IMG/VR virus record: IMGVR_UViG_2695420403_000013
Location: 1 to 26,336 of that record
Origin: a virus
Taxonomy: Duplodnaviria > Heunggongvirae > Uroviricota > Caudoviricetes
Direction: 5' to 3' (one strand)
Length of the DNA stretch: 26,336 nucleotides
A program made the translations under genes and the position numbers. Below the pieces are notes generated by a model. It was not told where the DNA came from. It saw only the letters and a list, made by a program, of their open reading frames with translations, and searched no databases. How positions within the stretch are numbered: position 1 is the first letter of the stretch; each line of letters opens with the position of its first letter. This document shows positions 1 through 26,336 of this stretch, one piece after another.

Positions 1-744
1 CAGAAGGATAAGTTCGGCGCGGGTAAGAACGGTTTTACCCGTGGTAACCCCCAGACCGGCACGCCTGCCACCGATCTGGATGATGACTACTTTGACATGT
101 TGCAGGAGGAACTTTGCAGCGTGGTGGAGGCATCCGGTGCCAGCCTGGAGAAGGGGCGGCACGACCAGTTACTTACCGCACTTCGCGCGCTGCTGTTAAG
201 CCGCAAGAATCCGTTTGGCGATATCAAATCGGATGGCACTGTGCAAACGGCTCTCGAAAACCTTGGTTTGGGAGAAGGCTCTGCATTACCTGTTGGTGTC
301 CCTGTTCCGTGGCCTTCAGCCACTCCGCCAACAGGCTGGCTGAAATGCAACGGAGCAGCTTTTTCTGCTGAAGAATACCCGGAACTGGCAAAGGCTTACC
401 CGACAAATAAATTGCCAGATTTACGTGGTGAGTTTATTCGTGGCTGGGATGACGGGCGTGGTATTGATGCTGGACGTGCTTTATTGAGCCTTCAGGCTGG
501 GATGCTGGAAAAACACCGCCATATTGTTGTTGCCAATGATGGTTACGACACAAAAGATGAATGGGAACTGGCTACGATTTTCAAAAAAACATACACACAA
601 GGACGGGGACTTGATGCCACAAATACAGGAGGGAGTCTGATCCCATCACCGACACTTCATTCACGAGGGAGTATCGGTAATACTGGCGGGAGTGAGACCC
701 GTCCACGAAATATTGCATTTAACTTTATCGTAAGGGCTGCATAA
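1..744 (+). CDS. Tail fibre C-terminal region with phage tail-collar-type receptor-binding domain; 5' end outside window
   Basis: Frame 1 is open from nt 1 to the TAA at 742-744. Collar-domain-like motifs [29 protein letters not shown] and [16 protein letters not shown]. Stop overlaps the next ATG (TAATG). Confidence 0.6.
251..276. repeat. Candidate DNA-invertase crossover site (hix/gix-like 26-mer), left copy
   Basis: ctctcgaaaaccTTggtttgggagaa. Core AAAACC-TT-GGTTT resembles the Hin/Gin site consensus as I recall it. 22/26 identical to the reverse complement of 2117..2142. Central TT lies at codon positions 2-3 of the Leu in the encoded ENLGLGE. Confidence 0.5.
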
Positions 745-1352
745 TGGATAACGCAGTATTAAATAGCGAGTTTATTGCCACGAAGGCGGGGAATATTACC
801 GTCTATAACTACGATGGTGAAACTCGGGAATATATTTCTGCATCAACTGAATATCTTGCAGTGGGTGTCGGTATTCCAGCATATTCCTGTTTAGACGCTC
901 CTGGTACATATAAGGCTGGTTATACAATTTGCCGTTCTGTAGATTTAAATTCATGGGAATATGTGCCAGACCATCGCGGTGAAATCGTCTATAACACCGA
1001 AACGGGAGATGCCAAAGAAATCACAGCACCGGGTGATCACCCCGAAAATACAACCACTATCGCCCCATTAACGCCATACGATAAATGGGATGGTGAGAAA
1101 TGGGTGACCGATACTGAGGCACAGCATAGCGCCGCAGTAGACGCGGCAGAAGCACAGCGTCAGTCACTGATTGATACTGCAATGGCTTCCATTAGTCTGA
1201 TTCAGCTGAAATTACAGGCCGGACGGAATCTGACGCAGTCAGAAACCAGCCGACTTAACACGGTGTTGGATTACATTGACGCGGTGACGGCAACAGATAC
1301 CAGCACCGCGCCGGATGTTATCTGGCCTGAACTGCCGGAGACTGCGCAATAA
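744..1352 (+). CDS. Tail fibre assembly protein (Tfa-like chaperone)
   Basis: 202 aa, directly follows the tail-fibre C-terminus with overlapping stop/start. C-terminal ...TSTAPDVIWPELPE is typical of Tfa proteins. Confidence 0.75.
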   Translation: MDNAVLNSEFIATKAGNITVYNYDGETREYISASTEYLAVGVGIPAYSCLDAPGTYKAGYTICRSVDLNSWEYVPDHRGEIVYNTETGDAKEITAPGDHPENTTTIAPLTPYDKWDGEKWVTDTEAQHSAAVDAAEAQRQSLIDTAMASISLIQLKLQAGRNLTQSETSRLNTVLDYIDAVTATDTSTAPDVIWPELPETAQ

Positions 1353-1521
1353 ACTCACCATCAATATATAAATCCCCCTGCTGTGTGTCAGCAGGGCATT
1401 CTTTCCATATTAATGATGGATGGAATCTTCCTTCAGGATTAATTTCCGTTATCTCTTCTACTTTATTTTCTTCAATTCTTGCCCACATATGAACCTCACC
1501 AGTAAATATAAACTGCGCCAT
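1318..1521 (-). CDS. Small ORF (67 aa) downstream of H; possible remnant or small accessory protein, function unknown
   Basis: ATG at 1519-1521 preceded by GGAG, overlaps the 3' end of H. The region is AT-rich and the ORF runs through the 1376-1396 hairpin, so the 3' part may not be coding. Confidence 0.25.
   Translation of the reverse strand: MAQFIFTGEVHMWARIEENKVEEITEINPEGRFHPSLIWKECPADTQQGDLYIDGEFIAQSPAVQAR
1376..1396. terminator. Stem-loop between the convergent tail-fibre modules, possible bidirectional terminator
   Basis: CCCTGCTG-tgtgt-CAGCAGGG, perfect 8-bp stem, 24 nt after the tfa stop, followed by cattctttcc. Confidence 0.4.
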
Positions 1522-3178
1522 CTGCTCCGGCACCCGACTGACCCGTTGATGAATTAGGACATAATCCAGCTCCGCCACCTCCAGGCCCAACTGCTGATAC
1601 CGCTTTTCCGTTAGCTGTATCTCTGAATGAACCTGCTCCTCCGGGGCCACCACCAGAACCACCATTACCAGCTCCCGATGCGGCAGAAGCAATGGAACCT
1701 GGAGAACCTGGCCCAAGCGATATATTAATTGTTCCCCCGACACCAACTGCGCCTAACCCTCCGGAAGGCTGGCCTCCGCTATAGCCTCCGGAAGCTGACA
1801 TGTAAGTCCCGAAACTGCTCGAGCCACCATTTTTACCGTTTACAGAAATACCAGACACAGGCGCACCACCGGTACCAACCGTAATCGAAACACTGTTTAT
1901 ACCAGTTAAATCTACCAGCCCCTCAGCAACTCCGCCCCCACCACCTCCTCCGCCACATGTAACGGCTGAAGCGGTTGTTGAACCTATCCCTCCTGACGCA
2001 CCGCCACCAATAACTTTGACGTAACATTTTCTTCCTTTGCGCAACTCTTCAGGAACAGTCCAGCTTGTTACTCCAGCCGTTGTGAAGGCAACCAGATTTC
2101 TGAACCCAAATGAACCTTCTCTCAAACCAAGGTATGCGAGAAGACCAGCTACATCCTTTCCACTCAAATTAGTCAGCGTATTGTCCAGCGGTTGTTTACC
2201 TGCTAGCGCATTAAGCATTGTCGTGGCAAAGTTCGGGTCATTCCCCAGCGCCGCCGCCAGTTCGTTCAGTGTATCCAGTGCCGCAGGTGCAGAACCCACC
2301 ATTGCTGCAATCGCTGATTTCACAAAAGCTGTAGTGGCAATCTGTGTATTGTTGACCGACTGTGCCGCAGTAGGTGCTGTTGGCGTTCCGGTGAGTGCCG
2401 GACTCGACAGCGGTGCTTTTAGTGCCAGCGCATTGTTAATGGTGGTACTGAATTTCGGGTCATTGTTAATGGCTTCGGCAATTTCTTTCAGTGTGTCCAG
2501 CGTGGCTGGCGCACCGTTAATCAGAGCAGTAATAGCGGCCTGAACAAACTCAGTGGTCGCAATCCGCGTGGTGTTATTTCCTGCTGCAGGCGTCGGCGCT
2601 TTTGGTTCTCCGGTAAATGTCGGATTATGTTTCTGCGCATACTGGGTATGAGGATCTTGTGCGGCAATGTGGTTTCTCATCTGGTCATCCACATACAGCT
2701 TTAATTCCAGGACTTCATCATCCACGTATTTACGGGTTGCCAGCACTACAGCAGGGTCGATTTTCAGGGTGATATTGTCCGTACTGCTGGTAATCAGCAC
2801 CATGCGCACGGTCTGGGTGCGCCCGCTGCCTTCAGCCAGTTGCGGCTTATAGCTTTCCGGGCAGTTGCCCACGGCAATCAATGCCCCGGACTCATCAAAC
2901 AGGCCCACTTCACGTATCCACCAACCGCCCTCGTTTTCAGGGATCACCTGTTCAGCAATAATCTGGCTGCTGTTCTGCGGGTCGATGTACAGCATATTCA
3001 GCGCAGCCCGGCGTTTCTCATTTACTAATGCTGTCTGCTTTGCGTCCGGCGTTGGCAATGTTCCGCCGCCATCGCCTACCGCCATATGGGTAATTTTTAG
3101 CGGCACACCGAGCGCGGCGGCGCTGGCAAGTTTCGCCGCGCCAATATCCGTCAGCAGGGTATAAAATTTTGTGCTCAT
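1496..3178 (-). CDS. H: Tail fibre protein, P2 gpH-like N-terminal/shaft region with a glycine-rich C-terminal domain
   Basis: 560 aa. N-terminus MSTKFYTLLTDIGAAKLASAA...MAVGDGGG...GGWWIREVGLFD resembles P2 gpH as recalled. Internal repeats (ALINGAPATLDTL / AAMVGSAPAALDTL). C-terminal ~170 aa is very Gly/Ser-rich. ATG overlaps the upstream gene's stop. Confidence 0.85.
   Translation of the reverse strand: MSTKFYTLLTDIGAAKLASAAALGVPLKITHMAVGDGGGTLPTPDAKQTALVNEKRRAALNMLYIDPQNSSQIIAEQVIPENEGGWWIREVGLFDESGALIAVGNCPESYKPQLAEGSGRTQTVRMVLITSSTDNITLKIDPAVVLATRKYVDDEVLELKLYVDDQMRNHIAAQDPHTQYAQKHNPTFTGEPKAPTPAAGNNTTRIATTEFVQAAITALINGAPATLDTLKEIAEAINNDPKFSTTINNALALKAPLSSPALTGTPTAPTAAQSVNNTQIATTAFVKSAIAAMVGSAPAALDTLNELAAALGNDPNFATTMLNALAGKQPLDNTLTNLSGKDVAGLLAYLGLREGSFGFRNLVAFTTAGVTSWTVPEELRKGRKCYVKVIGGGASGGIGSTTASAVTCGGGGGGGGVAEGLVDLTGINSVSITVGTGGAPVSGISVNGKNGGSSSFGTYMSASGGYSGGQPSGGLGAVGVGGTINISLGPGSPGSIASAASGAGNGGSGGGPGGAGSFRDTANGKAVSAVGPGGGGAGLCPNSSTGQSGAGADGAVYIYW
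2117..2142. repeat. Candidate DNA-invertase crossover site, right copy, inside H
   Basis: ttctctcaaaccAAggtatgcgagaa. Its reverse complement ttctcgcataccTTggtttgagagaa matches 251..276 at 22/26. Centre lies at codon positions 2-3 of Leu350 of H (LLAYLGLRE). Confidence 0.5.
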
Positions 3179-3780
3179 GGATTCACTCTCATTGTGTCAA
3201 TAACATGGACCGCCCCGCCTTCATGCGCGGTGCCGCCAGAAATAATTGTTTCGTTGATATACGGATAGATCGTAATTTCTTCGCCAAGATAGCTTGCAGC
3301 CCCCACCCAATATGGACCGCTGGTCTGCAGGTTGATGGACATGCCGATCATGTGGCGGCTACATGGTTTGGCATCGCTTATCAGTCGCTCAAGTTCCAGA
3401 TAGGTATCTTCAGTGATGCCCTGGTCCTGCACGCCGATATCCAGACGAAACGTGCCCGGTGTTTCTCCGGTATGCCACCACTCAATAATGCGGATCAGAA
3501 AGCCGAACGGCTCCACCACCCGCCGCACGGCACTGGTGGTCCCTTTATGCTGATGAATATAAAAAGCATCCTTCACCACCTGGCGCTTGACGCTTTCTGT
3601 CCAGCTCTCGTCCCAGCGATCCACAGAGAACGCCCAGGCGAGATAAGGCAGGAAACTGACCGGACAGGTTGCCGGATTCCACAAGTCACGCAGCGGCACC
3701 TGCAGATCAGTAATCCCGCTGCAGGTTTGCGCCAGTCGGCGCTCCAGTGAAGTTGAACCCGGTGGCAGCAGACTATTCAT
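3175..3780 (-). CDS. I: Baseplate assembly protein, gpI-like
   Basis: 201 aa, between J-like and H-like genes, overlapping stop/start with both neighbours. Confidence 0.8.
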   Translation of the reverse strand: MNSLLPPGSTSLERRLAQTCSGITDLQVPLRDLWNPATCPVSFLPYLAWAFSVDRWDESWTESVKRQVVKDAFYIHQHKGTTSAVRRVVEPFGFLIRIIEWWHTGETPGTFRLDIGVQDQGITEDTYLELERLISDAKPCSRHMIGMSINLQTSGPYWVGAASYLGEEITIYPYINETIISGGTAHEGGAVHVIDTMRVNP

Positions 3781-4681
3781 CCGTTCCTCCGTTGGTTACG
3801 CTCCACTGCGTACATGATGCCGCCTGCGTTTTGTTCAGAACCACATCCGCCAGCGGAGAAGCCAGTTCCACACGTTGAACACCCTCAACATGCAGCGCGG
3901 CAAAAATGGCGCTACGGCGAATATCCCGACCAAGCCGCGTCTGACTGGCAATGTACCTCTGCAGGCTGGCTTTTGCCGCTGCCATTACCGGCTCTGCTTC
4001 CGGTCCCGGATAGAGAAAAATGGTGGCTTCCACGCGGTACGGGATGATTTCCGCGCTGCGAACCGTCAGACGGTCAGCCACCGGGCGGACATTCTCACTG
4101 TTCAGTGCTTTCTCCACCACATCCAGCAGGTCTTTTTCTGCTGTTCCGTCGCCTTCGCGGCTAAGGACTGTCAGCACCACCTCTGCAGGTGCCGGACTGG
4201 TTGCACTGGCATCCGCCACCCGACCGTCGGCGCTTCGGGCATGAAATTCATAAGCGGCAGTTGGTCCCGCAACTGAAAGCCCCTCAAAGGCTGCAGGCAC
4301 ACGCAGGCGTAACGCTTCATCGCTTTCCATCACTGCTGCAACGGGCGGCACAGCGTCATTATCAGCAGGCGTCACCGTCAGGCGTTTCACGTTGTAGTTG
4401 GCAGCGATCTGGTCAAGATCGCCGCCCATCGCGTAAGCCACCATTACCGCCTGCGCGGCTTCGTTAATGCGCTGACGCAGAAGCAACTCACGGTAAGCGT
4501 TCTCCTGCAACAATTTGGTGACGGGTTCAGATTCCAGTTCCAGCGTGCGGATCACTGCTTCCTGCTCATCTTTCGGATGAAGCGCCACAAATTCTGCCTT
4601 GCGTTCGGCAAGCAGCGTCTCAAAGTCCGGCACATCCACAATCTGCGGCGCAGGCAACTGCGAAAGGTCAATCACTGCCAT
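3773..4681 (-). CDS. J: Baseplate assembly protein, gpJ-like
   Basis: Start moved to ATG at 4679-4681 (MAVIDLSQLP...), which overlaps the stop of W. The listed ORF start at 4720 is an upstream extension. Confidence 0.85.
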   Translation of the reverse strand: MAVIDLSQLPAPQIVDVPDFETLLAERKAEFVALHPKDEQEAVIRTLELESEPVTKLLQENAYRELLLRQRINEAAQAVMVAYAMGGDLDQIAANYNVKRLTVTPADNDAVPPVAAVMESDEALRLRVPAAFEGLSVAGPTAAYEFHARSADGRVADASATSPAPAEVVLTVLSREGDGTAEKDLLDVVEKALNSENVRPVADRLTVRSAEIIPYRVEATIFLYPGPEAEPVMAAAKASLQRYIASQTRLGRDIRRSAIFAALHVEGVQRVELASPLADVVLNKTQAASCTQWSVTNGGTDE

Positions 4682-5027
4682 TCTCTGCTCCTGTTGATAC
4701 GGAAAGGGAAACAGGCACACCGTTATTCCGCCGCCCGGTCAGCTCCACCACCATTGAACCGTCAAAATTGCTGTGGATGGTGATGGAATCCAGCGTCAGC
4801 CGTGGCTCCCAGCGACTCAGCGCCACATACACTGCCGACATGACCTGCAGGCGTAATGCCGGATTTTGTGGCTGGTCTATCAGTGCCGACAGCAGGGAAC
4901 CATATTCACGACGGGCAATGCGACTACCCTGTGGTGTCAGCAGAATGTCCCGCACCGACTGGCGCAGATGGTCAATATCAGTAATGGCTTTGCCGCTGGT
5001 ATTGTTCATCCCGCTATAAAGCGTCAT
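4668..5027 (-). CDS. W: Baseplate assembly protein, gpW-like (gp25/GPW family)
   Basis: 119 aa. MTLYSGMN...DILLTPQGSRIARREYGSLLSALIDQP matches my recollection of P2 gpW. Confidence 0.85.
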   Translation of the reverse strand: MTLYSGMNNTSGKAITDIDHLRQSVRDILLTPQGSRIARREYGSLLSALIDQPQNPALRLQVMSAVYVALSRWEPRLTLDSITIHSNFDGSMVVELTGRRNNGVPVSLSVSTGAENGSD

Positions 5028-5602
5028 ACCGGGCCTCCAGTTGTATCGCCGCCTTTCAGGACGCCAGTATGCTGATGCGCATCAACCACGATCCCGTTAG
5101 AACTCATCGCTCCGCCGCCCTGGGTAATGCCACCATTGATCACCACTTCACTGTTAATGCGCGTGCGGTCAGCCTCCAGTACAAACTCACTGGTTTTCAT
5201 GGTGATGTTGTCAGCGGCCTCAATGACCATTGATTTGATGCCCCTGACATACCAGCGCCCGGTGGCGGGTTCGTATTCAAACCAGCCACCGTCAGGATGT
5301 TCTATCACGCAGGCGTCCGCCGACGTCGACGGTGGCGCGAACTGATTCGAATAGATGGCGGGTAACGCAAAGGCGGTTTCCAGATTGCCGCCCAGACTCA
5401 GCAGCACCACCTGCTCACCTTCCGATGGTCGCCACCATGTGCGAGCATTACCCGCGCGCAGCGTCAGCCAGTTAATCCAGTTGGTTTCAAGGTCGCCCGT
5501 TTTCACCCGACAAAGCCAGTTTTCCCGGTCCACTTCGGTGACTACACCTATGCGGATCAGATTGGTGATAAGGCGCATGATTTCGGTTAGTTGTGCGTTC
5601 AT
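5024..5602 (-). CDS. V: Baseplate spike/assembly protein, gpV-like
   Basis: Start placed at ATG 5600-5602 (MNAQLTEIMRLI...), giving 192 aa. The 273-aa listed ORF has an N-terminal extension reaching into the AT-rich intergenic region. ...TWW.PSEGEQV... resembles P2 gpV. Confidence 0.85.
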   Translation of the reverse strand: MNAQLTEIMRLITNLIRIGVVTEVDRENWLCRVKTGDLETNWINWLTLRAGNARTWWRPSEGEQVVLLSLGGNLETAFALPAIYSNQFAPPSTSADACVIEHPDGGWFEYEPATGRWYVRGIKSMVIEAADNITMKTSEFVLEADRTRINSEVVINGGITQGGGAMSSNGIVVDAHQHTGVLKGGDTTGGPV

Positions 5603-5648
5603 AGATATATGATGACAGCTGAAAACTTGTTTATAACTTCTTGCAAAT

Positions 5649-5666
5649 TGTGGTATCGATGGTACA
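5649..5666. promoter_or_regulatory. TGT-N12-ACA dyad in the V upstream region, candidate late-activator (Ogr/B-type) site
   Basis: tgtggtatcgatggtaca. P2-family late promoters carry a TGT-N12-ACA element upstream; spacing to the V start is not a clean fit. Confidence 0.3.
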
Positions 5667-5705
5667 AATTGATAAAAGGATAAAAAACAACCAATAGGTG
5701 GATAA

Positions 5706-6512
5706 ATGAGTGTTATGAATCCAATAAGTTCTAATATATTTAATGCTGAATTTTTAAACACCCCGGCAGCGGCACTTGCCGCATGGATTTCCATTATTGG
5801 AGCTGTTATAACTTTGGTGACGATAGTTATAAGAGCACTATTCAAATATAGAAAATCTCATGATGTAATTTTGAAAAAATCAGGAATACCTGCGTTTATA
5901 TTAAATTTTTTTCTTATACGAATATCATTAAAAAGGCTGCCTACTATCACATGGGCTGAAAAATCAATCACGGTTCTCTTTTCACTTCTTTTTTTGTGTG
6001 CAATTTATATTTTTGGTCCAGTTTTCATCCAAGCCATTAGAACCCCACCAAATAGCACATTGCTTTATTGGATAAAGTCCGGTGAATCATTTTATATGTC
6101 AAAAAAACTGGCGACTGCAGCTACAATATTAACCACTCCTGATTGGGAAATATCAAAGGATGATTGCGAAGAGTCATCCTCTGCCAGTACAGAGAAGTAC
6201 AAATCATTAACTATCGAACATAAAGAAATTCTTTGTAAACTACTAACCACTGATGAAGGGAATGCTTACATTGATGAAGAAGTCAAGAATTTCGTTAAAG
6301 ACAAATTCTTTATCTATTCCTTTGCCCCAACAACCATATTTATTCTATTATGGATTTCTTTGGGTTTTATACTGACCATTCACTATTCTAAAAAAGTTAG
6401 GAAATATATTCTGACTGAACAAAAAAATGCAATTCATTGGGCATATGGTGAATTCAAGACAGAAGGAATCTATTCAATATATCAAGAGTTAGAACGTAAG
6501 ACTCACCATTAA
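5706..6512 (+). CDS. Cargo gene: multi-pass inner-membrane protein of unknown function
   Basis: 268 aa, AT-rich, opposite strand to the flanking late operons. AGGTGG ribosome-binding site before the ATG. About 4 hydrophobic helices plus a ~90-aa acidic soluble loop. Confidence 0.6.
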   Translation: MSVMNPISSNIFNAEFLNTPAAALAAWISIIGAVITLVTIVIRALFKYRKSHDVILKKSGIPAFILNFFLIRISLKRLPTITWAEKSITVLFSLLFLCAIYIFGPVFIQAIRTPPNSTLLYWIKSGESFYMSKKLATAATILTTPDWEISKDDCEESSSASTEKYKSLTIEHKEILCKLLTTDEGNAYIDEEVKNFVKDKFFIYSFAPTTIFILLWISLGFILTIHYSKKVRKYILTEQKNAIHWAYGEFKTEGIYSIYQELERKTHH

Positions 6513-6900
6513 GACCCAACAAACGACGCTCTGCGTAACGCACTTCTGGTCCTTTGCGGCTGACGCGATCGCGCAGGCCATAATGGTGAACGCGGGCAAT
6601 GCGCTGCACCTTACTTTCAAACTGTACGCTGGCAGAGTCGGCGCTGGCGGCGGTTTTCAGGTATTTGGTGGTGCGCAGCTTTGCAAACATCTGACGTTTG
6701 ATGCGGCCTTTTTTACTGCGCGCCGTGACCTTGCGCGGTTCATAACTGCTGCCATCTGGATTGCGCTGCATCCTGATATTCTGCTGCTGTGTCCGGCGCA
6801 GTTCCTGCGCCAGCTGGCGCATCATGCGGCTTCTTGCGACTGGTTCCAGATTCGCCAGTAAGGCACTAAGCCAGTCGTCCACCTTCTGCAGTTCAGCCAC
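6454..6900 (-). CDS. S: Tail completion protein, gpS-like
   Basis: 148 aa, position between R and V. The last ~19 codons lie in the AT-rich cargo DNA and overlap the 3' end of the 5706..6512 gene. Confidence 0.8.
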   Translation of the reverse strand: MAELQKVDDWLSALLANLEPVARSRMMRQLAQELRRTQQQNIRMQRNPDGSSYEPRKVTARSKKGRIKRQMFAKLRTTKYLKTAASADSASVQFESKVQRIARVHHYGLRDRVSRKGPEVRYAERRLLGLNGESYVLTLDILNRFLLS

Positions 6901-7345
6901 GTTTCACCGTCCACATTTCTTCAGGTTCATCGGGTTCTGCTACAGCTTCAACGCTCGACACACTGCCGTCAGTGCTGACCAGCACACGTTCCGTCAGTTG
7001 CAGGTTAAGGCTGATATCACAGACATCGTTACGCAGAATATCCACCTCAAAGGTAAATAGTTTTTCCCGTAACGCCGGGTTATTGATGGCATCGGGCTGG
7101 TTATCCCGCAGCCACAGCAAAACCGGGGCCATCAGCAGATTCTGGTCGCCGCTGAAATCCTCAATCACCGCGTTCAGGGTGTAACGGTACTCCCACGACA
7201 TGGAGCTGGCCCCCGTGGCAACCAGCGAACCGTTATCCACAAACAGATGCAGTTTGTCCGGGTTATTGCGGACATAAGGCACCGCTTTACTGAGGGCGTG
7301 GCGCAGGGATTGTGGTTTGTTCACTGTTTCGCTCCTGACACGCAA
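6893..7345 (-). CDS. R: Tail completion protein, gpR-like
   Basis: 150 aa. ...KPQSLRHALSKAV...NPDKLHLFVDNGS... resembles P2 gpR. The true start may be an internal GTG. Confidence 0.8.
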   Translation of the reverse strand: MRVRSETVNKPQSLRHALSKAVPYVRNNPDKLHLFVDNGSLVATGASSMSWEYRYTLNAVIEDFSGDQNLLMAPVLLWLRDNQPDAINNPALREKLFTFEVDILRNDVCDISLNLQLTERVLVSTDGSVSSVEAVAEPDEPEEMWTVKRG

Positions 7346-7577
7346 TAATCATGTCCACTTTGTCTGCACAGACCGCCCAGGCGGCCTCCGTTTCATCCAG
7401 CAACGCGTTCAGATCACCGTTAGTGCGCGGCGTTGCCTGAGCCAGCCGACACGGCGTCACTCGCGGACAACCACTGACGGTAAGCTGTACCTCCGGTGAG
7501 TGCCGGACGTTCCCGCAGCCGGGTAATGTCAGCAGGCAAAGGAGTATCAGCCCAGCGGCGTAAATCCTCGTTCTCAC
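7287..7577 (-). CDS. lysC: Outer-membrane spanin lipoprotein (LysC/Rz1-like), embedded out of frame in LysB and R
   Basis: Lipobox LLTLPGCG after a hydrophobic signal sequence, Pro-rich, nested in the spanin gene as in P2 lysC. Confidence 0.6.
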   Translation of the reverse strand: MRTRIYAAGLILLCLLTLPGCGNVRHSPEVQLTVSGCPRVTPCRLAQATPRTNGDLNALLDETEAAWAVCADKVDMIIACQERNSEQTTIPAPRPQ

Positions 7578-7848
7578 GTTTCAGTTCCTCGATCCGGTGT
7601 TGTCGTTGTCTCAGCAGTGCGCTGGTCTGTTCTGCTTCGGCATAGAGCCGCGCCTGCTCCAGGTTATTGGTTTCAGTCAGAATGGACAGACCGATCAGCT
7701 GGCTGTTTTTCTTCGTCAGTTCCTGCGCTTTACTTTTCAGCGCCGCGCGCTGCGTTTCGATGGTGTGGCTGGCGCTGTTAAGCCGCCACGACTGCCAGCC
7801 CAGCGCAACGAGTGCCAGCGCCACCACTACTGCCAGCGCACGCGTCAT
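7420..7848 (-). CDS. lysB: Inner-membrane spanin (LysB/Rz-like)
   Basis: 142 aa with an N-terminal TM helix (ALAVVVALALVALGW) followed by a coiled-coil region. Immediately downstream of the endolysin. Confidence 0.7.
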   Translation of the reverse strand: MTRALAVVVALALVALGWQSWRLNSASHTIETQRAALKSKAQELTKKNSQLIGLSILTETNNLEQARLYAEAEQTSALLRQRQHRIEELKRENEDLRRWADTPLPADITRLRERPALTGGTAYRQWLSASDAVSAGSGNAAH

Positions 7849-8360
7849 AGTCCAGCTCCTTTAAGGCACCAGGCCATCTCCCGCGCACGGCGGTTATCCA
7901 GCCCCTGATTAAAAACACCTTTCACATAAACCCAGCGCGGCAACTGTCGGCACGCATCCGCCCAGCGCCGCTGATTGAGCAATTTCACCAGCGTGGAACT
8001 GCAGGCATTGCCCGTTCCCACGTTGAAGGCAAACGACACCGCAGCGTCATACACCTTCTGCGGCGGCTGTTGCTTCACACACCTTTCCAGCGCCCGCTCC
8101 ACACGCAGCACGTTGGAGATCAGCCCTTCCGCTGCCTGTCGTTCCGTAATGGTTTTGCCCGGGATGACGCCCGATGTATTACCAATGCCGTCGGTCCAGA
8201 CACCCGCGCTGCACTGATACGGCTGCAGACGACAGCCTTCGTAATCAGCAATCAGTTTCAGCCCCTCCACGGAGGTGTGAAGCTGCTGAAAACCCGGCAG
8301 CGTGGCAGTAATAGCCAGCACGGTCCCGACAAGGCAGCGTTTAACGATTGATGGATTCAT
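7845..8360 (-). CDS. K: Endolysin (phage lysozyme, gpK-like) with N-terminal signal-anchor
   Basis: 171 aa. Hydrophobic N-terminus VGTVLAITATLPG, then EGLKLIADYEGCRLQPYQCSAGVWTDGIGNT, a lysozyme-like catalytic region. Confidence 0.8.
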   Translation of the reverse strand: MNPSIVKRCLVGTVLAITATLPGFQQLHTSVEGLKLIADYEGCRLQPYQCSAGVWTDGIGNTSGVIPGKTITERQAAEGLISNVLRVERALERCVKQQPPQKVYDAAVSFAFNVGTGNACSSTLVKLLNQRRWADACRQLPRWVYVKGVFNQGLDNRRAREMAWCLKGAGL

Positions 8361-8556
8361 AGTCCTCCCGCGAGATCTGCCCGTCGCGCAGAAGCTGGTA
8401 GGCTTTGTGTTTGTAGTACCAGTTGATAGCCAGCATCAGCACACCAATCATCAGGCCGCCCAGCGTTGAGGCATCCTTGATGGACAAATCGCCCAGCCAG
8501 GCCAGCACGACGGCGATGCAATACGTGATAAAGGCGCTGATTCGCTCAAGCGTCAT
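8341..8556 (-). CDS. Y: Holin (gpY position)
   Basis: 71 aa, two hydrophobic helices and a charged C-terminus, directly upstream of the endolysin. Confidence 0.65.
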   Translation of the reverse strand: MTLERISAFITYCIAVVLAWLGDLSIKDASTLGGLMIGVLMLAINWYYKHKAYQLLRDGQISREDYESINR

Positions 8557-8559
8557 AAT

Positions 8560-8763
8560 TCAGTCCCATAGCTGGACGGTCTGCACGGTGGTGGTTGTCG
8601 GTATGTCCGGCAGCTCCACCTGCAACCCGTGAGGTAAAAAAGGGCCGTATTCGGCAAGCCCCGGATTTGCCTTCAGTACCTGCTCCGTGACACCCTGCGT
8701 GCGCCCGTAATGACGCCAGCAAAGCGCGTCCACCGTGTCATACTGATGCGCACGCACTTTCAT
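8560..8763 (-). CDS. X: Tail protein X-like
   Basis: 67 aa, same length and position as P2 gpX. Confidence 0.7.
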   Translation of the reverse strand: MKVRAHQYDTVDALCWRHYGRTQGVTEQVLKANPGLAEYGPFLPHGLQVELPDIPTTTTVQTVQLWD

Positions 8764-9227
8764 CAGATAAGCTCCACTGTGCAGTGCGGCGCATCCTGCA
8801 CCCGGCTGATGGCCCAGCGGGCGTCACGCCACAAATCACCGCTTGCTTCCGCCAGTTCCTCGCCCCGCTTCACACCGGATGCCGTGGCGTCATAGTCCTG
8901 ATAACGCTCGTTGAGCATGGCGCGTGCCCAGCAGTAAACCGCGTTGAAATAGTGATGAATGCGCTCACTTTTGCCGTCCAGCTGTTCCGCCGGAACCTCA
9001 GCCAGCGACACATACCCCAGCATCTGCTGACGTCTGCGAAACTCATACAGCTCTGCGTTGACCTCCGAAATTGCCGACAGCGCAACCTGCTTTAAACGCG
9101 GCTGCGTCACCGTGCCGTCAGTGCGCATGACACAGCGAAACTCCGACAGGTCCACATCAGGCCAGAACGGCGTGTTTCTGATGATTTCCGCCTGTTCCGG
9201 TGCCTGTTCTGGCGCAACAAACTTCAT
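8763..9227 (-). CDS. L: Head completion/stabilisation protein, gpL-like
   Basis: Start moved to ATG 9225-9227 (MKFVAPEQ...), preceded by AGGAG. The listed ORF start at 9290 is an extension. Confidence 0.8.
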   Translation of the reverse strand: MKFVAPEQAPEQAEIIRNTPFWPDVDLSEFRCVMRTDGTVTQPRLKQVALSAISEVNAELYEFRRRQQMLGYVSLAEVPAEQLDGKSERIHHYFNAVYCWARAMLNERYQDYDATASGVKRGEELAEASGDLWRDARWAISRVQDAPHCTVELI

Positions 9228-9322
9228 GCTGCTTTCTCCTGAAATAGAGGGCGGTGGACGGGGTTTTGATGTGGCAGTGCCTTTCGCCACCCCGTGCCGC
9301 CCGTGCGCGGGGGCACGTTCTG

Positions 9323-9973
9323 TCAGCGGCTGTCATTGCGCAGTCTGCGCTCCAGCTGCTGTTTGTCTTTTTTCACGCCACAGCGGGGATCGAGCTGTAA
9401 CGCATGGTTGAGATGATTAAGGGCGGAAGCCGGATTGCTTTCACTCAGGACAGCGCCAATCGCTTTATGCAGACGCGCCCGTGACTGGTCCGGCATATCC
9501 AGACCGTCTGTCAGCTCCAGCGTCTGCAGCAACAGATCGGCATCAAAGCCGGTGGCGGCAAGCATTGCGCTCTGCGCGGCGTCTGCCATTTCCTCTGCCA
9601 GCACGGTCTGCACGTTGCGGTTACCCAGCGGCATCACCCAGCCATGACGCAGGGCATGACGCCCGATCTCCAGCGCCCCGGCATAATCTCCGGCATCAAT
9701 GCGCCACAGCATCACGTACATCAGCACGTCATCCTGTTGAGCGCCTCCGGCAGCCAGGACACCCTCTGCCCAGGCGGCGTACTTCGGCAGCAGCTCCACC
9801 TTGATTTCCGCTTTTTTGACCGTGGACTGAACGCCCTTGAGACGGCGGCGGTCTTCCGCCAGTTGCAGCAGCATCAGGTCATAGCCCGATGCGTGGCGAA
9901 CACTGCCGCCCTCGCGGGCGGCCTGTTCAGCCTGAACGCGCAGGCGATGCTGCCGTGCGGGACTCAGGCTCAT
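9323..9973 (-). CDS. M: Terminase endonuclease (small) subunit, gpM-like
   Basis: 216 aa, between capsid N and head-completion L as in P2. Confidence 0.8.
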   Translation of the reverse strand: MSLSPARQHRLRVQAEQAAREGGSVRHASGYDLMLLQLAEDRRRLKGVQSTVKKAEIKVELLPKYAAWAEGVLAAGGAQQDDVLMYVMLWRIDAGDYAGALEIGRHALRHGWVMPLGNRNVQTVLAEEMADAAQSAMLAATGFDADLLLQTLELTDGLDMPDQSRARLHKAIGAVLSESNPASALNHLNHALQLDPRCGVKKDKQQLERRLRNDSR

Positions 9974-9976
9974 GGA

Positions 9977-11035
9977 TTACTCTCCGGTTTCTGCTGCGGC
10001 GGCGCTGAAATCGCCAATCTGGATGTTTTCCACCAGTGCGGCGCAGCGGTAGTCCTCAACCACATAGGCTTCGTTAACGGATTCAAAGTTTTCAATTCGG
10101 TCACGTTTCGGGTTGTCGATAACTGAACGGCGGCGGGTGTCTTCCTGCCAGTAGATGGACAGGTTATCCAGACGGGTGATCAGCAGCGCATTCGGCGGGA
10201 AGAACGGCGCACGCACGGCCTGCAGGCCTCCCATGCGTTTCTGACTGATGATCATATCGGCAGCCAGTTTTTCACTGTTTTCCTGCTCTTTGTTGACCAG
10301 CGGGAAATACTTGTCAGATAGCAGCTCACGACCGCAAATCACCACCAGATCGTCATCGTCCTGGTAGACCACGTCGATAAGCTCATTGACGGCATCCATC
10401 ACCACGGCGTCCAAGTTGGCATATTCGCCACCTTTTCCGACTTTCACCGCGCCCGGTGTGGTTTCACCGCCCGTGGTGGTGCTGCCCATGACGTGATCCG
10501 GTGCATCCTCACGGATTTTCTGCAGCCAGCCTTTGTTCACATCCTGCAGCAGCGGGTTTTCGCTACGGTTGGAGGTTTTCGCACGCTTCACACCGTTAAA
10601 GCCGATCATGATGCGGTCCAGTGCCTGACGTTTCACGATGGCGTCACGGATACGCACCTGGAAATCCTGAAACTTCGCCCACAGGTCCAGCTTCGCGTAG
10701 GTCAGCACCGTGTCAAAGTTAGTCTGCTCGCATTTGTATTCCACATCGACCATCAGCGTCGGATCGACAGGCTCACGCTCTTTAGCTGTGGTATCAGTGG
10801 TTCCGGCAATGGTGCTGCCAACACCCAGCCCCAGCAACTGACCAGACTGCTCAGTCACTGGCGTGACGTTAATCAGCGTCAGGAATGCGGCGGACTGCTG
10901 GATCTGATCTTCCAGCGTCTGCTGCACAGACGGCTCTACAGTGAACTTGCTGGACAGTTCTTCAACGGCCACACCGTTCAGACGCGCCAGCTGCTGCAGG
11001 TAAGCGTTAAAAGCAAAGCGGGTATTCTTCTTCAT
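9977..11035 (-). CDS. N: Major capsid protein, gpN-like
   Basis: 352 aa (P2 gpN is about the same size), position after the scaffold gene. Confidence 0.9.
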   Translation of the reverse strand: MKKNTRFAFNAYLQQLARLNGVAVEELSSKFTVEPSVQQTLEDQIQQSAAFLTLINVTPVTEQSGQLLGLGVGSTIAGTTDTTAKEREPVDPTLMVDVEYKCEQTNFDTVLTYAKLDLWAKFQDFQVRIRDAIVKRQALDRIMIGFNGVKRAKTSNRSENPLLQDVNKGWLQKIREDAPDHVMGSTTTGGETTPGAVKVGKGGEYANLDAVVMDAVNELIDVVYQDDDDLVVICGRELLSDKYFPLVNKEQENSEKLAADMIISQKRMGGLQAVRAPFFPPNALLITRLDNLSIYWQEDTRRRSVIDNPKRDRIENFESVNEAYVVEDYRCAALVENIQIGDFSAAAAETGE

Positions 11036-11051
11036 CGGGTTTTGTGCTCCA

Positions 11052-11885
11052 TCAGCAATTGGTCAGAGTGTCAGCGGGGGCGTTACCGCCTGTTGCACGC
11101 TGGCGGTAGTCCTGGCGGCTGTCTTCATGACTCAGCTTATTCACCAGTTCGTTAAAGGCTGTCTGCTGTGCCTGCAGGGCAGTCTCCAGCTCAGACAGAC
11201 GTTCTTCCTGCTCAGACAGGGATTTTTCGGTGCGTGCACTCAGGTTTTGCTGCTCAGTGGCGACCAACTCCACGGCCTTATGCACATCAGAGAACCGGGC
11301 ATCGTCGGACTGCTCTTTTTTGGTGAACAGTGCCGTGACGCGGGCAAACAGGGACGGCTTGTCCTCCTGGATTTCTTCCAGTTCGATCACCGTTTCCTCT
11401 GCGGCGGTAAAGAGATTGGCGGGATTCTGCTTGCGGTTTGCCAGCGGGTTATGGGCTGCACTGGCGCTGAATGTCAGCATTTCAGTGCCCAGACTGGCAG
11501 GGTCATCAGTGGCAGCCAGGCCGACCAGGTAGGCTTTGCCCGTATCAGCGAACTTCGGGCTGACTTCCATAGAGGTGAATAATTTCTGGCCTTTTTTCAC
11601 CAGCTCCACCAGGGACTCCGTTGGCTCAACGTCGGCATACAGTGCCATCTTGCCCGCCAGCGGACCTTCCGTGATTTCTTCAGCAAACAGCGCCGTCACC
11701 TTGCCGTAGCGGTTAAAGGTGCTGTCCGGCAGATAAGACTTGATGTGCTCAAGGTTAATCAGCGCGGTATACACCGCCGGGTTGTAGCTGGCTGCCATCT
11801 GTTCCAGCCATTCACGCTGGATTTCGCGTCCGTCGGTGGTGGCACCTTCCACCCCGATGCGAAAACGCTTTGCTTTCACTGTCAT
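11052..11885 (-). CDS. O: Capsid scaffolding protein, gpO-like
   Basis: 277 aa. N-terminus ...FRIGVEGATTDGREI resembles P2 gpO. Divergent from P. Confidence 0.85.
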   Translation of the reverse strand: MTVKAKRFRIGVEGATTDGREIQREWLEQMAASYNPAVYTALINLEHIKSYLPDSTFNRYGKVTALFAEEITEGPLAGKMALYADVEPTESLVELVKKGQKLFTSMEVSPKFADTGKAYLVGLAATDDPASLGTEMLTFSASAAHNPLANRKQNPANLFTAAEETVIELEEIQEDKPSLFARVTALFTKKEQSDDARFSDVHKAVELVATEQQNLSARTEKSLSEQEERLSELETALQAQQTAFNELVNKLSHEDSRQDYRQRATGGNAPADTLTNC

Positions 11886-11963
11886 GAGCCGTGCTCCGTT
11901 AGAAAAAACTTACTGGAGCCTTATGGTTGCGGTGATGGGGGCAGTGAAACAATGCGCGGTATT

Positions 11964-11981
11964 TGTACCGACAACCACACA
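11964..11981. promoter_or_regulatory. TGT-N12-ACA dyad in the O/P divergent late-promoter region
   Basis: tgtaccgacaaccacaca, lying between the O start (11885) and the P start (12028). Confidence 0.35.
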
Positions 11982-12027
11982 AACCGCAGGCGGGGAAAGC
12001 CTTCATTCAAGGCTGTAGGTTTGTGCC

Positions 12028-13794
12028 ATGAACACCACACTGACACCCGCAGATCTCGATCCCCGTCGGCAGGCCATGCTGCTGTACTTTCAGGGATACC
12101 GCGTAGCCCGCATTGCTGAAATGCTGGGCGAGAAAGTTGCAACCGTTCACAGCTGGAAAAAACGCGACAAGTGGGGTGACTATGGGCCGCTGGATCAGAT
12201 GCAGCTCACCACCGCCGCACGCTACTGCCAGCTCATTATGAAGGAGCACAAAGAAGGGAAAGATTTCAAAGAGATTGACCTGCTGGCGCGCCAGTCTGAG
12301 CGCCACGCGCGGATCGGCAAGTTTAACAATGGCGGCAACGAAGCCGACTTAAACCCTAACGTCGCCAACCGCAACAAAGGCCCGCGCCGTCAGCCTGAAA
12401 AGAATGTTTTCACCGATGAACAGATTGAGAAGCTGGAAGAAATTTTCCATTCCTCCATGTTCAACTACCAGCGCCACTGGTGGGAAGCCGGAAAAACCAA
12501 CCGCATCCGCAACCTGCTAAAGTCACGCCAGATCGGCGCGACCTTCTATTTTGCCCGTGAAGCCCTGATTGACGCCCTGCTTACCGGACGTAACCAGATT
12601 TTCCTTTCTGCCAGTAAGGCACAGGCTCACGTCTTTAAGCAGTACATCATCGATTTCGCCAAAGAAGTCGAGGTGGAGCTGAAAGGTGATCCGATGGTGC
12701 TTCCTAACGGGGCCACGCTTTACTTCCTCGGCACCAATGCCCGCACGGCCCAGAGTTACCACGGCAACCTGTATCTGGATGAATATTTCTGGATACCGAA
12801 ATTCCAGGAGCTGCGCAAAGTGGCTTCCGGTATGGCTATTCACAAAAAATGGCGACAGACCTATTTTTCCACACCATCCAGTCTGACACACAGTGCTTAT
12901 CCGTTCTGGTCCGGTGCGCTGTTCAACCGAGGGCGCAACAAAGCCGATAAGGTGGACATCGACCTGTCCCACAGCAATCTGGCCCCCGGCCTGCTGTGCG
13001 CAGACGGGCAGTACCGCCAGATAGTCACCGTGGAAGATGCGGTGCGGGGCGGCTGTAACCTGTTCGACCTCGACCAGTTGCGCATGGAGTACAGCCCGGA
13101 CGAATACCAGAACCTGCTGATGTGTGAGTTTGTGGACGATCTCGCGTCCGTGTTCCCGCTCAGCGAGCTGCAAGCGTGCATGGTGGACAGTTGGGAAGTC
13201 TGGACCGACTTTCATGCACTGGCCCTGCGCCCGTTTGGCTGGCGCGAAGTGTGGATCGGTTATGACCCGGCAAAAGGTACGCAGAACGGCGACAGTGCCG
13301 GATGCGTGGTGGTGGCACCGCCAGCCGTGCCGGGTGGTAAGTTCCGCATTCTTGAGCGTCACCAGTGGCGCGGGATGGACTTCCGCGCCCAGGCTGACGC
13401 CATCAAAAAACTGACCGAGCAGTACAACGTGACCTACATCGGCATCGACTCGACAGGTGTCGGCCACGGGGTTTACGAGAACGTGAAAGCGTTTTTTCCA
13501 GCCGTCCGGGAGTTTGTCTACAACCCCAACGTTAAAAACGCCCTGGTACTCAAGGCCTACGACATTATCAGCCACCGCCGTCTGGAGTTTGACGCCGGAC
13601 ACACCGACATTGCGCAGTCATTCATGGCAATCCGTCGCGCAACCACCGCCAGCGGCAACCGCCCGACCTATGAAGCCAGCCGCAGCGAAGAAGCCAGCCA
13701 CGCCGATCTGGCCTGGGCAACGATGCACGCATTGTTTAACGAACCGCTGCAGGGCGAATCCGCCAATACCAGCAATATTGTGGAGATTTTTTGA
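12028..13794 (+). CDS. P: Terminase large (ATPase) subunit, gpP-like
   Basis: 588 aa, divergent from the O-N-M-L operon. Stop overlaps the Q start. Confidence 0.9.
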   Translation: MNTTLTPADLDPRRQAMLLYFQGYRVARIAEMLGEKVATVHSWKKRDKWGDYGPLDQMQLTTAARYCQLIMKEHKEGKDFKEIDLLARQSERHARIGKFNNGGNEADLNPNVANRNKGPRRQPEKNVFTDEQIEKLEEIFHSSMFNYQRHWWEAGKTNRIRNLLKSRQIGATFYFAREALIDALLTGRNQIFLSASKAQAHVFKQYIIDFAKEVEVELKGDPMVLPNGATLYFLGTNARTAQSYHGNLYLDEYFWIPKFQELRKVASGMAIHKKWRQTYFSTPSSLTHSAYPFWSGALFNRGRNKADKVDIDLSHSNLAPGLLCADGQYRQIVTVEDAVRGGCNLFDLDQLRMEYSPDEYQNLLMCEFVDDLASVFPLSELQACMVDSWEVWTDFHALALRPFGWREVWIGYDPAKGTQNGDSAGCVVVAPPAVPGGKFRILERHQWRGMDFRAQADAIKKLTEQYNVTYIGIDSTGVGHGVYENVKAFFPAVREFVYNPNVKNALVLKAYDIISHRRLEFDAGHTDIAQSFMAIRRATTASGNRPTYEASRSEEASHADLAWATMHALFNEPLQGESANTSNIVEIF

Positions 13795-14822
13795 TGGGAA
13801 AGAGTAAGAAGAACCGCGCTGCGGCGACGAAACAGATCCAGCTTAAAAGCCAGACTACAGCCGAAGCATTCAGCTTCGGCGATCCCGTTCCTGTTCTGGA
13901 CCGCCGAGAACTGCTGGACTATGTGGAATGCGTACAGATGGACCGCTGGTATGAGCCGCCCGTCAGCTTTGACGGACTGGCACGAACCTTCCGCGCCGCC
14001 GTGCATCACAGCTCACCAATTGCGGTGAAATGCAACATTCTGACCAGTACCTACATCCCTCACCCGCTGCTCAGCCAGCAGGCTTTTTCACGTTTTGTGC
14101 AGGACTATCTGGTATTTGGTAACGCCTACCTGGAGAAACGCACGAACCGCTTCGGTGAAGTTATCGCCCTTGAACCGGCCCTGGCAAAATACACCCGACG
14201 CGGGTTAGACCTGGATACCTACTGGTTTGTGCAATACGGTATGACAACACAGCCGTATCAGTTCACGAAAGGCAGCATCTTTCATCTGATGGAACCGGAC
14301 ATCAACCAGGAGATCTACGGCCTGCCCGGCTATCTTTCTGCCATTCCGTCAGCCCTGCTCAATGAGTCCGCCACGCTGTTCCGCCGCAAGTATTACATCA
14401 ACGGCAGCCATGCAGGCTTCATCATGTATATGACCGACGCCGCACAAAACCAAGAGGATGTGAACAACCTCCGCAATGCAATGAAAAGCGCCAAAGGACC
14501 AGGTAACTTCCGCAATCTGTTTATGTACTCGCCTAACGGCAAAAAGGACGGACTTCAGATTATCCCGTTATCAGAAGTCGCGGCGAAGGATGAGTTTCTG
14601 AACATCAAGAACGTGAGCCGGGATGACATGATGGCAGCGCACCGCGTGCCGCCGCAAATGATGGGGATTATGCCGAATAATGTTGGGGGGTTTGGGGATA
14701 TAGAGAAAGCCAGTTGCGTTTTTGTGCGAAATGAGTTAATTCCTTTACAAAAAAGACTTGTAGAAGTTAATATTTGGCTAAAGAAAAAAATAATAGCCTT
14801 CAAAGATTATTCATTGAATTAG
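13791..14822 (+). CDS. Q: Portal protein, gpQ-like
   Basis: 343 aa. The last ~35 codons switch to AT-rich sequence, suggesting a chimeric 3' end at the junction with cargo DNA. Confidence 0.85.
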   Translation: MMGKSKKNRAAATKQIQLKSQTTAEAFSFGDPVPVLDRRELLDYVECVQMDRWYEPPVSFDGLARTFRAAVHHSSPIAVKCNILTSTYIPHPLLSQQAFSRFVQDYLVFGNAYLEKRTNRFGEVIALEPALAKYTRRGLDLDTYWFVQYGMTTQPYQFTKGSIFHLMEPDINQEIYGLPGYLSAIPSALLNESATLFRRKYYINGSHAGFIMYMTDAAQNQEDVNNLRNAMKSAKGPGNFRNLFMYSPNGKKDGLQIIPLSEVAAKDEFLNIKNVSRDDMMAAHRVPPQMMGIMPNNVGGFGDIEKASCVFVRNELIPLQKRLVEVNIWLKKKIIAFKDYSLN

Positions 14823-14833
14823 ATAAAATGTGT

Positions 14834-14853
14834 GGGGGGGATGAAAATCCCCC
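14834..14853. terminator. Stem-loop between the convergent Q and KAP NTPase genes
   Basis: GGGGGAT-gaaa-ATCCCCC, sitting between the Q stop (14822) and the NTPase stop (14861). Confidence 0.4.
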
Positions 14854-14860
14854 TCCCAAA

Positions 14861-16543
14861 TTACAAATACCGTCTAACACGTATTTTATTAATCTTCGAC
14901 TCATTTCCAATTCTTATCAAAGCATTTCTCGCTTTTTCTCCGATGCGTTTCATTCTATCTGAACCATTGCTATACCCACCAAACTTAAGAGCAGTGGCTA
15001 TTATTGAATCACCACCTTCAAGAATGACTTTTTTAAATAAATCATAGTAGTCATCCTCTGAGGCAGCATCCAATATTTCCTCGTGCCTATCAGACCAACC
15101 ATTCTGACTTGATAATTTTATTAGAACATCCTTTATAGAACCATCCAGATTTAAAGTAATAGAATAATCTTGGATTTTTGACTTTAACTCAGCATCTTTT
15201 ATAGGATGAACATTCATGTAAATAGATTGGACATATTCCTTAAGAGCATCATTGCCGTAATTAATAAATTTACTTATTAATTCACTTGCTTTAATATTTT
15301 CATCTAAATCTCTATACAGTCCGACAACACTATCCAAGTCACTTGGAGTTACATACTCTATCCCACCAACCACCGCTTGATATAGATTATCAACGACCTG
15401 ATTTCGGTTATCTTCAAATGAATTATAGAAAAGCTTCCATGCTTCAAACAGTGAACCTCGCTTACTATCACGGATAAGTTCATCATTTCTTAGACTTACT
15501 TGCCTTTGAAAATTGTTCATATCAATATATCCATGCTTAACCATGTCTATAAGGACTTCATCAAGTTCGTTTGTTTTTTTATAACCATATATAAGCAAAG
15601 TATTAAGCCATTTTTTTCCTTTTCCATCCTCTTTTTCATCACGCACATAGATATTTCTCATATTTCTAATATACTCCAATGATGGTACATCTCCATCTGG
15701 AGTAAATGCGTAATGACTCCAACAATACAAAGTTAAGGAGCGTGCGACTTCATTTGCAATTTTATCAAAATTAATGTTAATAGCAGGTAACAAGGCTAGC
15801 AAAAACCGCTCTATTTTTTTCAGTATCCGAATATTTTTAATACCTAGAGAAATGGAGTATTTGCTTAATAATTTATGAACATCAGAATTATTTTTATATG
15901 CTATAGCTGCACATTCTTCTGGCGTAGGGTTATAGGTAATCTCTCTATCAATAACCTTTTCTTTATAAGTGGAGTAATCATCCATACCACTTGTCCCATT
16001 ATTAAGTAAAAGAACCACCTTACAATTTTTTTGTTCTTTCAATAAAGAAACCAACCCTAAGACATCTTTCACTTCTAAATTTTTACCACGTCTTTCTAAG
16101 TCATCTATGACTACAATAACATTAGTAATTGACATAAATGACATTGACTCAAGTGTCGTAGCGAAATTTTTCACAACAGGTGTTTCTTTTAACAAACGAG
16201 CGGTCTTTCTAGTGCAGGATTCAAGAAGTCCCTTTGTATTTTGGGTTGCTGTTTTTAAATTAGGTTTATTTCCAATAAAATCTTTTGTAATTGTATTTTC
16301 AAAGATGGAATATTTTAATGCGTCCAATGAATTAACACCAAAAAGAGAGACGTAACTATATCTATTAAATGCAATCTTATTCTTATTTTCCTTTAAGAAA
16401 GTATTCCAAGTATAGGTTTTCCCAATCCCCCATTCACCCTGAATAGCCATTACCTCAGGTTCTGCAGATGAAATAAAGTCTGACAACTGTTCTTTAATAT
16501 AGTCCAATGACATGCACATTCTCCGAGATAGATAGTCATCCAT
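14861..16543 (-). CDS. Cargo gene: KAP-family P-loop NTPase (PifA-like), candidate anti-phage/exclusion protein
   Basis: Walker A QGEWGIGKT (Trp-containing G-x-W-G-x-G-K-T typical of KAP NTPases) and Walker B VVIDDLERR. AT-rich. Probable true start is ATG 16511-16513 (GGAG ribosome-binding site), downstream of a TATAAT at 16544-16549. Confidence 0.6.
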   Translation of the reverse strand: MDDYLSRRMCMSLDYIKEQLSDFISSAEPEVMAIQGEWGIGKTYTWNTFLKENKNKIAFNRYSYVSLFGVNSLDALKYSIFENTITKDFIGNKPNLKTATQNTKGLLESCTRKTARLLKETPVVKNFATTLESMSFMSITNVIVVIDDLERRGKNLEVKDVLGLVSLLKEQKNCKVVLLLNNGTSGMDDYSTYKEKVIDREITYNPTPEECAAIAYKNNSDVHKLLSKYSISLGIKNIRILKKIERFLLALLPAININFDKIANEVARSLTLYCWSHYAFTPDGDVPSLEYIRNMRNIYVRDEKEDGKGKKWLNTLLIYGYKKTNELDEVLIDMVKHGYIDMNNFQRQVSLRNDELIRDSKRGSLFEAWKLFYNSFEDNRNQVVDNLYQAVVGGIEYVTPSDLDSVVGLYRDLDENIKASELISKFINYGNDALKEYVQSIYMNVHPIKDAELKSKIQDYSITLNLDGSIKDVLIKLSSQNGWSDRHEEILDAASEDDYYDLFKKVILEGGDSIIATALKFGGYSNGSDRMKRIGEKARNALIRIGNESKINKIRVRRYL

Positions 16544-16580
16544 ATTATAACCCGAGTACTATCAAAGTAATAAGCGCGCG

Positions 16581-16599
16581 CTCGTATCCCCGCCACGCC
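16581..16599 (-). other. Candidate cos (cohesive-end) site
   Basis: The - strand reads GGCGTGGCGGGGAtacgag; the first 13 nt match the P2/186 cohesive-end sequence as I recall it (GGCG(A/T)GGCGGGGAAAGCA). Orientation relative to Q is as in P2. Confidence 0.45.
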
Positions 16600-16640
16600 T
16601 GCCCGCTTTATGTAGTGGTTTTCATGCAGGTGCATGATCT

Positions 16641-16668
16641 ACGCAAAAGCCCGCCAGTTCTGGCGGGC
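16641..16668 (-). terminator. Rho-independent terminator acting on the - strand
   Basis: GCCCGCCAG-ttc-TGGCGGGC; on the - strand it is followed by TTTTGCGT. Confidence 0.5.
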
Positions 16669-16941
16669 CTTAGCAAAAACGATCCTCAAACGATCATGCA
16701 ATCTCATGCAGCATAGACATGCACAGACGAGTAAAGCGAATCGGACTTTACGCAAGGTGAACTCCTCAGCGGGCATAATCAGTATGTCGGAAGATCTCTA
16801 AAAATGAATAATTCGGTTAACAGGTATGCTTACAAAAGCATATATTTGATTAAAAATCATGTAAGGGGGAGGATCTCAAACTGAATCGCCACGGGTTTTA
16901 CAAATTTCGATAGTCTCTCTAACGTTTCGGCTGAGGTCAAA

Positions 16942-17367
16942 ATGAAAAGCTTTTACGTATTAATTTTAATTCTGGTTGCAAGCTTTGTTAGCGTCCCAGT
17001 TCAGGCGGTAACAGCTAAAAACTATGAGAAAGGAACTAAAGCTCAACAGAAATCAATATCTTACCTTTCATGTGCATTCTATGGCAGTAGCACACAATTA
17101 GATCCTAGCTACACGGAGCAAGTACCTACAGCCGATATCAAGATATTACAGAAAGCAGCTTACCACGCTTACAACGATGCGCTCTCATACTTTGGCTATG
17201 AGGAACCAGATCACGAACAACGCATAATTGATTATGCTGAATTTGTGGCGTCGCAAGAAGCTGTGTTATGGGATAAGCCGGGAATGAATGGAAAGCAGGT
17301 AACACTAATTGCTCGTTCTCTCTACAATGAGAGTAACTGTAACTTGTTACTGGACTCAATTAAGTAG
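16942..17367 (+). CDS. Cargo gene: small secreted/periplasmic protein, unknown function
   Basis: 141 aa. Signal peptide MKSFYVLILILVASFVSVPVQA, GAGG ribosome-binding site, AT-rich. Confidence 0.6.
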   Translation: MKSFYVLILILVASFVSVPVQAVTAKNYEKGTKAQQKSISYLSCAFYGSSTQLDPSYTEQVPTADIKILQKAAYHAYNDALSYFGYEEPDHEQRIIDYAEFVASQEAVLWDKPGMNGKQVTLIARSLYNESNCNLLLDSIK

Positions 17368-17526
17368 GAAAAAGATGGTATTTTGCCCGTAGTTTCAACC
17401 TTAATCTCCGAACCTGTCGCAGAACGGGCGTTCACTCATCAAATAAACGCCACACCTAACGCCTCACTGTACTCGTTGTTCAACCTTGCTGACGCCAGAA
17501 CCAAGTTCAGACGCCAGCAACTTTTC

Positions 17527-17760
17527 TTAATGCAGCCAGCTGTCGTCTTCCCACACCTTCTGCATAATCTTCATCACTTGTTTTCTTTCTTCGTCCAGTT
17601 GCAGTCCGGTCAGTTCCACACCGTTAGAGCTACCTTTGCGGATGCGAATTACCGTTTTGGGATACAGGGGGCGCAGATTGCGGTAAAGCTCGGATTCAAG
17701 GGCGTCCAGGGTAGACTGGCTAATCTTCTGCTCTTTATCGATCATTATTTCAATGCGCAT
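17527..17760 (-). CDS. DinI-like protein (second gene of the Tum-like operon)
   Basis: Start at ATG 17758-17760 after GGTGA. MRIEIMIDKEQKIS...LDALESELYRNL...KIMQKVWEDDSWLH resembles DinI (MRIEV...). Confidence 0.65.
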   Translation of the reverse strand: MRIEIMIDKEQKISQSTLDALESELYRNLRPLYPKTVIRIRKGSSNGVELTGLQLDEERKQVMKIMQKVWEDDSWLH

Positions 17761-17770
17761 AAAGGTCACC

Positions 17771-17959
17771 TCAGCTGATGACATCCATTGAGCGGTTGTA
17801 TTCGTGGGTTCTGATTTTTGCCATGAGTTCATCTGTCAGTTCAGAAACCCACTGCAAAGCCAGCCCCTTCTCTTCATCACTACACTCACTAGCCGCTACA
17901 AGCTTAAGAAAAAAATCAATGCGCTGGAGCTTCAAAGACTCCAAAAAATAGTCCTGCAT
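17771..17959 (-). CDS. Small protein (62 aa), first gene of the LexA-controlled operon; possible antirepressor (Tum N-terminal-like)
   Basis: ATG 17957-17959 preceded by AGGAGG. The longer listed ORF (start 18061) would run through the LexA box and is rejected. Confidence 0.4.
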   Translation of the reverse strand: MQDYFLESLKLQRIDFFLKLVAASECSDEEKGLALQWVSELTDELMAKIRTHEYNRSMDVIS

Positions 17960-18002
17960 CTTTCCTCCTATGACACCACAAGCAATACTGTATACATAAC
18001 CA

Positions 18003-18018
18003 CTGTTTATATTTACAG
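18003..18018 (-). promoter_or_regulatory. LexA operator (SOS box)
   Basis: CTGTttatatttACAG, a perfect CTGT-N8-ACAG with AT-rich spacer, about 40 bp upstream of the 17959 start. A half-site CTGT sits at 17988-17991. Confidence 0.6.
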
Positions 18019-18112
18019 TATATAATAATCTTACTGATGTAAAACGTTTTTTTACGTTCATTAGCCTGATATGCCTGGTATTATTAAGAGCACGAATTGT
18101 TAACCCGCGTAA

Positions 18113-20527
18113 TTAATACAGGTTTCGCCACTTATCATCTTCCTGCAAACGCTGGTTCCGATAGAAGATACGCAGGCCTGCTCCTGACGGAATACTGCCG
18201 CCGCGAAGGAGTAAATCGACCTCTTTCTCGCTGCCATTAAATCCTCTGGACTTCAGTTCATAGACGAGCTGCTGTCGCTGATGGTCTGTAATTCGCTGTT
18301 TGTAGTCTTTACGCCGTTTCGGTTTCACCAGGCGTAACCTTGCAGCCAGTTCCCGGCGCTCTTTTTTGCTCATACTGTGCAGGTAATCGTGCAACTCCTT
18401 GTCATCCATGCGGGTAATGTCCGTCCTAGTATCCCCATCAGCTGATTTGTCTTTCCCTTGTTGGTTCAAATTTTCAGCAAGGGGACAGTTATTGCCACGA
18501 GTCCAAGGGGCGCAAGCGCCCTGGTCGGCTGCCGCCTCCTGAACGTCAACGGCTTTACGAACCATTTTCCACTTCACTGCATGAGTGCAGATCTTGCCCT
18601 CTGCAATGGGTGACCAGATGCCATAAATACGAATACCGTGATCGCCATAGGCGGTCGGCTCTTCATTGATTTCATAAGCGGTTCTGATCAAGTGATATTT
18701 GCGAGGAACCAGCACGCCGCCCTGCCTCATAATGTAGGTGGCAAAACAGCCAGCATCAGCAGCAGCCAGGATGGCATCAAGGCGCGGGTTATCCAGTACC
18801 GGCGCACCTGCTTTTTTGTCACCCTGCTGCCTTGCCGCCTGACCAGCCAACAACCGCAGTTCACGGTAAGCCTGACGCCCTGGAATACCAAAGAAGCGGA
18901 ATTGCTGAACACGATGCAGAGACGCCCAGGCATTAACGTATTCAGCGTTATCACGCAGGGATTTACCCGTTTCCTTGCTGATCTCGCCAGCCAGACCACG
19001 CCCGTCAATGTTCTTACTGATGTATTTCGCGATGTAGCTTGTTGGCGTACCTTTGCGCGGGTTAATCAACTCAGACTTAAAGCGTGGTCCTGTGTTATTA
19101 CCCAGCTCCTCGCGGTCTTCACGAATGGCAAACTTACGCAACAAAGCAGTAATGGCGCGGCGATCTTTTTTGCGCATAAAACACAACAGGTGCCAGTGAA
19201 CTGTACCGTCATGATGCGGCTCAGCCACCCGCACGCCATACCAGCGCAATCCGGCTTTGTGCATCGCCTTACGAAATGCAGCAAACATGCCGACCAGATA
19301 ATCACTGCTTTGTCTTACCGTCGCATTTGTCCAGGTCGGGTTGGGCCTGCCGTTATTTAGCGTGGAATGGAAACGTGACGGACAGGTGATGGTGTAGAAA
19401 ACGGCGCAGTCACCGCGCATTTCCGCGATAAGCTCCAGACCTTTAACACATGCCATCATCTCATTGCGGCGATGCGCCGGGTTGCTACTACTGGCGTTTA
19501 CCACATCTTCCATATCCAGCGTGTCGCCGTCTTCGTTCACCAGTTCATGAGAACGGAAAAACTCCAGCGACTTACGGCGCTGCTCACGTTTATGCATCAC
19601 GGCTTCATAGCTGACATAGGGAGATGCTTTTTTGCTGACCAGGCAGACAGCACGCAACTGCTCTTCCCGCCATTCACAACGCATCTTCCACAATTTCCGA
19701 TACCACCAGTCGGCGCACAACATACGCGCCAGCGAACCCGGAATGAGTTCATAGGGCACGGGTTTACGGCGGTTTCTTTTCCGGCGGAGTTGCTCAAACG
19801 CAGGCGGTATGACATCCAGTCGCAGGGTTTCTGCTGCCACCTTTTCCCATGTCTTGCGGATTTCTTCTGGCTTAACATCATCGGTGGCATACAAATCACC
19901 ACAAGCGGCATCAAGACACATACTCATATGCGCAGCGACAAGAGTAGACAGGCGTTTCACCTGATCCTGACTCATTTCAGGCAAGATCAGCAGGCCGTCC
20001 AGCCCTTCATGGCTTGCCATAAAGCGAAAAGAAGTGGATAGCTGACTGTCGCGTACATGCTCCAGTCGTTCCAGACATGGCTTAATCGTCTCACGCAAAT
20101 AGCGGGAATAAGCCTTTGGCCTGCCCAGGCTGCTGAAGTATTCAATACGTTGCATCAGCGGCTTGCTGATATGGGAAGGCTGGGCGTTAACGTCCGCCAG
20201 TATGACCATGTCCGGATTAAAACGCTGCTGCTCATGCGCCAGCTTTGCCCGGCTAATGAGCTTATCCTGCTCCATTTCGCGCTGGACAGGATCACGTGAT
20301 TCATTAAAAAAATAACGCTCCCAGACCTGATCACTCAGTGCCTCGCGGCGCAACTGTTCCTGCTCGTTATCGGCAGCGTACAGAGTGATCTGGTTTGAAA
20401 GCGCAGAAACCGGCGCAACTTCCGCCGGGTCCAGATAAGGGTTAATGGCCTTTTTCGGACTGTTCCATGAGAACGCTGCGGCAGCCTCGTTAAAGCCGCA
20501 GCAGTTGCTCATATCGGCATGGCTCAT
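18113..20527 (-). CDS. A: Replication initiation protein (gpA-like rolling-circle endonuclease)
   Basis: 804 aa, size and position as P2/186 A. ATG overlaps the Dam stop (ATGA). Confidence 0.85.
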
Positions 20528-21381
20528 GCACGTACTCCGTACACGGCAGAACTATCCACGCCACGCGAATAATCAAATCCCACCCAGCAGCGCGGCCCGG
20601 AAACAGCAATGATTTCTGTTGCTGATTTACCCTCGCCAGCTGCCACACCGATGCTGCGTTTTACCTTGATATAGTGGTGAGTAAAATTGCGATACAGCGA
20701 ACGGATCAGGGATGTGTCACTGTTAGAAACAATGACCGGATGTCCTTCTGATGACCGATGTTCAAGAACGGATGCCAGGTGATACTGGTCATCTTCAGTG
20801 AAGCCGTCAGCGTGATAGCCGGAAAACGTACCGTCATAAGGCGGATCGCAATACACCACATCCCCCGCCTTCAACATCGCCAGCGTTTCATCAAAGCTGG
20901 CGCAGATAAACGTTGCTCGCTGGGCTTTTTCTGCAAAAGCGCGAATTTCTTTTTCAGGGAAATACGGATTTTTATAATTACCGTAGGGAATGTTGAAATG
21001 CCCGCTCTTGTTATAGCGACATAACCCACGGTAACCGTGACGATTGAGATACAGGAAATATACCGCTTTCATGAAATCAGTAATTTCAGTTGAGTAATTA
21101 AACTCCTGCCTTATGTTGTAATAAGCCACCTCCCTGTTTGCGATCTCAAATAAAACTTTGGCGCGAGATATAAACGATTCACAATCAGCGGCAACCTTTT
21201 TATAGAGGTTGATTAAATCAGGATTAATATCCGCAACCAGATAGCAGGGATAATCCGTCTCCATCATCACAGCACAGGAACCCGCGAAAGGTTCAACCAG
21301 TCGCGGACCAGCAGGAAGATGTTTTTTCAGTTCGGACATTACGGCGGTTTTATTTCCCGCCCATTTCAGGATGGTGCTCAT
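20524..21381 (-). CDS. dam: DNA adenine methyltransferase (Dam family, orphan)
   Basis: Start ATG 21379-21381 after GGAGG. Motif [12 protein letters not shown] and motif IV DPPY ([10 protein letters not shown]). Confidence 0.8.
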
Positions 21382-21605
21382 ACAGCACCTCCGTTGTAAT
21401 GTTTGCCTTTCAGCTCTGCGATTTCCTGACATGTAATGCAAAGCTGCACACCCGGAATGGCACGGCGGCGTGCTGGCGGAATTGGCGCTTCACACTCAAC
21501 GCAAAGCACGCGGGACACGCCCGGCGTTTTGGCACGGGCAGCACGGATATGGCGTTGGCGTTCTTCTTCAACGCGCTGCTGTACGAGATCCATTGCATCA
21601 GCCAT
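21378..21605 (-). CDS. TraR/DksA-family C4 zinc-finger protein
   Basis: 75 aa with CVEC...(17 aa)...CITC. Start overlaps the upstream stop (TAATG). Confidence 0.65.
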   Translation of the reverse strand: MADAMDLVQQRVEEERQRHIRAARAKTPGVSRVLCVECEAPIPPARRRAIPGVQLCITCQEIAELKGKHYNGGAV

Positions 21606-21844
21606 TAGTGGATCTCCTGCGCTTCGTTCTGGATTGCTTCAGCTGCCACACGCAGCAGTTCAGCCGCTTCAACGTGGTTTAGCTGGCGGGATGTGATATG
21701 GCACGCAAGGCTATCAAGGCGAGCTGCCATTGCTTCAGCTCTTGCCCGGCGTTCTTCCAGACGAGCCTCTGTCAGTAAAATATTAAGCCCTGCATCATCC
21801 GGTCCGGTTTTAGTCGTGAGGGTTTCAATATTACGCATAATCAA
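21605..21844 (-). CDS. Hypothetical early protein
   Basis: 79-aa ORF in the early operon, tightly packed with neighbours. Confidence 0.4.
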   Translation of the reverse strand: MIMRNIETLTTKTGPDDAGLNILLTEARLEERRARAEAMAARLDSLACHITSRQLNHVEAAELLRVAAEAIQNEAQEIH

Positions 21845-21905
21845 TTCTCCTGAATTTAGATAAAGGGATGCCCGGCGGGTTTACGCCATTAATTTCATTA
21901 GTTGG

Positions 21906-22247
21906 TTAATTCGGCATGGTTAGCCGTCTGGGAAATAAGCTCACCACTGCACGAAAATGATTCATTGCTTTAATCAACTCCCGCTTTTCGTCAGTGGTCA
22001 GCTCATTAATGCTGATGCTATGACGTTCAGCTGGAATTTTTGCCATAAAGAATATGGCAGCCAGTGCCCGTTTATTTTGTTCGCTATTAATATCCCGTGG
22101 ATTACGCATATCTTTAATAAACCGCTCAAGCTCTGACTCAATATTCAGGCCAAAAACTTTCGCTCTTAACTCCGCAATATGATTAAGTCCATTCAGGCGT
22201 TCACCGGGGCTTAATGGAACAGTCGCCGCAGCGCCTTCAATAGCCAT
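21906..22247 (-). CDS. Hypothetical early protein
   Basis: 113-aa ORF in the early operon. Confidence 0.4.
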   Translation of the reverse strand: MAIEGAAATVPLSPGERLNGLNHIAELRAKVFGLNIESELERFIKDMRNPRDINSEQNKRALAAIFFMAKIPAERHSISINELTTDEKRELIKAMNHFRAVVSLFPRRLTMPN

Positions 22248-22441
22248 TTGTTCCCCCGTTTTTTCGTTGATAGTTCTGCCAGCAATTCATCTTGTGAACG
22301 GCACGGATGCCAGCGTTTACCATCCTTACCCATTATCCAGCCGTGACCGTAGTGCATTGCCGGACTTTGTTTTACCAGCAGCGATGCAAATGATGGTTCT
22401 TTCGTAAGCATAAGCACCTCATAGCAAACCGAATGAAGCAC
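22211..22441 (-). CDS. Hypothetical early protein
   Basis: 76-aa ORF, overlapping its neighbours at both ends. Confidence 0.35.
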   Translation of the reverse strand: MLHSVCYEVLMLTKEPSFASLLVKQSPAMHYGHGWIMGKDGKRWHPCRSQDELLAELSTKKRGNKWLLKALRRLFH

Positions 22442-22937
22442 CGAGGCCAGTCACGGTATCAACTGCACTCGCCATCGCAGGATTAGCCTGTAAACGGGCC
22501 TGCAATGAAACAGCAGCCAACGCCATCAGTCGTGTTACAGAGTTAATGCTGCTGATCGCATCACGACGACCTGCACTGGTTTTTACATCGCCTGAAACCG
22601 CACCTGCAGCTACACGCCCGATCTCTGCTGTTGCACTCATGATGTAATGCGGCAGTTTCTCTTTTGCCACCTCATTAATCGGTACACATGGCAGACAATT
22701 AATCTGAGCCAAAAAGCCATCTACCAGCGTTGAATCTTCAGTCAGATCGGTAAGTAGCCAGATATCTGGTGCGGTTAATAAATGAGGTTGAGCTGGGTTC
22801 AGCTTGTTCCGCAGAATCTGCACATTCATGCCTGCACGTTCTGCCAGTTGCACCAGGTTGTGGCGCAGTGCGAAAGCACGACAGGCTTCATCAAAATGTG
22901 GATGTTTGGAAACTTGGTAATCAAACATAGTCGACAC
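22419..22937 (-). CDS. cII: CII-like transcriptional activator (186 CII-like)
   Basis: 172 aa. N-terminus [20 protein letters not shown]...[12 protein letters not shown] resembles 186 CII as I recall it. Position follows the apl-like gene. Confidence 0.55.
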
Positions 22938-22960
22938 TCCTGAAACACCCCAAAATGGAA

Positions 22961-23182
22961 CTAATTGAATGCAATATTGAAATCAGTAAGTGCATCAACG
23001 GTAAGAGCAGCAAGGTTGATCATTACCTTTTCTCTTTTTTTGTCTTTACGAAGACGATGCCGAGGGATGCGACCATCAGCCAGCATATCGTTGATTGTGT
23101 CGATTGAAAGGCCAGTAAGTTCGCTATAACGCTCGATTGTGACGTGTGGCGTATTCAGAGTTATTGAAATGTTAGGGGTCAT
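22961..23182 (-). CDS. apl: Apl/Cox-family excisionase/repressor (small HTH)
   Basis: 73 aa, first gene of the lytic operon, divergent from the repressor, GGAG ribosome-binding site. Confidence 0.6.
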
Positions 23183-23270
23183 GATGCAACATCTCCTTTT
23201 AGCTTGTGGTGAGCTGGTTTTAATCGTGATAAAGACATCACAAAACGGAGAATAGGTTCACATAAAGAAC
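23183..23270. promoter_or_regulatory. Lysis-lysogeny switch region (divergent lytic/lysogenic promoters and operators)
   Basis: 88-bp intergenic region between the apl-like and cI-like genes. Contains the palindrome GTGAT-aaagac-ATCAC at 23226-23241. Confidence 0.5.
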
Positions 23271-24215
23271 ATGTCAACTCAAAAATTCACATTTCGCCAT
23301 ATGAATGACGATATGAAAGCCGTTGTCATACAGAATCGCGGTGGTCAGAAAGTAATTGAGCGGATACTCATGGCTTATGGCTTCAAGTCACGCCAGGCAT
23401 TCTGTAACCATCTAGGTATTTCCCAAAGCACGATGGCTAACAGATATGCCCGCGATACATTTCCTGCAGATTGGGTAGTTATCTGCTCAATGGAAACAGG
23501 AGCATCAATTAAATGGCTAGCATTTGGTTCAGATGATGACGAGCAAATGCCATCCCCTTCACCAGAACAACATGTTGAAACACACTCCGAAGATGGTTCT
23601 TATCATGATGTTCACTATAAACAACAAAAGTTCGACAATGAAAACTCCGTTGATTTTTCTCGAGGTGGCAAGGAAGCAATAGAACGAATTGTTAAGGCTT
23701 ACGGTTATAAGACGCGCCAAGCCTTAGCTGATCACTTAGGTATTTCAAAAAGCACATTAGCCACAAGATATATGCGTGATGTCTTTCCTTCAGACTGGAT
23801 AATTAAGTGCGCTCTAGAAACGGGTACTTCACTAACGTGGCTAACTACTGGTAAAGGCCCAAAGTTTGACGATGCAAGAAATGATGTAATTGCTATTACA
23901 CGCAAAAAAATCACTGATGGGAATCTATTTGAGTCAGATTTCTATATGCTTGATAAAGCATTAATACCAGACTCAATCCAATTACCACTGATTGTCAGTA
24001 CCCCAAAAAAAACATACCTATGTGATCAGTCATTTGATGAAATTACAGATGGTAAATGGATTGTTGAAATAGAAGGAAAAGTGAGCATTCGAACCCTAAC
24101 TAGGATACCTGTAGGAAGATTAAAAATCTCAGACAATTATTTATCGTTTGAATGTAATATTTCAGACATTGATGTTATTGCTAAATGCAAATTTTTGCTT
24201 ATAGAAGAATTATAA
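23271..24215 (+). CDS. cI: CI-type immunity repressor with a tandemly duplicated N-terminal HTH domain
   Basis: 314 aa. Two ~70-aa repeats (IERILMAYGFKSRQAFCNHLGISQSTMANRY...METGASIKWL and IERIVKAYGYKTRQALADHLGISKSTLATRY...LETGTSLTWL), each resembling the 186 CI N-domain, plus a CI-like C-terminal domain. Confidence 0.7.
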   Translation: MSTQKFTFRHMNDDMKAVVIQNRGGQKVIERILMAYGFKSRQAFCNHLGISQSTMANRYARDTFPADWVVICSMETGASIKWLAFGSDDDEQMPSPSPEQHVETHSEDGSYHDVHYKQQKFDNENSVDFSRGGKEAIERIVKAYGYKTRQALADHLGISKSTLATRYMRDVFPSDWIIKCALETGTSLTWLTTGKGPKFDDARNDVIAITRKKITDGNLFESDFYMLDKALIPDSIQLPLIVSTPKKTYLCDQSFDEITDGKWIVEIEGKVSIRTLTRIPVGRLKISDNYLSFECNISDIDVIAKCKFLLIEEL

Positions 24216-24227
24216 GAGGATATTGGA

Positions 24228-25202
24228 ATGGCCGGTTCCAATTGGAAAGATAATAGTGAAGAATATATCTCTAGAATCATTAAACTAGAGGAATTAAAAT
24301 CATATTTATCCGATAGTGTCTATAATGATTTGAAAAAACTATTGAATTCTTTAAAGTTTAATGAATTCGATGTGCTTTTTGATGTTTACAGTAAATATTT
24401 TTCTAAAAAATATAATTGTGAGCACATTAACCCCGAACGCACATCCTTAAAAAATAGTGAGATAGATGATTACATTTCAAAAATCACTAAATTAGAGCAT
24501 AAAGTGCGTGAATTGCAAAAAATCCATAACTCTCATTCAGAGCAAATGGAAAAGTTGAATGAAAAATTATTAAATGAAATGGAAAGTAAAAAAAAACTAG
24601 CATCACAGCTAGATTTCCAACACGCCAAAAACAATGAGCTAAAGCTTCAAAACCAAGAACTTTCAAGCAAAATCCAACAAAATAAAATTGACGAAAAAGT
24701 TCCTAAATATGTGCAGGGCGTCAAAGAAAAACTACAGCAGGATGATAAAGATTTCACTGCAATGTCTTACAATTGGGCGATAGCCGGAATACTATTTTCA
24801 TTATTATCTATAAGTGCCGCCTTTTTAACATTTTTTTATAAAATAGATATAAAAGATACTACCCCCATTGAACTTTTTTATTATTTCACTAGGGGCTTGC
24901 TTGGGGTTGCATTACTTTCTTGGCTTTCTTATTTTTGTTTAAACAATTCAAAAAAATACACACATGAAGCAATCATAAGAAAAGACAGACAACATGCTCT
25001 AATGTTTGGTGAAGTCTTCTTACAAATTTATGGTTCAACTGCGACAAAACAAGATGCTATTGATGTGTTTAAAGATTGGAACATGTCTGCTAATTCTGCA
25101 TTCGCAGATAAAATGCAGCCACCTCCAAATTTATTTAACATTCTAGGTACACTTGTAGATAAAAAATCAGCAGCAAATGATGACAGCATTACCAAAAAGT
25201 GA
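24228..25202 (+). CDS. Cargo gene in the lysogenic operon: coiled-coil plus two-TM membrane protein, unknown function
   Basis: 324 aa, AT-rich. Starts 13 nt after the cI stop with an AGAGGA ribosome-binding site. N-terminal ~170 aa heptad-rich and charged; helices WAIAGILFSLLSISAAFLTFFY and LLGVALLSWLSYFCL. Confidence 0.6.
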   Translation: MAGSNWKDNSEEYISRIIKLEELKSYLSDSVYNDLKKLLNSLKFNEFDVLFDVYSKYFSKKYNCEHINPERTSLKNSEIDDYISKITKLEHKVRELQKIHNSHSEQMEKLNEKLLNEMESKKKLASQLDFQHAKNNELKLQNQELSSKIQQNKIDEKVPKYVQGVKEKLQQDDKDFTAMSYNWAIAGILFSLLSISAAFLTFFYKIDIKDTTPIELFYYFTRGLLGVALLSWLSYFCLNNSKKYTHEAIIRKDRQHALMFGEVFLQIYGSTATKQDAIDVFKDWNMSANSAFADKMQPPPNLFNILGTLVDKKSAANDDSITKK

Positions 25203-25283
25203 TGATGTATGACAACATGTATCTAATACATTGACACTGGTTATACATACAGTGAAAATGCTCTCTATTGGAGGGCATTTTTT

Positions 25284-26336
25284 ATGGCAGTACGAAAACT
25301 CACCACAGGAAAATGGCTTTGCGAATGTTACCCCGCCGGACGTAGTGGGCGTCGTGTGCGTAAACAATTCGCCACCAAAGGCGAAGCACTGGCTTTTGAG
25401 CGTCACACGATGGAAGAAACCGAAGCAAAGCCCTGGCTGGGCGAATCAGTAGATCGTCGAACCCTGAAAGACGTGGTTGAGCTATGGTTCAAACTACATG
25501 GTAAATCTCTGACTGCTGGGCAGCATGTCTATGACAAATTGCTGCTGATGGTTGACGCTCTGGGCAATCCCCTTGCAACCGATCTCACATCTAAAATGTT
25601 TGCCCATTATCGAGATAAACGACTGACAGGTGAGATCTACTTCAGCGAGAAATGGAAGAAAGGAGCCAGCCCGGTCACCATTAACCTAGAGCAAAGCTAT
25701 CTAAGTAGTGTTTTTAGCGAACTATCCCGCCTGGGCGAATGGTCATATCCAAACCCACTGGAGAACATGCGAAAATTCACCATCGCAGAAAAAGAGATGG
25801 CATGGCTTACCCATGAGCAGATTGTTGAATTACTGGCTGATTGCAAACGTCAGGACCCAATTCTGGCACTGGTAGTTAAGATATGCTTAAGCACAGGCGC
25901 ACGCTGGCGAGAAGCCGTAAATCTTACTCGTTCACAGGTGACCAAATACCGAATTACCTTTGTAAGAACGAAGGGGAAGAAAAACAGAAGCATCCCTATC
26001 AGTAAAGAGCTTTACGAAGAGATCATGGCGCTTGATGGGTTCAATTTCTTCACAGACTGCTATTTTCAATTTTTATCCGTGATGGAAAAAACGTCTATCG
26101 TGCTCCCTCGCGGTCAACTCACACACGTTCTGCGCCATACGTTTGCGGCGCACTTCATGATGTCGGGTGGAAACATTCTGGCCTTACAAAAAATTCTCGG
26201 ACACCACGATATAAAAATGACTATGCGTTACGCACATCTGGCACCGGATCATCTGGAAACGGCGCTCCGTTTCAATCCTCTGGCAACGCTGCCAAGTGGC
26301 GACAAAGTGGCGGCAGCGGTTGGCATTACCCCGTAA
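25284..26336 (+). CDS. int: Tyrosine integrase (P2/186 Int family)
   Basis: 350 aa. C-terminal catalytic motifs ...HVLRHTFAAHFMMSGG...LGHHDIKMTMRYAHL. GGAGGG ribosome-binding site. Ends at the window edge. Confidence 0.9.
   Translation: MAVRKLTTGKWLCECYPAGRSGRRVRKQFATKGEALAFERHTMEETEAKPWLGESVDRRTLKDVVELWFKLHGKSLTAGQHVYDKLLLMVDALGNPLATDLTSKMFAHYRDKRLTGEIYFSEKWKKGASPVTINLEQSYLSSVFSELSRLGEWSYPNPLENMRKFTIAEKEMAWLTHEQIVELLADCKRQDPILALVVKICLSTGARWREAVNLTRSQVTKYRITFVRTKGKKNRSIPISKELYEEIMALDGFNFFTDCYFQFLSVMEKTSIVLPRGQLTHVLRHTFAAHFMMSGGNILALQKILGHHDIKMTMRYAHLAPDHLETALRFNPLATLPSGDKVAAAVGITP

Follow-up and report, generated by a model that had tools for sequence, protein, structure and literature searches.

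The 26,336-nucleotide stretch of DNA analysed here (the window) very probably carries the invertible tail-fibre cassette of a P2/186-like E. coli prophage, of the type acted on by the Pin/Cin/Gin ("Din") serine-invertase family. Invertase-driven tail-fibre switches are well known, have been textbook material since Mu, P1 and e14, and have been seen experimentally in P2-like prophages. The sole oddity of the present example is that the cassette stands at the end of a draft contig, joined to an e14 fibre gene and not to its own invertase gene. As assembled, a single cassette is located between the fibre genes of two different phages, and the window is not a canonical, self-contained P2 switch. 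Our analysis confirmed the inverted sites described in the initial annotation and supports their interpretation as a switch.

The cassette occupies positions 263-2130 and is bounded by two inverted 26-mers, 251-276 and 2117-2142, which are identical at 22 of 26 positions, as had been claimed. The left one reads CTCTCGAAAACC-TT-GGTTTGGGAGAA and the right one, taken as its reverse complement, TTCTCGCATACC-TT-GGTTTGAGAGAA; in each, two imperfectly inverted 12-bp half-sites flank a 2-bp core, both cores are equal (TT/AA), and the segment between them (265-2128) measures 1,864 bp. When the 26-kb window was scanned with the consensus of the Pin/Cin/Gin family, TTCTCNNAAACCWWGGTTTNNGAGAA, tolerating up to three mismatches, exactly two matches were obtained, namely the two sites with one mismatch each, while none of 100 shuffled windows gave any match at this threshold. 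A repeat finder returned the arms 252-281 and 2112-2141 (30 nt, 87% complementary) as the longest inverted repeat within positions 1-5000. Aligned to known recombination sites and compared with annotated phage genomes, both 26-mers are of the pix/cix/gix type and similar to P1 cixL and Mu gix. The left site matches K-12 e14 pixL at all 26 positions and includes the 16-nt repeat TTGGTTTGGGAGAAGG, where e14 P-segment inversion has been mapped experimentally (PMC12529663). The H-side half of the right site recurs in five related loci (L004, L008, which is phage KP12, L010, L012 and L016).

Homology to other genomes breaks at the same places: megablast matches stop at window 257-263, many P2-like phages cease to be homologous at 2112-2124, and breakpoints coincide with the sites across thousands of genomes. 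The identity between the two 26-mers had been said to end at their borders. This proved true of the outer sides, where the limit is sharp, but on the inner sides identity continues for about 5 nt because both variable parts start with EGS codons; beyond the sites, the two fibre genes share no longer stretch of homology. The reading frames likewise bear out the proposed position of the central dinucleotide within a shared leucine codon, since the left core (263-264) forms codon positions 2-3 of a Leu in the left fibre reading frame and the right core (2129-2130) those of Leu350 of H, in the context ...AYLGLREGS.

Table 1. Features of the tail-fibre cassette and its flanks, in window coordinates.
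Feature	Position	Strand	Remarks
3' part of e14-type stfP constant N-terminal region, codons 10-97	1-262	+	Outside the cassette; from another prophage than the rest of the window
Left crossover site	251-276	unstranded	Core TT 263-264; outer half CTCTCGAAAACC, stfP-type; inner half GGTTTGGGAGAA, collar end of cassette
Variable fibre C-terminus 1, tail-collar domain	265-744	+	Without own start codon; Pfam Collar, E 1.7e-15; PHROG tail collar fibre protein, E 5e-75
Tfa tail-fibre assembly chaperone for C-terminus 1	744-1352	+	Pfam Caudo_TAP, E 8e-32; PHROG tail fiber assembly, E 4e-97
67-aa ORF downstream of Gly-rich C-terminus, status uncertain	1318-1521	-	Annotated as a gene in several related loci
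Terminator-like hairpin between convergent gene sets	1376-1396	both	8-bp stem (6 GC pairs), T-rich tail on each strand; consensus match only
Variable fibre C-terminus 2, glycine-rich domain	1496-2128	-	Pfam Gly_rich_2, E 2e-9; joined to P2 H in the window's orientation
Secondary (quasi) crossover site	2020-2045	unstranded	Core TT 2032-2033, inside the Gly-rich coding region
Right crossover site	2117-2142	unstranded	Core AA 2129-2130; inner half TTCTCTCAAACC, Gly-rich end of cassette; outer half GGTATGCGAGAA, P2-H-type
Constant N-terminal part of P2-type tail fibre H, residues 1-349	2131-3178	-	Start codon present; Pfam Phage_tail_fib, E 4e-65

All reading frames of the cassette are intact (Table 1), and by Pfam the two tips that it encodes have unrelated folds (Collar versus Gly_rich_2). 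Each tip is found on more than one fibre shaft, the collar C-terminus being joined to P2 H in L010, L012 and L016 and to stfP in L001 and L015, and the Gly-rich C-terminus to stfP as a 307-aa protein in L011, L014 and L018. The collar tip is followed by its Tfa, a 202-aa protein that was identical in all ten relative loci compared, whereas no recognisable Tfa accompanies the Gly-rich tip in Pfam or PHROG searches. The 67-aa ORF may be considered as a chaperone for this second tip, but it has no family match in Pfam or PHROG, and the hairpin lies inside it.

The strongest evidence for a switch comes from the products of inversion. Flipping 265-2128 in silico yields an open 509-aa H-collar protein and an open 298-aa product, and both correspond to proteins that exist. 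The former is identical over 509 of 509 residues to real proteins of two other assemblies, L010 and L012, and the latter matches a real protein at 297 of 298 positions. Thus, the proposal that inversion joins the H shaft in frame to the collar C-terminus, in place of the Gly-rich one, describes a product known in nature. The intact Tfa expected after H-collar is likewise seen in L010 and L012, where the same Tfa is followed by a 188-aa serine invertase (Resolvase and HTH_7 domains) and then by the P2 tail sheath gene. These matches agree with the logic of the Mu G, P1 C and e14 P segments that had been invoked, namely one constant N-terminus with alternative in-frame C-termini. Among 5,426 complete E. 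coli genomes, the flipped junction was present in 41 and the window's junction in 8, and P2-like as well as e14-like prophages carry the cassette either way round, the half-sites changing partners precisely at the core. This evidence on orientation is drawn from across genomes, the one assembly of the window's own strain holding a single orientation.

We infer that the switch would work as follows. The promoter, start codon and first 350 residues of H are external to the cassette, which supplies two promoterless, convergent C-termini (the collar tip with its Tfa chaperone, and the glycine-rich tip). Expression would be expected only from the H or stfP promoter. An invertase dimer would bind each 26-bp site, presumably assisted by a Fis-bound enhancer in the 5' end of the invertase gene; both sites would be cut at the central TT/AA dinucleotide and the ends rotated and rejoined. 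Because the cut would fall at the same codon phase of the shared Leu-Gly-Leu motif, either tip would come to lie in frame with H, with a probable effect on host range. In the window, it is the Gly-rich tip that H bears. As assembled, a flip would do more than re-tip H, as it would exchange tips between the fibres of two phages.

To the right of the cassette, the prophage is P2/186-like. The baseplate genes I, J, W and V lie upstream of H on the minus strand and are transcribed together with it, and Pfam searches along contig and window found the Peduoviridae hallmarks gpA, Q, P, O, N, M, L, X, the lysis genes, R, S, V, W, J, I and H, together with 186-type CI and CII and an integrase. By megablast, window 2143-9000 is 100.0% identical to the P2-like prophage of strain 2018-11-3CC. 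The contig lacks the tail genes FI to ogr, which would be expected to the left of the cassette. The sequence on this side is instead that of e14: positions 1-262 match PHROG tail-fibre N-terminal families and are 100% identical to K-12 e14 stfP over the 262 nt held of its 289-nt constant part, and positions 1-2130 differ by one base from an e14-like prophage of strain S1-IND-01-A, in which ymfQ lies directly upstream. Only 2 bases of draft contig CYDW01000014.1 precede position 1 of the window, and 259 bases of e14 stfP (window 1-257 and two more) extend to the left of the cassette before the contig ends. The e14 origin of positions 1-262, the contig end at the window start and the possible assembly join had been overlooked in the earlier reading.

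As the initial annotation had noted, the window contains no serine invertase gene (tblastn with seven invertases, best E 0.6), and it is also without the enhancer of such a gene. In every canonical relative (L001, L002, L004, L008 and L009-L018) a small serine invertase is encoded beside one site; canonical relatives have a Pin/Cin/Gin-like invertase immediately outside the left one. The absence here is explained by the contig leaving the prophage at the left site, where relatives carry the invertase and then the sheath gene. The invertase-side half-site TTTTCTTAAACG is found in every canonical P2-like relative, whereas the left outer half in the window is of the stfP type. Compared with Gin, Cin and PinE, the invertases of the relatives show 73-85% identity (Gin 73%, Cin 77%), and all start with (M/V)LIGYVRVST, a motif that we take to hold the catalytic serine. 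The enhancer stretch annotated in P1 (cin nt 19-90) falls within a 130-nt alignment of the relatives with 88% mean column identity, a figure to be read with the fact that this stretch is also coding sequence.

Two other explanations of the paired sites have to be weighed. One is that the 26-bp match represents only a conserved Leu-Gly-Leu-Gly-Glu-Gly-Ser coding motif of fibre genes, unrelated to recombination. Both sites do lie within coding sequence and encode a similar peptide. However, at the DNA level the two sites form an inverted repeat, and their half-sites have the palindromic structure of pix/cix/gix; homology breakpoints fall at the sites in thousands of genomes, and the half-sites are exchanged at the core between orientations. 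We regard this explanation as refuted, to a degree near certainty, by the genomes with the flipped junction and by the half-site exchange at the core in relatives. The other, which we consider improbable, is that the switch was active in the past and has left only relic sites that no longer recombine in this lineage. It would accord with the missing invertase, with the one orientation in the window's assembly and with two departures from the A-tract (CATACC) in the outer half of the right site. Yet the same H-side half-site is present at loci known in both orientations, every reading frame is intact, and invertases of other prophages work in trans (PMC12529663). In addition, a 95-bp inversion private to strain 2018-11-3CC begins exactly at the right-site core, which suggests recent cleavage, although replication template switching is an alternative cause.

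In that strain, the 95 bp from the quasi-site core to the right-site core (window 2034-2128) are exactly reverse-complemented, a state confined to this strain and its twin record. In two further P2-like relatives the block is oriented as in the window, giving a sensible Gly_rich_2 N-terminus. We therefore rejected the block as a programmed third state of the switch. The quasi-site, 97 bp from the right site, was used once, in one lineage. This differs from the EPEC E2348/69 locus, in which three repeats give 2.2-kb and 1.8-kb inversions, whereas the third site of the window is only a weak quasi-site.

How the cassette came to be joined to e14 stfP is the less certain part of the account. We judge a repeat-induced join in the draft assembly to be somewhat likelier than a real rearrangement. 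P2-like and e14-like prophages share the 1,864-bp cassette with a difference of a single base, so that a strain with both would carry an exact 1.9-kb repeat, and this sharing favours an assembly join. The single difference, at position 1722, is private to the window and thus uninformative for assigning its cassette to a source prophage. None of the 5,426 complete E. coli genomes contained an e14-P2 hybrid with the window's cassette, and when the flanks only were searched, the hybrid architecture was found in just one, FDAARGOS_1287. The contig also ends 259 bases beyond the cassette, as would be expected if a short unique node had been attached at a repeat.

It is possible, although we hold it only tentatively, that the window records a real recombination between cassettes of unrelated co-resident prophages, a P2/186-like one at rcdA/ybjL and an e14-like one. 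Recombination of the two cassettes, either invertase-driven at the crossover sites or RecA-driven across the identical 1.9 kb, would have inverted the chromosome between the prophages, leaving one cassette between two fibre genes, as in the window, and elsewhere one between two invertase genes. The outcome would be a "double-headed" switch, probably locked or slow, with invertase and enhancer not nearby. The finished genome of FDAARGOS_1287 favours such an event. It carries the ymfQ-stfP constant part, a cassette and a reversed P2 H constant part, with both fusions in frame, and, 45 kb away, the reciprocal junction of pinE, cassette and P2 invertase-sheath, the outer half-sites being reciprocally distributed. 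This shows that such hybrids occur at least between tandem prophages. A cassette with an invertase gene on either side is exemplified by the ETEC locus of L023. The FDAARGOS_1287 prophages are, however, in tandem (45 kb), while the usual integration sites relevant here are about 0.3-0.6 Mb apart, which is a long way for an invertase that depends on an enhancer. In typical strains, both the P2-like element (rcdA/ybjL site) and the e14-like prophages with the window's cassette (adjoining paoD/yagP) read clockwise, a geometry that permits inversion but not deletion. Moreover, the contig crosses the cassette unbroken, which graph assemblers seldom do at an exact two-copy repeat, and identical cassettes with borders exactly at the core dinucleotides in unrelated prophages suggest that exchanges happen. 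Our literature search found nothing relevant on inter-prophage inversion at fibre cassettes, and no publication naming the window's assembly or contig accession.

Among known systems, the e14 P segment of K-12 with its invertase PinE is closest at the left end, as it shares the pixL site, the stfP constant left flank, the TT core and the layout of a constant part, two convergent variable sets and an invertase. The contents differ (collar tip with Tfa and Gly-rich tip in the window, stfP/tfaP and stfE/tfaE in K-12 e14), as does the right flank (P2-type H gene versus pinE). Inversion of the e14 P segment has been shown experimentally (PMC4272514; PMC12529663) and is also driven in trans by PinQ (PMC12529663). 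In the P2-like prophages of EPEC E2348/69, inversion has been shown and both orientations coexist in clonal cultures (PMC4272514), and DNA invertases with inverted neighbouring genes have been noted at the P2-like Z/fun hotspot (bioRxiv 10.1101/2024.10.15.618418). The invertible loci of P2-like phages occupy the same place on the phage map, in the order H, cassette, invertase and sheath FI (L002, L004, L010, L012, L016 and phage KP12), and differ on the invertase side, where the window has e14 stfP. Fels-2, with its Fin invertase, is a further P2-like invertible tail-fibre locus. Mu G/Gin and P1 C/Cin share with the window a constant fibre N-terminus joined to alternative C-termini, co-oriented chaperones and 26-bp sites with 12-bp half-sites, and have the enhancer inside the invertase gene (annotated in P1). 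By contrast, the two gix sites of Mu are perfect repeats with a TC core, cix in P1 is surrounded by inverted repeats of 0.6 kb, and both phages belong to other families than that of the window.

A parallel for movement of cassettes is the work of Sandmeier, Iida and colleagues on Min of plasmid p15B and on Cin quasi-sites, in which crossover sites in fibre genes reportedly served as joints for cassette exchange between unrelated phages, and weak secondary sites with the same core dinucleotide are said to have been used. The p15B system has six sites and many isomers within one element, whereas the window has two proper sites and a possible exchange between separate chromosomal prophages.

For genome scans and annotation, invertible cassettes common to several prophages call for caution, as they are exact repeats that flip, and draft assemblies around them are therefore untrustworthy without long reads. 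If the hybrid in the window is real, several hundred kilobases of chromosome would be inverted, the reciprocal junction would contain the two invertase genes, and one flip of the double-headed cassette would re-tip the fibres of both phages together. Such hybrids would then be intermediates that move identical cassettes, bounded at the crossover dinucleotide, among phage families. The 1,864-bp cassette, identical but for one base, is found in at least three different prophage backgrounds, and its borders coincide precisely with the crossover dinucleotides. Together with the head-to-head prophages of FDAARGOS_1287, this sharing suggests that crossover sites also serve as joints at which receptor-binding modules are swapped and chromosome segments between co-resident prophages inverted.

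The left end of the window contains the parts of an inversion switch: two proper inverted sites, an in-frame fusion either way, and variable parts that are promoterless. The initial annotation had read this region as an invertible tail-fibre switch, and that reading is supported by the occurrence of the predicted flip products and both orientations in other genomes, by the invertases of relatives, and by the published inversion of kin loci. The arms at 252-281 and 2112-2141 (30 nt, 87% complementary) form the longest inverted repeat in the window's first 5 kb, and the two proposed 26-bp sites indeed agree at 22 of 26 positions. Their identity was said to stop at the 26-mer borders, which holds on the outer sides, where the break is sharp, but not on the inner sides, where identity runs ~5 nt further in. 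When the family consensus TTCTCNNAAACCWWGGTTTNNGAGAA was searched with up to three mismatches, these two sites were the only matches in the 26-kb window (one mismatch each), and 100 shuffles gave none. As proposed, the core dinucleotide falls at codon positions 2-3 of a Leu in both frames, within ...ENLGLGEGS on the plus strand and ...AYLGLREGS (Leu350 of H, the P2-type tail fibre) on the minus strand. Comparison with pix, cix and gix, which the annotation had recommended, found no difference between the left site and K-12 pixL, and the same build in cixL and gix; the 16-nt repeat TTGGTTTGGGAGAAGG, to which e14 P-segment inversion was mapped by experiment (PMC12529663), corresponds to window 263-278. 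In its sites and in its fusion, the locus agrees with the Mu G/P1 C/e14 P-type family. Each site combines an outer half from the flank with an inner half from the cassette; three outer halves occur in all, and loci with opposite cassette orientations have their inner halves swapped precisely at the TT/AA core.

Features of the window, crossover sites and related loci (positions refer to the window or to the locus named)
Feature	Position	Strand	Remarks
Left 26-mer	251-276		CTCTCGAAAACC-TT-GGTTTGGGAGAA
Right 26-mer	2117-2142		as reverse complement, TTCTCGCATACC-TT-GGTTTGAGAGAA
Outer half, stfP side			CTCTCGAAAACC
Outer half, P2 H side			TTCTCGCATACC
Outer half, invertase side			TTTTCTTAAACG; common to both phage types
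P1 cixL			CAATCCTAAACC-TT-GGTTTAAGAGAA; from annotated phage genome
Mu gix			TTATCCAAAACC-TC-GGTTTACAGGAA; from annotated phage genome
Frame open at left edge	stop at 744	+	Collar domain at end
Caudo_TAP chaperone (Tfa)	744-1352	+	directly after Collar frame
67-aa ORF	1318-1521	-	just 3' of Gly-rich tip
Terminator-like hairpin	1376-1396		between convergent gene sets; scored on both strands
Fibre H, 560 aa, P2-type	3178-1496	-	Phage_tail_fib N-terminus, Gly_rich_2 C-terminus
P2/186-like prophage remainder	~2.1-26.3 kb		H, baseplate, lysis, head, replication genes, then CI, integrase
DUF6216 gene	5706-6512	+	opposite strand, between tail-completion and baseplate genes
KAP-family P-loop NTPase, 560 aa	14861-16543	-	adjoins portal gene
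CI repressor ORF, 314 aa	23271-24215	+	
L004 (strain G5)	3592-4971		IS1 within Tfa gene
L012	8021-9828		between invertase gene and gpU; no called tail genes
L015	7455-7859		invertase truncated, 134 aa
L021, FDAARGOS_1287	22251-24103		
L022, FDAARGOS_1287	20635-22585		
L023 (NZ_CP024232.1)	10998-12769		fibre cassette with a pinE gene on each side

Reverse-complementing 265-2128 in silico yields an H-collar fibre of 509 aa with Tfa, the tail-fibre assembly chaperone, behind it, together with a fibre that joins stfP, the e14 fibre gene, to the Gly-rich tip. The first product is the in-frame fusion of H shaft and collar C-terminus, with Tfa next in line, that the annotation foresaw; it is identical at 509 of 509 positions to proteins of two other assemblies (L010 and L012), where an identical Tfa, an invertase and the sheath gene lie downstream; the second is 297/298 identical to proteins of L011, L014 and L018. 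Of the complete genomes, 41 have the flipped junction uninterrupted and 8 have the window's own. Both orientations coexist in clonal cultures of EPEC P2-like prophages and of e14 (PMC4272514), and the e14 segment is inverted in trans by the Pin enzyme of another prophage (PMC12529663).

The same cassette occupies two kinds of canonical locus. In P2-like prophages (2018-11-3CC, L002; G5, L004; phage KP12, L008) the order is H, site, cassette, site, a 188-aa Resolvase+HTH_7 protein and tail sheath, and in e14-like prophages, which have Mu-type tail genes, it is ymfQ, short fibre gene, site, cassette, site and pinE (S1-IND-01-A, L001), the gene order of K-12 e14. In twelve loci the 1,864-bp cassette departs from the window's at only one or two bases, in both orientations; these (L001 and L009-L018 among them) span both prophage kinds and a third background, L009, where the outer half-sites differ and a 182-aa resolvase neighbours host genes. 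Cassette borders in the compared backgrounds are exactly the crossover cores. The collar tip and its chaperone are co-oriented, and canonical relatives carry beside the cassette an invertase 85% identical to PinE of K-12, 77% to Cin and 73% to Gin. By analogy with Gin/Hin, an invertase dimer would occupy each site and, together with an enhancer that is bound by Fis and lies in the 5' part of the enzyme's own gene, the dimers would assemble into an invertasome; both sites would be cut at the core with a 2-nt stagger, and one half-site pair would turn 180 degrees before the ends are rejoined. The enhancer as annotated in P1 (cin nt 19-90) lies within a 130-nt invertase-gene alignment whose columns average 88% identity.

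Strain 2018-11-3CC and its twin record have exactly 95 bp reverse-complemented (window 2034-2128, L002 7777-7871), between the right-site core and a weak secondary site whose TT core is 2032-2033. The change, absent from two other relatives, leaves the frame open and scrambles the Gly-rich tip over 32 residues; a span of 97 bp is unusually short for inversion by a serine invertase.

In line with the annotation, which noted the lack of a serine invertase gene, the 26-kb window encodes no serine recombinase, whereas all canonical relatives have an invertase. The exact H protein is recorded in one contig only, CYDW01000014.1 (107 kb) of draft assembly GCA_001283865.2, and the window starts 2 bases from the end of that contig, so that no sequence just upstream exists in the record. 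When window 1-3200 was compared by megablast with 5,426 complete E. coli genomes, homology broke at 257-263 and 2130-2141, the two sites. Since window 1-262 is 100% identical in DNA to the matching stretch of the 289-nt K-12 stfP constant region, L001 matches the window over 1-2130 (one base different) and L002 matches it from 263 on (three bases different, allowing for its private 95-bp inversion), the window is, judging by these alignments, a hybrid of the stfP constant part, the cassette and the reversed P2 H constant part.

A short-read assembler or scaffolder could have produced this arrangement by walking from H via the cassette into stfP, because two such prophages in one strain amount to an exact repeat of 1.9 kb, and one that flips. 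The contig ends 259 bases beyond the cassette, and none of the 5,426 complete genomes contains the hybrid with the window's cassette, both of which favor such a join. Real recombination between the cassettes of two prophages is possible, if somewhat doubtful for the window. A flanks-only search found one finished genome of the same hybrid architecture, FDAARGOS_1287 (NZ_CP070071.1, ~83-132 kb), in which the e14-like ymfQ-stfP constant part is followed by the cassette and a reversed P2 H, with both fusions in frame. Its reciprocal counterpart, in which pinE, cassette and P2 invertase-sheath follow one another, is found 45 kb away, and turning the interval back yields two canonical prophages arranged in tandem near ssrA; the reciprocal distribution of the four outer half-sites indicates that this genome underwent an inversion between them. 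The usual integration sites in the window's case are farther apart: judging by the integrase and by the flank on the ogr side, the P2-like element sits between rcdA and ybjL, and e14-like carriers of the cassette adjoin paoD/yagP (K-12 e14 lies at icd). Because both elements read clockwise, recombination would give an inversion of ~0.3-0.6 Mb and not a lethal deletion, a long distance for an enhancer-dependent invertase, but one that RecA could span given an exact inverted repeat of 1.9 kb.

The L023 cassette, without phage structural genes nearby, adjoins a LEM-3-like GIY-YIG gene and an Avs2 defence gene. About a dozen further records, of which several are named ETEC strains, have the double-pinE arrangement too. 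It may have arisen by a similar exchange, as its 'two-invertase' product, or be a remnant.

Among the related loci, L004, L012 and L015 show decay, as listed in the table. Other features of the window also deserve mention. The 67-aa ORF, within which the terminator-like hairpin falls, is called as 67 or 115 aa in many relatives and matched no Pfam or PHROG family. The base at 1722 (ACA to ATA, Thr486Ile in H) is private to the contig relative to all twelve related cassettes compared, and is either a real mutation or a consensus error. The KAP-family NTPase matches PADLOC candidate defence family PDC-S49 (E 8e-25), and its position beside the portal gene is a known P2 cargo hotspot; the DUF6216 gene looks like a moron of unknown function. 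The CI ORF exceeds the 189-198 aa found in related prophages (L025-L029), and two separate parts of it match the CI helix-turn-helix domain. Either a duplication or the use of the first start codon in a long ORF may account for this.

In its mode of action the window's locus resembles the G segment of Mu, the C segment of P1 and the P segment of e14. Closest are the e14 P segment, whose left site and left flank are identical, and the invertible fibre loci previously observed among P2-like prophages. We found no description of this particular cassette, a collar tip with Tfa versus a Gly-rich tip that has no recognisable Tfa chaperone, in the literature searched. The Collar and Gly_rich_2 tips presumably bind different receptors. 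While the switch itself will be no surprise to the specialist, the possible exchange between prophages is the only part that carries some novelty.

Follow-up and report, generated by a model that had tools for sequence, protein, structure and literature searches.

A tail-fibre cassette segment joining SfV/e14-type and P2-like constant regions, a probable product of invertase-mediated inversion between two prophages

At the left end of the window, by which we mean the whole stretch of 26,336 nucleotides analysed here, an open reading frame runs into the left crossover site of an invertible tail-fibre segment. The question raised by this locus is what that frame encodes, and how a segment that already serves the fibre gene of a P2-like prophage came to have an open frame at its other end as well. 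Translation of frame +1 reveals no stop from base 1 to the stop codon at 742-744 (248 codons, a 247-residue peptide), and 92 of these codons precede an ...LGLGEGS junction, in agreement with the first-pass annotation, which had described the frame as open from the left site to the window edge. The same annotation had noticed that this junction mirrors the ...LLAYLGLREGS peptide of the H protein, encoded by a 560-aa gene on the minus strand (1496-3178). Both peptides are indeed present, and the two junctions lie on a 30-nt inverted repeat that is 87% complementary (252-281 / 2112-2141). The region comprises the following features, the domain assignments being predictions.

1-262, plus strand: constant N-terminal region of an SfV/e14 StfP-type short tail-fibre gene, codons 10-97, as assigned by homology; its 5' end is cut by the contig and window edge
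251-276, no strand assigned: left crossover site CTCTCGAAAACC-TT-GGTTTGGGAGAA, core TT at 263-264, outer half of StfP type
265-744, plus strand: variable C-terminal cassette with a phage tail-collar domain (Collar PF07484, E=1.9e-15), in frame with the StfP-type constant region
744-1352, plus strand: tail-fibre assembly chaperone gene tfa, serving the collar cassette (Pfam Caudo_TAP, E=8e-32)
1376-1396, no strand assigned: bidirectional terminator-like hairpin between the convergent cassette units, with an 8-bp stem containing 6 GC pairs, readable on both strands and recognised by consensus match only
1496-2128, minus strand: variable glycine-rich C-terminal cassette (Pfam Gly_rich_2 PF21722), fused to the P2 H constant region
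2020-2045, no strand assigned: quasi-crossover site inside the glycine-rich cassette, …CATTTTC-TT-CCTTTGCGCAAC, the endpoint of a mini-inversion in strain 2018-11-3CC
2117-2142, no strand assigned: right crossover site TTCTCGCATACC-TT-GGTTTGAGAGAA (read on the minus strand), core AA at 2129-2130 on the plus strand, outer half of P2 H type
2131-3178, minus strand: P2-type tail-fibre H constant region (Phage_tail_fib PF12571, E=4e-65; full gene 1496-3178, 560 aa)

The coding status of the left frame follows from homology, while its length carries little weight. The earlier argument that 87 open codons would be improbable by chance is a weak one, as a 92-codon stop-free run has a probability of ~0.013-0.022 per given frame at the base composition of the window, and frames +2 and -2 also contain stop-free runs of more than 60 codons. 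Window positions 1-2130 align with the chromosome of E. coli S1-IND-01-A with a single mismatch (at 1722), at the locus of an annotated 256-aa tail-fibre gene to which window 1-262 is identical, and the ATG of this gene lies 27 nt (9 codons) upstream of window base 1. In homologous loci the fibre ATG is preceded by a GGAG Shine-Dalgarno sequence and stands 3 nt past the stop codon of ymfQ; a start codon followed by a fibre N-terminus, which the first-pass annotation had proposed to look for upstream, thus exists in these loci. The adjacency to ymfQ is likewise a property seen in the homologous loci, the source contig ending 25 nt after the expected start codon. The encoded protein shares 95-97% amino acid identity with the fibre N-termini of phages SfI, SfII, SfIV, and SfV, PGAP names the equivalent gene stfP, which is the e14 gene name, and native P2-like loci are devoid of this region. 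Judging from these alignments, bases 1-262 are the genuine constant N-terminus of an SfV/e14 (StfP)-type tail-fibre gene and no cassette remnant, which bears out the second constant region suggested earlier. The opposite reading, under which the frame is open by chance or is what remains of a dead cassette preceding the silent one, can appeal to the ~1-2% chance per frame of 92 stop-free codons, not negligible over many windows, but is left with practically no probability by the nucleotide identity to annotated full-length fibre genes, the start codon just upstream of the edge, and the close resemblance to fibres of isolated phages.

The crossover sites have the expected structure. The 26.3-kb window contains two copies of the motif TTGGTTTGRGAGAAGG and no more, as compared with 0.02 occurrences expected by chance, and the ~26-bp sites form an inverted pair with identical 2-bp cores (TT/AA), as in the Din family of serine invertase systems. 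With just two canonical sites in the window, the multi-cassette array that had been considered as an alternative is not borne out. The inner part of the left site, TTGGTTTGGGAGAAGG, equals the inverted repeat of the e14 P segment (PMC12529663). At the other end, the core dinucleotide of the right site is the precise point where the window ceases to be identical to the SfV/e14-like locus, and from position 2131 it is P2-like. The H constant region is 99.9% identical to that of the P2-like prophage of strain 2018-11-3CC, and the H gene conforms to the P2 type in possessing the Phage_tail_fib N-terminal domain and in following the gene order V-W-J-I-H in the source contig.

A small rearrangement distinguishes the reference strain 2018-11-3CC, in which the 95 bp equivalent to window 2034-2128 are inverted (L002, 7774-7874), with endpoints at the right-site core and at the TT of the weak quasi-site listed above. 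The mini-inverted H is still 560 aa long and has a different 32-residue linker (PLRNSSGTVQLVTPAVVKATRFLNPNEPSLKP), and all other loci examined keep the orientation of the window. This 95-bp mini-inversion looks like invertase action at a secondary site.

In the present orientation, the fibre genes at the two ends of the segment are both complete. Flipping positions 263-2130 in silico leaves both frames open. The StfP constant region then continues into the glycine-rich cassette, a fusion with 298 codons inside the window and 307 aa once the 9 codons beyond the edge are counted, and the H constant region continues into the collar cassette, a fusion of 509 aa with tfa behind it. Other genomes encode each of the four fusions beside an identical 202-aa tfa: those of 256 and 307 aa occur in SfV/e14-like loci, those of 560 and 509 aa in P2-like ones. 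The cassettes are therefore in frame with a constant region in both orientations, as in Din-family systems, whereas the usual arrangement of one constant region and one silent promoter-less cassette gives way here to constant regions at both ends. The glycine-rich cassette has no recognisable chaperone. A 67-aa ORF (1318-1521, minus strand) overlaps the 3' ends of the glycine-rich cassette and of the opposite-strand tfa; it is called in many genomes as 67 or 115 aa, returns no Pfam match, and could be either spurious or a small chaperone for the glycine-rich cassette.

The two native contexts of the segment differ in what lies beyond the sites. In S1-IND-01-A, the prophage that carries the locus has a head of HK97 type and a Mu-like tail, and the gene order is DNA circularization protein, Gp45/46/47-like baseplate, ymfQ (Gp48-like), 256-aa fibre, tfa, silent cassette, pinE. 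In native P2-like loci the match to the window begins at base 258; beyond the left site, on the upstream side, come first a gene for a 188-aa serine recombinase and then that for the tail sheath. An invertase gene adjoins a crossover site in both contexts. In the window, no serine invertase gene (Resolvase + HTH_7) adjoins either site, and a tblastn search of the whole window with PinE and the P2-type invertase returned nothing better than E=0.9. The Fis-dependent recombinational enhancer lies within the 5' part of the invertase gene in the Gin, Cin, and Hin systems, and its usual location is therefore absent from the window as well. The invertase-proximal half-site TTTTCTTAAACG, also missing from the window, is the same in both native prophage types; since, in addition, the cores are TT and the two native invertases (PinE and P2-type) are 84.5% identical, the crossover sites of the two prophage types should be interchangeable substrates. 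Action in trans is known for the e14 P segment, which the Pin-type invertases encoded by other prophages can flip (PMC12529663).

The rest of the window is a P2-like prophage extending from H to the integrase, whose best P2-like match among 5,426 complete E. coli genomes shows 97.5% identity over 81% of the query. Its late and early P2-like regions are interrupted by two moron-like genes. A DUF6216 protein is encoded between S and V (5706-6512, plus strand), and a P-loop NTPase of the KAP family, 560 aa long and with a match to the PADLOC candidate defence family PDC-S49 (E=8e-25), at 14861-16543 on the minus strand. The CI-repressor ORF (23271-24215, plus strand) is 314 aa long, compared with about 190-198 aa in related prophages, and gives two separate CI helix-turn-helix matches, which points to a start codon further into the ORF or else to a duplicated N-terminal domain.

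Comparison with these loci presents the window as a hybrid made up of an SfV/e14-type constant region, the segment, and the P2 H constant region, devoid of an invertase. Such an arrangement might be the native design of a single phage, that is, a two-fibre-gene or multi-cassette (Min/shufflon-like) region of a P2-like prophage, and the two intact frames with their mirror-image junction peptides would fit it. Yet the window has only the two canonical sites, the invertase gene occupies this position in all native P2-like relatives, the left constant region is 100% identical to the gene following ymfQ in a different prophage family, and of 5,426 complete genomes a single one has this configuration, there demonstrably as the outcome of an inversion. 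Taken together, these points make a native design very improbable. The earlier suggestion of two convergent complete fibre genes swapping receptor-binding domains accordingly stands in so far as flipping keeps both genes open, but not as the design of one phage, the two genes deriving from two prophage families.

The genome just alluded to was found with a chimeric query combining 3.26 kb of the SfV/e14-like baseplate-to-constant region with 3.27 kb of the window covering P2 H-I-J-W-V. Both halves occur together, with a 1.8-kb segment between them, in FDAARGOS_1287 alone among the 5,426 complete E. coli genomes. The StfP constant region of this strain is in frame with a cassette, forming one continuous 199-codon frame across the crossover site. 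About 45 kb away lies the reciprocal junction, which reads P2 sheath - recombinase, orphan segment, pinE, and adjoins ssrA. When the stretch from about 85.0 to 130.3 kb is turned back, glaH and ssrA enclose two tandem prophages, both intact and colinear. FDAARGOS_1287 has thus undergone a ~45-kb inversion between crossover sites of two neighbouring prophages and, because both junctions are present, inversions between crossover sites of two prophages do happen. As to the un-inverted relative of this tandem, only looser analogues were found. Other strains carry tandem lambdoid and P2-like prophages with the same kind of junction, as well as P2-like prophages integrated at ssrA; GF47, in which a lambdoid prophage accompanies a P2-like prophage without an invertible segment, supports the tandem layout but is not a direct parent.

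Two observations were made alongside. In FDAARGOS_1287, PGAP calls the StfP region a pseudogene missing its C-terminus and adds a separate 'gp53-like' CDS (L004, 11974-12573), and automatic annotation thereby conceals hybrid fibres such as this fusion. E. coli TW10598 (L016, 8896-11841) possesses an orphan fibre-cassette segment with pinE genes on both sides, comprising two tfa genes and a truncated tail protein but no fibre constant region, and adjoining an Avs2 defence gene and a truncated integrase. This layout is repeated in at least 12 other ETEC genomes and resembles a decayed reciprocal junction of inter-element recombination.

How could the window have arisen? If we assume a native SfV/e14-type locus (ymfQ-stfP constant region, site, invertible segment, site, pinE) in the same chromosome as a native P2-like prophage with its segment between the H constant region and the P2-type invertase gene, a Din-family serine invertase of the Pin/Gin/Cin/Hin type may have synapsed one crossover site from each prophage. 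Inversion of the intervening DNA would then create a junction with two constant regions and one segment, and the reciprocal product, with two invertase genes and one orphan segment, would be expected elsewhere in the genome. In this hybrid state, StfP-constant plus collar plus tfa and H-constant plus glycine-rich would both be complete at once; a later flip by an invertase acting in trans would give each fibre the receptor-binding cassette of the other, and after a second inter-prophage event each prophage would possess the other's segment. We consider it probable (roughly 0.62) that the window is the product of such an invertase-mediated inversion between SfV/e14-type and P2-like prophages. 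Since the window has no invertase gene, and with it lacks the usual place of the enhancer, we can only infer that the segment still flips.

The size of the rearrangement would depend on where the two prophages resided. Elsewhere, the SfV/e14-like prophage sits at thrW-ykgE (S1-IND-01-A) and the P2-like integrase near dacC/deoR (other genomes). If the prophages of the source strain occupied these places, the inversion would span several hundred kb within one replichore, and would be less likely to persist than the 45-kb case. A literature search covering a limited collection found no description of invertase-mediated inter-prophage inversion.

The same junction could also stem from a site-specific deletion in which tandem prophages with sites in direct orientation lost the intervening DNA, so that a composite locus remained in which SfV-like head and tail genes lead through StfP and the segment to P2 H ... 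int, both invertases having been lost. The window taken alone, with one junction and no invertase, would agree with this, and decayed loci with odd combinations of sites and flanks do exist, such as the orphan segment between pinE genes in ETEC. However, the only resolved case, FDAARGOS_1287, is an inversion with both products present. Din-family invertases, moreover, strongly prefer inversion between inverted sites, as reflected in the topology of Gin and Hin synapsis, which counts against a deletion. We therefore regard deletion as unlikely and presume that the event was an inversion.

A more serious competitor arises from the position of the junction, as just 2 nt separate window base 1 from the end of a 107-kb draft contig (CYDW01000014.1, GCA_001283865.2) and only 259 nt of second-prophage DNA are attached beyond the site. 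An assembly artefact or a population mixture could have produced it if the source strain carried intact P2-like and SfV/e14-like prophages, and if the assembler walked from the segment into the other constant region and stopped there, which presumes that the invertible segments of both prophages are identical, at least at the collar-cassette end. Misjoins at segments that are shared or that flip typically leave just such a short overhang into the wrong branch. Between the two prophage types of other strains the segment scarcely differs, so that a shared repeat is conceivable, and it lies on contigs shorter than 2 kb in many draft assemblies (62 index blocks), marking an assembly trouble spot. 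Alignments of four loci reveal no repeat boundary at stfP +25 that would explain the contig end, and an unexplained stop is what a wrong extension may look like. The hybrid state is also rare, and the two prophages may lie far apart in the source strain. Against this, the contig is unbroken through the 1.87-kb segment and both 26-bp sites, where a two-copy repeat normally breaks a short-read contig. At 99.9% identity the segment is single-copy in all complete genomes that carry it (7 records, 6 strains), and the collapsed two-copy repeat needed for a misassembly is therefore without precedent in these strains. Finally, the same hybrid, with its reciprocal junction, is real in FDAARGOS_1287. 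An artefact remains a doubtful explanation, though one of real weight, and we infer that the draft contig reflects a real DNA molecule. A genuine site-specific inter-prophage product, whether by inversion, which is favoured, or possibly by deletion, is thus somewhat better than an even bet.

The history of the segment itself points in the same direction as the inversion between prophages. One and the same base distinguishes the 1.77-kb segment of the window from an SfV/e14-like and a P2-like copy carried by unrelated strains (counted without the 95-bp mini-inversion of the reference strain 2018-11-3CC), and homology to both breaks sharply at the crossover sites, which together indicates recent exchange at the sites. 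Segment identity was also tried as a clue to which site had recombined and was rejected: an apparent 100% versus 98.3% in favour of the SfV/e14-like copy came from the 95-bp mini-inversion, and the comparison is uninformative because both references differ from the window by that same base. The same segment, with its 100% identical 202-aa tfa, stands behind three constant regions, namely P2 H, SfV/e14 StfP, and a Mu-like fibre. In the third context (L006, 5001-6720; L007-L015), the different Mu-like fibre lies beside a 197-aa Gp48 near ompW. On these comparisons, the cassette module appears to move between phage families as a unit bounded by crossover sites.

It is tempting, though speculative, to see the hybrid locus as functional, with one segment reciprocally assigning two receptor-binding cassettes to a P2-like and an SfV/e14-like fibre; it might also be an intermediate in the transfer of cassette modules between phage families, Din-family invertases occasionally joining co-resident prophages. 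Such an intermediate would explain how three unrelated constant regions can be followed by a 1.8-kb segment that is the same in every base. From mosaic sequences it has long been deduced that unrelated phages exchange tail-fibre ends horizontally, with invertase sites suggested as exchange points, and two prophages joined at their invertase sites would provide a concrete, testable intermediate for this process. In addition, a fibre invertase can invert chromosomal DNA in such a way that two prophages are split in one step, and such an inversion, being reversible in principle, could rejoin both. This bears on prophage stability, on host-range evolution, on fibre genes annotated as pseudogenes, and on assembly breaks at such loci.

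Compared with known systems, the locus can be treated as a variant built from two members of the Din family rather than as a plain member. Its left half corresponds to the e14 P segment with Pin (E. coli K-12, stfP-tfaP-tfaE-stfE-pinE) and to the fibres of SfV, SfI, SfII, and SfIV, with which it shares the StfP constant region after ymfQ (in the homologous loci), the inner repeat of the left site, the in-frame ...LGL-x-EGS fusion, and alternating C-terminal cassettes, each with its own chaperone or none. In the e14 type, however, the far site leads to pinE, while in the window it leads to the P2 H constant region, with the invertase absent. The right half corresponds to the invertible segments of P2-like prophages (H - segment - invertase - sheath), sharing the H constant region, the site in the LGLxEGS motif, and a segment 1 nt different from that of 2018-11-3CC. 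Beyond the left site, native P2-like prophages have the invertase and then the sheath, whereas the window has the fibre constant region of another phage. Phase-variable loci of both kinds, P2-like and e14, have been described (PMC4272514), the P2-like ones for example in prophages of EPEC E2348/69.

The Mu G/Gin and P1 C/Cin systems belong to the same class, with a serine invertase, 26-bp sites, and a 2-bp core, and in them too the fibre C-termini switch together with their assembly proteins. They possess one constant region and two cassettes, the silent one without a constant part, in contrast to the window, where each cassette has a constant region and neither is silent. Homologous recombination between lambdoid prophages of E. 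coli O157 gives rise to chromosomal inversions. These resemble the proposed event in having two prophages as end points, both of which are split, but they rely on kilobases of homology, compared here with 2-bp cores of 26-bp sites flanked by unrelated DNA. Lastly, in type I restriction-modification hsdS loci, complete hsdS genes exchange target-recognition domains by inversion (PMC9881135). As in the window, the genes are complete and convergent, and the inversion, with its ends inside the coding sequence, trades their C-terminal specificity modules. The hsdS loci nevertheless involve other recombinase and gene families and represent a native design, as opposed to the apparent by-product of two mobile elements that the window would represent.

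Follow-up and report, generated by a model that had tools for sequence, protein, structure and literature searches.

A 56-residue homologue of the Pam3 gp25 N-terminal domain encoded after a glycine-rich tail-fibre tip in an invertible prophage segment

The closest described counterpart of the locus studied here is the fibre and chaperone pair of cyanophage Pam3 (PDB 7YPX; PMC9608196), in which a short helical-bundle fibre, gp24, ends in a TNF-like and glycine-rich tip and gp25 is encoded immediately downstream. [quoted passage not shown] On its own, gp24 is found mostly in inclusion bodies, with a fraction that is soluble and trimeric without gp25; the need for gp25 in solubility and trimerization of the fibre has been shown for Pam3 only, and gp25 is absent from Pam3 virions (PMC9608196). 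The Tfa/Caudo_TAP proteins (lambda Tfa, P2 G, Mu U/TfaMu 5YVQ; PF02413, PF16778) are also encoded just after the fibre gene, and they follow a modular logic in which a variable N-terminal domain recognizes the tip. Glycine-rich receptor-binding tips built of stacked glycine-rich motifs are present in the T2/S16-type Gp38 adhesins (polyglycine sandwich; PDB 6F45), to which gp24 was compared in PMC9608196; there, Gp38 is a protein of its own, attached to gp37. Finally, the Gin/Cin/Pin/Hin segments (Mu G, P1 C, e14 P) place two convergent cassettes of tip and helper between inverted crossover sites in a fibre gene, and in the classical examples each of the two has a full Tfa-type gene (U/U', tfaE/tfaP).

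The window analysed here, a 26,336-nucleotide stretch of viral DNA, shares features with each of these systems (Table 1). As in Pam3, a TNF-like and glycine-rich tip is followed immediately by a gp25-type beta-sandwich, and the two profiles built from the window match the two chains of the single entry 7YPX. Unlike in Pam3, the fibre is a long P2-type H protein with its tip in an invertible cassette, and the downstream protein has nothing beyond the beta-sandwich and is 56 amino acids long. This small ORF has the position of a Tfa gene, and some of its long relatives bear PF16778 or PF02413 C-terminal domains, whereas the small ORF itself has neither a match to these families nor a helical C-terminal domain. 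The glycine-rich domain is fused to the fibre, unlike Gp38. The segment resembles those of the Gin/Cin/Pin/Hin type in its convergent cassettes and in having relatives with an adjacent serine invertase and both orientations; it differs from the classical segments in that one cassette holds the 56-residue module and no invertase is adjacent in this contig.

Table 1. Coordinates of the features discussed, in window positions.
Feature	Position	Strand	Basis or remark
Constant part, e14-like (Mu-type baseplate) side tail fibre gene	1..251	+	position 1 is the contig end; flank alignment
Left crossover site	252..281	.	TCTCGAAAACCTTGGTTTGGGAGAAGGCTC; inverted repeat and flank alignment
Alternative fibre tip, Collar domain (PF07484)	282..743	+	ORF, Pfam, PHROG
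Tfa of the alternative cassette, 202 aa (PF02413)	744..1352	+	ORF, Pfam, PHROG
Small ORF, 56 aa and stop codon (MWARIEENKVEEITEINPEGRFHPSLIWKECPADTQQGDLYIDGEFIAQSPAVQAR), stand-alone beta-sandwich module	1318..1488	-	homologue searches, pS/pN, AlphaFold2, Foldseek
Perfect hairpin, 8-bp stem and 5-nt loop	1376..1396	.	inside codons 31-38 of the small ORF
Shine-Dalgarno GGTGAGG over last codon and stop of H, 5 nt before the ATG at 1488	1494..1500	-	sequence; same junction in MLG42
Tail fibre gene H, 560 aa and stop codon	1496..3178	-	ORF; Pfam; PHROG tail-fibre families
Variable tip of H, approximately residues 357-560, TNF-like and glycine-rich, Pam3 gp24 type (PF21722)	1499..2111	-	Pfam, profile, AlphaFold2, Foldseek
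Right crossover site, inside H	2112..2141	.	minus-strand reading TCTCGCATACCTTGGTTTGAGAGAAGGTTC; inverted repeat I1 and flank alignment

The invertible segment and its glycine-rich tip

Positions 258-2141 of the window are a Gin/Cin/Pin-type invertible host-range segment with two convergent cassettes. Both inverted crossover sites are intact by inverted-repeat search and flank alignment, and they contain the Gin/Cin/Pin/Hin family core AAACCAAGGT, which is the core of the e14 P-segment sites given in PMC12529663. In this contig the reading frame of the upstream constant part continues into the alternative Collar tip, and both segment ends abut fibre genes. Positions 1-2130 are 100% identical to an e14-like element of NZ_CP145657, and the fibre part left of the segment is foreign to the P2-like prophage; because the window opens at the end of a draft contig, with 257 nt of an e14-like element, the contig may be chimeric. 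No invertase gene adjoining the segment was found in the window, where the left flank is the e14-type fibre gene and then the contig end. An invertase lies next to the segment in all complete relatives examined, and its absence here is explained by the contig end and the hybrid junction.

The evidence for inversion comes from relatives with an identical Tfa and not from the source strain itself. Among these relatives the segment is found in both orientations, always beside a Resolvase-family gene, in P2-like and e14-like elements alike: the glycine-rich tip is ON in one P2-like relative (L109) and the Collar tip in three (L106, L108 and L112), while three e14-like relatives (L107, L110 and L114) have one orientation and a fourth (L111) the other. 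A search for the H::Collar junction was unspecific for this segment and was left out as inversion evidence. An earlier, sequence-only reading had called the glycine-rich H variant currently expressed; the variant joined to the constant part of H is indeed the glycine-rich one, but this assignment rests on a draft contig with a foreign left end.

The H ORF is intact, with a P2-type N-terminal part (PF12571, residues 1-150), then the shaft, and last the variable tip. The glycine-rich character attributed to its C-terminal domain is confirmed by composition: residues 347-560 contain 29.4% glycine and 58.9% G+S+A+T, against 6.4% and 37.3% in residues 1-346, with a run of eight glycines at residue 409 and the string GGSGGGPGGAG, and PF21722 (Gly_rich_2) is assigned by Pfam to residues 366-560 with 38 bits, above the cut-off of 24.3. 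The tip sequence alone had no phmmer match among PDB sequences, and a profile was needed; this profile (A2) matches residues 98-283 of the Pam3 fibre gp24 (7YPX_A) with an E-value of 3.3e-6 and a strong compositional bias. The AlphaFold2 model of the tip (pLDDT 90.9) has 7ypx_A as its best Foldseek match (E 1.2e-7, TM 0.63/0.57). [quoted passage not shown] The fold of the modelled tip is a TNF-like beta-sandwich with stacked glycine-rich loops, and its C-terminal location in H is consistent with a trimeric, receptor-binding distal tip. Since the glycine-rich cassette recurs at at least 90% identity in 57 of 5,426 complete E. coli genomes, the glycine-rich segment is not a sequencing or assembly artefact.

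The small gene downstream of H

Immediately past the 3' end of H, the minus-strand DNA at 1400-1500 is AT-rich, as had been noted, with a GC content of 34.7% compared with 49.3% for the whole window. The sequence-only reading had described a 67-residue frame here and judged it probably a remnant or not coding. The frame exists (1521..1318), and PGAP annotates it in relatives as WP_071556292.1, but the start is likely to be the ATG at 1488, 7 nt past the H stop codon, which gives 56 residues and not 67. In some short forms of the family an in-frame stop two codons ahead of the ATG excludes the longer start there; the ATG is kept at MWARIE/MWAFVL in 17 of 20 short-form DNA sequences, and in most of them a Shine-Dalgarno-like purine-rich motif stands just ahead of it. 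Annotation pipelines leave the small gene unnamed, with inconsistent starts (67 or 115 aa).

The tip and the small ORF are found together by tblastn in Yersinia phage MLG42 (74% identity) and in Pseudomonas phage Amjad_SA (51% identity across all 56 residues). The 20 distinct short-form DNA sequences encode 19 distinct proteins of 51-67 aa, from several enterobacterial genera and one Pseudomonas phage. Synonymous sites among them are near saturation, with a mean pS of 0.765 against a pN of 0.226 and pS exceeding pN in 119 of 120 pairs; for the window and MLG42, dN/dS is approximately 0.08. These sequence comparisons show that the small ORF is a real gene, complete in its homologues, conserved and under purifying selection, and the earlier view of it as a remnant does not stand. 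The small ORF has no match in Pfam, PHROG or NCBIfam.

The alternative cassette holds, as previously stated, an intact Tfa gene, which converges on the small ORF and shares 35 nt with it; the corresponding overlaps in other genera are 29-38 nt. The perfect hairpin reported within the 67-residue frame is also present. It lies 24 nt beyond the convergent Tfa stop codon, is terminator-like on both strands, and may be the Tfa terminator. The hairpin is compatible with coding, and a test for covariation gave 61.7% of cells paired compared with 58.3 ± 2.4 in shuffled data, with no significant covariation.

Relation to gp25 and linkage to glycine-rich tips

A word-indexed protein search with the small ORF returned only six near-identical E. 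coli entries, and an exhaustive phmmer search was needed to recover the family; against 1.84 billion representatives it gave 272 matches, aligned over residues 1-50 in proteins that are about 50 to 215 aa long. Large multi-stretch phmmer matches (P0007, P0035 and others) were repeat proteins (Flg_new, DUF5122) and were judged to be motif-level noise. The C-terminal domains of the longer forms include PF16778 Phage_tail_APC (17 of 118), DUF4376 (15) and Caudo_TAP PF02413 (3). At about one third of the length of these long relatives, the small ORF is without their C-terminal domain.

The profile of the small-ORF family (A1) matches residues 6-64 of gp25 (7YPX chain a) with an E-value of 4.8e-6 and gave no other credible match. 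The AlphaFold2 model of the small ORF (pLDDT 85.8) has five strands, with residues 48-56 predicted to be disordered, and its sole Foldseek match in the PDB is 7ypx_a, with a TM score of 0.69 and an rmsd of 2.3 Å over 50 columns at an E-value of only 0.12. Taken together, the profile match and the predicted structure show that the small ORF is homologous to the N-terminal beta-sandwich, the fibre-binding domain, of gp25. The helical C-terminal trimerization domain is absent from the small ORF, which ends at residue 56, and because its 3' end lies within the convergent Tfa gene no continuation past this residue is possible. The short form may be the product of a truncation that accompanied the juxtaposition of the convergent Tfa cassette. 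The earlier statement that no full-length Tfa follows H is correct for a canonical Tfa (PF02413 or PF16778), and a profile comparison found no similarity between the module and the window's own Tfa.

To describe the linkage of the module to glycine-rich tips we used 70 distinct module-bearing proteins (19 short and 51 long), whose loci were gathered by peptide patterns from close relatives, so that the sample is not unbiased. The module ORF begins no more than 30 nt from the stop of a fibre ORF with a glycine-rich end in 65 of the 70; four others start 105-1775 nt downstream of such an ORF, and the last has no upstream sequence. Among the short forms alone, 16 of 19 distinct proteins have their start no more than 30 nt away from the fibre stop. 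After more distant glycine-rich fibres, other proteins come next. By gene order, the module is strictly linked to glycine-rich tips among the sampled loci.

A probable cognate partner for the glycine-rich tip

The explanation that we consider probable is that the 56-residue gene encodes the cognate partner of the glycine-rich tip, a chaperone reduced to its fibre-binding domain. The homology to the gp25 N-terminal domain, the gp24-like tip and the adjacency of the two genes are the reasons for assigning the tip a partner of its own. In the recorded orientation, P2-type H is fused to a TNF-like and glycine-rich, putatively receptor-binding tip as in Pam3 gp24, and the 56-residue gene, directly after the H stop codon, would be translationally coupled to it. 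One copy of the protein would bind each nascent tip and hold it soluble and in register, trimerization would be supplied by the long H shaft, and the protein would afterwards either leave the fibre or stay on it. Binding of the protein to the tip, a chaperone role there and the dispensability of the helical domain are inferred. Against this, binding and chaperone activity are carried over from Pam3, whose chaperone has two domains, and a form without the trimerizing, tip-capping helical domain may work differently or less well. The wider proposition, that a free-standing beta-sandwich of 56 residues is a sufficient tip-specific helper, with the helical domain dispensable given a long trimeric shaft, and that it represents an unannotated family marking glycine-rich tips across Proteobacteria and cyanophages, is one on which we are evenly divided.

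It is rather unlikely that the small ORF is real and tip-associated without being a folding chaperone, for example as an accessory part on the mature fibre (as Mu Tfa) or as a tip shield. The strict linkage to glycine-rich tips speaks for this reading as well, the small ORF lacks the domain that trimerizes and caps and to which the action of gp25 is ascribed, and some Tfa proteins remain in virions (introduction of PMC9608196); however, the sole structural homologue is a domain of the gp25 chaperone, which does not remain in Pam3 virions, and the long forms carry chaperone-type C-terminal domains. Improbable in our view is a tip that folds unaided, or with the help in trans of a Tfa from the other cassette or from some other prophage, so that the small ORF is dispensable. 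The soluble, trimeric fraction of gp24 and the several Tfa genes often present in E. coli genomes would fit such a tip, whereas near-universal adjacency and translational coupling to glycine-rich tips point to a dedicated role, and the window's Tfa, besides its lack of profile similarity to the module, lies on the strand opposite to H transcription.

We give very little credence to a prophage locked in a non-functional orientation. The contig has fibre genes at both segment ends and no invertase gene beside them, but the contig end and hybrid junction account for that; neither crossover site is damaged, the glycine-rich orientation includes a complete fibre gene together with a complete partner gene, and the idea of a locked, defective state is unsupported because in relatives of both element types this segment is present either way round beside a Resolvase-family gene. 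Least credible of all is a decaying Tfa remnant or non-coding frame that leaves the glycine-rich fibre without a dedicated helper, since the absent database matches, the internal hairpin, the reduced length with its lost C-terminal domain and the 3' overlap with the convergent Tfa are set against a frame kept at 51-67 aa across several genera, a retained ATG, near-saturated synonymous sites with a pN of about 0.2 and a confidently predicted fold. The cognate-partner explanation also removes the need to choose, as had been proposed, between a chaperone-independent fibre and a prophage locked in a defective orientation, given the homology to the gp25 domain and the presence of the segment both ways round in relatives.

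These results correct the reading of this prophage form as defective. Phages and tailocins are retargeted by exchange of tail-fibre tips and helpers, and a glycine-rich tip moved without its 56-residue partner may misfold; the pairing of the module with PF21722 offers a simple rule for locating cognate helpers, and the single-domain form a minimal system for finding out which of the parts of a Tfa-type chaperone are needed. If the explanation is true, the module defines a protein family for which Pfam, PHROG and NCBIfam have no model, and the trimerization domain thought to be central to Tfa/gp25-type chaperones would be dispensable where the fibre has a long trimeric shaft.

The glycine-rich tip of H and its invertible segment

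The tail fibre gene H is intact, and its product combines the P2-type N-terminus (PF12571, residues 1-150) with a match to PF21722 (Gly_rich_2) over residues 366-560, scoring 38 bits where the Pfam cut-off is 24.3. Residues 347-560 contain 29% Gly and 59% Gly, Ser, Ala and Thr combined, compared with 6% and 37% in residues 1-346, and the glycine runs quoted in the sequence-only reading are present, confirming the Gly-rich C-terminal domain it described. A sequencing or assembly artefact can be dismissed because 57 of 5,426 complete E. coli genomes have this Gly-rich cassette at at least 90% identity.

The tip lies between two inverted repeats with a AAACCAAGGT core, as in Gin/Cin/Pin-type crossover sites; identical crossover sites are quoted for the e14 P segment (PMC12529663). 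The repeats therefore delimit an invertible segment (258-2141) in which two cassettes converge, and the alternative cassette does encode an intact Tfa, as had been reported. In relatives with an identical Tfa a Resolvase-family gene always adjoins the segment and both orientations are found. Among the homologous loci (L numbers), the Gly-rich form is ON in the P2-like prophage L109 and the Collar form in L106, L108 and L112; in e14-like elements these are ON in L107, L110 and L114, and in L111, respectively. The locus is an ordinary invertible host-range segment.

Features of the fibre locus and of other genes in the window
Feature	Coordinates	Strand	Basis
Left flank, constant part of e14-like fibre gene	1-257		identity to NZ_CP145657
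Inverted repeat	252-281 / 2112-2141
Cassette 1: Gly-rich tip and small ORF	within 258-2141	minus
Cassette 2: Collar tip and 202-aa Tfa (PF02413)	within 258-2141	plus	ORF call, Pfam
67-aa frame downstream of H	1521..1318	minus
Overlap of small ORF and Tfa 3' ends (35 nt)	1318-1352
Hairpin	1376-1396
H, 560 aa, intact ORF	3178..1496	minus	ORF call
Right flank, P2-type H; P2/186-like prophage from 2142 onward	2142-3178 (H part)
DUF6216 gene	5706-6512	plus
KAP-family P-loop NTPase, 560 aa	14861-16543	minus

Draft contig CYDW01000014.1 ends at window position 1, and positions 1-2130 match an e14-like element (NZ_CP145657) at 100% identity; there, an e14-type fibre gene runs on into the Collar cassette. 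With an e14-type fibre gene to the left and a P2-type H to the right, both ends of the segment abut fibre genes and both cassettes are consequently in frame with one. No invertase gene flanks the segment in the contig, and this hybrid arrangement was not found in any complete E. coli genome. We consider the contig to be probably a chimera through the repeated segment, with real inter-prophage recombination the less probable but appreciable alternative. The description of this H variant as currently expressed thus rests on the end of a hybrid draft contig. The junction of H with the Gly-rich cassette is also present in complete genomes.

Elsewhere in the window, tail genes S and V are separated by an opposite-strand insertion, a DUF6216 gene for a predicted membrane protein; the gene looks like a moron and recurs in the relative NZ_AP021895. 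The KAP-family NTPase gene adjoins the portal/terminase region, at a position where the cargo varies between relatives, with AAA ATPase, PIN and SIR2 genes among it.

The small ORF downstream of H

The 67-aa frame that follows H had been taken for a probable remnant or for probably non-coding DNA. It contains an ATG at 1488, 7 nt past the H stop and preceded by a GGTGAGG motif overlapping that stop, which gives a product of 56 aa. Separate tblastn searches with the tip and with the small ORF matched the same two phages. Yersinia phage vB_YpM_MLG42 has MWARIENNVVMELTDIDPTDRFHPSLIWVECPADTQQGYTYINGEFTPPQETTAS after a silent Gly-rich cassette, and the TGGTGAGG...ATG junction is as in the window; Pseudomonas phage Amjad_SA has a 59-aa homologue with 51% identity over all 56 residues, 1,275 nt from a PF21722 fibre gene in the same tail-gene cluster.

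Locus scans identified 86 loci and 70 distinct proteins bearing the module shared by the small ORF and its longer homologues, 19 of them short (51-67 aa) and 51 long (81-191 aa). The short forms occur in Escherichia, Intestinirhabdus, Pseudocitrobacter, Budvicia, Trabulsiella, Edwardsiella, and the Yersinia and Pseudomonas phages. An ATG at MWARIE/MWAFVL opens 17 of 20 distinct short-form DNA sequences, mostly with a Shine-Dalgarno-like motif just upstream; several have an in-frame stop two codons before it, and the 67-aa start is therefore not general. Both PGAP annotations start upstream of the conserved ATG: 67 aa with the Gly-rich cassette ON (WP_071556292.1, L001:4061-4264) and 115 aa with it OFF (WP_053265586.1, L002:5318-5665). 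When 16 distinct short forms were compared over their first 46 codons, pS averaged 0.765 and pN 0.226, with pS exceeding pN in 119 of 120 pairs; dN/dS between the window and MLG42 was about 0.08. This conserved frame, its ATG and the excess of pS argue against a remnant, and the homologues show a conserved, complete gene.

The perfect hairpin noted earlier in this frame is indeed present, with 8 bp, at a distance of 24 nt from the Tfa stop on its downstream side. Terminator-like in either direction, it may be the terminator of the Tfa gene, and it encodes CPADTQQG. Other short forms have comparable GCCC...GGGC hairpins; conserved Cys-Pro and Gly codons account for the outer stem, and no significant covariation was found in 18 sequences.

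The module is linked to Gly-rich fibres. Using an HMM from the tip alignment, we found that in 65 of the 70 distinct proteins it starts no more than 30 nt from the stop codon of an ORF ending in a Gly-rich domain, a rate that may be inflated by collection of the sample with patterns from close relatives. In four more, Amjad_SA among them, such an ORF lies 105-1775 nt upstream of the start, and for one the upstream sequence is absent. The converse fails: other proteins, in some cases resembling divergent chaperones, come after the more distant Gly-rich fibres.

Two of these loci have further features. In Amjad_SA a 419-aa polysaccharide deacetylase-domain protein (L006:3233-4492) lies between the fibre and the small-ORF homologue. 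The MLG42 cassette and its unannotated small ORF (PP599993, L005:2850-3668) sit between the sheath gene and G/H in an isolated phage with no annotated invertase gene and only a degenerate crossover-like site; the cassette looks like a relic of an invertible segment.

Homology to the Pam3 fibre chaperone

An exhaustive phmmer search gave 272 representatives at E up to 0.001, of about 50 to 215 aa, nearly all matching through residues 1-50. Among 118 longer members, the domains that follow the module include PF16778 Phage_tail_APC (17), DUF4376 (15) and Caudo_TAP (3). Seven large repeat proteins (P0007, P0035, P0059, P0081, P0111, P0115 and P0133; Flg_new, DUF5122, fn3), each with several short matching stretches, were rejected as homologues, their resemblance to the GW.YDG.F hairpin being judged additive and at the level of motifs. 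No profile similarity was found between the module and the window's own Tfa.

Against the PDB, the sole credible match of the module profile was the 'tail fiber chaperone' in 7YPX chain a (residues 6-64, E 4.8e-6). The AlphaFold2 model of the 56-aa protein (pLDDT 85.8) has five strands, with residues 48-56 as a disordered tail, and its only Foldseek match in the PDB is 7ypx_a (TM 0.69, rmsd 2.3 Å over 50 columns). The H-tip profile matches residues 98-283 of chain A (E 3.3e-6), and the tip model (pLDDT 90.9) ranks 7ypx_A first by fold, followed by Bxb1 tail-tip proteins and ALK/LTK Gly-rich domains; tip and small ORF thus independently match two chains of one entry.

7YPX is the complex of cyanophage Pam3 fibre gp24 with gp25, in which gp25 residues 1-55 form a beta-sandwich that binds the TNF-like and Gly-rich domains of the fibre from the side, and residues 64-162 a helical trimerisation domain. 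Expressed alone, gp24 is mostly insoluble; virions lack gp25, and in its absence the fibre can still trimerise through its own helical stalk.

Proposed role and origin of the 56-aa protein

The H tip resembles gp24 and the small ORF the N-terminal beta-sandwich of gp25; in contrast to gp25, the 56-aa protein has no helical trimerisation domain. Our best reading is that it binds the Gly-rich tip as its cognate partner and is a chaperone of which only the client-binding domain is left. Each fibre subunit would have one copy to hold its Gly-rich loops, and the long H shaft would provide trimerisation; we infer the binding and the chaperone activity, and also that the helical domain can be dispensed with.

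Truncation against a convergent Tfa cassette may have given rise to the short form. A convergent overlap of 29-38 nt with a Tfa gene recurs in several enterobacterial genera (L005, L031, L055, L058, L092, L093 and L096), which suggests an old common cassette junction, possibly the truncation event behind the short form. Since arising, the short form has been maintained under selection. The proposal of a fibre that is defective or works without a helper is not borne out, as the Gly-rich cassette has its own conserved mini-partner. The cassette and this previously unannotated protein are a new variation on the gp24/gp25 pair of Pam3.

Follow-up and report, generated by a model that had tools for sequence, protein, structure and literature searches.

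A DUF6216 inner-membrane protein gene as exchangeable cargo at the V-S junction of P2-like prophages, with a tentative role in phage exclusion

The AT-rich open reading frame at positions 5706 to 6512 (plus strand) of a 186/P2-like prophage is a real, foreign and exchangeable gene under purifying selection. It is near certain that this cargo gene is a horizontally acquired moron in the orf30 slot, that is, the junction between V and S, and that it encodes an inner-membrane protein of the DUF6216 family. As for function, the best reading is that the product is an envelope-level anti-phage protein expressed in the lysogen and resembling superinfection exclusion proteins; we propose this tentatively, with confidence that falls somewhat short of even, on the analogies of genomic context and predicted architecture set out below.

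The prophage occupies the window (the whole stretch of DNA analysed, 26,336 nt), which begins at its left end with tail fibre genes, followed by I, J, W, V and the cargo gene. To the right of the cargo gene, S, R, lysB, lysozyme, holin, X, L, M, N and O lie on the minus strand; P and Q follow on the plus strand, then the AT-rich TO region, and the rightmost part of the window carries replication gene A, a Dam-type methylase, CII, a 186-type CI, a second AT-rich island and the integrase. The slot is anchored on the left by the gene of the baseplate spike protein gpV (5024 to 5602, minus strand; Pfam Phage_base_V at 6.3e-18, plus Apex), whose CDS of 579 nt has the same length as in annotated relatives, and on the right by the tail-completion gene of gpS (6454 to 6900, minus strand; Pfam Phage_tail_S at 1.9e-38), whose product is, with the exception of its tail, 83-87% identical to gpS of relatives. 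The cargo gene itself (268 aa plus stop; Pfam PF19723) has a GC content of 0.331, and GC is 0.32-0.36 over positions 5550-6450 compared with 0.52-0.61 (about 0.57) on either flank. The first-pass annotation of this DNA had described an AT-rich cargo ORF between V and S on the opposite strand, and both its coordinates and the drop in GC (0.33 against ~0.57) are borne out; it had also placed the gene at the position of P2 orf30, in agreement with the P2 reference annotation, where Orf30 is found in the same slot and on the same relative strand. At the composition of the cargo gene, stop codons are expected at a frequency of ~0.075 per codon, which by simple arithmetic gives a chance of ~1e-9 for a 268-codon open frame. 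A search of the window against Rfam returned no structured-RNA match.

The limits of the exchanged segment were placed by alignment against CP019275, in which the V-S junction is empty, and against phage Cartapus, whose junction is occupied by another gene, of 176 aa. Backbone identity to these relatives ends just past the start codon of V (CAT, 5600-5602) and returns near 6513. On the right-hand side, the cargo gene and S share a dual-coding overlap of 59 nt (6454 to 6512, both strands; GC 0.32), which encodes the C-terminal tail of the cargo protein on the plus strand (GEFKTEGIYSIYQELERKTHH) and the last ~18 codons of gpS on the minus strand; when both translations are read, the 3' end of the cargo gene is indeed seen to supply the gpS C-terminus, as had been suggested. 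The last ~18 residues of gpS vary with the content of the slot (empty, Cartapus, PARIS, SIR2, GmrSD, TIR and DUF6216), are of equal length with a loose LLG-x-N...L pattern kept throughout, and are similar among DUF6216 carriers. As the gpS tail differs with each slot content, the boundary of exchange lies inside the 3' end of S, and the cargo-specific tail is the mark of the junction remodelling that had been postulated there. The tail of the cargo protein remains conserved in loci whose S is destroyed. No direct or inverted repeats of note were found in the flanks of the cargo gene; insertion by a mobile element was rejected on this ground, and exchange probably takes place by recombination in the conserved V and S. 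Because S is essential and would be truncated if the cargo were cleanly deleted, their antisense overlap may anchor the cargo.

Of 5,426 complete E. coli genomes, 111 carry the cargo DNA, each in a single copy. The carriers include all E. coli B/BL21 derivatives, in which the gene is 99.7% identical (WP_000115390.1) and, in BL21, lies in a defective P2-like prophage between ybjL and rcdA that carries a retron at its TO region. The 4.5-kb backbone around the cargo is found in 1,072 genomes, and slot content was surveyed in an evenly spaced sample of 60 records with this backbone, 58 of which were informative. The V-S junction is empty in ~30 of the 58 (about half), contains DUF6216 in 7 (about 12% of the sampled E. 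coli P2-like prophages) and has other content in ~21. An empty junction is a 68-bp spacer, as verified in UMNK88. Contents verified to lie exactly between V and S are a SIR2 protein, a GmrSD-type restriction enzyme, a TIR protein and an AAA ATPase with DUF4435 (the PARIS pair), and the backbones around these four are 94-95% identical to that of the window prophage. According to annotation names, other occupants include Sll1717/KAP-type P-loop NTPases and an FRG protein, and many are plain hypotheticals. Given that recognised systems are verified between V and S, the slot is a defence hotspot. Related P2-like prophages are thus seen to have nothing, DUF6216 or unrelated genes between V and S on near-identical backbones, as expected of the horizontally acquired cargo in a variable slot proposed by the first-pass annotation; rather than occurring in all relatives with a backbone-like composition, the gene is present in ~12% of them at a GC of 0.33 against 0.57.

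Earlier work counts the orf30 region, like the TO and Z regions, among the places where P2-like phages carry genes gained by horizontal transfer (PMC3091744; PMC6823313), and phage R18C carries yet another ORF there (PMC6823313). The recent papers on defence hotspots that we consulted are concerned with the old/tin, Z/fun and cI-adjacent loci rather than with the V-S junction (PMC9122126; PMC9519451; bioRxiv 10.1101/2024.10.15.618418), and our limited search of the literature found no description of this junction as a defence hotspot. In a preprint on H-NS silencing of immunity loci, DUF6216 occurs once, BL21 29 times and "P2-like" 4 times (bioRxiv 10.64898/2026.09.05.749240).

Among homologues, dN/dS is about 0.14-0.32, and the gene is also found where the surrounding prophage has decayed. 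In Serratia rubidaea, only V(1-80) and S remain with the homologue; in Klebsiella aerogenes, it stands beside V(1-23), a broken S and an IS; a further enterobacterium has it together with scraps of V and S, near CI and an OLD-like ATPase; and in a fourth lineage it is the sole gene left between ybjL and rcdA, flanked by ~80 nt of S. The homologues in these decayed prophages are all intact and AT-rich, with a GC of 0.33-0.38 regardless of that of the flank. Intact survival, in combination with the dN/dS values, argues that the host, and not the phage alone, may benefit from the gene. A second hotspot next to CI was considered for one homologue (P0028) and rejected, as tblastn finds scraps of V and S at its flanks, identifying it as a deletion remnant of the same slot. 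Further afield, three distant members of the family (22-25% identity) share islands with an Mrr-type nuclease, an MmeI-type RM system, T5orf172, CbtA/CbeA and SymE.

Between V and the cargo gene is a divergent control region (5603 to 5705) that is conserved among seven DUF6216 loci and that, with the exception of an activator box, is the first stretch to differ from empty-site and other-cargo relatives. The box, an exact match to the pattern TGT-N12-ACA (5649 to 5666), is likely the Ogr/Delta/B-type activator site of the late promoter pV, which reads leftward into V; the centre of the box is ~55 nt from the V ATG, and the same motif is found in the same place in the empty-site relative and in Cartapus. 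In the annotation of P2, the pV activator site lies between orf30 and V, and the V transcript starts at the first base of the CDS, a layout that the distance of our box from the V ATG fits. The TGT half-site is gone in remnants without V. Part of the sequence that was originally taken as promoter-like for the cargo gene is, instead, this activator box of the divergent pV.

A candidate sigma-70 promoter of the cargo gene is located at 5641 to 5670 (plus strand), with a -35 element TTGCAA (5641-5646) and a -10 region TGGTACAAATT (5660-5670). TTG(C/A)AA and TGGTACAAATT are kept in all seven DUF6216 loci, and the promoter-like pair is also kept in the solo remnants, where the coding sequence is saturated at synonymous sites and V and the activator box are gone. 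A Shine-Dalgarno sequence, AGGTGG (5696 to 5701, plus strand), can be read 4 nt before the ATG, and GGAGG, GGTGG or GGAGA occurs in 7 of 7 loci. The original claim that the gene has its own promoter-like elements and ribosome-binding site therefore stands as far as the conservation of the -35/-10-like pair and the Shine-Dalgarno sequence goes, while a strict consensus promoter scan found nothing upstream of the cargo gene. We infer from this conservation, which is good comparative evidence, that the cargo gene has a functional promoter of its own. A scan for terminator-like sites found none between S and the cargo gene, and late transcription of the O operon probably runs antisense into the latter.

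Hydropathy analysis of the 268-aa protein gives three strong transmembrane (TM) helices (residues ~22-44, 87-109 and 205-227), one fewer than the approximately four first suggested, with a short amphipathic helix as a possible fourth. The N-terminal 21 residues, which contain no K or R, are predicted to be periplasmic, and are followed by TM1 (residues ~22-44, 5769 to 5837, plus strand as for all segments of the protein; hydropathy peak 2.58, and a helix in the AlphaFold2 model) and by a basic cytoplasmic loop 1 (residues ~45-86, 5838 to 5963; 10 K/R against 2 D/E). Loop 1 has a mean column identity of 0.74 and, in the AlphaFold2 model, a short amphipathic helix at residues 63-68. TM2 (residues ~87-109, 5964 to 6032; hydropathy 2.55, model helix 83-111) leads into loop 2, a predicted periplasmic beta/alpha domain with an invariant pair of cysteines, C154 and C177 (residues ~110-204, 6033 to 6317), after which TM3 (residues ~205-227, 6318 to 6386; hydropathy 2.07, also a model helix) and a basic cytoplasmic C-terminal tail (residues 228-268, 6387 to 6509; column identity 0.79-0.83) complete the protein. 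Loop 2 is net acidic and the tail basic, and the distribution of charge would fit a predicted N-out/C-in topology with loop 2 in the periplasm. AlphaFold2 models loop 2 (residues 108-206) confidently, as a four-stranded sheet plus helices (pLDDT 85, pTM 0.76); the full-length model is moderate (pLDDT 70). The C154/C177 pair would likewise be in keeping with a disulfide bond in an oxidising compartment. In silico, the gene thus encodes a single, membrane-localised prophage protein, and no partner gene is present in the slot.

No family had been recognised for this protein in the first-pass annotation, but Pfam DUF6216 (PF19723) matches residues 72-237 with 45.6 bits (E 7e-12), where the curated gathering threshold is 27.3, and the RefSeq name for the identical sequence is "DUF6216 family protein". 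The homologues form 32 clusters at 50-99% identity, and a precomputed PF19723 match is present in all 31 full-length homologues. DUF6216 is a tiny family, with 49 proteins at E up to 0.001 in a profile search of 1.84 billion representative proteins; all members with a source organism name are from Enterobacterales (Escherichia, Salmonella, Klebsiella, Citrobacter and Serratia). The sole residues invariant across the family (30 members, down to 19% identity) are F129, C154 and C177, all of which are in loop 2, and the window protein carries the family core of F129, C154, C177, W147 and L120 together with the three-TM layout. Within the enterobacterial subfamily, it is the C-terminal tail, loop 1 and the N-terminus that are most conserved, and the loop-2 domain and TM helices are more variable. 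Distant members of 234-246 aa account for 22 of the 30 aligned rows; they end near query position 245 and do not have residues 248-268, and in three longer distant members the C-terminus is extended by unrelated sequence. The last ~21 residues, which correspond exactly to the overlap with S, occur only in the P2-associated subfamily.

Searches of other resources returned little. PADLOC-DB v2 gave 0 families at E up to 10, and a known defence protein was rejected on this basis. With PHROGs yielding nothing informative (four sub-threshold matches, E 0.16-0.42) and tblastn against 50,697 phage records, P2 included, finding no match, membership of a known phage protein family was also rejected. 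NCBIfam gave only noise, a sequence profile search of the PDB no match, and the BFVD predicted viral structures nothing at E up to 0.001; there is no structural similarity to the PDB or to predicted viral structures, known exclusion proteins included. No enzymatic or nucleotide-binding domain was found in the cargo protein with Pfam and NCBIfam. Identification as a holin or antiholin was rejected because Phage_holin_2_3 matches on TM1 only, at 14.5 bits against a cut-off of 28.8; the real holin of the prophage is encoded at 8341-8556, and some relatives have DUF6216 and a LysA-like gene side by side in one prophage.

If the cargo protein does act in phage exclusion, transcription would start from the gene's own sigma-70-type promoter, back-to-back with pV, and would run away from V and convergently with the O-to-S operon. 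Having its own promoter, the cargo gene could be expressed in the lysogen, and its AT-richness would make it a likely target of H-NS. The protein would insert N-out/C-in, with three TM helices and a disulfide-stabilised domain of ~95 aa in the periplasm, and with the basic loop and the conserved helical tail on the cytoplasmic side. As a single protein without a partner gene, it would shield the lysogen from other phages at the envelope, most likely by blocking genome entry across the inner membrane, that is, by superinfection exclusion. Exclusion is made plausible by the defence systems in the same slot of sister prophages, by the retention of the gene under purifying selection in decayed prophages, by the distant members among defence genes and by the like architecture of Orf30, the occupant of this slot in P2, and action at the envelope is suggested by the location of the invariant residues in the predicted periplasmic loop, by the positive-inside charge and by the confidently modelled domain. 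Guilt by association of this kind is weakened by the many hypothetical occupants of the slot. Moreover, T1-T7 have E. coli B as their classical permissive host, and since this strain carries the gene yet permits these phages, the gene at native expression does not block them. The cargo gene may be silent, narrow in range or no defence gene at all, and the sensitivity of E. coli B means that any defence must be narrow or silenced at native expression.

This sensitivity, together with the lack of a match to any defence model, would suit a lysogenic-conversion factor of the envelope that is unrelated to phages, for example one protecting against colicins or contact-dependent toxins, conferring tolerance of envelope stress or modifying the surface. 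Retention of the gene in decayed prophages would in that case reflect a host benefit of unspecified kind, and non-defence cargo, such as cytolethal distending toxin, does exist in P2-like hotspots (PMC9122126, PMC6823313). We nevertheless consider such a factor rather unlikely, as recognised anti-phage systems fill the same slot in sister prophages, distant members are found among restriction and toxin-antitoxin genes, and the profile searches showed no resemblance to a known immunity protein, Gtr protein or transporter. The position of the invariant residues bears on another alternative, namely an abortive-infection membrane effector that would sense infection via the conserved cytoplasmic loop or tail or via perturbation of the membrane and then oligomerise; the inner membrane would be depolarised or made permeable, and the cell would die before phages are released. 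Such an effector might be expected from a multi-TM protein in a defence hotspot, and conservation within the subfamily is highest in the cytoplasmic parts; a toxic product would suit a gene that is AT-rich and probably silenced, and TM1 bears a weak, sub-threshold resemblance to a holin profile (14.5 bits against 28.8). However, every residue that is invariant across the family maps to the predicted periplasmic domain, with none in the TM or cytoplasmic parts, and many genomes, as well as BL21, stably retain the gene with no obvious antidote. Known membrane Abi effectors usually have a partner sensor (RexA/RexB, KwaA/KwaB), and the cargo has no partner sensor gene. Taken with the points in its favour, abortive infection seems to us an unlikely mode of action.

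The prophage's own cycle offers a further explanation, in which the protein is an accessory in the timing of lysis, or has an inner-membrane role in the ejection of the phage's own DNA or in assembly. The cargo lies within the late region, near the lysis cassette, it has a control region in common with pV, and the window is without the small DNZ54_00345 gene, which in many relatives is found between the lysozyme gene and lysB and which we take to be LysA-like. Such an accessory is nonetheless improbable: some prophages contain both DUF6216 and the LysA-like gene (H57-H59, with a span longer by 376 nt), about half of the closely related prophages leave the slot unoccupied, the Orf30 of P2 is annotated as non-essential, and the gene is oriented against the late operons and persists in dead phages. 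That the stretch is non-functional passenger DNA or a mis-called ORF is hardly credible, in view of a 268-codon open frame at 33% GC, dN/dS well below 1, promoter-like elements and a Shine-Dalgarno sequence that are conserved, residues that are invariant down to 19%-identical relatives, and a confident domain model.

Exclusion at the envelope remains our preferred reading, and it can be extended to the family as a whole. It is possible, if somewhat doubtful, that DUF6216, perhaps with P2 Orf30 as a distant relative, represents a new family of anti-phage proteins that act alone in the inner membrane, face the periplasm and have a fold absent from solved structures, and that this family is carried in a fourth defence hotspot of the P2 family (the V-S junction) and has been repeatedly domesticated by Enterobacterales as the last gene of dead prophages. 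If phage exclusion is the true function, a one-gene, envelope-level mechanism with an unrecognised fold would be added to the catalogue of defence systems. The 99.7% identical copy in E. coli B/BL21 makes the proposal readily testable and, were it to hold, the gene would bear on phage work with B strains. Whatever the function of the cargo gene, as GmrSD, SIR2, TIR and PARIS are found beside many unnamed genes in the V-S junction of E. coli P2-like prophages, it is a compact place in which to seek further systems. With its repeated survival in decayed prophages, the DUF6216 gene illustrates clearly, on a small scale, how a moron is domesticated.

Among known genes, P2 orf30 (product NP_046770.1) is alike in its slot between S and V, its orientation against the late operons, its AT-richness (GC 0.34 compared with 0.57 in the flanks) and the length of its product (261 aa compared with 268 aa). 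Orf30 also has three TM helices, a basic first loop, a basic tail and a second loop of ~93 aa with exactly two cysteines, which are invariant in Orf30 homologues; it is annotated as non-essential and has no assigned function. It differs in having no tblastn similarity to the cargo protein and no Pfam DUF6216 match, in its first loop of 81 aa rather than ~42, and in that orf30 does not overlap S and is separated from it by the terminator of the O operon, whereas no terminator was found at the cargo gene. Comparison of DUF6216 and Orf30 profiles with hhalign gives a probability of only 15% (pairwise E 0.0017), with the Cys pair and TM3 aligned. The lysogenic-conversion defence genes of P2, old, tin and fun(Z), are similarly AT-rich, non-essential cargo in fixed slots, swapped between conserved backbones, but their proteins are soluble and unrelated to DUF6216. 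Lambda RexB and Kiwa KwaA are multi-pass inner-membrane proteins of prophages or defence islands that differ in acting with a partner protein, whereas the cargo has no partner gene or PADLOC match. T4 Imm, P22 SieA and HK97 gp15 are small, single-gene membrane proteins of phages or prophages that have no enzymatic domains and act at the envelope. No sequence or fold similarity to them was found (PDB, predicted viral structures), and they are of other topology, without the predicted 95-aa, two-cysteine periplasmic domain of the cargo protein; what they would have in common with it is action at the envelope, the mode that we propose for the cargo protein.

The V-S junction of E. coli P2-like prophages (related loci L012-L015, L003 and L022), the slot between the tail genes V and S that corresponds to window positions 5603-6512, is a defence hotspot. 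SIR2, GmrSD, TIR and AAA+DUF4435 (PARIS) genes are placed exactly at this junction in related E. coli prophages whose backbones are 94-95% identical, and in about half of the E. coli P2-like prophages sampled the junction holds only an empty 68-bp spacer. The P2-hotspot papers covered by a limited literature search do not deal with the V-S slot.

The DUF6216 membrane protein gene that fills this slot in the window (5706-6512, + strand) runs into gene S, such that opposite strands of 6454-6512 encode the conserved C-terminal 19 residues of the cargo protein and the tail of gpS. The overlap is true dual coding. Since the two tails share this stretch, a clean deletion of the cargo gene would truncate the essential gene S. 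Each of the other cargo types at the junction supplies its own S tail.

Homologues of the DUF6216 gene are also found outside intact prophages. At two loci (L020 6001-6792 and L021 426-1217), a P2-like prophage has been lost except for a 63%-identical copy between ybjL and rcdA, where E. coli BL21 has its prophage; the copy still has its promoter-like elements, and some 80 nt of S persist beside it. Distant relatives at further loci (L016-L019; 22-25% identity) have a fixed neighbourhood in common, consisting of an Mrr_cat/DUF8426 nuclease upstream and, downstream on the other strand, a 192-aa methyltransferase and a 337-aa unknown protein, with SymE close by. This neighbourhood is embedded in larger islands carrying an MmeI restriction-modification system, T5orf172, CbtA/CbeA and a PAAR protein. 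Distant DUF6216 pairs have dN/dS values of 0.14-0.32; the two closest E. coli variants (window 5706-6512 and L004 4001-4807, 94% amino acid identity) give 0.71, which may be a hint of recent diversification or, because the number of changes is small, noise.

Two other AT-rich islands are present in the window. The TO (old/tin) hotspot (14861-17778, GC 0.32-0.40), between the portal gene Q and the replication gene A, contains the gene for a 560-aa P-loop NTPase of the KAP family, with a match to PADLOC candidate PDC-S49 (E 8e-25), and two small ORFs (141 and 131 aa) for which no family was matched. The most AT-rich island (24228-25202, GC 0.28-0.33) lies between CI and the integrase, in the position of a third P2-family hotspot that has been described (bioRxiv 10.1101/2024.10.15.618418), and its 324-aa ORF has no match in Pfam or PADLOC. 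The adjacent CI ORF (23271-24215) is listed at 314 aa, compared with 189 aa for CI of the BL21 relative, and contains two stretches matching the CI-repressor HTH domain; the ORF may have been called too long, or its N-terminal domain may be duplicated.

At the tail-fibre end, the + strand carries a tail-fibre assembly gene and another tail-fibre tip with a Collar domain (97-1352), opposite to the tail fibre gene H (1318-3178, - strand); invertible host-range segments are laid out in this way. A recombinase pseudogene adjoins the equivalent region in BL21. In the lysis cassette, the prophage lacks at the lysozyme/lysB junction (7845-7848) the 125-aa gene DNZ54_00345, presumably LysA-like, that many relatives carry there; prophages have or lack it independently of DUF6216.

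TGT-N12-ACA boxes were matched at places where late promoters would be expected from P2, namely upstream of V (within 5600-5666) and between O and P (11964-11981). Over the whole window the motif occurs 7 times against 7 expected, which is not above chance. The centre of the V box lies about 55 nt from the V ATG, a spacing that agrees with the annotation of the P2 V transcript as leaderless.

What the first reader, a model, noticed from the sequence alone, without database searches (positions are those of the whole stretch)
14700..16600. KAP-type P-loop NTPase inserted between the portal gene and cos
A 560-aa protein with the Trp-containing Walker A (GEWGIGKT) and DDLER Walker B, which I recognise as the KAP NTPase signature (the family of F-plasmid PifA, a T7 exclusion factor), followed by ~400 aa of helical sequence with no recognised effector. 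It occupies ~1.7 kb of AT-rich DNA between Q and the cos-like site, where P2 has only ~100 bp as I recall, and the Q 3' end is chimeric. Its promoter (TATAAT at 16544-16549) lies ~35 bp from cos, so the gene would sit at the extreme end of the packaged genome. This is the best candidate in the window for a prophage-borne defence gene.
Basis: partly seen in the sequence, partly recalled or inferred. Interest (0 to 1): 0.75.

Follow-up and report, generated by a model that had tools for sequence, protein, structure and literature searches.

The report
Prophage KAP-type NTPase defence candidate
A P2-like prophage carries, in its known swappable cargo slot beside the DNA-packaging site, a single 550-residue ATPase gene that is very probably an untested anti-phage defence gene of an already recognised kind, so it is a sound but unsurprising candidate.

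Summary
A 560-codon ORF (14861-16543, minus strand) lies in 33% GC DNA between portal gene Q and a cos-like site (16581-16599). It has GEWGIGKT and DDLER motifs. The real start is almost certainly codon 11 (ATG 16513-16511), giving 550 aa.

The protein passes Pfam KAP_NTPase. It has no membrane helices and is not a PifA orthologue. Its best PADLOC match is the untested candidate family PDC-S49.

Its NTPase half is homologous to Reve, a single-gene system from the P4 satellite cos hotspot that blocks T1-like phages. Its C-terminal 310 residues are conserved, all-helical and resemble no enzyme.

The gene is swappable cargo. Related phages share Q and the cos core but carry DUF4145, Hypoth_Ymh or AIPR genes in the same slot, and P2 has 167 bp there. 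About 127 of 1,274 E. coli genomes with matching flanks carry it.

The gpA-gpQ interval is the published P2 defence hotspot, and a near-identical protein is already listed there as 'KAP_NTPase'. I found no test of this family.

Best reading: a stand-alone sensor-switch NTPase defence gene. This is a new member of a known kind, of modest interest.

The parts
14861..16513 (-). Coding sequence of the KAP-type P-loop NTPase (550 aa plus stop), read from the Met11 start
   Evidence: ORF. Start supported by the alignment of 39 homologues, all beginning MS[LVI], by RefSeq's 550-aa call, and by loss of the upstream ATG in allele L020. dN/dS against the 77%-identical allele is 0.14.
16514..16543 (-). 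Ten-codon 5' extension of the maximal 560-codon ORF, probably untranslated leader
   Evidence: Not conserved in any homologue. ATG 16543-16541 reads ACG in L020.
15794..16513 (-). N-terminal NTPase module (residues 1-240): five-stranded P-loop core, a helical insert between Walker A and Walker B, and a lid carrying the NIR motif
16415..16438 (-). Walker A, GEWGIGKT (residues 26-33)
   Evidence: G26, W28, G29, G31, K32 and T33 are invariant in 40 sequences.
16091..16105 (-). Walker B, DDLER (residues 137-141)
   Evidence: I136, D137, D138, L139, E140 and R141 are invariant.
14864..15793 (-). C-terminal all-alpha domain (residues 241-550), proposed sensor or scaffold with no recognisable enzyme fold
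16544..16549 (-). TATAAT, candidate -10 element for the NTPase gene
   Evidence: Conserved in the 77%-identical allele. There is no good -35 and the promoter scan did not call it.
16521..16524 (-). GGAG ribosome-binding site, 7 nt upstream of the Met11 ATG
   Evidence: Sequence. AGGAG is conserved in L020, and AGGAG or GGGA in the Salmonella and Pantoea alleles.
16581..16599 (-). cos-like 19-mer GGCGTGGCGGGGATACGAG (left cohesive end of the packaged genome)
   Evidence: Identical to the annotated cos region of phage Cartapus. P2 cosL occupies the equivalent position.
16573..16580 (-). CGCGCGCT, the last conserved bases next to cos. The cargo module begins at about 16572.
   Evidence: All slot variants (KAP alleles, DUF4145, Hypoth_Ymh) share sequence up to CGCGCGC and diverge immediately after it.
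14700..14822 (+). Low-GC chimeric 3' end of portal gene Q, the left boundary of the swapped module
   Evidence: Identity profile, GC step, and Q C-termini that differ between phages carrying different cargo.
13794..14822 (+). Portal gene Q, convergent with the NTPase gene
   Evidence: Pfam Phage_portal and RefSeq annotation of the near-identical locus.
14834..14857 (.). G7/C-rich hairpin between the two convergent stop codons, possibly a bidirectional terminator
   Evidence: Sequence. Folds at -15.8 kcal/mol (minus strand, followed by ACACAUUUUAU) and -18.3 kcal/mol (plus strand, z -2.9). The terminator scan did not call it.

Best explanation
The gene is accessory cargo of a P2-like prophage. 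It sits in the Q-to-cos part of the known gpA-gpQ defence hotspot and encodes a stand-alone, soluble KAP-clan P-loop NTPase that most likely protects the lysogen against other phages.

Shown:
- It is an intact 550-aa gene under purifying selection.
- It belongs to a large family with a fixed architecture.
- It lies in a module exchanged by recombination between the 3' end of Q and the 8 bases flanking cos.
- Its NTPase half is homologous to that of Reve, an experimentally active single-gene system of the P4 cos hotspot.
- Its C-terminal half is a conserved helical domain with no enzyme-like fold.

Inferred mechanism:
1. The gene is transcribed in the lysogen from its own AT-rich upstream region, 31 nt from the cos end.
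2. The faster-evolving helical C-terminal domain recognises a phage protein or infection cue.
3. That recognition switches the NTPase (Walker A K32, Walker B D137/D138/E140, conserved R229 in the NIR motif) into an NTP-dependent oligomeric or active state.
4. No nuclease, TIR, protease or pore domain is present. The output is therefore either NTP consumption or NTP-driven sequestration or remodelling of a complex the phage needs.

Whether the outcome is abortive infection or direct inhibition is open.
For: Gene and motifs. Pfam KAP_NTPase above cutoff. PADLOC PDC-S49 at 85.7 bits. PHROG 4740, full-length, unknown function. Purifying selection, dN/dS 0.14.

Family: 1,717 representative clusters at E<=1e-30. 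The top 150 are nearly all full-length single-architecture proteins of about 520-630 aa.

Cargo status:
- Only 127 of 1,274 E. coli genomes with matching flanks hold the gene.
- The same slot holds DUF4145, Hypoth_Ymh or AIPR/Abi-alpha genes in related phages.
- P2 has a 167-bp gap there.
- Module boundaries are mapped.
- 44%-identical homologues occupy the same slot in Salmonella and Pantoea P2-like prophages.
- More distant homologues lie beside toxin-antitoxin genes in an SSU5-like phage-plasmid and a Burkholderia phage, and beside an integrase in Pseudomonas.

Hotspot: described, with validated systems, in PMC9122126. WP_053877087, the protein of the 99.8% DNA-identical locus H1, is listed there as KAP_NTPase.

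Validated relatives:
- Reve NTPase homology, hhalign 97.8%, E 8.8e-13. Reve gives 40- to 400,000-fold protection against Drexlerviridae.
- KAP NTPases fused to unknown C-terminal regions defend E. faecalis and need both Walker B and the C-terminal region (PMC13552941).
Against: - There is no experimental test of this protein or its family. Accession searches found no paper. It is absent from Rousset's table of tested systems.
- PDC-S49 is only a candidate family, and the match covers profile positions 9-442 of 624.
- Homology to Reve stops at the NTPase module. The C-terminal domains are unrelated, so the phenotype cannot be transferred.
- No effector domain is recognisable.
- The promoter is only a -10 hexamer.
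- The hotspot also carries non-defence cargo such as partition systems and toxins (PMC9122126).
Confidence: 0.68

Rival explanations
1. It acts like PifA, by abortive infection. On sensing a phage protein, the NTPase associates with the membrane and causes permeability or ATP loss, killing or arresting the infected cell.
For: It is in the same Pfam family as PifA and has the same Walker motif forms. PifA also lacks membrane helices by the same hydropathy scan. PifA triggers depolarisation and nucleotide leakage, as summarised in PMC13001434.
Against: It does not match the PADLOC PifA profile, which PifA itself hits at 963 bits. hhalign to PifA gives only 30% probability over 68 columns. There is no pifC-like neighbour. 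The one KAP defence protein tested for this, EF_KAP, was not abortive (PMC13552941).
Confidence: 0.2
2. It is a direct, effector-less inhibitor. It would be an ORC/Cdc6/TnsC-like ATPase that assembles on invading phage DNA or on a replication or packaging complex and blocks it without harming the host.
Confidence: 0.15
3. It is accessory cargo with a non-defence role, for example prophage maintenance or addiction, interference with the P4 satellite, or a host-fitness factor.
For: The gpA-gpQ hotspot also carries partition systems and a cytolethal distending toxin (PMC9122126). The function of this family is untested. The position next to cos is shared with P4, which parasitises P2 packaging.
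Against: The motifs are not those of a ParA-type partition ATPase. The family recurs next to toxin-antitoxin and defence-type genes on unrelated mobile elements. It matches a PADLOC candidate family, and a relative of its NTPase module is a validated defence gene.
Confidence: 0.12
4. It is a core phage ATPase for packaging or replication, or a decaying pseudogene.
For: It lies beside the portal and terminase genes and has an AAA+-like fold resembling ORC/Cdc6.
Against: It is absent from P2 and from about 90% of related prophages and is replaced by unrelated genes in close relatives. The phage has its own terminase P and replication protein A. The ORF is intact, keeps all family-invariant residues and has dN/dS 0.14.
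Confidence: 0.03

Closest known systems
Reve (pFD425, 'UnknownSys7'), a single-gene defence system of the P4 satellite hotspot (bioRxiv 10.64898/2026.02.27.708500)
   Same: - It is a single gene of similar size (586 against 550 aa).
- It lies directly next to the cos site of a P2/P4-family element. The synthesised fragment contains the P4 cos sequence just after the stop codon.
- The NTPase module is homologous: hhalign 97.8%, BLASTP 27% identity over 229 aa. Shared motifs are GEWGxGKT, Y[IV]S..G.NSL, IDDLER, KEKVI and NIR.
- It has the same weak Pfam and structure signature: KAP plus AAA_22, with human ORC as top structural hit.
- It also hits PADLOC PDC-S49.
   Different: The C-terminal 300 or so residues show no detectable similarity. 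Reve is carried by the satellite, not the helper phage. Reve is experimentally active against Drexlerviridae, whereas this protein is untested.
PADLOC candidate family PDC-S49
   Same: It is the best defence-database match: 85.7 bits, E 8e-25, over residues 16-444 of the 560-aa ORF. All tested members of this family and their distant phage and plasmid relatives hit it as well.
   Different: The match covers only profile positions 9-442 of 624, at a modest score. This is a sister family rather than a clear member. PDC-S49 is an untested candidate, and no paper mentions it.
PifA of the F plasmid (T7 exclusion), the founding bacterial KAP NTPase
   Same: Both are in Pfam family PF07693. Both have the Trp-containing Walker A and a DDL[DE]R Walker B. 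Both are soluble with no membrane helices, have a long helical C-terminal region and are carried on a mobile element.
   Different: PifA scores 148 bits on the Pfam KAP model against 37 here. There is no PADLOC PifA or QatA hit here. Profile comparison aligns only 68 columns around Walker B. PifA is 741 aa and is co-transcribed with the repressor gene pifC, whereas this gene stands alone.
[quoted passage not shown]
   Same: They follow the same design: a KAP NTPase followed by about 300 residues resembling nothing known. Walker B and the C-terminal region are both required for defence.
   Different: EF_KAP has two membrane helices, and this protein has none. They come from Gram-positive hosts and were found through linkage to serine recombinases.
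P2 old and tin, and other cargo of the gpA-gpQ hotspot (Rousset et al. 2022, PMC9122126; Vassallo et al. 2022, PMC9519451)
   Same: It lies in the same cos-adjacent variable locus of P2-like prophages. It is low-GC, single-gene or small-operon cargo expressed from the prophage.
   Different: old and tin lie on the gpA side of cos, at the right end of the packaged genome. This gene lies on the Q side, as the first gene at the left end. The proteins are unrelated.

Membership tests
KAP family P-loop NTPase (Pfam PF07693) | Match to the family profile above the curated gathering score | tested here: met
   37.4 bits against a cutoff of 20, E 2.3e-9. It covers only profile positions 6-229 of 293. 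PifA scores 148.5 bits.
KAP family P-loop NTPase (Pfam PF07693) | Walker A of the form GxWGxGK[ST] and Walker B of the form hhhhDDL[DE]R | tested here: met
   GEWGIGKT and VVIDDLER here, GAWGSGKT and VVMDDLDR in PifA. These residues are invariant in 40 family members.
KAP family P-loop NTPase (Pfam PF07693) | Transmembrane helices associated with the NTPase domain | tested here: not met
   The highest 19-residue Kyte-Doolittle mean is 1.41, so no membrane helix is predicted. This feature is not universal: PifA is reported to lack them (PMC13001434) and also scores low (1.27).
KAP family P-loop NTPase (Pfam PF07693) | Helical repeat or accessory region C-terminal to the NTPase | tested here: met
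PifA (F-plasmid T7 exclusion protein) | Match to the PifA-specific profile and full-length homology | tested here: not met
   No PADLOC PifA hit at E<=0.01, whereas PifA hits at 963 bits. hhalign gives 30% probability over 68 columns.
PifA (F-plasmid T7 exclusion protein) | Operon with the repressor gene pifC | tested here: not met
   On F, pifC lies immediately upstream of pifA. Here the upstream neighbour is cos and the downstream neighbour is the convergent Q gene.
PifA (F-plasmid T7 exclusion protein) | Exclusion of T7 triggered by gp1.2 and gp10, with membrane leakage | not testable with these tools
   Needs phage challenge experiments.
PADLOC PDC-S49 (candidate single-gene system) | Full-length match to a PDC-S49 profile | tested here: inconclusive
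   85.7 bits, E 8e-25, profile positions 9-442 of 624. The C-terminal third is unmatched. Family members score 75-100 bits.
Reve (P4 hotspot system) | Homologous NTPase module | tested here: met
   hhalign 97.8%, E 8.8e-13, 224 columns. BLASTP 27% identity over 229 aa.
Reve (P4 hotspot system) | Homologous C-terminal domain (same full-length architecture) | tested here: not met
   No significant alignment beyond residue 245 or so.
Reve (P4 hotspot system) | Protection against Drexlerviridae | not testable with these tools
   Phenotype reported for Reve only.
Cargo of the P2 gpA-gpQ defence hotspot (Rousset et al. 2022) | Located between replication gene A and portal gene Q, next to cos | tested here: met
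   Q 13794-14822, NTPase gene 14861-16513, cos 16581-16599, gene A 18113-20527.
Cargo of the P2 gpA-gpQ defence hotspot (Rousset et al. 2022) | Variable occupancy among otherwise similar phages | tested here: met
   Alternative cargo in Cartapus, vB_EcoM-813R9 and Klebsiella phages, with Q 88-98% identical. 127 of 1,274 E. coli genomes with matching flanks carry the gene. WP_053877087, the protein of the 99.8% DNA-identical locus H1, is listed in Table S5A.
STAND / AVAST-type NTPases | NACHT or NB-ARC type NTPase domain with a repeat sensor and a fused effector | tested here: not met

The most novel reading that the evidence does not exclude
The family may be an effector-less defence in which the NTPase itself and a new helical domain do the work. 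For example, an ORC/TnsC-like ATP-dependent assembly could form on incoming phage DNA or on a phage replication or packaging complex and block infection without killing the host. The gene is also the first gene at the left end of the packaged genome, with its upstream region wholly inside that end. It could therefore be expressed immediately on injection, before circularisation, and protect the newly infected cell as well as the lysogen.
Probability: 0.12. Interest if true: 0.6.

Novelty: new member of a known kind. Interest (0 to 1): 0.3.

Why it matters
If active, this would add a widespread family to the small set of KAP-type single-gene defences. The family has about 1,700 clusters at 50% identity and occurs across Gammaproteobacteria, in prophages, phage-plasmids and genomic islands. 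No mechanism is known for any soluble KAP-type defence protein.

This family and Reve share an NTPase module but have unrelated C-terminal domains. That makes a natural domain-swap pair for asking which half senses and which half acts.

The mapping also shows that the published gpA-gpQ hotspot is really two slots separated by cos. The Q-side slot exchanges cargo by recombination between the last 100 nt or so of Q and the 8 bases flanking the cohesive end. That is a small refinement, not a new principle.

Tried and rejected
- A search for the P2 cohesive-end sequence with up to 3 mismatches found nothing. The site is of the Cartapus type, with 5 differences from P2. It was located by reading the sequence and aligning to Cartapus and P2.
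- NCBIfam gave no family. A profile search of PDB sequences gave nothing meaningful.
- Foldseek against the AlphaFold database was not available, so no full-length structural neighbours outside the PDB were obtained.
- hmmsearch of the family profile against Reve returned nothing because the bias filter removed it. BLASTP and hhalign were used instead.
- A literature search for 'PDC-S49' and for four RefSeq accessions returned no papers. The 2004 paper that defined the KAP family is not in the library, so the defining features are taken from a later summary and from Pfam.
- Packaging or replication ATPase was considered and rejected on distribution and on the presence of the phage's own P and A genes. 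ParA-like partition ATPase was considered and rejected on motifs.
- HEPN or other nuclease motifs were looked for in the C-terminal domain by eye. None is conserved.
- The intrinsic-terminator and promoter scans did not call either the hairpin at 14834-14857 or the TATAAT.
Full report
**1. Observation**

The window is a P2-like prophage. Terminase gene P (12028-13794), portal gene Q (13794-14822), replication gene A (18113-20527), Dam methylase, CI repressor and integrase are all recognisable. A near-identical prophage (99.8% over the queried stretch) sits next to rcdA-ybjJ in E. coli USDA-ARS-USMARC-50748.

Its GC content is 0.327, against 0.565 for P and 0.537 for most of Q. GEWGIGKT and DDLER are present and invariant across the family.

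Reading the minus strand gives GGCGTGGCGGGGATACGAG at 16599-16581, then CGCGCGCT, then TATAAT at 16549-16544, directly followed by the first ATG of the ORF. The 19-mer and its flank are identical to the annotated cos region at the start of the phage Cartapus genome, and they align with P2 cosL.

**2. Corrections to the anatomy**

- All 39 aligned homologues begin at the position of Met11 (MS[LVI]...).
- RefSeq annotates 550 aa.
- GGAG lies 7 nt upstream of that ATG.
- In the 77%-identical allele the upstream ATG is ACG, while TTATAAT and AGGAG are kept.

The protein is therefore 550 aa (14861-16513). TATAAT is positioned to give a leader of about 24 nt. There is no acceptable -35, and the consensus scan did not call this site. 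The promoter is plausible but unproven.

A G7/C-rich hairpin at 14834-14857 lies between the convergent Q and NTPase stop codons.

**3. It is swappable cargo**

Against Cartapus and vB_EcoM-813R9, Q is 88-98% identical up to about 14690. Identity is 0.78 in the 14691-14750 bin and about 0.5 after that. It returns only at the cos core. GC drops at 14700, and the last 25 residues or so of Q differ between phages with different cargo.

On the other side, every variant shares sequence through ...GATACGAGCGCGCGC and diverges at once. The module is thus about 14700-16572.

In the same place:
- Cartapus carries a DUF4145 gene as gp01.
- vB_EcoM-813R9 carries a Hypoth_Ymh gene.
- Klebsiella P2-like phages carry an AIPR/Abi-alpha-like gene.
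- P2 has 167 bp with the tQ terminator.

Among 5,426 complete E. coli genomes, 1,274 match some part of the query and 127 hold at least 80% of it.

The gpA-gpQ interval was described as a hotspot of anti-phage systems by Rousset et al. 2022 and again by Vassallo et al. 2022. WP_053877087, the protein of that 99.8% DNA-identical locus, appears in Rousset's Table S5A under the label KAP_NTPase. It does not appear in their table of tested systems.

**4. The protein**

Pfam KAP_NTPase is passed at 37.4 bits against a cutoff of 20, with weak AAA_22 and AAA_16 hits. NCBIfam gives nothing. PHROG 4740 (unknown function) matches full-length at E 3e-143. PADLOC gives the candidate family PDC-S49 at 85.7 bits over profile positions 9-442 of 624, and no PifA or QatA hit.

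There is no membrane helix.

An AlphaFold2 model (pLDDT 83.5) shows a five-stranded P-loop core. It has a helical, partly low-confidence insert between Walker A and Walker B (residues about 60-130), and everything from about residue 198 onward is helical.

**5. The family**

An exhaustive profile search finds 1,717 representative clusters at E<=1e-30 and 5,407 at E<=1e-3. The best 150 are nearly all full-length proteins of about 520-630 aa with the same architecture; a few are truncated.

Members at 43-46% identity occur in Salmonella, Pantoea, Cronobacter, Serratia, Proteus, Vibrio, Shewanella, Aeromonas and Pseudomonas. Their contexts are:
- The Salmonella and Pantoea members sit in the same Q-cos slot of P2-like prophages.
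- A Pseudomonas member lies by an integrase and an AlpA gene.
- 27%-identical relatives lie in SSU5-like phage-plasmids next to a GNAT/DUF1778 toxin-antitoxin pair, and in Burkholderia phages next to a RelE-type pair.

dN/dS between the window allele and the 77%-identical allele is 0.14. The C-terminal half evolves about twice as fast as the N-terminal half, and long-range identity is 31-39% against 59-61%.

**6. Relation to known systems**

PifA (741 aa, F plasmid) shares the Pfam family and the motif forms. Profile comparison aligns only 68 columns at 30% probability, and the PifA-specific model is not matched. This protein is a KAP-clan relative, not a PifA family member.

A 2026 preprint reports Reve, a single KAP-type gene from the P4 satellite hotspot. 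It reduces plating of Drexlerviridae 40- to 400,000-fold. I took its sequence from the deposited synthesis file and compared it:
- The NTPase modules are clearly homologous: hhalign 97.8%, E 8.8e-13; BLASTP 27% identity over 229 aa.
- They share the motifs GEWGxGKT, NSL, IDDLER, KEKVI and NIR.
- The C-terminal halves are unrelated.
- Reve also hits PDC-S49.

A 2026 PLoS Biology paper shows that KAP NTPases fused to unknown C-terminal regions defend Enterococcus. Both Walker B and the C-terminal region are required, and the mechanism is not abortive for the one protein tested. Tmn, a membrane P-loop NTPase of the YobI family, acts through ATP turnover and plasmolysis.

**7. Mechanism**

The shown facts are the anatomy, the cargo status, the selection, and the homology of the NTPase module to an active defence gene.

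The inferred model is a sensor-switch NTPase. The faster-evolving helical domain binds a phage cue. NTP binding or hydrolysis then drives a change of state. The output is NTP consumption or NTP-driven capture of a needed complex, because nothing else catalytic is present.

The abortive (PifA-like) and direct (ORC/TnsC-like) versions cannot be separated with these tools. I put about 0.68 on 'stand-alone anti-phage defence gene' and much less on any one output.

**8. Novelty and verdict**

The hotspot, the KAP label for this protein and the class of KAP single-gene defences are all published. What is not published, as far as the library shows, is any test of this family. Also unpublished is the finding that its NTPase module is shared with Reve while its C-terminal domain differs.

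It is a new, untested member of a known kind. Interest is modest.

Noticed in passing
window 5706-6512 (+): A 268-aa ORF with Pfam DUF6216 (45.6 bits) lies in a 33-35% GC island inside the tail and baseplate gene block. This is the position of the second P2 hotspot (Z/fun) noted by Vassallo et al. There is no PADLOC or PHROG hit. The near-identical prophage L001 carries a different 583-aa hypothetical gene there.
   Followed up: partly
window 24228-25202 (+): A 324-aa ORF in 29-32% GC DNA lies between the CI repressor (23271-24215) and the integrase (25284-26336). It has no Pfam or PADLOC family and matches PHROG 2628 (unknown function). It is a third accessory slot and another possible defence candidate.
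   Followed up: partly
window 16942-17367 (+): A 141-aa ORF on the gpA side of cos has a signal-peptide-like N-terminus (MKSFYVLILILVASFVSVPVQA). It has no Pfam family and matches PHROG 7437 (unknown function). The same protein (WP_000834899) recurs 32 times in the stored part of Rousset's hotspot table, next to many different cargo genes.
   Followed up: partly
window 16573-16640 (-), with L002, L003, L005, L013, L020: cos divides the published gpA-gpQ hotspot into two independent slots. The Q-side slot has sharp junctions, inside the last 100 nt or so of Q and 8 nt beyond the 19-nt cohesive end. All cargo genes seen there are transcribed away from cos and convergent with Q.
   Followed up: yes
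Rousset et al. Table S5A (PMC9122126, supplementary file 6): Other proteins labelled KAP_NTPase occur in the same hotspot in different arrangements. WP_000552033 occurs with a hypothetical partner, and WP_113421891 occurs next to a PIN_12 protein. This suggests several KAP lineages, some with partner genes. They were not compared with the window protein.
   Followed up: no
L008 2368-5474 and L009 118-3185 (Shewanella and a metagenome): In a non-prophage context, the 44%-identical homologue is followed in the same direction by three small conserved ORFs (152, 117 and about 160 aa) with no Pfam family. These could be partners in that lineage. They are absent from the P2 slot.
   Followed up: no
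window 14834-14857: A G7/C-rich hairpin lies between the convergent Q and NTPase stop codons. It folds at -15.8 kcal/mol on the minus strand and -18.3 kcal/mol on the plus strand, and may be a bidirectional terminator. The terminator scan did not call it.
   Followed up: partly

Follow-up and report, generated by a model that had tools for sequence, protein, structure and literature searches.

Most cataloged defense genes of prophage hotspots act in the cytoplasm; stoppers of infection or of toxins that act in the periplasm are few and are hard to recognize by sequence. The Spackle protein (Sp) of phage T4, an inhibitor of the tail lysozyme gp5, is a periplasmic protein of superinfection exclusion. 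Phage 186 carries orf97, the annotation of which states that "expression from plasmid blocks 186 infection." In P2, the region between gpA and gpQ is a defense hotspot, and more than one-third of the cloned systems were anti-phage (Rousset et al. 2022, PMC9122126). The integrase-side region is a minor P2 defense hotspot (PMC13586616).

The gene described here encodes a moron product, predicted to be exported, in the P2 cos hotspot, which is a known kind of gene, and it has already been cataloged: its product falls into PHROG 7437, is identical to the RefSeq hypothetical protein WP_000834899 from E. coli prophages, and has 32 entries in Table S5A of Rousset et al. 2022 (PMC9122126); at least two of these entries label it "hypothetical" and place it beside HIRAN and DUF262/DUF1524 cargos. 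The WP_000834899 sequence was not found in a part of Table S5B, the system table of the same study. Literature searches on the accession, on prophage periplasmic exclusion, and on orphan immunity returned no characterization of this open reading frame (ORF). A sequence-only reading of the DNA had suggested that the gene encodes a lysogenic-conversion factor or a periplasmic inhibitor; both are reasonable hypotheses, drawn from location and architecture.

Prophage setting and placement of cos

The window, by which we mean the whole 26,336-nucleotide stretch of DNA that was analyzed, is a P2/186-like (Peduoviridae) E. coli prophage whose orientation is reversed with respect to the P2 map. Chromosomes of many E. 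coli isolates match the 901 bp surrounding the ORF at 100% identity. The terminase gene (positions 12028 to 13794, + strand) and the portal gene (13791 to 14822, +) are followed by an AT-rich KAP-NTPase-like gene on the other strand (14861 to 16543, −), which matches PF07693 (E value of 2e-9), PADLOC family PDC-S49 (8e-25), and phrog_4740. This gene for a KAP-family P-loop NTPase-like protein has a GC content of 33% and is an insert that separates the portal stop codon from cos, whereas in P2 and 186 the distance from cos to the portal gene is within ~190 bp.

A search with the P2 cos sequence GGCGAGGCGGGGAAAGCAC, allowing up to 3 mismatches, gave no match, and cos was then placed by way of the 186 ends. 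The cohesive-end sequence GGCGTGGCGGGGATACGAG lies at 16580 to 16598 on the − strand. The annotated cos of 186 is 19 nt long, and the window cos is identical to it over the first 12 nt, which are the 186 cohesive end GGCGTGGCGGGGAAAGCAT. The right end of phage 186 aligns from position 16599 on, directly past the window cos.

Beyond the ORF (16942 to 17367, +) lies a DinI-like gene that also resembles the C-terminal part of Tum (17527 to 17832, −; the RefSeq call is shorter, at 17527 to 17760). Its product matches PF06183 (E value of 1.3e-22), shares 41% identity with the C-terminal part of 186 Tum, and is labeled a DinI-like family protein in RefSeq. It forms an operon with a phrog_698 gene (17771 to 18061, −), and upstream of this operon is a perfect LexA box, CTGTTTATATTTACAG, at 18003 to 18018, the sole zero-mismatch occurrence of CTGT-N8-ACAG in the window. 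The position of the box matches that of the p95/LexA site of 186, where the same p95-LexA-tum layout is found. Replication gene A (18113 to 20527, −) comes next and is followed by the Dam, CII, CI, and integrase genes. The ORF is thus situated between cos and a Tum-like operon and is convergent with that SOS-controlled operon, as the sequence-only reading had stated; its further assignment of the gene to the accessory region equivalent to P2 tin/old is confirmed by the position between gpA and cos, inside the published hotspot (PMC9122126).

Two observations concern the integrase side of the window. The CI repressor ORF (23271 to 24215, +; 314 aa) contains two tandem Phage_CI_repr helix-turn-helix copies, at residues ~22 to 86 and ~132 to 196, which are clearly alike, with one Phage_CI_C domain after them. 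In a related prophage (L001), the annotated CI gene is 570 bp long (~190 aa), and the window CI ORF may represent a duplication of the DNA-binding domain or a fusion. Between CI and the integrase gene, positions 24228 to 25202 (+) encode a 324-aa protein with no Pfam match and with marginal PADLOC matches (E values of ~0.005).

An optional cassette in the P2 cos hotspot

When the window was placed in a three-way alignment with two other prophages, one that has an empty site (L039) and one that carries a DUF4145 gene (L040), the comparison delimited a conserved cos block of ~155 bp (16570 to 16724), which begins ~10 nt from the cohesive-end sequence, is common to P2/186-like prophages, and has variable cargo on both sides. 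In L039 the cos block abuts the DinI end; homology to this prophage ends at ~16724 and restarts at ~17454, and therefore the ORF, with 217 bp upstream and 86 bp downstream, constitutes an optional 729-bp cassette, or moron (16725 to 17453, +), with a GC content of 40.9%, that is absent in empty-site prophages. Among complete E. coli genomes, the cos block was present in 1278, the empty junction in 328, and the ORF in 101. When locus content was compared across related prophages, which the sequence-only reading had proposed as a check, the DinI-side slot was found to hold the ORF, a DUF4145 gene resembling the validated single-gene defense PD-T7-4 (E value of 1.6e-5), or nothing. In the portal-side slot, the window carries the KAP/PDC-S49 gene, L039 the gene for an AbiU-like AIPR protein, L040 PDC-S59, and L001 the gene for a 208-aa protein. 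At the P2 cos hotspot, the ~155-bp cos block is flanked by two cargo slots that are independent of each other. Across 30 IMG/VR contigs, the gap between the ORF and the DinI-like gene is a constant 166 nt and the distance from the portal gene to the ORF ranges from 965 to 3416 bp, which argues that the ORF is independent of the large portal-side cargo.

In one IMG/VR contig (L018; 2751185916_000004, positions 8001 to 8891), the block from the ORF to DinI is 100% identical to that of the window in a divergent backbone (portal, terminase, and A are 74%, 88%, and 89% identical, respectively), which points to a recent recombinational exchange of the ORF-DinI block. In a lambdoid relative (L034), nucleotide similarity is limited to the ORF, ~30 nt upstream, and ~50 nt downstream, so that the mobile unit is essentially the gene itself. 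The locus is a self-contained accessory (moron) cassette in a variable slot that extends from cos to the SOS-controlled DinI/Tum-like operon; like hotspot cargo, it is found between gpA and gpQ, by cos, with conserved flanks and variable content.

A candidate sigma-70 promoter, TTAACA-18-TATATT, is predicted inside the cassette at 16817 to 16846 (+) and agrees with the consensus at 10 of 12 positions. It is kept (as TATGTT) in the cassette of the 91% identical orthologue (L032) and is missing in the lambdoid L034, and promoter-like sites in the region are no more numerous than in shuffled sequences. Between the convergent genes, in the conserved flank and outside the cassette, lies a hairpin (17486 to 17520, within a feature that extends to 17528), and CTTTTCTT comes after it on the + strand. 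Folding of the − strand gives a near-perfect 15-bp stem, and the + strand version is bulged (z = −0.95). The hairpin may possibly serve the convergent genes as a shared terminator; a search for intrinsic terminators inside the cassette found none, leaving this flank hairpin as the only candidate.

Translation and export signals

The ORF, from its ATG to its TAG stop codon, specifies 141 aa; a Shine-Dalgarno sequence, GAGG, can be read directly from the sequence at 16933 to 16936 (+), 5 nt upstream of the ATG. The ORF has a GC content of 40.4%; that of the terminase and portal genes together is 54.3%, and that of gene A is 52.6%. The N terminus of the product, MKSFYVLILILVASFVSVPVQA followed by VTAK, shows the classical Sec n/h/c layout in a rule-based check that considered n-region charge, an h-region of ~10 to 15 residues, small residues at −3 and −1, and the lack of a lipobox and of a twin-Arg motif. 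The n-region holds one Lys (K2), the hydrophobic core runs from F4 to V19 (mean Kyte-Doolittle value of 3.26 for the best 10-aa window), the −3/−1 site is V-Q-A, and neither a lipobox Cys nor a twin-Arg is present. By these rules, cleavage is predicted between VQA and VT, after residue 22 (Ala22); positions 16942 to 17007 (+) would then encode the signal peptide (residues 1 to 22) and positions 17008 to 17367 (+) the mature domain with the stop codon. This domain, of 119 aa, is predicted to be periplasmic and is modeled as a five-helix bundle. Exactly two cysteines, C44 and C133, are present in the mature part. The earlier description of an AT-rich gene for a Sec-exported 141-aa protein with two mature cysteines therefore holds, with export judged at the sequence level.

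Family, distribution, and selection

The ORF product matches PHROG 7437 over its full length (HMM E value of 4.3e-99; residues 1 to 141 on profile positions 1 to 141 of 141), and this was its only PHROG match. By this profile comparison it is a member of PHROG 7437, a cataloged family of unknown function. The statement of the sequence-only reading that no family was recognized needs amending on this point; it stands for Pfam, with no match for the query at an E value of ≤1 and none consistent for 16 members at ≤5, for NCBIfam, where no family matched, for PADLOC-DB v2 (0 families at ≤1), and for PDB sequences, where the single sequence gave no usable match and the family profile gave 0 matches at ≤10.

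The family is small. A HMMER search of 1.84 billion cluster representatives returned 17 matches at an E value of ≤0.001, 3 of which were spurious repeat proteins, which puts the family at ~14 clusters at 50% identity among 1.84 billion proteins; word-indexed searches agree. Where a source is named, the members come from E. coli, Klebsiella aerogenes, Hafnia alvei, Enterobacter, Salmonella, and Citrobacter. Two peptide patterns searched against GTDB representative genomes, one genome per species, found no relative, a result that reflects the limits of the patterns and not absence. Megablast and tblastn searches of 50,697 phage records gave no match to the ORF; the gene is known only from prophages and phage-plasmids.

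Family members are 125 to 145 aa long. All 16 aligned members, at 24 to 90% identity, have a signal peptide with an equivalent Sec/signal peptidase I site and exactly two cysteines in the mature part. Across the 16-sequence alignment, C44, W110, Y128, N132, and C133 do not vary; in an alignment of 21 sequences, C44 is invariant and C133 nearly so. The most conserved stretch consists of helix 3 and the loop that follows it (IIDYAEFVASQEAVLWDKPGMNG).

Comparison with the orthologues in the P2-like L032 (91% identity) and the lambdoid L034 (77%) gave dN/dS ratios of 0.13 to 0.27 at dS values of 0.3 to 0.45, and the ORF is a real gene under purifying selection. It is intact at ≥99% identity in 101 of 5426 complete E. 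coli genomes, that is, in all carriers, and a few truncated copies of the family exist (P0005 to P0007). The carrier isolates come from humans, cattle, pigs, poultry, dogs, and water, and the carrier list shows no association with a pathotype or host.

Predicted structure

AlphaFold2 modeled the mature domain, using the 21-sequence alignment, as five helices with high confidence (pLDDT of 95.4, pTM of 0.88); an earlier full-length model had a pLDDT of 82.5. In precursor numbering the helices span residues ~25 to 53, 63 to 84, 91 to 110, 120 to 130, and 133 to 140. Cys44 lies in helix 1 and Cys133 opens the last helix, so that in the model the pair appears placed to tie the C terminus to helix 1. 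The invariant residues are C, W, Y, N, and C, and a conserved set of the His/Asp/Ser catalytic type is absent.

Foldseek searches gave nothing significant, with best E values of 0.95 (PDB) and 0.74 (BFVD) for the full-length model and 1.1 (PDB) for the mature-domain model. Ferritin-type and generic four-helix bundles were the top matches and were rejected as nonspecific (E values of ≥0.95 against PDB, TM scores of 0.2 to 0.45, rmsd of 13 to 15 Å). The model thus describes a confidently predicted helical fold that appears to be without known relatives in PDB or BFVD.

Genomic contexts of distant relatives

Some 15 contexts of family members were inspected, and all belonged to temperate phages or phage-plasmids of Enterobacterales. 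SSU5/pHCM2-type IncFIB phage-plasmids of 105 to 230 kb (L004 and L005) carry a 31% identical homologue as a lone gene, opposite in strand to its neighbors and beside a gene for a 560-aa DUF4942/methyltransferase-like protein. An LprI-family lysozyme inhibitor is annotated ~3 to 5 kb from the homologue on these plasmids. In a Citrobacter prophage the homologue is at the prophage end, beside T5orf172, UmuDC, and DinI genes; in several prophages an integrase or recombinase gene lies immediately or a short way upstream of it. One context is a ParA/ParG-bearing element, and in another the homologue occupies the early region, beside genes for a methyltransferase and an HNH protein.

In four contexts (L041, 7267 to 9635; L049, 4852 to 8917; L052, 5166 to 7584; and L053, 6113 to 7179), the homologue sits within runs of genes for small exported proteins and lipoproteins. 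The genes of these runs, which include one for a small membrane protein, are arranged back to back and are often found just past an integrase or recombinase. The neighboring small exported proteins and lipoproteins have no match in Pfam, PHROG, or NCBIfam. Two of the neighbor families share with the ORF family the same two-Cys layout and a C-terminal NC.LL motif. The secreted neighbors in L041, L049, and L052 were considered as paralogues; hhalign probabilities were only 10 to 55% and arose from the signal peptide or an 18-residue tail, and homology of these neighbors to the ORF family is accordingly not established. A lipoprotein with four cysteines (containing SGCSSDPTSMWNSRYNFKSVGQVMEMCN) recurs in L047, L051, and L053, and a more divergent lipoprotein occupies the equivalent place in L048.

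Possible roles of the gene product

Relatives of the gene are found at prophage ends, beside integrases, or alone on the opposite strand in phage-plasmids, which are typical positions of lysogen-expressed genes. We infer expression in the lysogen, formation of a disulfide, action by binding, and an anti-phage role. The gene would be transcribed alone, opposite to its neighbors, probably from a promoter in the AT-rich cassette. Its product would be exported by Sec and cleaved after Ala22, and DsbA would then oxidize it, linking the C-terminal helix with helix 1 through a single Cys44-Cys133 disulfide. Because the fold is predicted to be a small helical bundle and the conserved residues do not form a catalytic-type set, the 13-kDa soluble periplasmic protein would act by binding rather than by catalysis. 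The most conserved surface comprises helix 3 with its loop and the C-terminal Y-x3-N-C motif. The product may target either an envelope component or a foreign protein on its way into the cell, and by binding this target it would protect the lysogen.

The single most likely role, which we put forward tentatively, may be superinfection exclusion by a block of a periplasmic step of infection, such as cell wall penetration or genome entry. This role is favored because of the location of the gene and the analogy with T4 Spackle. The defense genes or defense candidates in the neighboring slots (PDC-S49, PDC-S59, the AbiU-like gene, and the PD-T7-4-like DUF4145 gene) also count for an anti-phage role, as does 186 orf97, with its infection-blocking annotation and its place in the same slot. 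Several considerations count against exclusion. The most conserved motif is near identical across relatives of 25 to 40% identity, and the E. coli copies are ≥99% identical, which fits a conserved target and not an arms race with variable phage proteins; the arrays with small secreted proteins and lipoproteins fit immunity arrays or envelope remodeling equally well; the sequence searches revealed no homology to any known exclusion protein; and the candidate promoter matches a consensus to which the region shows no surplus of matches. A broader proposal, about which we are doubtful, is that PHROG 7437 and its relatives form a new class of single-gene prophage defense acting in the periplasm, in which a disulfide-locked protein of a previously unseen helical fold blocks a conserved step of infection or a cell wall toxin. 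The gene would be carried as a ~500-bp cassette swapped among P2-like phages, lambdoid phages, and SSU5-like phage-plasmids and would in some prophages be one unit of integrase-side "envelope-guard" arrays.

The main rival to superinfection exclusion, in itself rather unlikely, is that the protein is an orphan immunity protein or inhibitor directed at externally delivered cell wall toxins (for example, amidase or muramidase effectors of type VI systems, lysozyme-like bacteriocins, or the lysozyme of animals); it would bind and neutralize the toxin in the periplasm, and the prophage would spread immunity among Enterobacterales. The predicted combination of small size, solubility, a signal peptide, and a single disulfide is typical of periplasmic immunity proteins, the arrays of L041, L049, L052, and L053 resemble recombinase-associated orphan-immunity arrays, and both the strongly conserved motif, which fits a conserved enzyme target, and the annotated LprI-family inhibitor near the homologue on SSU5-like plasmids are in keeping with such a function. 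However, in the ~15 contexts, a limited sample, no toxin, VgrG, PAAR, or bacteriocin gene adjoins a homologue, none of the 16 members matches a Pfam immunity or lysozyme-inhibitor family at an E value of ≤5, and no solved immunity protein was significant in either Foldseek search of PDB (all E values of ≥0.95). We consider improbable a lysogenic-conversion factor for fitness or virulence that, like Bor, SodC, or periplasmic chaperones, acts against an animal host or envelope stress. It would suit such a factor that an AT-rich moron in the accessory region of a prophage encodes a predicted exported protein and that the carriers come from humans, livestock (cattle, pigs, and poultry), dogs, and water, but those carriers reveal no pathotype or host link, the protein has no similarity to a known virulence or stress family, and the locus and its alternative cargos are of the defense type rather than the virulence type.

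It is very unlikely that the protein serves the phage itself in the periplasm during lytic growth, for example as a lysis-timing regulator or an antiholin-like factor. Such a function would be consistent with the operons that contain the homologue in L041, L048, L049, and L052, in which small phage genes all run in one direction and stop codons overlap with start codons, and with the ORF's convergence with the SOS operon, always at 166 nt, in P2-like phages. Yet the gene is dispensable, since 328 genomes have an empty cos-DinI junction and others have an unrelated gene there; no context links it to lysis genes, and it is absent from the 50,697 sequenced phage records searched. The small size and patchy distribution of the family and the few truncated copies (P0005 to P0007) could indicate a decaying, nonfunctional ORF that hitchhikes in a recombination hotspot. 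To this we give almost no credence in view of the dN/dS values of 0.13 to 0.27, the 101 intact copies at ≥99% identity, the retention of length, signal peptide, and Cys pair down to 24% identity, and the very confident AlphaFold model.

Regarded as a candidate envelope-protection gene, which is a reasonable view, the ORF offers a clean test case: it is one small gene in a defined cassette, and prophages that otherwise match supply natural empty and filled alleles. The hosts of the family, E. coli, Klebsiella, Enterobacter, Salmonella, and Citrobacter, are common in the clinic. An active protein would extend the few known exclusion and immunity mechanisms at the envelope level by a new fold and a new target, and its activity would further show that two independent cargo slots exist at the cos hotspot of P2-like phages. 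A protein without activity against phages and toxins would be one more uncharacterized moron.

Comparison with known systems

The closest relationship is to PHROG 7437, of which the ORF product is a full-length member; functional information does not come with this family. Ferritin-like bundles share with the model long antiparallel helices and a short C-terminal helix, but their metal-site residues are not conserved in the ORF family, and the resemblance is no evidence of a relationship. With T4 Spackle the likeness is one of functional analogy only. Both are small, phage-encoded proteins with a Sec signal peptide and two cysteines in the mature part, whereas Spackle has 97 aa and comes from a virulent phage and the ORF product has 141 aa and comes from a prophage; hhalign gave a probability of 5.3%, from the signal peptide only, and the Spackle structure was absent among the 50 best PDB matches in either Foldseek search. 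The orf97 gene of phage 186 shares the slot of the ORF, between tum and cos. It differs in that it encodes 243 aa, lies on the tum strand, is unrelated in sequence (no tblastn match of the ORF to L003), and has no PADLOC match.

The cargo of the hotspot described by Rousset et al. 2022 resembles the ORF cassette in location, conserved flanks, variable or empty content, AT richness, and defense-type neighbors. In contrast to that cargo, the ORF encodes just one small protein, predicted to be exported, that lacks nuclease, ATPase, and other effector domains and has no PADLOC match, and it occupies the DinI-side slot of cos, while the large systems occupy the separate portal-side slot.

What the first reader, a model, noticed from the sequence alone, without database searches (positions are those of the whole stretch)
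17527..18030. LexA-box-controlled two-gene module: small ORF plus DinI-like protein
A perfect CTGT-N8-ACAG box lies just upstream of a 62-aa ORF followed 10 nt later by a DinI-like ORF. In 186 the SOS-induced antirepressor Tum is, as I recall, a single protein with a DinI-like C-terminal part; here the two parts are separate cistrons. This places the prophage in the SOS-inducible 186-like group and raises the question of which product acts on CI.
Basis: partly seen in the sequence, partly recalled or inferred. Interest (0 to 1): 0.45.

Follow-up and report, generated by a model that had tools for sequence, protein, structure and literature searches.

The report
Known split Tum SOS antirepressor module
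This is the ordinary, already described DNA-damage switch of a Fels-2/186-like prophage: a LexA-repressed promoter driving a small antirepressor gene (tumA type) and a separate DinI-like gene (tumB type).

Summary
On the minus strand, a perfect LexA box (core 18003-18018) overlaps a 186-p95-like promoter. It is followed by a 62-aa ORF (17771-17959). Ten nucleotides later comes a 77-aa DinI-family ORF (17527-17760).

- ORF2 aligns to residues 71-145 of 186 Tum (41% identity) and is 78% identical to PSP3 TumB.
- A profile of the ORF1 family matches 186 Tum residues 6-48 (34.7 bits).
- The PSP3 record annotates separate tumA and tumB genes. Lemire et al. 2011, citing Bunny et al. 2002, state that Fels-2 and PSP3 have tum split in two, with the upstream gene carrying the antirepressor activity.
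- In the E. coli HS prophage DuoHS (ORF1 61/62 identical, ORF2 77/77 identical), the published "delta-tum" primers map exactly onto the ORF1 start and stop codons. That deletion, like lexA(Ind-), abolishes mitomycin C induction.

It is absent, or present only as a truncated remnant, next to ORF1 homologues in about 13 of 31 loci from other species.

The module occurs in 1126 of 5426 complete E. coli genomes.

Verdict: already known, low interest.

The parts
18038..18043 (-). Putative -35 hexamer TTTACA of the SOS promoter (counterpart of 186 p95)
   Evidence: Read from the sequence. TTTAC(A) is conserved in the alignment of 30 related upstream regions. The spacing of 17 nt to TACTGT parallels the annotated 186 p95 (TTCACA-N18-TACTGT). 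The simple consensus scan did not call it because the -10 matches only 3 of 6 positions. Inferred, not mapped.
18001..18020 (-). LexA box 1, TACTGTAAATATAAACAGTG (core CTGT-N8-ACAG at 18003-18018). Its first six bases double as the putative -10.
   Evidence: Conserved upstream of the ORF1 homologue in 30 of 31 species loci and in 186, PSP3, ENT90 and Yersinia phages. The 186 record annotates the same overlap of LexA site and -10.
17986..18005 (-). Second, degenerate LexA-like box CAGTGGTTATGTATACAGTA (GTG-N10-CAG), overlapping box 1 by 5 nt
   Evidence: One perfect half-site plus one half with a core mismatch. The block GGATATATATACAGT is conserved in most related loci although the flanking sequence varies. 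Its function is inferred only.
17964..17969 (-). Shine-Dalgarno sequence AGGAGG of ORF1
   Evidence: Conserved as GGAGGGAA in the related loci.
17771..17959 (-). ORF1, 62 aa: tumA-type antirepressor, homologous to the N-terminal part of 186 Tum
   Evidence: It is 61/62 identical to the DuoHS gene whose precise deletion abolishes mitomycin C induction. AF2 predicts a two-helix hairpin with pLDDT 85.7. It has no Pfam or NCBIfam family and falls in PHROG 698, 'unknown function'.
17766..17772 (-). Shine-Dalgarno sequence GAGGTGA of ORF2, overlapping the ORF1 stop codon
17527..17760 (-). ORF2, 77 aa: DinI-family protein (tumB type), counterpart of 186 Tum residues 71-145
   Evidence: Pfam DinI 6.6e-23. 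41% identical to the Tum C-terminus, 29% to E. coli DinI, 78% to PSP3 TumB, 100% to DuoHS. PHROG 189, 'RecA filament binding protein DinI'.
17486..17520 (-). Stable RNA hairpin 6 nt after the ORF2 stop, with no U tract. Possible partial terminator or transcript stabiliser, at the position of 186 t95a.
   Evidence: -21 kcal/mol, z -2.2. Not called by the terminator scan. The comparison with t95a rests. Inferred.
23271..24215 (+). 186-type CI repressor, 314 aa, with two tandem HTH domains plus the CI C-terminal domain. It is the presumed target of ORF1.
   Evidence: Pfam PF07022 (two stretches) and PF16452. 49% identical to DuoHS CI and 34% to 186 CI over the single-HTH length. That ORF1 binds it is inferred from 186 Tum, annotated 'inhibits CI DNA binding', and was not tested.

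Best explanation
This is the SOS-induction operon of a Fels-2/186-like P2-family prophage, in its split (tumA/tumB) form. In a healthy lysogen, host LexA binds the box that overlaps the -10 of a promoter just downstream of replication gene A, and probably also a second degenerate overlapping box. This keeps the two-gene transcript off. DNA damage activates RecA, LexA cleaves itself, and the operon is transcribed. The 62-aa helical-hairpin protein ORF1 (TumA type, homologous to the N-terminal part of 186 Tum) then inactivates the 186-type CI immunity repressor by protein-protein binding rather than cleavage. The early lytic promoter is released and the prophage enters lytic growth. The co-translated 77-aa DinI-like protein ORF2 (TumB type) is not the inducer. 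By analogy with E. coli DinI and with the 186 'truncated Tum' products, it most likely modulates RecA filament activity and so tunes the strength or timing of the SOS signal. Shown here by computation: the sequence anatomy, the homologies, and the conservation of the LexA box. Shown by published experiment on a near-identical module (DuoHS): the requirement for the ORF1 homologue and for cleavable LexA in induction. Inferred: direct ORF1-CI binding, the role of the second box, the exact promoter hexamers, and the function of ORF2.
For: Anatomy. DinI family membership. ORF2 equals Tum 71-145. The ORF1-family HMM hits Tum 6-48: with a bridging Yersinia tum protein. 186 p95 has the same overlap of LexA site and -10, tum is annotated 'expression repressed by LexA; inhibits CI DNA binding', and the truncated DinI-like products 'modulate SOS induction'. 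PSP3 tumA is annotated 'similar to 5' end 186 tum; UV induction of prophage' and tumB 'similar to dinI and 3' end of 186 tum'. Fels-2 has the same two genes. Lemire 2011 (PMC3121763) says Fels-2 and PSP3 have tum split, with the upstream gene carrying the antirepressor activity. The Phollow paper (PMC12055606) shows that delta-tum and lexA(Ind-) abolish mitomycin C lysis of DuoHS. The deletion primers NHR24 and NHR28 map on the ORF1 ATG and TGA in the window with 0 and 1 mismatch, leaving the DinI gene intact. DuoHS proteins are 61/62 and 77/77 identical to the window's. The LexA box is conserved in 30 of 31 loci, whereas no DinI homologue follows ORF1 in 11 loci and only a truncated remnant does in 2 more. 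CI, CII and gpA of 186 type are present.
Against: No experiment has been done on this exact prophage. ORF1 has no BLASTP-level similarity to 186 Tum or to PSP3 TumA, so homology rests on a profile and a bridging sequence. The CI here differs markedly from that of DuoHS: 49% identity and an extra N-terminal HTH domain. Effective antirepression of this particular CI is therefore assumed. Direct binding of a TumA-type protein to CI is documented, in what I could read, only for full-length 186 Tum and by a personal communication for PSP3. Bunny et al. 2002 itself was not available to me.
Confidence: 0.9

Rival explanations
1. The DinI-like protein ORF2 is the real inducer, for example by acting on RecA or on CI, and ORF1 is only a leader peptide or an accessory.
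For: In 186 the DinI-like part is covalently part of Tum. ORF2 is well conserved: 78% identical to PSP3 TumB and 100% to DuoHS.
Against: The DuoHS deletion removes only the ORF1 homologue, leaves the DinI gene and its ribosome-binding site intact, and abolishes induction. No DinI homologue follows ORF1 in 11 of 31 related loci, and only a truncated remnant does in 2 more, while ORF1 and its LexA box are always kept. ENT90 and two Yersinia phages carry only the tumA-type gene. The PSP3 antirepressor activity is assigned to the upstream gene.
Confidence: 0.03
2. ORF1 triggers induction but not by binding CI. It may act on another prophage or host factor such as Apl/Cox, CII or a protease, which would explain why it is far more conserved than CI.
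For: ORF1 homologues average 85% identity to the window's ORF1 across species. The neighbouring CI, compared with the DuoHS CI, averages 67% in the N-terminal domain and 36% in the C-terminal domain, with no correlation to ORF1 identity. The same ORF1 (98-100% identical) sits with a 189-aa CI in DuoHS and with a 314-aa double-HTH CI here and in Klebsiella phage 4LV2017.
Against: ORF1 is homologous to the part of 186 Tum whose annotated activity is inhibition of CI DNA binding. The moderately conserved HTH domain offers a plausible common target. No other candidate target is indicated by any result.
Confidence: 0.06
3. The split is a sequencing or assembly frameshift in an originally fused Tum-length gene.
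For: None beyond the existence of the fused form in 186.
Against: The same two ORFs, with their 10-nt gap, frame change and second Shine-Dalgarno sequence, recur in Fels-2, DuoHS and 66 phage records. The region is found in 1126 complete E. coli genomes, 36 records at 99% identity or more. Across a 50%-clustered library, relatives of ORF1 are nearly all stand-alone proteins of 55-75 aa.
Confidence: 0.01

Closest known systems
E. coli HS prophage DuoHS 'tum' plus DinI-like gene (ECHS_RS04495/04500); Salmonella Fels-2 STM2728/STM2726.1
   Same: Same two genes, order, sizes and 10-11-nt gap. The same LexA box precedes ORF1 in Fels-2 (TACTGTAAATATAAACAGTG). ORF1 is 98% identical to both. ORF2 is 100% identical to both the DuoHS and the Fels-2 protein. 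Same position after gene A. DuoHS induction needs this tum gene and cleavable LexA.
   Different: The immunity repressor differs: the DuoHS CI is 189 aa and 49% identical, whereas the window's CI is 314 aa with a duplicated HTH domain. The cargo genes downstream also differ.
Phage PSP3 tumA/tumB
   Same: A split Tum: a 60-aa tumA followed by a 77-aa DinI-like tumB behind a LexA box (TACTGTATAAATATACAGTA) after gene A. TumB is 78% identical to ORF2.
   Different: PSP3 TumA shows no detectable similarity to ORF1. In PSP3 the two genes are in the same frame, separated by a stop codon plus one further codon. Here they are in different frames with a 10-nt spacer.
Coliphage 186 Tum (SOS operon p95-tum-orf97)
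   Same: A LexA box overlaps the -10 of a promoter after gene A. An N-terminal antirepressor module is homologous to ORF1. A DinI-like module is 41% identical to ORF2. The DinI-like part is also made on its own, from an internal GTG at residue 71.
   Different: In 186 the two modules are fused in one 146-aa protein. 186 has a single annotated LexA site. orf97 follows tum in 186 and is absent here.
E. coli DinI (RecA filament modulator)
   Same: ORF2 is a full-length DinI-family protein (PF06183; 29% identical over 79 aligned columns, with an acidic C-terminal helix).
   Different: ORF2 scores 42.7 bits against the NCBIfam DinI equivalog, whose cut-off is 111 bits, so it is a phage paralogue and not DinI itself. 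RecA binding is untested.
Gifsy-1/-2 dinI-gfoA/gftA LexA-controlled antirepressor operons
   Same: A LexA-repressed operon that pairs a DinI homologue with a small antirepressor acting on a non-cleavable repressor.
   Different: The gene order is reversed (dinI first). The antirepressors and repressors belong to unrelated families, and the phages are lambdoid.

Membership tests
186-type LexA-controlled Tum antirepressor system | LexA operator overlapping the promoter of the antirepressor gene | tested here: met
   A perfect-core box lies at 18001-18020 and overlaps the putative -10. It is conserved in 30 of 31 loci. The layout matches the annotated 186 p95. Actual LexA binding cannot be tested with these tools.
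186-type LexA-controlled Tum antirepressor system | Antirepressor module homologous to the N-terminal part of 186 Tum | tested here: met
   The ORF1-family HMM matches Tum residues 6-48 at 34.7 bits, E 7.6e-8 at Z=1e5. Pairwise BLASTP was negative. A Yersinia tum protein bridges the two.
186-type LexA-controlled Tum antirepressor system | Single 146-aa polypeptide with a fused DinI-like C-terminal half | tested here: not met
   There are two cistrons in different frames with a 10-nt spacer. The module therefore belongs to the split tumA/tumB variant, not the fused 186 form.
186-type LexA-controlled Tum antirepressor system | Partner repressor of the 186 CI family (no RecA-type self-cleavage domain) | tested here: met
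   PF07022 plus PF16452 in the ORF at 23271-24215. It is 34% identical to 186 CI.
186-type LexA-controlled Tum antirepressor system | Gene product required for SOS induction and binds CI | not testable with these tools
   The requirement was shown experimentally for the 98%-identical DuoHS gene. CI binding is inferred from 186.
Split tumA/tumB arrangement (PSP3, Fels-2) | Small upstream antirepressor gene immediately followed by a separate DinI-like gene in one LexA-controlled unit after gene A | tested here: met
   TumB is 78% identical to ORF2. Fels-2 ORF1 is 98% identical.
Split tumA/tumB arrangement (PSP3, Fels-2) | Sequence similarity of ORF1 to PSP3 TumA itself | tested here: not met
   No BLASTP alignment was found and the HMM score is 3.8 bits. 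ORF1 is of the Fels-2/DuoHS sequence type, not the PSP3 type.
DinI family (Pfam PF06183) | Full-length match to the DinI domain above the gathering threshold | tested here: met
   81.3 bits against a cut-off of 24.2, over residues 14-76. PHROG 189.
DinI family (Pfam PF06183) | Equivalence to host DinI (NCBIfam equivalog NF007893) | tested here: not met
   42.7 bits against a cut-off of 111. ORF2 is a phage paralogue.
DinI family (Pfam PF06183) | Binding to or modulation of the RecA filament | not testable with these tools
   Inferred from family membership only.

The most novel reading that the evidence does not exclude
One highly conserved TumA-type hairpin protein (71-100% identical across enterobacterial genera) may act as a broad-specificity antirepressor. 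It would recognise the moderately conserved HTH domain of many heteroimmune 186-type CI repressors, including the tandem-HTH 314-aa form found here. If so, SOS induction of one P2-like prophage could cross-induce heteroimmune relatives in the same cell, and a second degenerate LexA box would provide extra-tight control. The evidence does not exclude this: ORF1 is much more conserved than CI, and it is uncorrelated with either CI domain.
Probability: 0.3. Interest if true: 0.4.

Novelty: already known. Interest (0 to 1): 0.1.

Why it matters
It matters little as a discovery. The module is the textbook 186-type SOS induction pathway in its split form, which is published for PSP3 and Fels-2 and has been tested genetically in E. 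coli HS.

Its practical value is for annotation. The 62-aa gene is labelled 'hypothetical protein', or wrongly 'levan regulatory protein', in RefSeq, Pfam, NCBIfam and PHROGs. Yet it is the gene that decides whether a prophage carried by about a fifth of complete E. coli genomes is induced by DNA-damaging antibiotics. Naming it tumA-type antirepressor would predict that such prophages are SOS-inducible.

Tried and rejected
- BLASTP of ORF1 against 186 Tum and against PSP3 TumA found no alignment. Homology to Tum was recovered only with a family HMM. PSP3 TumA stayed undetectable.
- The simple promoter and terminator scan found nothing in 17300-18200. The promoter was placed by analogy with 186 p95 and by conservation.
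- AF2 gave a confident two-helix hairpin. Foldseek against the PDB gave only generic hairpins, such as the ExoVII small subunit and designed coils, with no E-value below 0.7. This says nothing about mechanism.
- Rfam at gathering thresholds found no RNA family anywhere in the window.
- A search for the P2 cos 19-mer recalled from memory found no match at up to 3 mismatches. A 186-like GGCGTGGCGGGGA was then seen by eye.
- A literature search for 'TumA/TumB' as words returned only unrelated papers.
- Bunny et al. 2002 and Christie & Calendar 2016 are not held in the library.
- The frameshift-artefact idea and the 'DinI is the inducer' idea were considered and rejected (see rival explanations).

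Full report
**1. What is in the sequence**

The feature lies on the minus strand. Reading 5' to 3' on that strand:
- The 804-aa gpA-type replication gene ends at 18113 (Pfam Phage_GPA 1.3e-127).
- A 153-nt intergenic region follows. It contains TTTACA (18043-18038), a 17-nt spacer, and TACTGTAAATATAAACAGTG (18020-18001).
- AGGAGG (17969-17964) precedes a 62-aa ORF, ORF1 (17959-17771).
- Ten nucleotides, ggtgaccttt, separate ORF1 from the next gene. A GAGGTGA Shine-Dalgarno sequence overlaps the ORF1 stop codon.
- A 77-aa ORF, ORF2, follows (17760-17527).
- The two ORFs are in different reading frames.

The CTGT-N8-ACAG core occurs once in the window (18003-18018). On its own it is not statistically striking, because 24 of 100 shuffles contain at least one such match. 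Its position and conservation are what make it convincing (section 3).

**2. What the two proteins are**

*ORF2*
- It is a full-length DinI-family protein (PF06183, 81 bits, E 6.6e-23; PHROG 189).
- It is 29% identical to E. coli DinI.
- It is below the NCBIfam equivalog cut-off (42.7 bits against 111), so it is a phage paralogue rather than DinI itself.
- It aligns without gaps to residues 71-145 of 186 Tum (41% identity, E 3e-24). The alignment begins exactly at the internal GTG from which the 186 record annotates a 'truncated Tum' that 'modulates SOS induction'.
- It is 78% identical to PSP3 TumB.

*ORF1*
- It has no Pfam or NCBIfam family and falls in PHROG 698, 'unknown function'.
- BLASTP against 186 Tum finds nothing.
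- A full HMMER scan of 1.84 billion cluster representatives found only 66 relatives, nearly all stand-alone proteins of 55-75 aa.
- An HMM built from 29 of them plus ORF1 matches 186 Tum residues 6-48 at 34.7 bits (E 7.6e-8 with Z set to 1e5). It also matches the tum-type proteins of ENT90 and two Yersinia phages.
- ORF1 aligns directly to a Yersinia phage 'tum protein' (35% over 34 aa, E 9e-8). That protein is itself a tblastn hit of the 186 Tum N-terminus.
- The shared core is ...E..hQRI-h...L.....C...-K.LA..W..EL....
- ORF1 is therefore a diverged homologue of the N-terminal, non-DinI part of Tum.
- AF2 predicts a two-helix hairpin (helices 2-22 and 28-61, pLDDT 85.7). Foldseek finds nothing specific.

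**3. The control region**

- The annotated 186 p95 promoter is TTCACA-N18-TACTGT, and the LexA site starts at the -10. The window has the same layout (TTTACA-N17-TACTGT).
- A strong LexA box lies 21-44 nt before the start codon in 186, PSP3, ENT90, two Yersinia phages and Fels-2, even though their flanking sequences are unrelated.
- I retrieved 33 loci from other species. A CTG-N10-CAG box lies 20-77 nt upstream of the ORF1 homologue in 30 of the 31 where the start could be placed. The exception is a contig with only 53 nt of upstream sequence.
- An alignment of these upstream regions shows four conserved blocks separated by variable sequence: the -35-like TTTAC(A), TATACTGT, box 1, and a following block GGATATATATACAGT.
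- That last block forms a second, degenerate box (GTG-N10-CAG; window 18005-17986) overlapping box 1 by 5 nt. I read it as a probable second, weaker LexA site. This is an inference.
- After ORF2 there is a stable hairpin (-21 kcal/mol) without a U tract, at the position of the 186 partial terminator t95a.

**4. What is already known**

- The PSP3 record annotates tumA ('similar to 5' end 186 tum; UV induction of prophage') and tumB ('similar to dinI and 3' end of 186 tum').
- Fels-2 carries the same pair as the window. ORF1 is 98% identical, and the downstream gene is annotated as similar to PSP3 TumB.
- Lemire et al. 2011 (PMC3121763), citing Bunny et al. [quoted passage not shown] - The Phollow paper (PMC12055606, 2025) shows that the P2-like prophage DuoHS of E. 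coli HS is no longer induced by mitomycin C in a delta-tum or a lexA(Ind-) background.
- I located DuoHS in NC_009800. Its 62-aa and 77-aa genes are 61/62 and 77/77 identical to ORF1 and ORF2.
- The published deletion primers NHR24 and NHR28 read ...GGAGGAAAG-ATG-TGA-GGTGACTTTTATGCGCATTG. They map onto the window exactly at the ORF1 ATG (17957-17979, 0 mismatches) and at the ORF1 TGA plus the ORF2 start (17751-17773, 1 mismatch).
- The gene called 'tum' in that experiment is therefore the ORF1 homologue alone, and the DinI gene was left in place.

**5. Additional comparative evidence**

- In the 31 species loci, the DinI-like cistron follows 9-12 nt after ORF1 in about 18. No DinI homologue follows ORF1 in 11 loci, and only a truncated remnant does in 2 more. 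ORF1 and its LexA box are always kept.
- ENT90 and two Yersinia phages also carry only the tumA-type gene.
- The DinI-like gene is therefore an accessory.
- The 691-bp region is present in 1126 of 5426 complete E. coli genomes, 36 records at 99% identity or more. There it is annotated 'DinI-like family protein | hypothetical protein | replication endonuclease'. The split is not an artefact, and the module is very common.

**6. Mechanism**

LexA represses the promoter. SOS-induced LexA cleavage then allows synthesis of ORF1, which inactivates the 186-type CI non-proteolytically, and of ORF2, which probably modulates RecA. The requirement for ORF1 and for cleavable LexA is experimental, in DuoHS. 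ORF1-CI contact is inferred from 186 Tum, annotated 'inhibits CI DNA binding'.

One observation complicates a simple lock-and-key picture.
- ORF1 homologues average 85% identity to the window's ORF1 across species.
- The adjacent CI, compared with the DuoHS CI, averages 67% identity in the HTH domain and 36% in the C-terminal domain.
- Neither domain's identity correlates with ORF1 identity.
- The same ORF1 sits beside a 189-aa CI in DuoHS and beside a 314-aa CI here.

If ORF1 binds CI, the HTH domain is the likelier contact, and cross-reactivity between heteroimmune prophages is possible. This is the only part with any potential novelty, and it is speculative.

**7. Verdict**

The feature is an already known system: the split tumA/tumB form of the 186-type SOS antirepressor operon, of the Fels-2/DuoHS sequence type. 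Interest is low. The main practical point is that ORF1 remains unannotated, or misnamed 'levan regulatory protein', in the current databases.

Noticed in passing
window 23271-24215 (+): The CI immunity repressor is 314 aa and carries two tandem Phage_CI_repr HTH domains (about residues 20-86 and 127-198) before the CI C-terminal domain. 186 CI is 192 aa and DuoHS CI is 189 aa, each with one HTH domain. In the 33 species loci, every CI homologue found (27 loci) was of single-HTH length. A full-length relative at 57% identity exists in the Klebsiella phage 4LV2017 group, whose ORF1 is 100% identical to the window's. What a duplicated DNA-binding domain means for operator recognition or antirepression is unknown.
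   Followed up: partly
33 genome loci L008-L040 compared with the window: The TumA-type protein is much more conserved (mean 85% identity) than the CI next to it (HTH domain 67%, C-terminal domain 36%), with no correlation. This suggests either a conserved contact on the HTH domain or broad antirepressor specificity across immunity types.
   Followed up: partly
window 17986-18005 (-) and the aligned loci: A second, degenerate LexA-like box (GTG-N10-CAG) overlaps the perfect box by 5 nt. It is conserved in most related prophages but is not annotated in 186.
   Followed up: partly
window 14861-16543 (-): A 560-aa KAP-family P-loop NTPase (Pfam PF07693, 2.3e-9) matches the PADLOC candidate defence family PDC-S49 (8e-25). 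It lies between the cos-like site and the portal gene, in a variable cargo position of P2-like phages. A homologue occupies the same position in locus L033.
   Followed up: partly
window about 16581-16599 (-) and 16641-16670 (-): GGCGTGGCGGGGATACGAG resembles the 186/P2 cohesive-end sequence, so it is the probable cos site. Just upstream on the same strand is a strong intrinsic terminator, GCCCGCCAGAACTGGCGGGCTTTT (-27.6 kcal/mol, z -4.4). This block is conserved in many related loci, where it shows up as a spurious small ORF 'MKSHDRLRIVFAEARQNWRAFAYVMQVHEN'.
   Followed up: partly
window 16942-17367 (+): A 141-aa ORF with an apparent N-terminal signal peptide, convergent with the tum operon. 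It belongs to PHROG 7437 (unknown function) and has no Pfam, NCBIfam or PADLOC match. It is probably a secreted or periplasmic cargo protein.
   Followed up: no
window 24228-25202 (+): A 324-aa ORF, apparently coiled-coil with hydrophobic (possibly membrane-spanning) segments, lies between cI and the integrase gene (PHROG 2628, unknown function). 186 has no gene there. It may be a lysogeny-expressed exclusion or defence gene.
   Followed up: no
proteins P0147, P0152, P0155, P0164, P0169, P0172, P0177 and P0181; Yersinia phage vB_YenM_324: A subset of distant TumA-family proteins ends in a conserved glycine-rich tail of the form ...K(N/S)PQxGGxxSGGGxLQ. This tail is absent from the window's ORF1 and from 186 Tum. 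Its function is unknown.
   Followed up: no
database names for ORF1 homologues: Some records call the 62-aa protein 'levan regulatory (domain) protein'. This name has no support in any family search here and looks like a propagated mis-annotation.
   Followed up: no

Follow-up and report, generated by a model that had tools for sequence, protein, structure and literature searches.

CI repressors of the 186 type canonically carry one HTH per subunit in a chain of about 190-210 amino acids. In phage 186 itself, CI dimers assemble into a 14-mer wheel that wraps and loops DNA, an assembly that ranks among the best-studied alternatives to the lambda switch, and to our knowledge all models of this wheel assume one HTH per subunit. 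Induction of 186 relies on the LexA-controlled antirepressor Tum and not on RecA-stimulated self-cleavage of CI; repressors of the LexA and lambda CI type are self-cleaving and contain an S24 peptidase with a Ser-Lys dyad. The P2 C-type repressors are direct-repeat binders of about 100 amino acids.

The window analysed here, meaning the whole 26,336-nucleotide stretch of IMG/VR virus record IMGVR_UViG_2695420403_000013, encodes a long CI in which two different HTH domains are separated by a 41-aa tether, as opposed to the single HTH of the 192-aa 186 CI. The gene (23271..24215, plus strand) was identified in the ORF list, starts with ATG and encodes 314 aa plus a stop, making the product 122 aa longer than 186 CI, in line with the excess of ~120 aa given in the initial annotation. 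Proteins of E. coli that are 94-100% identical to it carry the name "phage repressor protein CI". The small P2 C-like family is absent among the Pfam and PHROG matches, and the long CI, with three times the length of those repressors, belongs to the 186 type.

The gene layout is that of the annotated 186 record, with cI divergent from apl-cII and upstream of int, which bears out the earlier assignment as the CI-type immunity repressor of a 186/P2-like prophage. The first gene of the lytic operon is an apl/cox-like excisionase-repressor of 73 aa (22961..23182, minus strand; phrog_575 "Cox-like excisionase and repressor", E 3e-29), accompanied by the lysogeny-establishment activator cII of the 186 CP76 type (22419..22937, minus strand; PF06892, E 3e-41). 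The Tum-type SOS antirepressor of 186 has a predicted counterpart in the form of a split pair, a probable SOS-controlled module (17527..18018, minus strand) comprising a perfect LexA box (CTGT-N8-ACAG, 18003-18018), a small antirepressor-like ORF (about 17962..17771, minus strand) and a DinI-like ORF (17832..17527, minus strand), the two ORFs having matches to phrog_698 and phrog_189 (DinI). The tum genes of PsP3 and Fels-2 are likewise split, the upstream half being the antirepressor (PMC3121763), and by analogy we predict that the module is the likely CI inactivator acting on the long CI.

Architecture of the long CI

Pfam identifies PF07022 (Phage_CI_repr) in two stretches (E 3.1e-58) followed by one PF16452 (Phage_CI_C) at residues 209-307 (E 2.7e-31), confirming the proposal of two consecutive HTH domains ahead of a single 186-type C-terminal domain. 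A leader (residues 1-21, MSTQKFTFRH...; 23271..23333, plus strand), the DNA of which also holds cis elements of the pR promoter, accompanies the first HTH domain, D1 (residues 22-88; 23334..23534, plus strand; delimited by Pfam), with the recognition helix SQSTMANRYARD. A disordered, acidic linker recognised from the AF2 model, composition and divergence (residues 89-129; 23535..23657, plus strand) precedes the second HTH domain, D2 (residues 130-196; 23658..23858, plus strand; best Pfam stretch 135-198), which has the helix SKSTLATRYMRD and occupies the canonical position adjacent to the C-terminal (oligomerisation) domain (CTD; residues 209-314; 23895..24212, plus strand; PF16452 and Foldseek).

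The two HTH copies are similar far beyond chance. BLASTP of the N-terminal part against the rest of the protein gives 38/65 identical residues (58%) in a gapless alignment (E 2e-31), and self-comparison of the protein places residues 22-88 in register with residues 130-196 (38/67 identical). The identity of ~60% originally given for the repeat therefore stands (57-58%), but its offset is 108 aa (324 nt) rather than ~112 aa. At the DNA level, the copies are 65% identical, and just 48% at third codon positions. Alignment to 186 CI shows that the single-headed protein corresponds to the distal part of the long CI, its residues 9-180 matching residues 135-305, i.e. D2 and the CTD, with 34% identity (E 2.6e-26). 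Measured against the 186 N-terminal domain, D1 is 39% and D2 42% identical. The Pfam domains and the CTD fold are in common with 186 CI (PDB 2FJR, 2FKD), the CTD superposing on 2FKD with a TM score of 0.91 and an rmsd of 1.5 A over 110 columns (Foldseek). LexA chains are at most distant fold neighbours (E 1e-5 or weaker, 7-11% identity; Foldseek), and Peptidase_S24 (PF00717) was not found on the protein at E <= 0.01 (Pfam), leaving one source's name for it, "HTH and peptidase S24 domain", unsupported.

The AF2 monomer comprises two five-helix domains, D1 with a pLDDT of about 80, and a confident beta-rich CTD, while pLDDT falls below 50 at linker residues 89-126. The inter-domain arrangement is of low confidence (pTM 0.38), and the absence of a confident D1-D2 packing in this monomer bears neither way on an intramolecular pseudo-dimer. 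The linker holds 11 D/E against 2 K/R, and among 33 relatives ranges from 35 to 46 aa in length with a mean pairwise identity of 0.19. The linker ends in ~12 residues (KFDNENSVDF) similar to the leader at the start of short CIs with a D2-type domain, such as P0027, the N-terminus of which is MSTSKYPNEISLNF.

Both HTH domains are under strong purifying selection, whereas the linker and CTD diverge freely. The dN/dS ratio is 0.04 in D1, the lowest in the protein, 0.10 in D2 and about 0.6 in the linker. Across 33 clusters hardly any change is seen in the recognition helices, and across 16 long loci none in that of D1; the CTD averages 34% identity. The low ratios and near-invariant helices argue that both heads are functional. 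Three recognition-helix positions differ consistently between D1 and D2 (Q52/K160, M55/L163 and A60/M168). Synonymous divergence is low in the leader (dS 0.5, compared with 1.3 in D1).

Mosaic origin of the protein and its control region

D1 and D2 represent two different lineages of N-terminal domain, each of which also serves as the sole HTH of short CIs, and the initial description of the domain as tandemly duplicated has to be abandoned. P0087-type short CIs have a single N-terminal domain that is 85-88% identical to D1, including the MST..TFRH leader, which P0087 shares with the long CI, and their recognition helix is identical to that of D1. D2 is 79-81% identical to the N-terminal domains of short CIs P0027, P0031 and P0090, and D2 together with the CTD is 81% identical, over the full length, to the 199-aa P0027. 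In 46 long proteins, D1 and D2 of the same chain are always 45-67% identical, compared with 73% among D1 orthologues and 77% among D2 orthologues. A recent in-place tandem duplication is ruled out, D1 and D2 each being closer to short CIs than to each other.

The long CI is thus a foreign N-terminal domain fused onto a complete short CI of another lineage. We propose that the leader and D1, with its Q-type recognition helix, were joined via a disordered acidic tether of ~40 residues to the front of this short CI, which would have contributed the K-type helix, hinge and CTD. The CTD and the downstream cargo gene form one low-GC module (31%); the CTD DNA is 86% identical to that of P0027 (locus L076), and its coverage in other long cI genes is just 34-39%. 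P0027-type loci (L076/L077) have a downstream cargo gene of the same family, and the P0087-type locus of Salmonella diarizonae (L078), with 85% identity to D1 plus leader, shares the pR side of the switch. The linker DNA has no significant similarity to any short-CI locus or other long cI gene. A likely route to the long CI would be two tandem cI genes followed by a deletion. A short cI followed by a long cI, a natural instance of repressor stacking, is found in E. coli E2348/69 and at locus L080.

The pR/pL region shows the same kind of chimerism as the protein, as judged from DNA alignments. cII, apl and the left intergenic half are 86-95% identical to D2-type short-CI phages (95% for apl in locus L067), and the right half, in which pR and the 5' part of cI lie, matches short-CI phages of the D1 type (89% and 76%). 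The P0087 and P0027 types differ from the long CI in this respect as well, each having a single HTH and its own non-chimeric control region.

Candidate promoters and operator sites

The candidate lytic promoter pR (23249..23277, minus strand) consists of a -35 hexamer TTGACA (23277..23272) overlapping the cI ATG, a 17-nt spacer and a -10 hexamer TATTCT (23254..23249), and reads towards apl. It has 10/12 consensus matches in a consensus scan, and both hexamers are kept in every long locus and also in short loci of the D1 type, consistent with promoter function. The candidate lysogenic promoter pL (23164..23192, plus strand; -35 TTGAAA at 23164-23169 within the first apl codons, -10 CAACAT at 23187-23192) faces pR, and its ATTGAAAT is kept in essentially all 77 related loci. 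By eye, its position relative to the apl start mirrors that of the annotated pL of 186, making the putative face-to-face layout and the pL geometry common to 186 and the long-CI prophage.

Sequence inspection and conservation point to three TCACA candidate CI sites on the pR side (23238..23300, plus strand). Site d (23238-23242) lies at the +1 region and is followed by GAGAAT over the -10, site e (23258-23262) falls in the promoter spacer, and site f (23287-23291) is found in the invariant CACATTTCGCCAT (23288-23300) inside cI codons 6-10. TCACA or TGTGA occurs four times in 23130-23300 against 0.23 expected, a 17-fold enrichment. The positions of d-f are common to the D1-type short-CI phages L078 and L049, and the sites are spaced by 20 and 29 bp, similar to the 21 and 32 bp between the 186 operators (PMC3675496). 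Sites d and f are invariant across 16 long loci. Site e varies among long loci (TCACA, TCGCA, TCTCA); f is lost in L080, where the long cI is not adjacent to pR. Together these patterns suggest CI binding at d, e and f, with D1 probably being the head that reads them.

Three GTGA-type elements were noted by inspection on the pL side (23137..23229, plus strand), namely a (TGTGA, 23137-23141) within apl, b (TGTGGTGA, 23205-23212) inside a GGCTTGTGGTGAGCC-like palindrome at 23202-23216, and c (CGTGA, 23225-23229). The left intergenic half is 86-88% identical to that of D2-type short-CI phages with the same Apl. Either D2 or Apl could bind the three elements, or neither of the two; their occurrence in every phage that shares this Apl makes binding by Apl a possibility. 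The DNA after int (att region), compared in order to tell Apl from CI sites, has AACTTATTGT repeats and no GTGA repeats.

The 186 operators ATTCAC-N5-GTGAAT and CTCAATTGGGAG and the flanking FL/FR sites are without clear counterpart: no ATTCAC-N5-GTGAAT-like site (TCAC-N5-GTGA) occurs anywhere in the window, no CYCA-N1-3-TGRG site lies near the switch, and neither a 186 A-type or B-type site nor a convincing distal site was found. Two distal FL/FR-like candidates were rejected, the 11-mer AAAGACATCAC (23231) with an inverted copy at 23776 being within chance expectation for a 2-kb region, and the 12-bp palindrome TTCCAATTGGAA at 24236 not being conserved in homologous P0027-type loci. A CCCAAATGAG relic in the linker-coding DNA of some other long loci is decayed here and probably just coding sequence. 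The ogr/B promoter in a matching E. coli genome has a single GTGAAT half-site beside its -10, which is uninformative as an independent operator set. GTGA-N8-TCAC has a single occurrence in the window, at pR. P0027-type phages have CCCAATTGGG-type palindromes at pR which are missing at the long-CI pR, and the palindromes of D2-type short CIs (CCCA-N2-TGGG, TTCAC-N5-GTGAC) are absent from pR and from the whole window, leaving D2 without an identified target in its own genome. In nine loci, the presence of T165 or N165 in the D2 helix seemed to covary perfectly with the bases at sites c and d, a relation that failed when seven more loci were included and the variants were taken straight from the sequences; variation in this helix is not mirrored in the local DNA.

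Repression, immunity and distribution of the two-headed form

On balance we favour, with modest confidence in the explanation as a whole, a working repressor of a 186/P2-like prophage, a natural long 186-type CI with two heterologous heads. The CTD would dimerise and probably build higher oligomers as in 186 CI, and the HTH domains would bind the face-to-face pR/pL region and shut off lytic transcription of apl-cII. Each subunit would then present two different DNA-reading heads, giving four per dimer. D1, which came in with the pR half of the control region, most likely reads sites d, e and f over pR, and D2 would keep the specificity of the second immunity group. D2 may occupy weaker sites of the GTGA type on the pL side and thereby assist DNA wrapping, may extend immunity to phages of the D2 group, or may do both. 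Induction would proceed via the LexA-controlled Tum-like antirepressor rather than by self-cleavage. The domain architecture, the mosaic make-up of protein and control region, the selection acting on either head and the broad distribution are observations, and the head-to-site assignment, the oligomeric state and any cross-immunity are predictions from comparison with 186 and the short CIs. Relative to the 186 wheel, the CTD fold is conserved and the CTD sequence is hypervariable among relatives.

The TCACA sites all point the same way, an uncommon arrangement for targets of a symmetric dimer, and this counts against the explanation, as do the missing D2-type palindromes, the sharing of the left GTGA elements among phages with the same Apl and the low confidence of the AF2 inter-domain arrangement.

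The more specific proposal that the repressor is bispecific, with D1 running its own pR switch and D2 keeping the operator specificity of a different immunity group, is one that we hold only tentatively.

The idea of altered operator geometry put forward in the initial annotation, taken here as D1 and D2 having the same specificity and serving geometry or avidity, is rather unlikely. Both heads would read the same TCAC-type half-site for tighter or differently spaced repression, and the four-headed dimer would clamp a doubled, two-fold symmetric operator. Half-sites with the doubled spacing that it called for do occur, as an array at 23205-23262 formed by TGTGG (23205), CGTGA (23225), TCACA (23238) and TCACA (23258), which are offset by -26.5, -6.5, +6.5 and +26.5 from a proposed centre at 23233.5. 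These elements are symmetric and keep the same distance from the cI ATG in 7/9 long loci, with a 1-bp shift in the other 2/9. The 41-residue flexible tether could span the 20 bp from inner to outer sites if modelled disorder holds, and TTCAC-N5-GTGAC sites serve the short CIs that have the same variant of the D2 helix (KSTLATRY), so that a TCAC core may be what both heads recognise. The left pair (b, c), however, has the same place in single-head short-CI phages and tracks the type of Apl rather than of CI, for which reason the array does not count as specific evidence. Moreover, the array spans a recombination joint, its c-d spacer varies from 7 to 9 bp, site e is variable, and the fixed recognition-helix differences between D1 and D2 also argue against a common target.

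It is improbable that D1 is a regulatory appendage and that only D2 contacts operators, D1 acting for example as a docking or decoy surface for a Tum-type antirepressor, as a partner for the repressor of a co-resident prophage or as an intramolecular mask of D2. Contacts between N-terminal domains are conceivable, given that in the crystal of the 186 CI dimer these domains pack together in a manner unfit for DNA binding (PMC3675496); a Tum-like antirepressor module is present, and in the AF2 model a long flexible tether separates D1 from the CTD. Against such a role, D1 closely resembles the sole DNA-binding domain of short CIs down to an identical recognition helix, has the lowest dN/dS in the protein and was co-inherited with the pR half of the control region, at which D2-type operators are absent.

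The doubled domain could also be explained as an assembly error, or as a chance read-through between two neighbouring genes that is decaying into a pseudogene. Fusion by deletion would be mechanistically easy, given the tandem cI genes of related prophages. Both options are refuted for practical purposes by the mere 65% DNA identity of the HTH copies, by the 2.9-kb locus recurring in independent complete E. coli genomes with 99.8% identity, by the purifying selection on both domains and by the retention of the architecture in more than one genus and in the viable phages PsP3 and 4LV2017 (Klebsiella).

The two-headed form is widespread. It is present in about 215 of 5426 complete E. coli genomes, in 45 of the top 120 homologue clusters and, among the best 150 matches in a library of 1.84 billion proteins, in 17 of 120 domain-carrying representatives. 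The CI of Klebsiella phage 4LV2017 has the same architecture and is 57% identical over 99% of the query, and prophages of E. coli CFT073 and E2348/69 encode long CIs at the same locus. So does Salmonella phage PsP3, whose CI (NP_958086, 286 aa; two Phage_CI_repr and one Phage_CI_C) belongs to a separate deep lineage with about 40% identity to the long CI and different helices. Known repressors thus have this architecture as standard at the database level, and the suggested new immunity type is not new in the sense of unseen. Common as it is in public genomes, the form is without study in the literature searched: full-text searches did not find a description or test of a two-HTH 186-type CI, and a comparative paper (PMC3448106) that noticed extra CI length explained it by an extended C-terminal domain. 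In principle only, it can be likened to a monomeric mycobacteriophage immunity repressor that contacts an asymmetric site with two separate domains of one chain (PMC9283540); that protein is of an unrelated family, has unlike kinds of domain and acts as a monomer without a 186-type oligomerisation domain.

Annotation pipelines hide the architecture behind the plain name "repressor protein CI" and often an internal Met start, and predictions of immunity groups from whole-protein identity in P2/186-like prophages of E. coli, Klebsiella and Salmonella will be misled by the hypervariable CTD. A common two-headed form bears on how operator choice, DNA wrapping and immunity specificity are encoded, on how fusion of modules, as opposed to point mutation, generates new immunity types, and on whether prophages stack repressor specificities as a defence. 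Built on a 186-type wheel, the long CI would present 28 DNA-reading heads of two kinds per particle. If the repressor is indeed bispecific, a lysogen would have immunity against two groups of phages, and the phage would itself escape the short repressor of the D2 group, a one-way "stacked" immunity arising through fusion of repressor modules in a recombination hotspot.

Architecture and distribution of the long CI

The window covers the right-hand two-thirds of a 186/P2-like prophage, with tail-fibre, head and terminase genes first, then a replication gene, the early operon and int. Upstream of the long cI gene (23271-24215, plus strand; 314 aa) lie cII (22419-22937, minus; PF06892), an apl/cox-like gene (22961-23182, minus; phrog_575) and an 88-bp gap; it is followed by a cargo gene (24228-25202, plus; phrog_2628) and by int, which begins at 25284. 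Pfam places the Phage_CI_repr HTH domain on two stretches of the long CI (E 3.1e-58) and a single Phage_CI_C domain on residues 209-307 (E 2.7e-31), and residues 1-118, compared with the remainder by BLASTP, show 38 of 65 positions identical without gaps (E 2e-31). Together these searches bear out the initial annotation in finding two HTH copies ahead of one C-terminal domain (CTD), although the in-register copies (D1, residues 22-88; D2, residues 130-196) are offset by 108 aa rather than ~112 aa. The 192-aa CI of phage 186 aligns with D2 plus the CTD, and its N-terminal domain is 39% identical to D1 and 42% to D2.

An AlphaFold2 model built from 44 long homologues contains two five-helix domains (pLDDT about 80), a disordered stretch at residues 89-126 (pLDDT < 50) and a confidently modelled, beta-rich CTD that superposes on the C-terminal domain of 186 CI (2FKD) with a TM-score of 0.91 and an rmsd of 1.5 Å. 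The linker is acidic (11 D/E vs 2 K/R), and with a pTM of 0.38 the model does not predict how the domains are arranged relative to one another. Apart from the number of heads, every feature tested places the long CI in the 186 CI family. Several long cI genes (L085, L087 and L091, the last from CFT073) start in RefSeq at an internal Met 57 nt downstream, which hides the conserved N-terminal leader; the CFT073 protein, for example, is annotated as 289 aa.

Both heads are maintained by selection. Among 33 class-A long CIs, mean pairwise identity is 0.81 for D1 and 0.77 for D2, while the linker (35-46 aa) has 0.19 and the CTD 0.34, and the recognition helices of D1 (Q-S-T-M-A-N-R-Y-A-R-D) and D2 (K-S-T-L-A-N/T-R-Y-M/L-R-D) are essentially invariant. 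Nei-Gojobori estimates of dN/dS over nine loci, rough because dS is near saturation, are about 0.04 for D1, 0.10 for D2, 0.6 for the linker and 0.4 for the CTD. D1 and D2 should both bind DNA, as each type also serves a working short repressor as its only DNA-binding domain.

An assembly duplication is ruled out, because the copies are only 65% identical in DNA (48% at third codon positions) and the locus recurs in independent complete genomes, over the 2.9 kb from cII to int, at 99.8% identity in four E. coli chromosomes and at > 92% in another three. A contiguous D1-linker-D2 match is found in about 215 of 5426 complete E. coli genomes, including CFT073 and E2348/69. Among the top 120 clusters at 90% identity, 45 consist of proteins of 290-330 aa with two N-terminal domains, their sources being Escherichia, Salmonella, Klebsiella, Enterobacter, Citrobacter, Kosakonia and Edwardsiella, and sequenced Klebsiella phages also encode long CIs (57% identity across 99% of the query for that of 4LV2017). 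Among 1.84 billion representative proteins searched, only 323 belong to the family; in the best 150 of these the domain was present in 120, with two copies in 17. All 10 distant two-copy members examined combine two PF07022 domains with PF16452, and the classic Salmonella phage PsP3 belongs to one distant two-headed lineage; its CI (286 aa) owes its greater length, according to a comparative study, to a longer C-terminal domain (PMC3448106). A full-text literature search found no description of a two-headed 186-type CI. The two-headed architecture is thus ordinary at the database level, widespread and present in long-known phages.

Origin of the two heads

Mean identity among long proteins is 73% between D1 domains, 77% between D2 domains and 59% between D1 and D2, the last never exceeding 67% within one of these proteins. 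Together with its 21-residue leader (MSTQKFTFRH...), D1 shares 85-88% identity with the sole N-terminal domain of short CIs of 207-209 aa; one of these, P0087 from Salmonella diarizonae, has the same leader and a recognition helix identical to that of D1. D2, hinge and CTD together are 81% identical, over the full length, to the 199-aa short CI P0027, and the end of the linker (KFDNENSVDF) recognisably resembles the P0027 leader (KYPNEISLNF). The tandem duplication of the HTH proposed initially does not hold, as D1 and D2 derive from two lineages, each closest to different short CIs. In other long CIs D2 is paired with different classes of D1 (MDLRRGGK..., MNFKNGGQ..., MDLTKGGRG...), and across three deep long-CI lineages D1-D2 identity within a protein ranges from 29% to 70%. 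Two unlike heads are the recurring pattern of long CIs.

Two loci, L080 (881-2424) and L086 (E. coli E2348/69, NC_011601 855128-856671), carry two cI genes in tandem, in the order apl, a 189-aa short cI, 50 bp, a 307-aa two-headed cI and a KAP NTPase gene. This arrangement, which resembles repressor stacking, is a plausible natural precursor of the fusion: deletion of the first CTD would join an N-terminal domain to a whole CI.

The control region is chimeric in the same manner as the protein. Short-CI loci with a D2-like head (L067, L014) are 95% identical to the window over cII and apl and 86-88% over the left 50 bp of the apl-cI gap. In loci with a D1-like head (L078, L049), apl differs from that of the window, and the similarity lies in the 38 bp on the right of the gap (89%) and at the 5′ end of cI (76%). 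The P0027-type locus L076 matches D2 (82%) and the CTD (86%) in DNA.

Promoters and candidate operators

A consensus scan gives a strong candidate pR on the minus strand (-35 TTGACA, 23277..23272, overlapping the cI ATG; 17-nt spacer; -10 TATTCT, 23254..23249). The putative pL (TTGAAA, 23164-23169; CAACAT, 23187-23192) mirrors the annotated pL of 186 in its position relative to the apl start codon, and its hexamers are conserved over 77 related loci. Four copies of the pentamer TCACA/TGTGA lie in 23130-23300, where 0.23 would be expected. When 4-mers are counted, the candidate CI sites comprise three GTGA elements towards pL (a, 23137; b, 23205-12; c, 23225) and three TCACA elements towards pR (d, 23238; e, 23258; f, 23287).

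We infer that pR would be read by D1, because sites d, e and f share their positions with D1-type short-CI phages, site f is gone in L080, where the long cI does not adjoin pR, and the D1 helix, site d and site f are invariant among 16 long loci. D2 helix variants in these loci have no counterpart changes in nearby DNA. The spacing of d, e and f (20 and 29 bp) recalls that of the 186 operators (21 and 32 bp; PMC3675496), and site d together with the GAGAAT that follows it, over the -10, is much like the second pB site of 186 (ATTCAC-N5-GAGAAT). Site f lies inside the invariant CACATTTCGCCAT (cI codons 6-10), and the unusually low dS of the first 21 codons (23271-23333; 0.5 vs 1.3) points to cis-acting DNA at the 5′ end of cI, as would fit pR elements lying within the coding sequence. 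D2-type short-CI phages have pR flanked by CCCA-N2-TGGG palindromes, like CTCAATTGGGAG in 186, or, with the T-variant helix found in the window, by TTCAC-N5-GTGAC sites; both motifs are absent at pR and elsewhere in the window.

Elements b and c occur in every phage of the same Apl type, whatever the CI, and may be Apl sites or part of pL. A GGCTTGTGGTGAGCC-like palindrome just downstream of the putative pL start (23202-23216) is conserved in all loci with the 73-aa Apl type regardless of CI type, which rules it out as a CI-type-specific operator; an Apl site and an RNA element are possible readings. No usable candidate came from searches for FL/FR-like distal sites, ogr-promoter operators and Apl boxes near att.

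The initial annotation envisaged two heads on a doubled operator. A two-fold array is present, with b, c, d and e placed symmetrically at -26.5, -6.5, +6.5 and +26.5 around 23233.5, but it straddles the recombination joint, and its left half, which recurs in short-CI phages, is not peculiar to long CIs. Among long loci, site e varies, as does the c-d spacer (7 to 9 bp). A doubled two-fold operator is possible, but is not the best supported reading.

Cargo, induction and immunity

GC content falls from 43% in D2 to 31% over the CTD and cargo gene (23859-25202), compared with 49% for the window. This drop, and the CTD being the most divergent part of the protein among relatives (34% mean identity), suggests that CTD and cargo gene travel jointly as one recombining module. 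Coverage of the CTD DNA falls to 34-39% against other long cI genes, and a homologue of the cargo gene follows P0027 in L077. The cI-int gap is a variable cargo hotspot (window vs L071-L074 and L080-L082): in related long-cI loci this slot is occupied by a KAP NTPase, an OLD-like ATPase-TOPRIM protein, GmrSD_N with HEPN, or DUF4747. The cargo gene of the window (GC 31%) encodes a 324-aa coiled-coil protein with no PADLOC match and, in its translation, a hydrophobic stretch resembling a membrane segment. A 560-aa ORF (14861-16543, minus), located between the portal gene and the replication/tum region, matches candidate defence family PDC-S49 (E 8e-25) and phrog_4740 and probably represents a second gene for cargo or defence.

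A perfect LexA box, CTGTTTATATTTACAG (18003-18018), is followed by a small ORF of about 63 aa (about 17962..17771, minus; phrog_698) and a DinI-like ORF (17832..17527, minus). This SOS module (17527-18018, minus) has the split-tum arrangement reported for PsP3 and Fels-2, in which the upstream half is the antirepressor (PMC3121763). Given this module, and since Pfam finds no S24 peptidase domain in the long CI, the prophage is likely, by analogy with 186, to be induced by an antirepressor.

The evidence favours a repressor assembled from two heterologous, functional HTH modules, with D1 co-inherited with the pR half of the switch and D2 with the repressor body and the pL/apl side. The two heads may even confer a bispecific, stacked immunity, a tentative proposal that we consider rather unlikely.

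Follow-up and report, generated by a model that had tools for sequence, protein, structure and literature searches.

An open reading frame (ORF) lying between the repressor and integrase genes of an Escherichia coli prophage emerges from this analysis as a good candidate for a new phage-defence protein. The ORF (24228..25202, plus strand; 324 amino acids) is carried by a stretch of DNA of 26,336 nucleotides, called the window throughout, which belongs to a P2/186-like prophage adjoining rcdA/ybjJ of E. coli. Judged from sequence and genomic context, it would encode a single-gene, membrane-anchored anti-phage protein, acting by abortive infection or by exclusion and expressed in lysogens as cargo of the 186-like lysogenic operon, and we put the probability of this reading at about one in two. 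It is the best supported of the readings considered here because of the operon-like placement of the gene, its foreign base composition, the dominance of defence genes among the occupants of its slot, and the presence of a variable head on a membrane module that is linked to TIR proteins. A region identical to the window occurs in E. coli 20KM2222, where the identical protein (WP_021518680.1) carries the annotation “hypothetical protein”.

The gene immediately upstream encodes a 186-type CI repressor of 314 amino acids (23271..24215, plus strand; RefSeq name “phage repressor protein CI”), which has a pair of HTH domains at its N-terminus and an oligomerisation domain at its C-terminus (Pfam Phage_CI_repr twice, E 3e-58, and Phage_CI_C, E 3e-31). 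Its TAA stop codon occupies 24213-24215 and the ATG of the ORF is at 24228, leaving a gap of 12 nt with the ATG beginning at +13. A Shine-Dalgarno-like AAGAGGA, read from the sequence at 24214..24220 (plus strand), overlaps the cI stop codon and lies 7-8 nt upstream of the ATG. The earlier note on this DNA had described an AT-rich ORF of 324 amino acids right after cI with a good ribosome-binding site, and that description is borne out, the GC content of the ORF being 31.0% (GC3 26.8%) against 38.1% for cI, 48.3% for int and 49.3% for the window. The 12-nt gap holds no terminator-like site and no convincing promoter. The repressor gene is presumed to be the upstream member of an operon that includes the ORF, which would then be co-transcribed with cI and made in lysogens.

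Downstream, the prophage ends with the gene of a tyrosine integrase of 350 amino acids (25284..26336, plus strand; Pfam Int_N and Phage_integrase; RefSeq context rcdA/ybjJ). This gene is preceded by a conserved leader of 58 nt (25226..25283, plus strand) that is part of the int flank and not of the cargo, since prophages that differ in cargo are homologous again from 25226 onward. Within the leader are a promoter-like TTGACA-17-GAAAAT (25231-25259, plus strand) and a 13-bp hairpin with U6 (25254-25282, plus strand; dG -26.7 kcal/mol, z -3.2), which has the GGAGG of int in its 3' arm and extends up to the int ATG. The stem occurs in many sequence versions, but the hairpin itself is kept across 132 loci with 52 distinct leaders and integrase identity down to 55%; its probable role is to terminate or attenuate the cI-ORF transcript and to mask the ribosome-binding site of int.

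The N-terminal half of the protein (aa 1-140; 24228..24647, plus strand) is variable, with a mean column conservation of 0.21-0.36, and is modelled by AlphaFold2 as helices that make up a small bundle and the start of a long coiled-coil-like helix; this half is a putative sensor or oligomerisation head. It is followed by a conserved module (aa 141-300; 24648..25127, plus strand; conservation 0.55-0.92, with invariant residues) that is composed of a juxtamembrane helix (QQxRIDxKIPxYV), a transmembrane (TM) hairpin and a cytoplasmic tail. The first TM helix (aa ~183-203; 24774..24836, plus strand) starts with the invariant W183 and G187 and reaches Kyte-Doolittle values of up to 2.2 in 19-aa windows, and the second (aa ~216-238; 24873..24941, plus strand), placed from hydropathy and the alignment, carries a conserved basic residue (R222) close to the end that faces the periplasm. 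The K/R-rich segment that follows TM2, taken with the hydropathy, points to an N-in/C-in hairpin whose periplasmic loop spans ~12 aa. The tail carries a signature at aa 244-293 (24957..25106, plus strand), Y-T-H-E-x-I-x-R-K-D-R-x-H-A-L-x-F-G-x3-L-Q-I-Y-G ... V-F-K-D-W-N-M-S ... A-F, in which D253, R254, H256, A257, F260, G261, L265, F281, W284 and N285 are invariant and are kept in TIR-fused relatives too. In the homolog alignment the invariant positions cluster just before TM1 and in the ~60 residues after TM2. The coiled coil and the two TM helices that had been read from the sequence before are thus retained, but the C-terminal tail, then called short, is ~85 aa long and is the best-conserved part of the protein.

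AlphaFold2, run on a 91-sequence alignment, predicts an all-helical protein with a mean pLDDT of 74. The model comprises an N-terminal helical bundle at aa 5-62, a single unbroken helix from 76 to 203 that runs into TM1 (pLDDT >90 for aa 90-140), a helix from 213 to 268 that is TM2 extended to residue 268, and tail helices at 274-291 and 302-315. Matches in a PDB profile search were limited to coiled-coil proteins of the GCN4/myosin type over aa 44-150, structure searches returned generic helical hairpins, none of them significant, and no enzymatic or pore domain was recognisable in the protein with Pfam or PADLOC. The 2-TM module could also be a mere anchor, or a sensor instead of an effector.

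The ORF matches phrog_2628, a PHROGs v4 family of unknown function (E 4.7e-71, 240 bits, aa 27-319 on positions 26-310 of 314), and a search of 5.8 billion proteins gave 153 homologs of ~320 aa that are spread across the Enterobacterales and are all annotated as hypothetical. No curated Pfam or NCBIfam family matches the ORF. No model of PADLOC-DB v2.0.0 reaches E 1e-3, the best (STK_OB, JetC, LmuB and ZorA, at E 0.005-0.4) all lying on the coiled coil, and the sub-threshold coiled-coil matches to DUF7603, SMC, JetC, LmuB, ZorA and DUF2207_C in Pfam, NCBIfam and PADLOC were dismissed as compositional. One homolog carries a PF28496 tag. Literature searches on the accessions, phrog_2628, PF19964 and PF28496 found nothing.

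A profile of the module (aa 138-324), searched against 1.84 billion cluster representatives, matched at least 465 sequence clusters, 288 of them at E ≤ 1e-10; with this superfamily and the PHROG match in hand, the earlier statement that no family is recognised has to be withdrawn. The module is always C-terminal in these matches, behind 100-235 variable residues. One of the matching proteins is annotated as a TIR-domain protein, and almost every one of the 210 homologs of that protein bears a PF13676 or PF01582 tag. An HMM built from the heads of the tagged relatives identified TIR heads, which keep the invariant Glu, in 32 of the best 150 module matches; the same HMM matched none of 120 enterobacterial family members, and Pfam finds no TIR domain in the ORF. 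Aligned with the full-length TIR family by hhalign, the module scored a probability of 99.7% (E 2e-26, 179 columns), and a joint alignment with the TIR-fused family has about 14 invariants, which include W183, G187, P300 and every one of the tail residues named above. These alignments show the module to be homologous to the C-terminal half of proteins that bear a TIR domain, and it defines an unnamed superfamily of coiled-coil- or TIR-headed 2-TM proteins, “DRxHA” after its motif, in which the ORF can be placed. The link of the ORF family to TIR-headed proteins is unreported, and it strengthens the logic, already proposed for this gene, of a variable head on a conserved membrane part.

The relatives are found in surroundings typical of defence or of mobile elements. 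One TIR-headed relative, on a conjugative element (L143), adjoins a ThsB_TIR-SLATT_1-ThsB_TIR-TIR cluster and HEPN-Toprim genes, another is next to HEPN_AbiU2 and IS elements (L140), and TIR-headed proteins of this kind are also found next to ParE/Phd; a coiled-coil-headed member in Shewanella lies ~3 kb from Hachiman (L146). A validated E. coli “TIR plus TM” system (PMC11350192) was examined as a possible relation and set aside, as it could not be linked to the module, its description containing no sequences, and no E. coli protein is among the top TIR-headed relatives.

The fusion of a TIR head to the same module in the relatives leads to one of the main alternatives, in which the ORF protein would be SLATT-like and head-less, an effector responding to a signal made in trans and not a self-contained sensor-effector, with a pocket in the tail for an ADP-ribose-type nucleotide made by a TIR protein of the host or of another element resident in the cell. 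A Pectobacterium prophage remnant does have a TIR-like gene (PADLOC “Effector TIR”, 3e-8) directly behind its family member, and the 2-TM effectors of the SLATT group are described as nucleotide-responsive and TIR-associated (PMC7159879, PMC9503650, bioRxiv 10.64898/2025.12.03.692087). The window, however, is without a TIR gene and the ORF matches no SLATT model, most family loci have either no partner or variable ones, and no TIR gene stands beside the orphan copies in Chimaeribacter, all of which makes this alternative distinctly improbable.

For the anti-phage protein that we favour, the most likely mechanism is that of a gated membrane effector, built as a coiled-coil oligomer in which the head is the sensor and the two TM helices with the tail are the effector. 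The ORF would be a “moron” of the lysogenic operon, produced together with CI, and its protein would be inserted in the inner membrane in the N-in/C-in topology and oligomerise via the extended coiled coil in the cytoplasm. Recognition of a feature of an infecting phage by the variable head at the N-terminus would switch the module (the juxtamembrane helix, the two TM helices and the DRxHA..FG..WN tail) to a membrane-compromising state; with the integrity or energisation of the membrane compromised, the infection would be aborted or excluded. The same module is coupled to a TIR head in many other bacteria. A more far-reaching proposal, which we offer tentatively and with some doubt, is that the module represents a widespread and undescribed family of gated membrane effectors, SLATT-like in function, with exchangeable heads (TIR, coiled coil and other helical ones). 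In the 186-like prophage, a single protein made from the repressor operon would then combine sensor and effector, with contact between its coiled-coil head and a phage component leading to membrane failure, and the copy in Chimaeribacter would be a domesticated immune gene of the chromosome.

Protection of a lysogen need not involve the death of the cell. In non-abortive superinfection exclusion an inner-membrane protein stops genome entry or an early membrane step without killing, as with SieA of P22, Imm of T4, gp15 of HK97 and the lactococcal Sie2009, whose gene likewise lies between those for repressor and integrase. The ORF protein, an inner-membrane hairpin without a toxic enzymatic domain, would resemble these, as would its position between repressor and integrase and its presumably constitutive expression from the repressor operon, but it is almost wholly cytoplasmic, with so small a periplasmic loop (~12 aa), and it has its module in common with TIR-headed proteins. 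TIR proteins in known systems work by NAD+ depletion or by signalling and suicide. The upkeep of orphan copies in Chimaeribacter and the location of relatives in defence islands also tell against non-abortive exclusion, another of the main alternatives, which we consider unlikely; as for known blockers of the Sie type, the ORF has no annotated PHROG match beyond phrog_2628, and tblastn gave no match in 50,697 phage records.

The loci compared show the interval between cI and int to be a hypervariable slot for cargo, in which most of the other occupants are recognised as defence genes. The family gene follows directly after a 186-type cI in all 42 IMG/VR loci of the family, with int downstream in 40 of them and the other 2 ending at contig ends, and it is also right behind cI in genomes of Serratia, Klebsiella, Dryocola, Brenneria and Yersinia, as it is in most of the genome-derived loci. 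Some ten family loci have an extra 1-2 kb between the family gene and int, where PD-T7-4 (8e-76), the KAP NTPase PDC-S20, PDC-M11A/B, a bPH-SHOCT protein and a group II intron reverse transcriptase are found. A fixed two-gene system was dismissed, the neighbours between the ORF and int being variable or absent and no partner constant. The family gene always keeps the place next to cI, with any additional cargo inserted between it and int, an arrangement that could fit a phage-related role too.

The content of the slot was surveyed in a sample chosen independently of the family, namely 80 IMG/VR prophages with an integrase ≥99% identical to that of the window. At least 17 unrelated cargo clusters occupy the slot in these 80 loci, among them a secreted Cys-rich protein of 63 aa (44 loci), PD-Lambda-1 (12 loci; PADLOC 7e-120), a DUF4747 pair (7 loci), the KAP NTPase PDC-S20 (7 loci; PADLOC 2e-171), P2 Old (3 loci; PADLOC 9e-235) and, with PADLOC matches at 2 loci each, PDC-M18A/B, PDC-M11A and an OLD/AriA-like ATPase; the ORF family (phrog_2628) is present in 3. 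PADLOC families were matched by 8 of the 10 cargo clusters tested, though guilt by association in hotspots is probabilistic. Isolated phages with the integrase of the window hold a PD-Lambda-1-like gene or a DUF4747 gene in the slot. Compared with a prophage bearing DUF4747, DNA homology ends inside cI at ~23857 and returns at 25226, 24 nt past the ORF stop, and compared with the 38%-identical allele of CFT073 it is lost in the N-half of the ORF and returns inside the ORF at ~24868. A cI-int hotspot is known in K139-like relatives of P2 (PMC9122126), and the integrase-primase interval houses 8% of P2 defence systems (PMC13586616). The claim that the gene occupies a position typical of exclusion genes after cI is therefore upheld by the 42 of 42 loci, by the terminator-free gap, by the strong hairpin that comes after the ORF and by the richness of the slot in defence genes.

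Prophage cargo that is expressed in lysogens can fill many host roles, and the ORF might encode a lysogenic-conversion membrane protein outside phage defence, for example one concerned with envelope physiology, stress tolerance or colonisation. The lack of a match in the defence library agrees with such a role, as does the selection on orphan copies, which shows a host benefit but not its kind. We find it an improbable explanation all the same, given that 8 of the 10 alternative slot occupants tested are defence-family proteins, that the module is common to TIR proteins in defence islands, and that a highly variable head is joined to a conserved, effector-like part.

Of the 5426 complete E. 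coli genomes, the flanks are present in 1136 and the ORF allele in 7, and at least 151 of the 5426, CFT073 included, have a homolog detectable at the DNA level. From its low GC and its sparse occurrence among the E. coli genomes that share the flanks, the ORF is taken to be foreign and mobile in character. The earlier note had held that conserved presence in all 186-like phages with a known role in lysogeny would speak against its reading, and the gene proved to be absent from 186, from INPHARED (tblastn, 50,697 phage records) and from all but 3 of the 80 prophages with the same integrase. Three species of Chimaeribacter have an intact copy in a syntenic position, surrounded by ordinary genes of the chromosome and with neither cI nor int. 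The GC of these orphans has ameliorated to 0.50, and a dN/dS of 0.08-0.10 at a dS of ~0.9 attests to strong purifying selection, which implies that the gene is kept for the benefit of the host and works without phage partners. The family gene is retained in the Pectobacterium prophage remnant as well. The 153 homologs and the purifying selection on the orphan copies show that the ORF is real and no chance reading frame.

Within the ORF, comparison with a 79%-identical allele gave a dN/dS of 0.47 and a dS of 0.52 for the N-half, and a dN/dS of 0.20 and a dS of 0.125 for the C-part. The dN/dS of the N-half and its four-fold higher dS, in this comparison of two alleles, indicate relaxed constraint plus recombination; positive selection on this half is not supported. 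The variable block of DNA covers both the C-terminal domain of cI and the N-half of the ORF, and co-evolution of the two, as expected of a tether that binds CI, was dismissed because their divergence is weakly correlated (rho 0.18) and because one pair is decoupled, with ORFs that are 93-99% identical next to unrelated cI C-terminal domains.

That shared block, together with the constant place of the family gene as the first after cI, is what could be cited for a factor serving the phage in lysogeny, for example one that tethers CI or Int to the membrane or modulates them as anti-repressor, induction sensor or integration control. Such a role is disfavoured and would be very surprising: the gene is missing from 186, from the INPHARED phages and from 77 of the 80 same-int prophages, which have unrelated genes in its place, the two variable domains hardly diverge in step, the orphans persist without cI or int, and homologs exist outside prophages.

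The ORF thus represents a family that is uncharacterised and occupies a prophage defence hotspot of a known kind, and many such candidates exist; this family stands out by its clear motif, testable model and wide distribution. If the anti-phage reading is true, it adds a new single-gene defence family for E. coli and other Enterobacterales, and the cI-int interval of 186-like prophages becomes a third productive defence hotspot of P2-like phages beside the portal-gpA and tail-gene sites. The membrane module would be one that is common to hundreds of TIR proteins, and a small gene with an invariant motif would provide a handle on the gating of TIR-linked 2-TM effectors. Such cargo would also help explain strain-specific resistance in the phage therapy of uropathogenic and ESBL E. 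coli. If the function is not defence, the gene still encodes a widespread and presumably lysogen-expressed membrane protein that bacteria keep after prophage loss.

In phage lambda, the exclusion genes rexA and rexB are co-transcribed with cI, and their membrane component is presumed to act on the membrane potential. The ORF is likewise cargo downstream of the repressor, but the resemblance is one of position and analogy only, as RexAB consists of two genes, for the soluble sensor RexA and the 4-TM channel RexB, and the ORF encodes a single 2-TM protein with a coiled-coil head. PADLOC gave no RexAB match for the ORF and no homology was seen, so the analogy drawn in the earlier note is good for the position of the gene and does not extend to descent. 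The lactococcal Sie2009 and PdpSau of Staphylococcus aureus, a membrane-anchored protein that protects against other phages (PMC10127798), are also single membrane-anchored proteins of a prophage lysogeny module, in their case that of Gram-positive phages, but they differ from the ORF protein in topology and host. With other cargo of the 186-like and K139-like slots (PD-Lambda-1, PD-T7-4, Old, PDC-S20 and glo of Vibrio K139), the ORF shares the low GC, the insertion site with conserved cI and int on either side, and an occupancy that is either mutually exclusive or stacked (PMC9122126); it differs from them in that its family is unrelated in sequence and always cI-proximal.

The closest concept is that of the SLATT effector, for which gated permeabilisation of the membrane is predicted (PMC7159879; bioRxiv 10.64898/2025.12.03.692087) and which is found in CBASS, Thoeris type VII and other nucleotide-signalling conflict systems. 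The ORF protein, with its two TM helices and cytoplasmic helices, is similar in architecture, and association with TIR holds for its relatives, by fusion, but not for the ORF locus. No Pfam match at E ≤ 1 was obtained to the SLATT models PF18181, PF18183, PF18184, PF18186 and PF18160, which are also absent from the tags of ~240 homologs, and a BFVD structure search returned SLATT proteins at E above 1 only. Since the module, unlike SLATT, has its own DRxHA..FG..WN signature and a long juxtamembrane helix, the ORF is not filed as SLATT.

The nearest relatives outside the family are unnamed TIR-2TM proteins (PF13676/PF01582; e.g., WP_069841788.1 from Roseivirga), annotated as “toll/interleukin-1 receptor domain-containing protein” in Tenacibaculum, Pseudoalteromonas, Shewanella, Idiomarina and Vibrio. 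To our knowledge these proteins are themselves uncharacterised, and a literature search returned no paper on them. They occur in marine Gammaproteobacteria and Bacteroidota and not in the 186-like cI-int slot, and they have a TIR head with an invariant Glu in place of the coiled coil of the ORF, yet their C-terminal ~180 aa are, by alignment, homologous to those of the ORF protein, and the two share the same topology and a length of ~320 aa.

The integrase gene of the prophage is preceded by a conserved leader (window 25226-25283), which is also found directly 5' of int in L004-L146, the other fetched loci, cited here in their own coordinates. Its promoter-like TTGACA-17-GAAAAT/TAAAAT precedes a hairpin (25254-25282) that reaches the int ATG, usually carries a U-run and holds the int Shine-Dalgarno sequence within its 3' arm. 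The stem is retained in 132 loci, with integrase identity down to 55%, despite differing arm pairs such as GCTCTCT/GGAGGGC, AGCCCTC/GAGGGCT, TCCTTCT/AGGAGGA and CCCCTTC/GGAGGGG, among others. This arrangement suggests termination and/or translational masking of int upon read-through from the repressor operon.

The CI repressor of the window (23271-24215) is a 314 aa protein with two Phage_CI_repr HTH domains in tandem (aa 1-97 and 135-198) and a CI_C domain. Many prophages that share this integrase instead encode a single-HTH CI of 190 aa. Where two prophages have HTH domains that are 74-84% identical, their CI C-terminal domains share only 21-39% identity. One locus, L067 (1822-3371), has a tandem cI pair: the first gene encodes a 190-aa CI and the second a double-HTH CI of 307 aa, with a KAP NTPase and int downstream.

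Homologs of the 324-aa coiled-coil/two-TM protein also exist outside intact prophages. Syntenic orphan copies are present in Chimaeribacter arupi, C. californicus and C. coloradensis (L016:4971-6050, L017:4557-5618 and L018 about 4980-6059) among housekeeping-type neighbours (methyltransferase, hydrolase, LysR), and no prophage genes were found near them. Their GC content has ameliorated and their dN/dS is ~0.09. In Pectobacterium brasiliense, a prophage remnant (L007:4745-6929) has only a cI C-terminal fragment, the family member, a TIR-like gene and a trace of int left; the TIR-like protein, of 309 aa, matches the PADLOC model 'Effector TIR' at 3e-8. In Idiomarina sp. (L143:7048-9472), a ThsB_TIR - SLATT_1 - ThsB_TIR - TIR cluster and a HEPN-Toprim gene lie directly downstream of a relative that has TIR in place of the coiled coil, and these genes are carried by a TrwB/TrwC conjugative element.

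Other cargo candidates occur in the same prophage. A KAP-family P-loop NTPase gene (14861-16543, minus strand; 560 aa; AT-rich, ~32% GC), accompanied by small plus-strand ORFs (16942-17367 and 17383-17778), matches the PADLOC candidate PDC-S49 (8e-25). The NTPase gene occupies the classical P2 hotspot, with portal (13791-14822) on one side and replication gene A (18113-20527) on the other, and is therefore a probable second defence cargo. A third AT-rich island (5706-6512, plus strand; ~34% GC), inside the tail/late region, encodes a DUF6216 protein of 268 aa, which had no match in the PADLOC search. A hotspot among the tail genes has been described for P2, and the island may be cargo of that site.

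The cI-int slot has other occupants. In L030 (4111-5598, minus strand) and L031, a reverse transcriptase (RVT_1) is inserted between the family member and int on the opposite strand; its top PADLOC matches are generic RT and homing-endonuclease models, and a group II intron is the likeliest identity of the insert. The most frequent occupant, present at L062:4621-4812 and in 43 further loci, is a 63-aa protein whose signal peptide precedes a Cys-rich mature region (MLGKVFFVVLSCSLLLSPLTTYA|KNYPCSGKKGG...). It shares the cI-proximal position of the coiled-coil/two-TM family, and a KAP NTPase can come after it.
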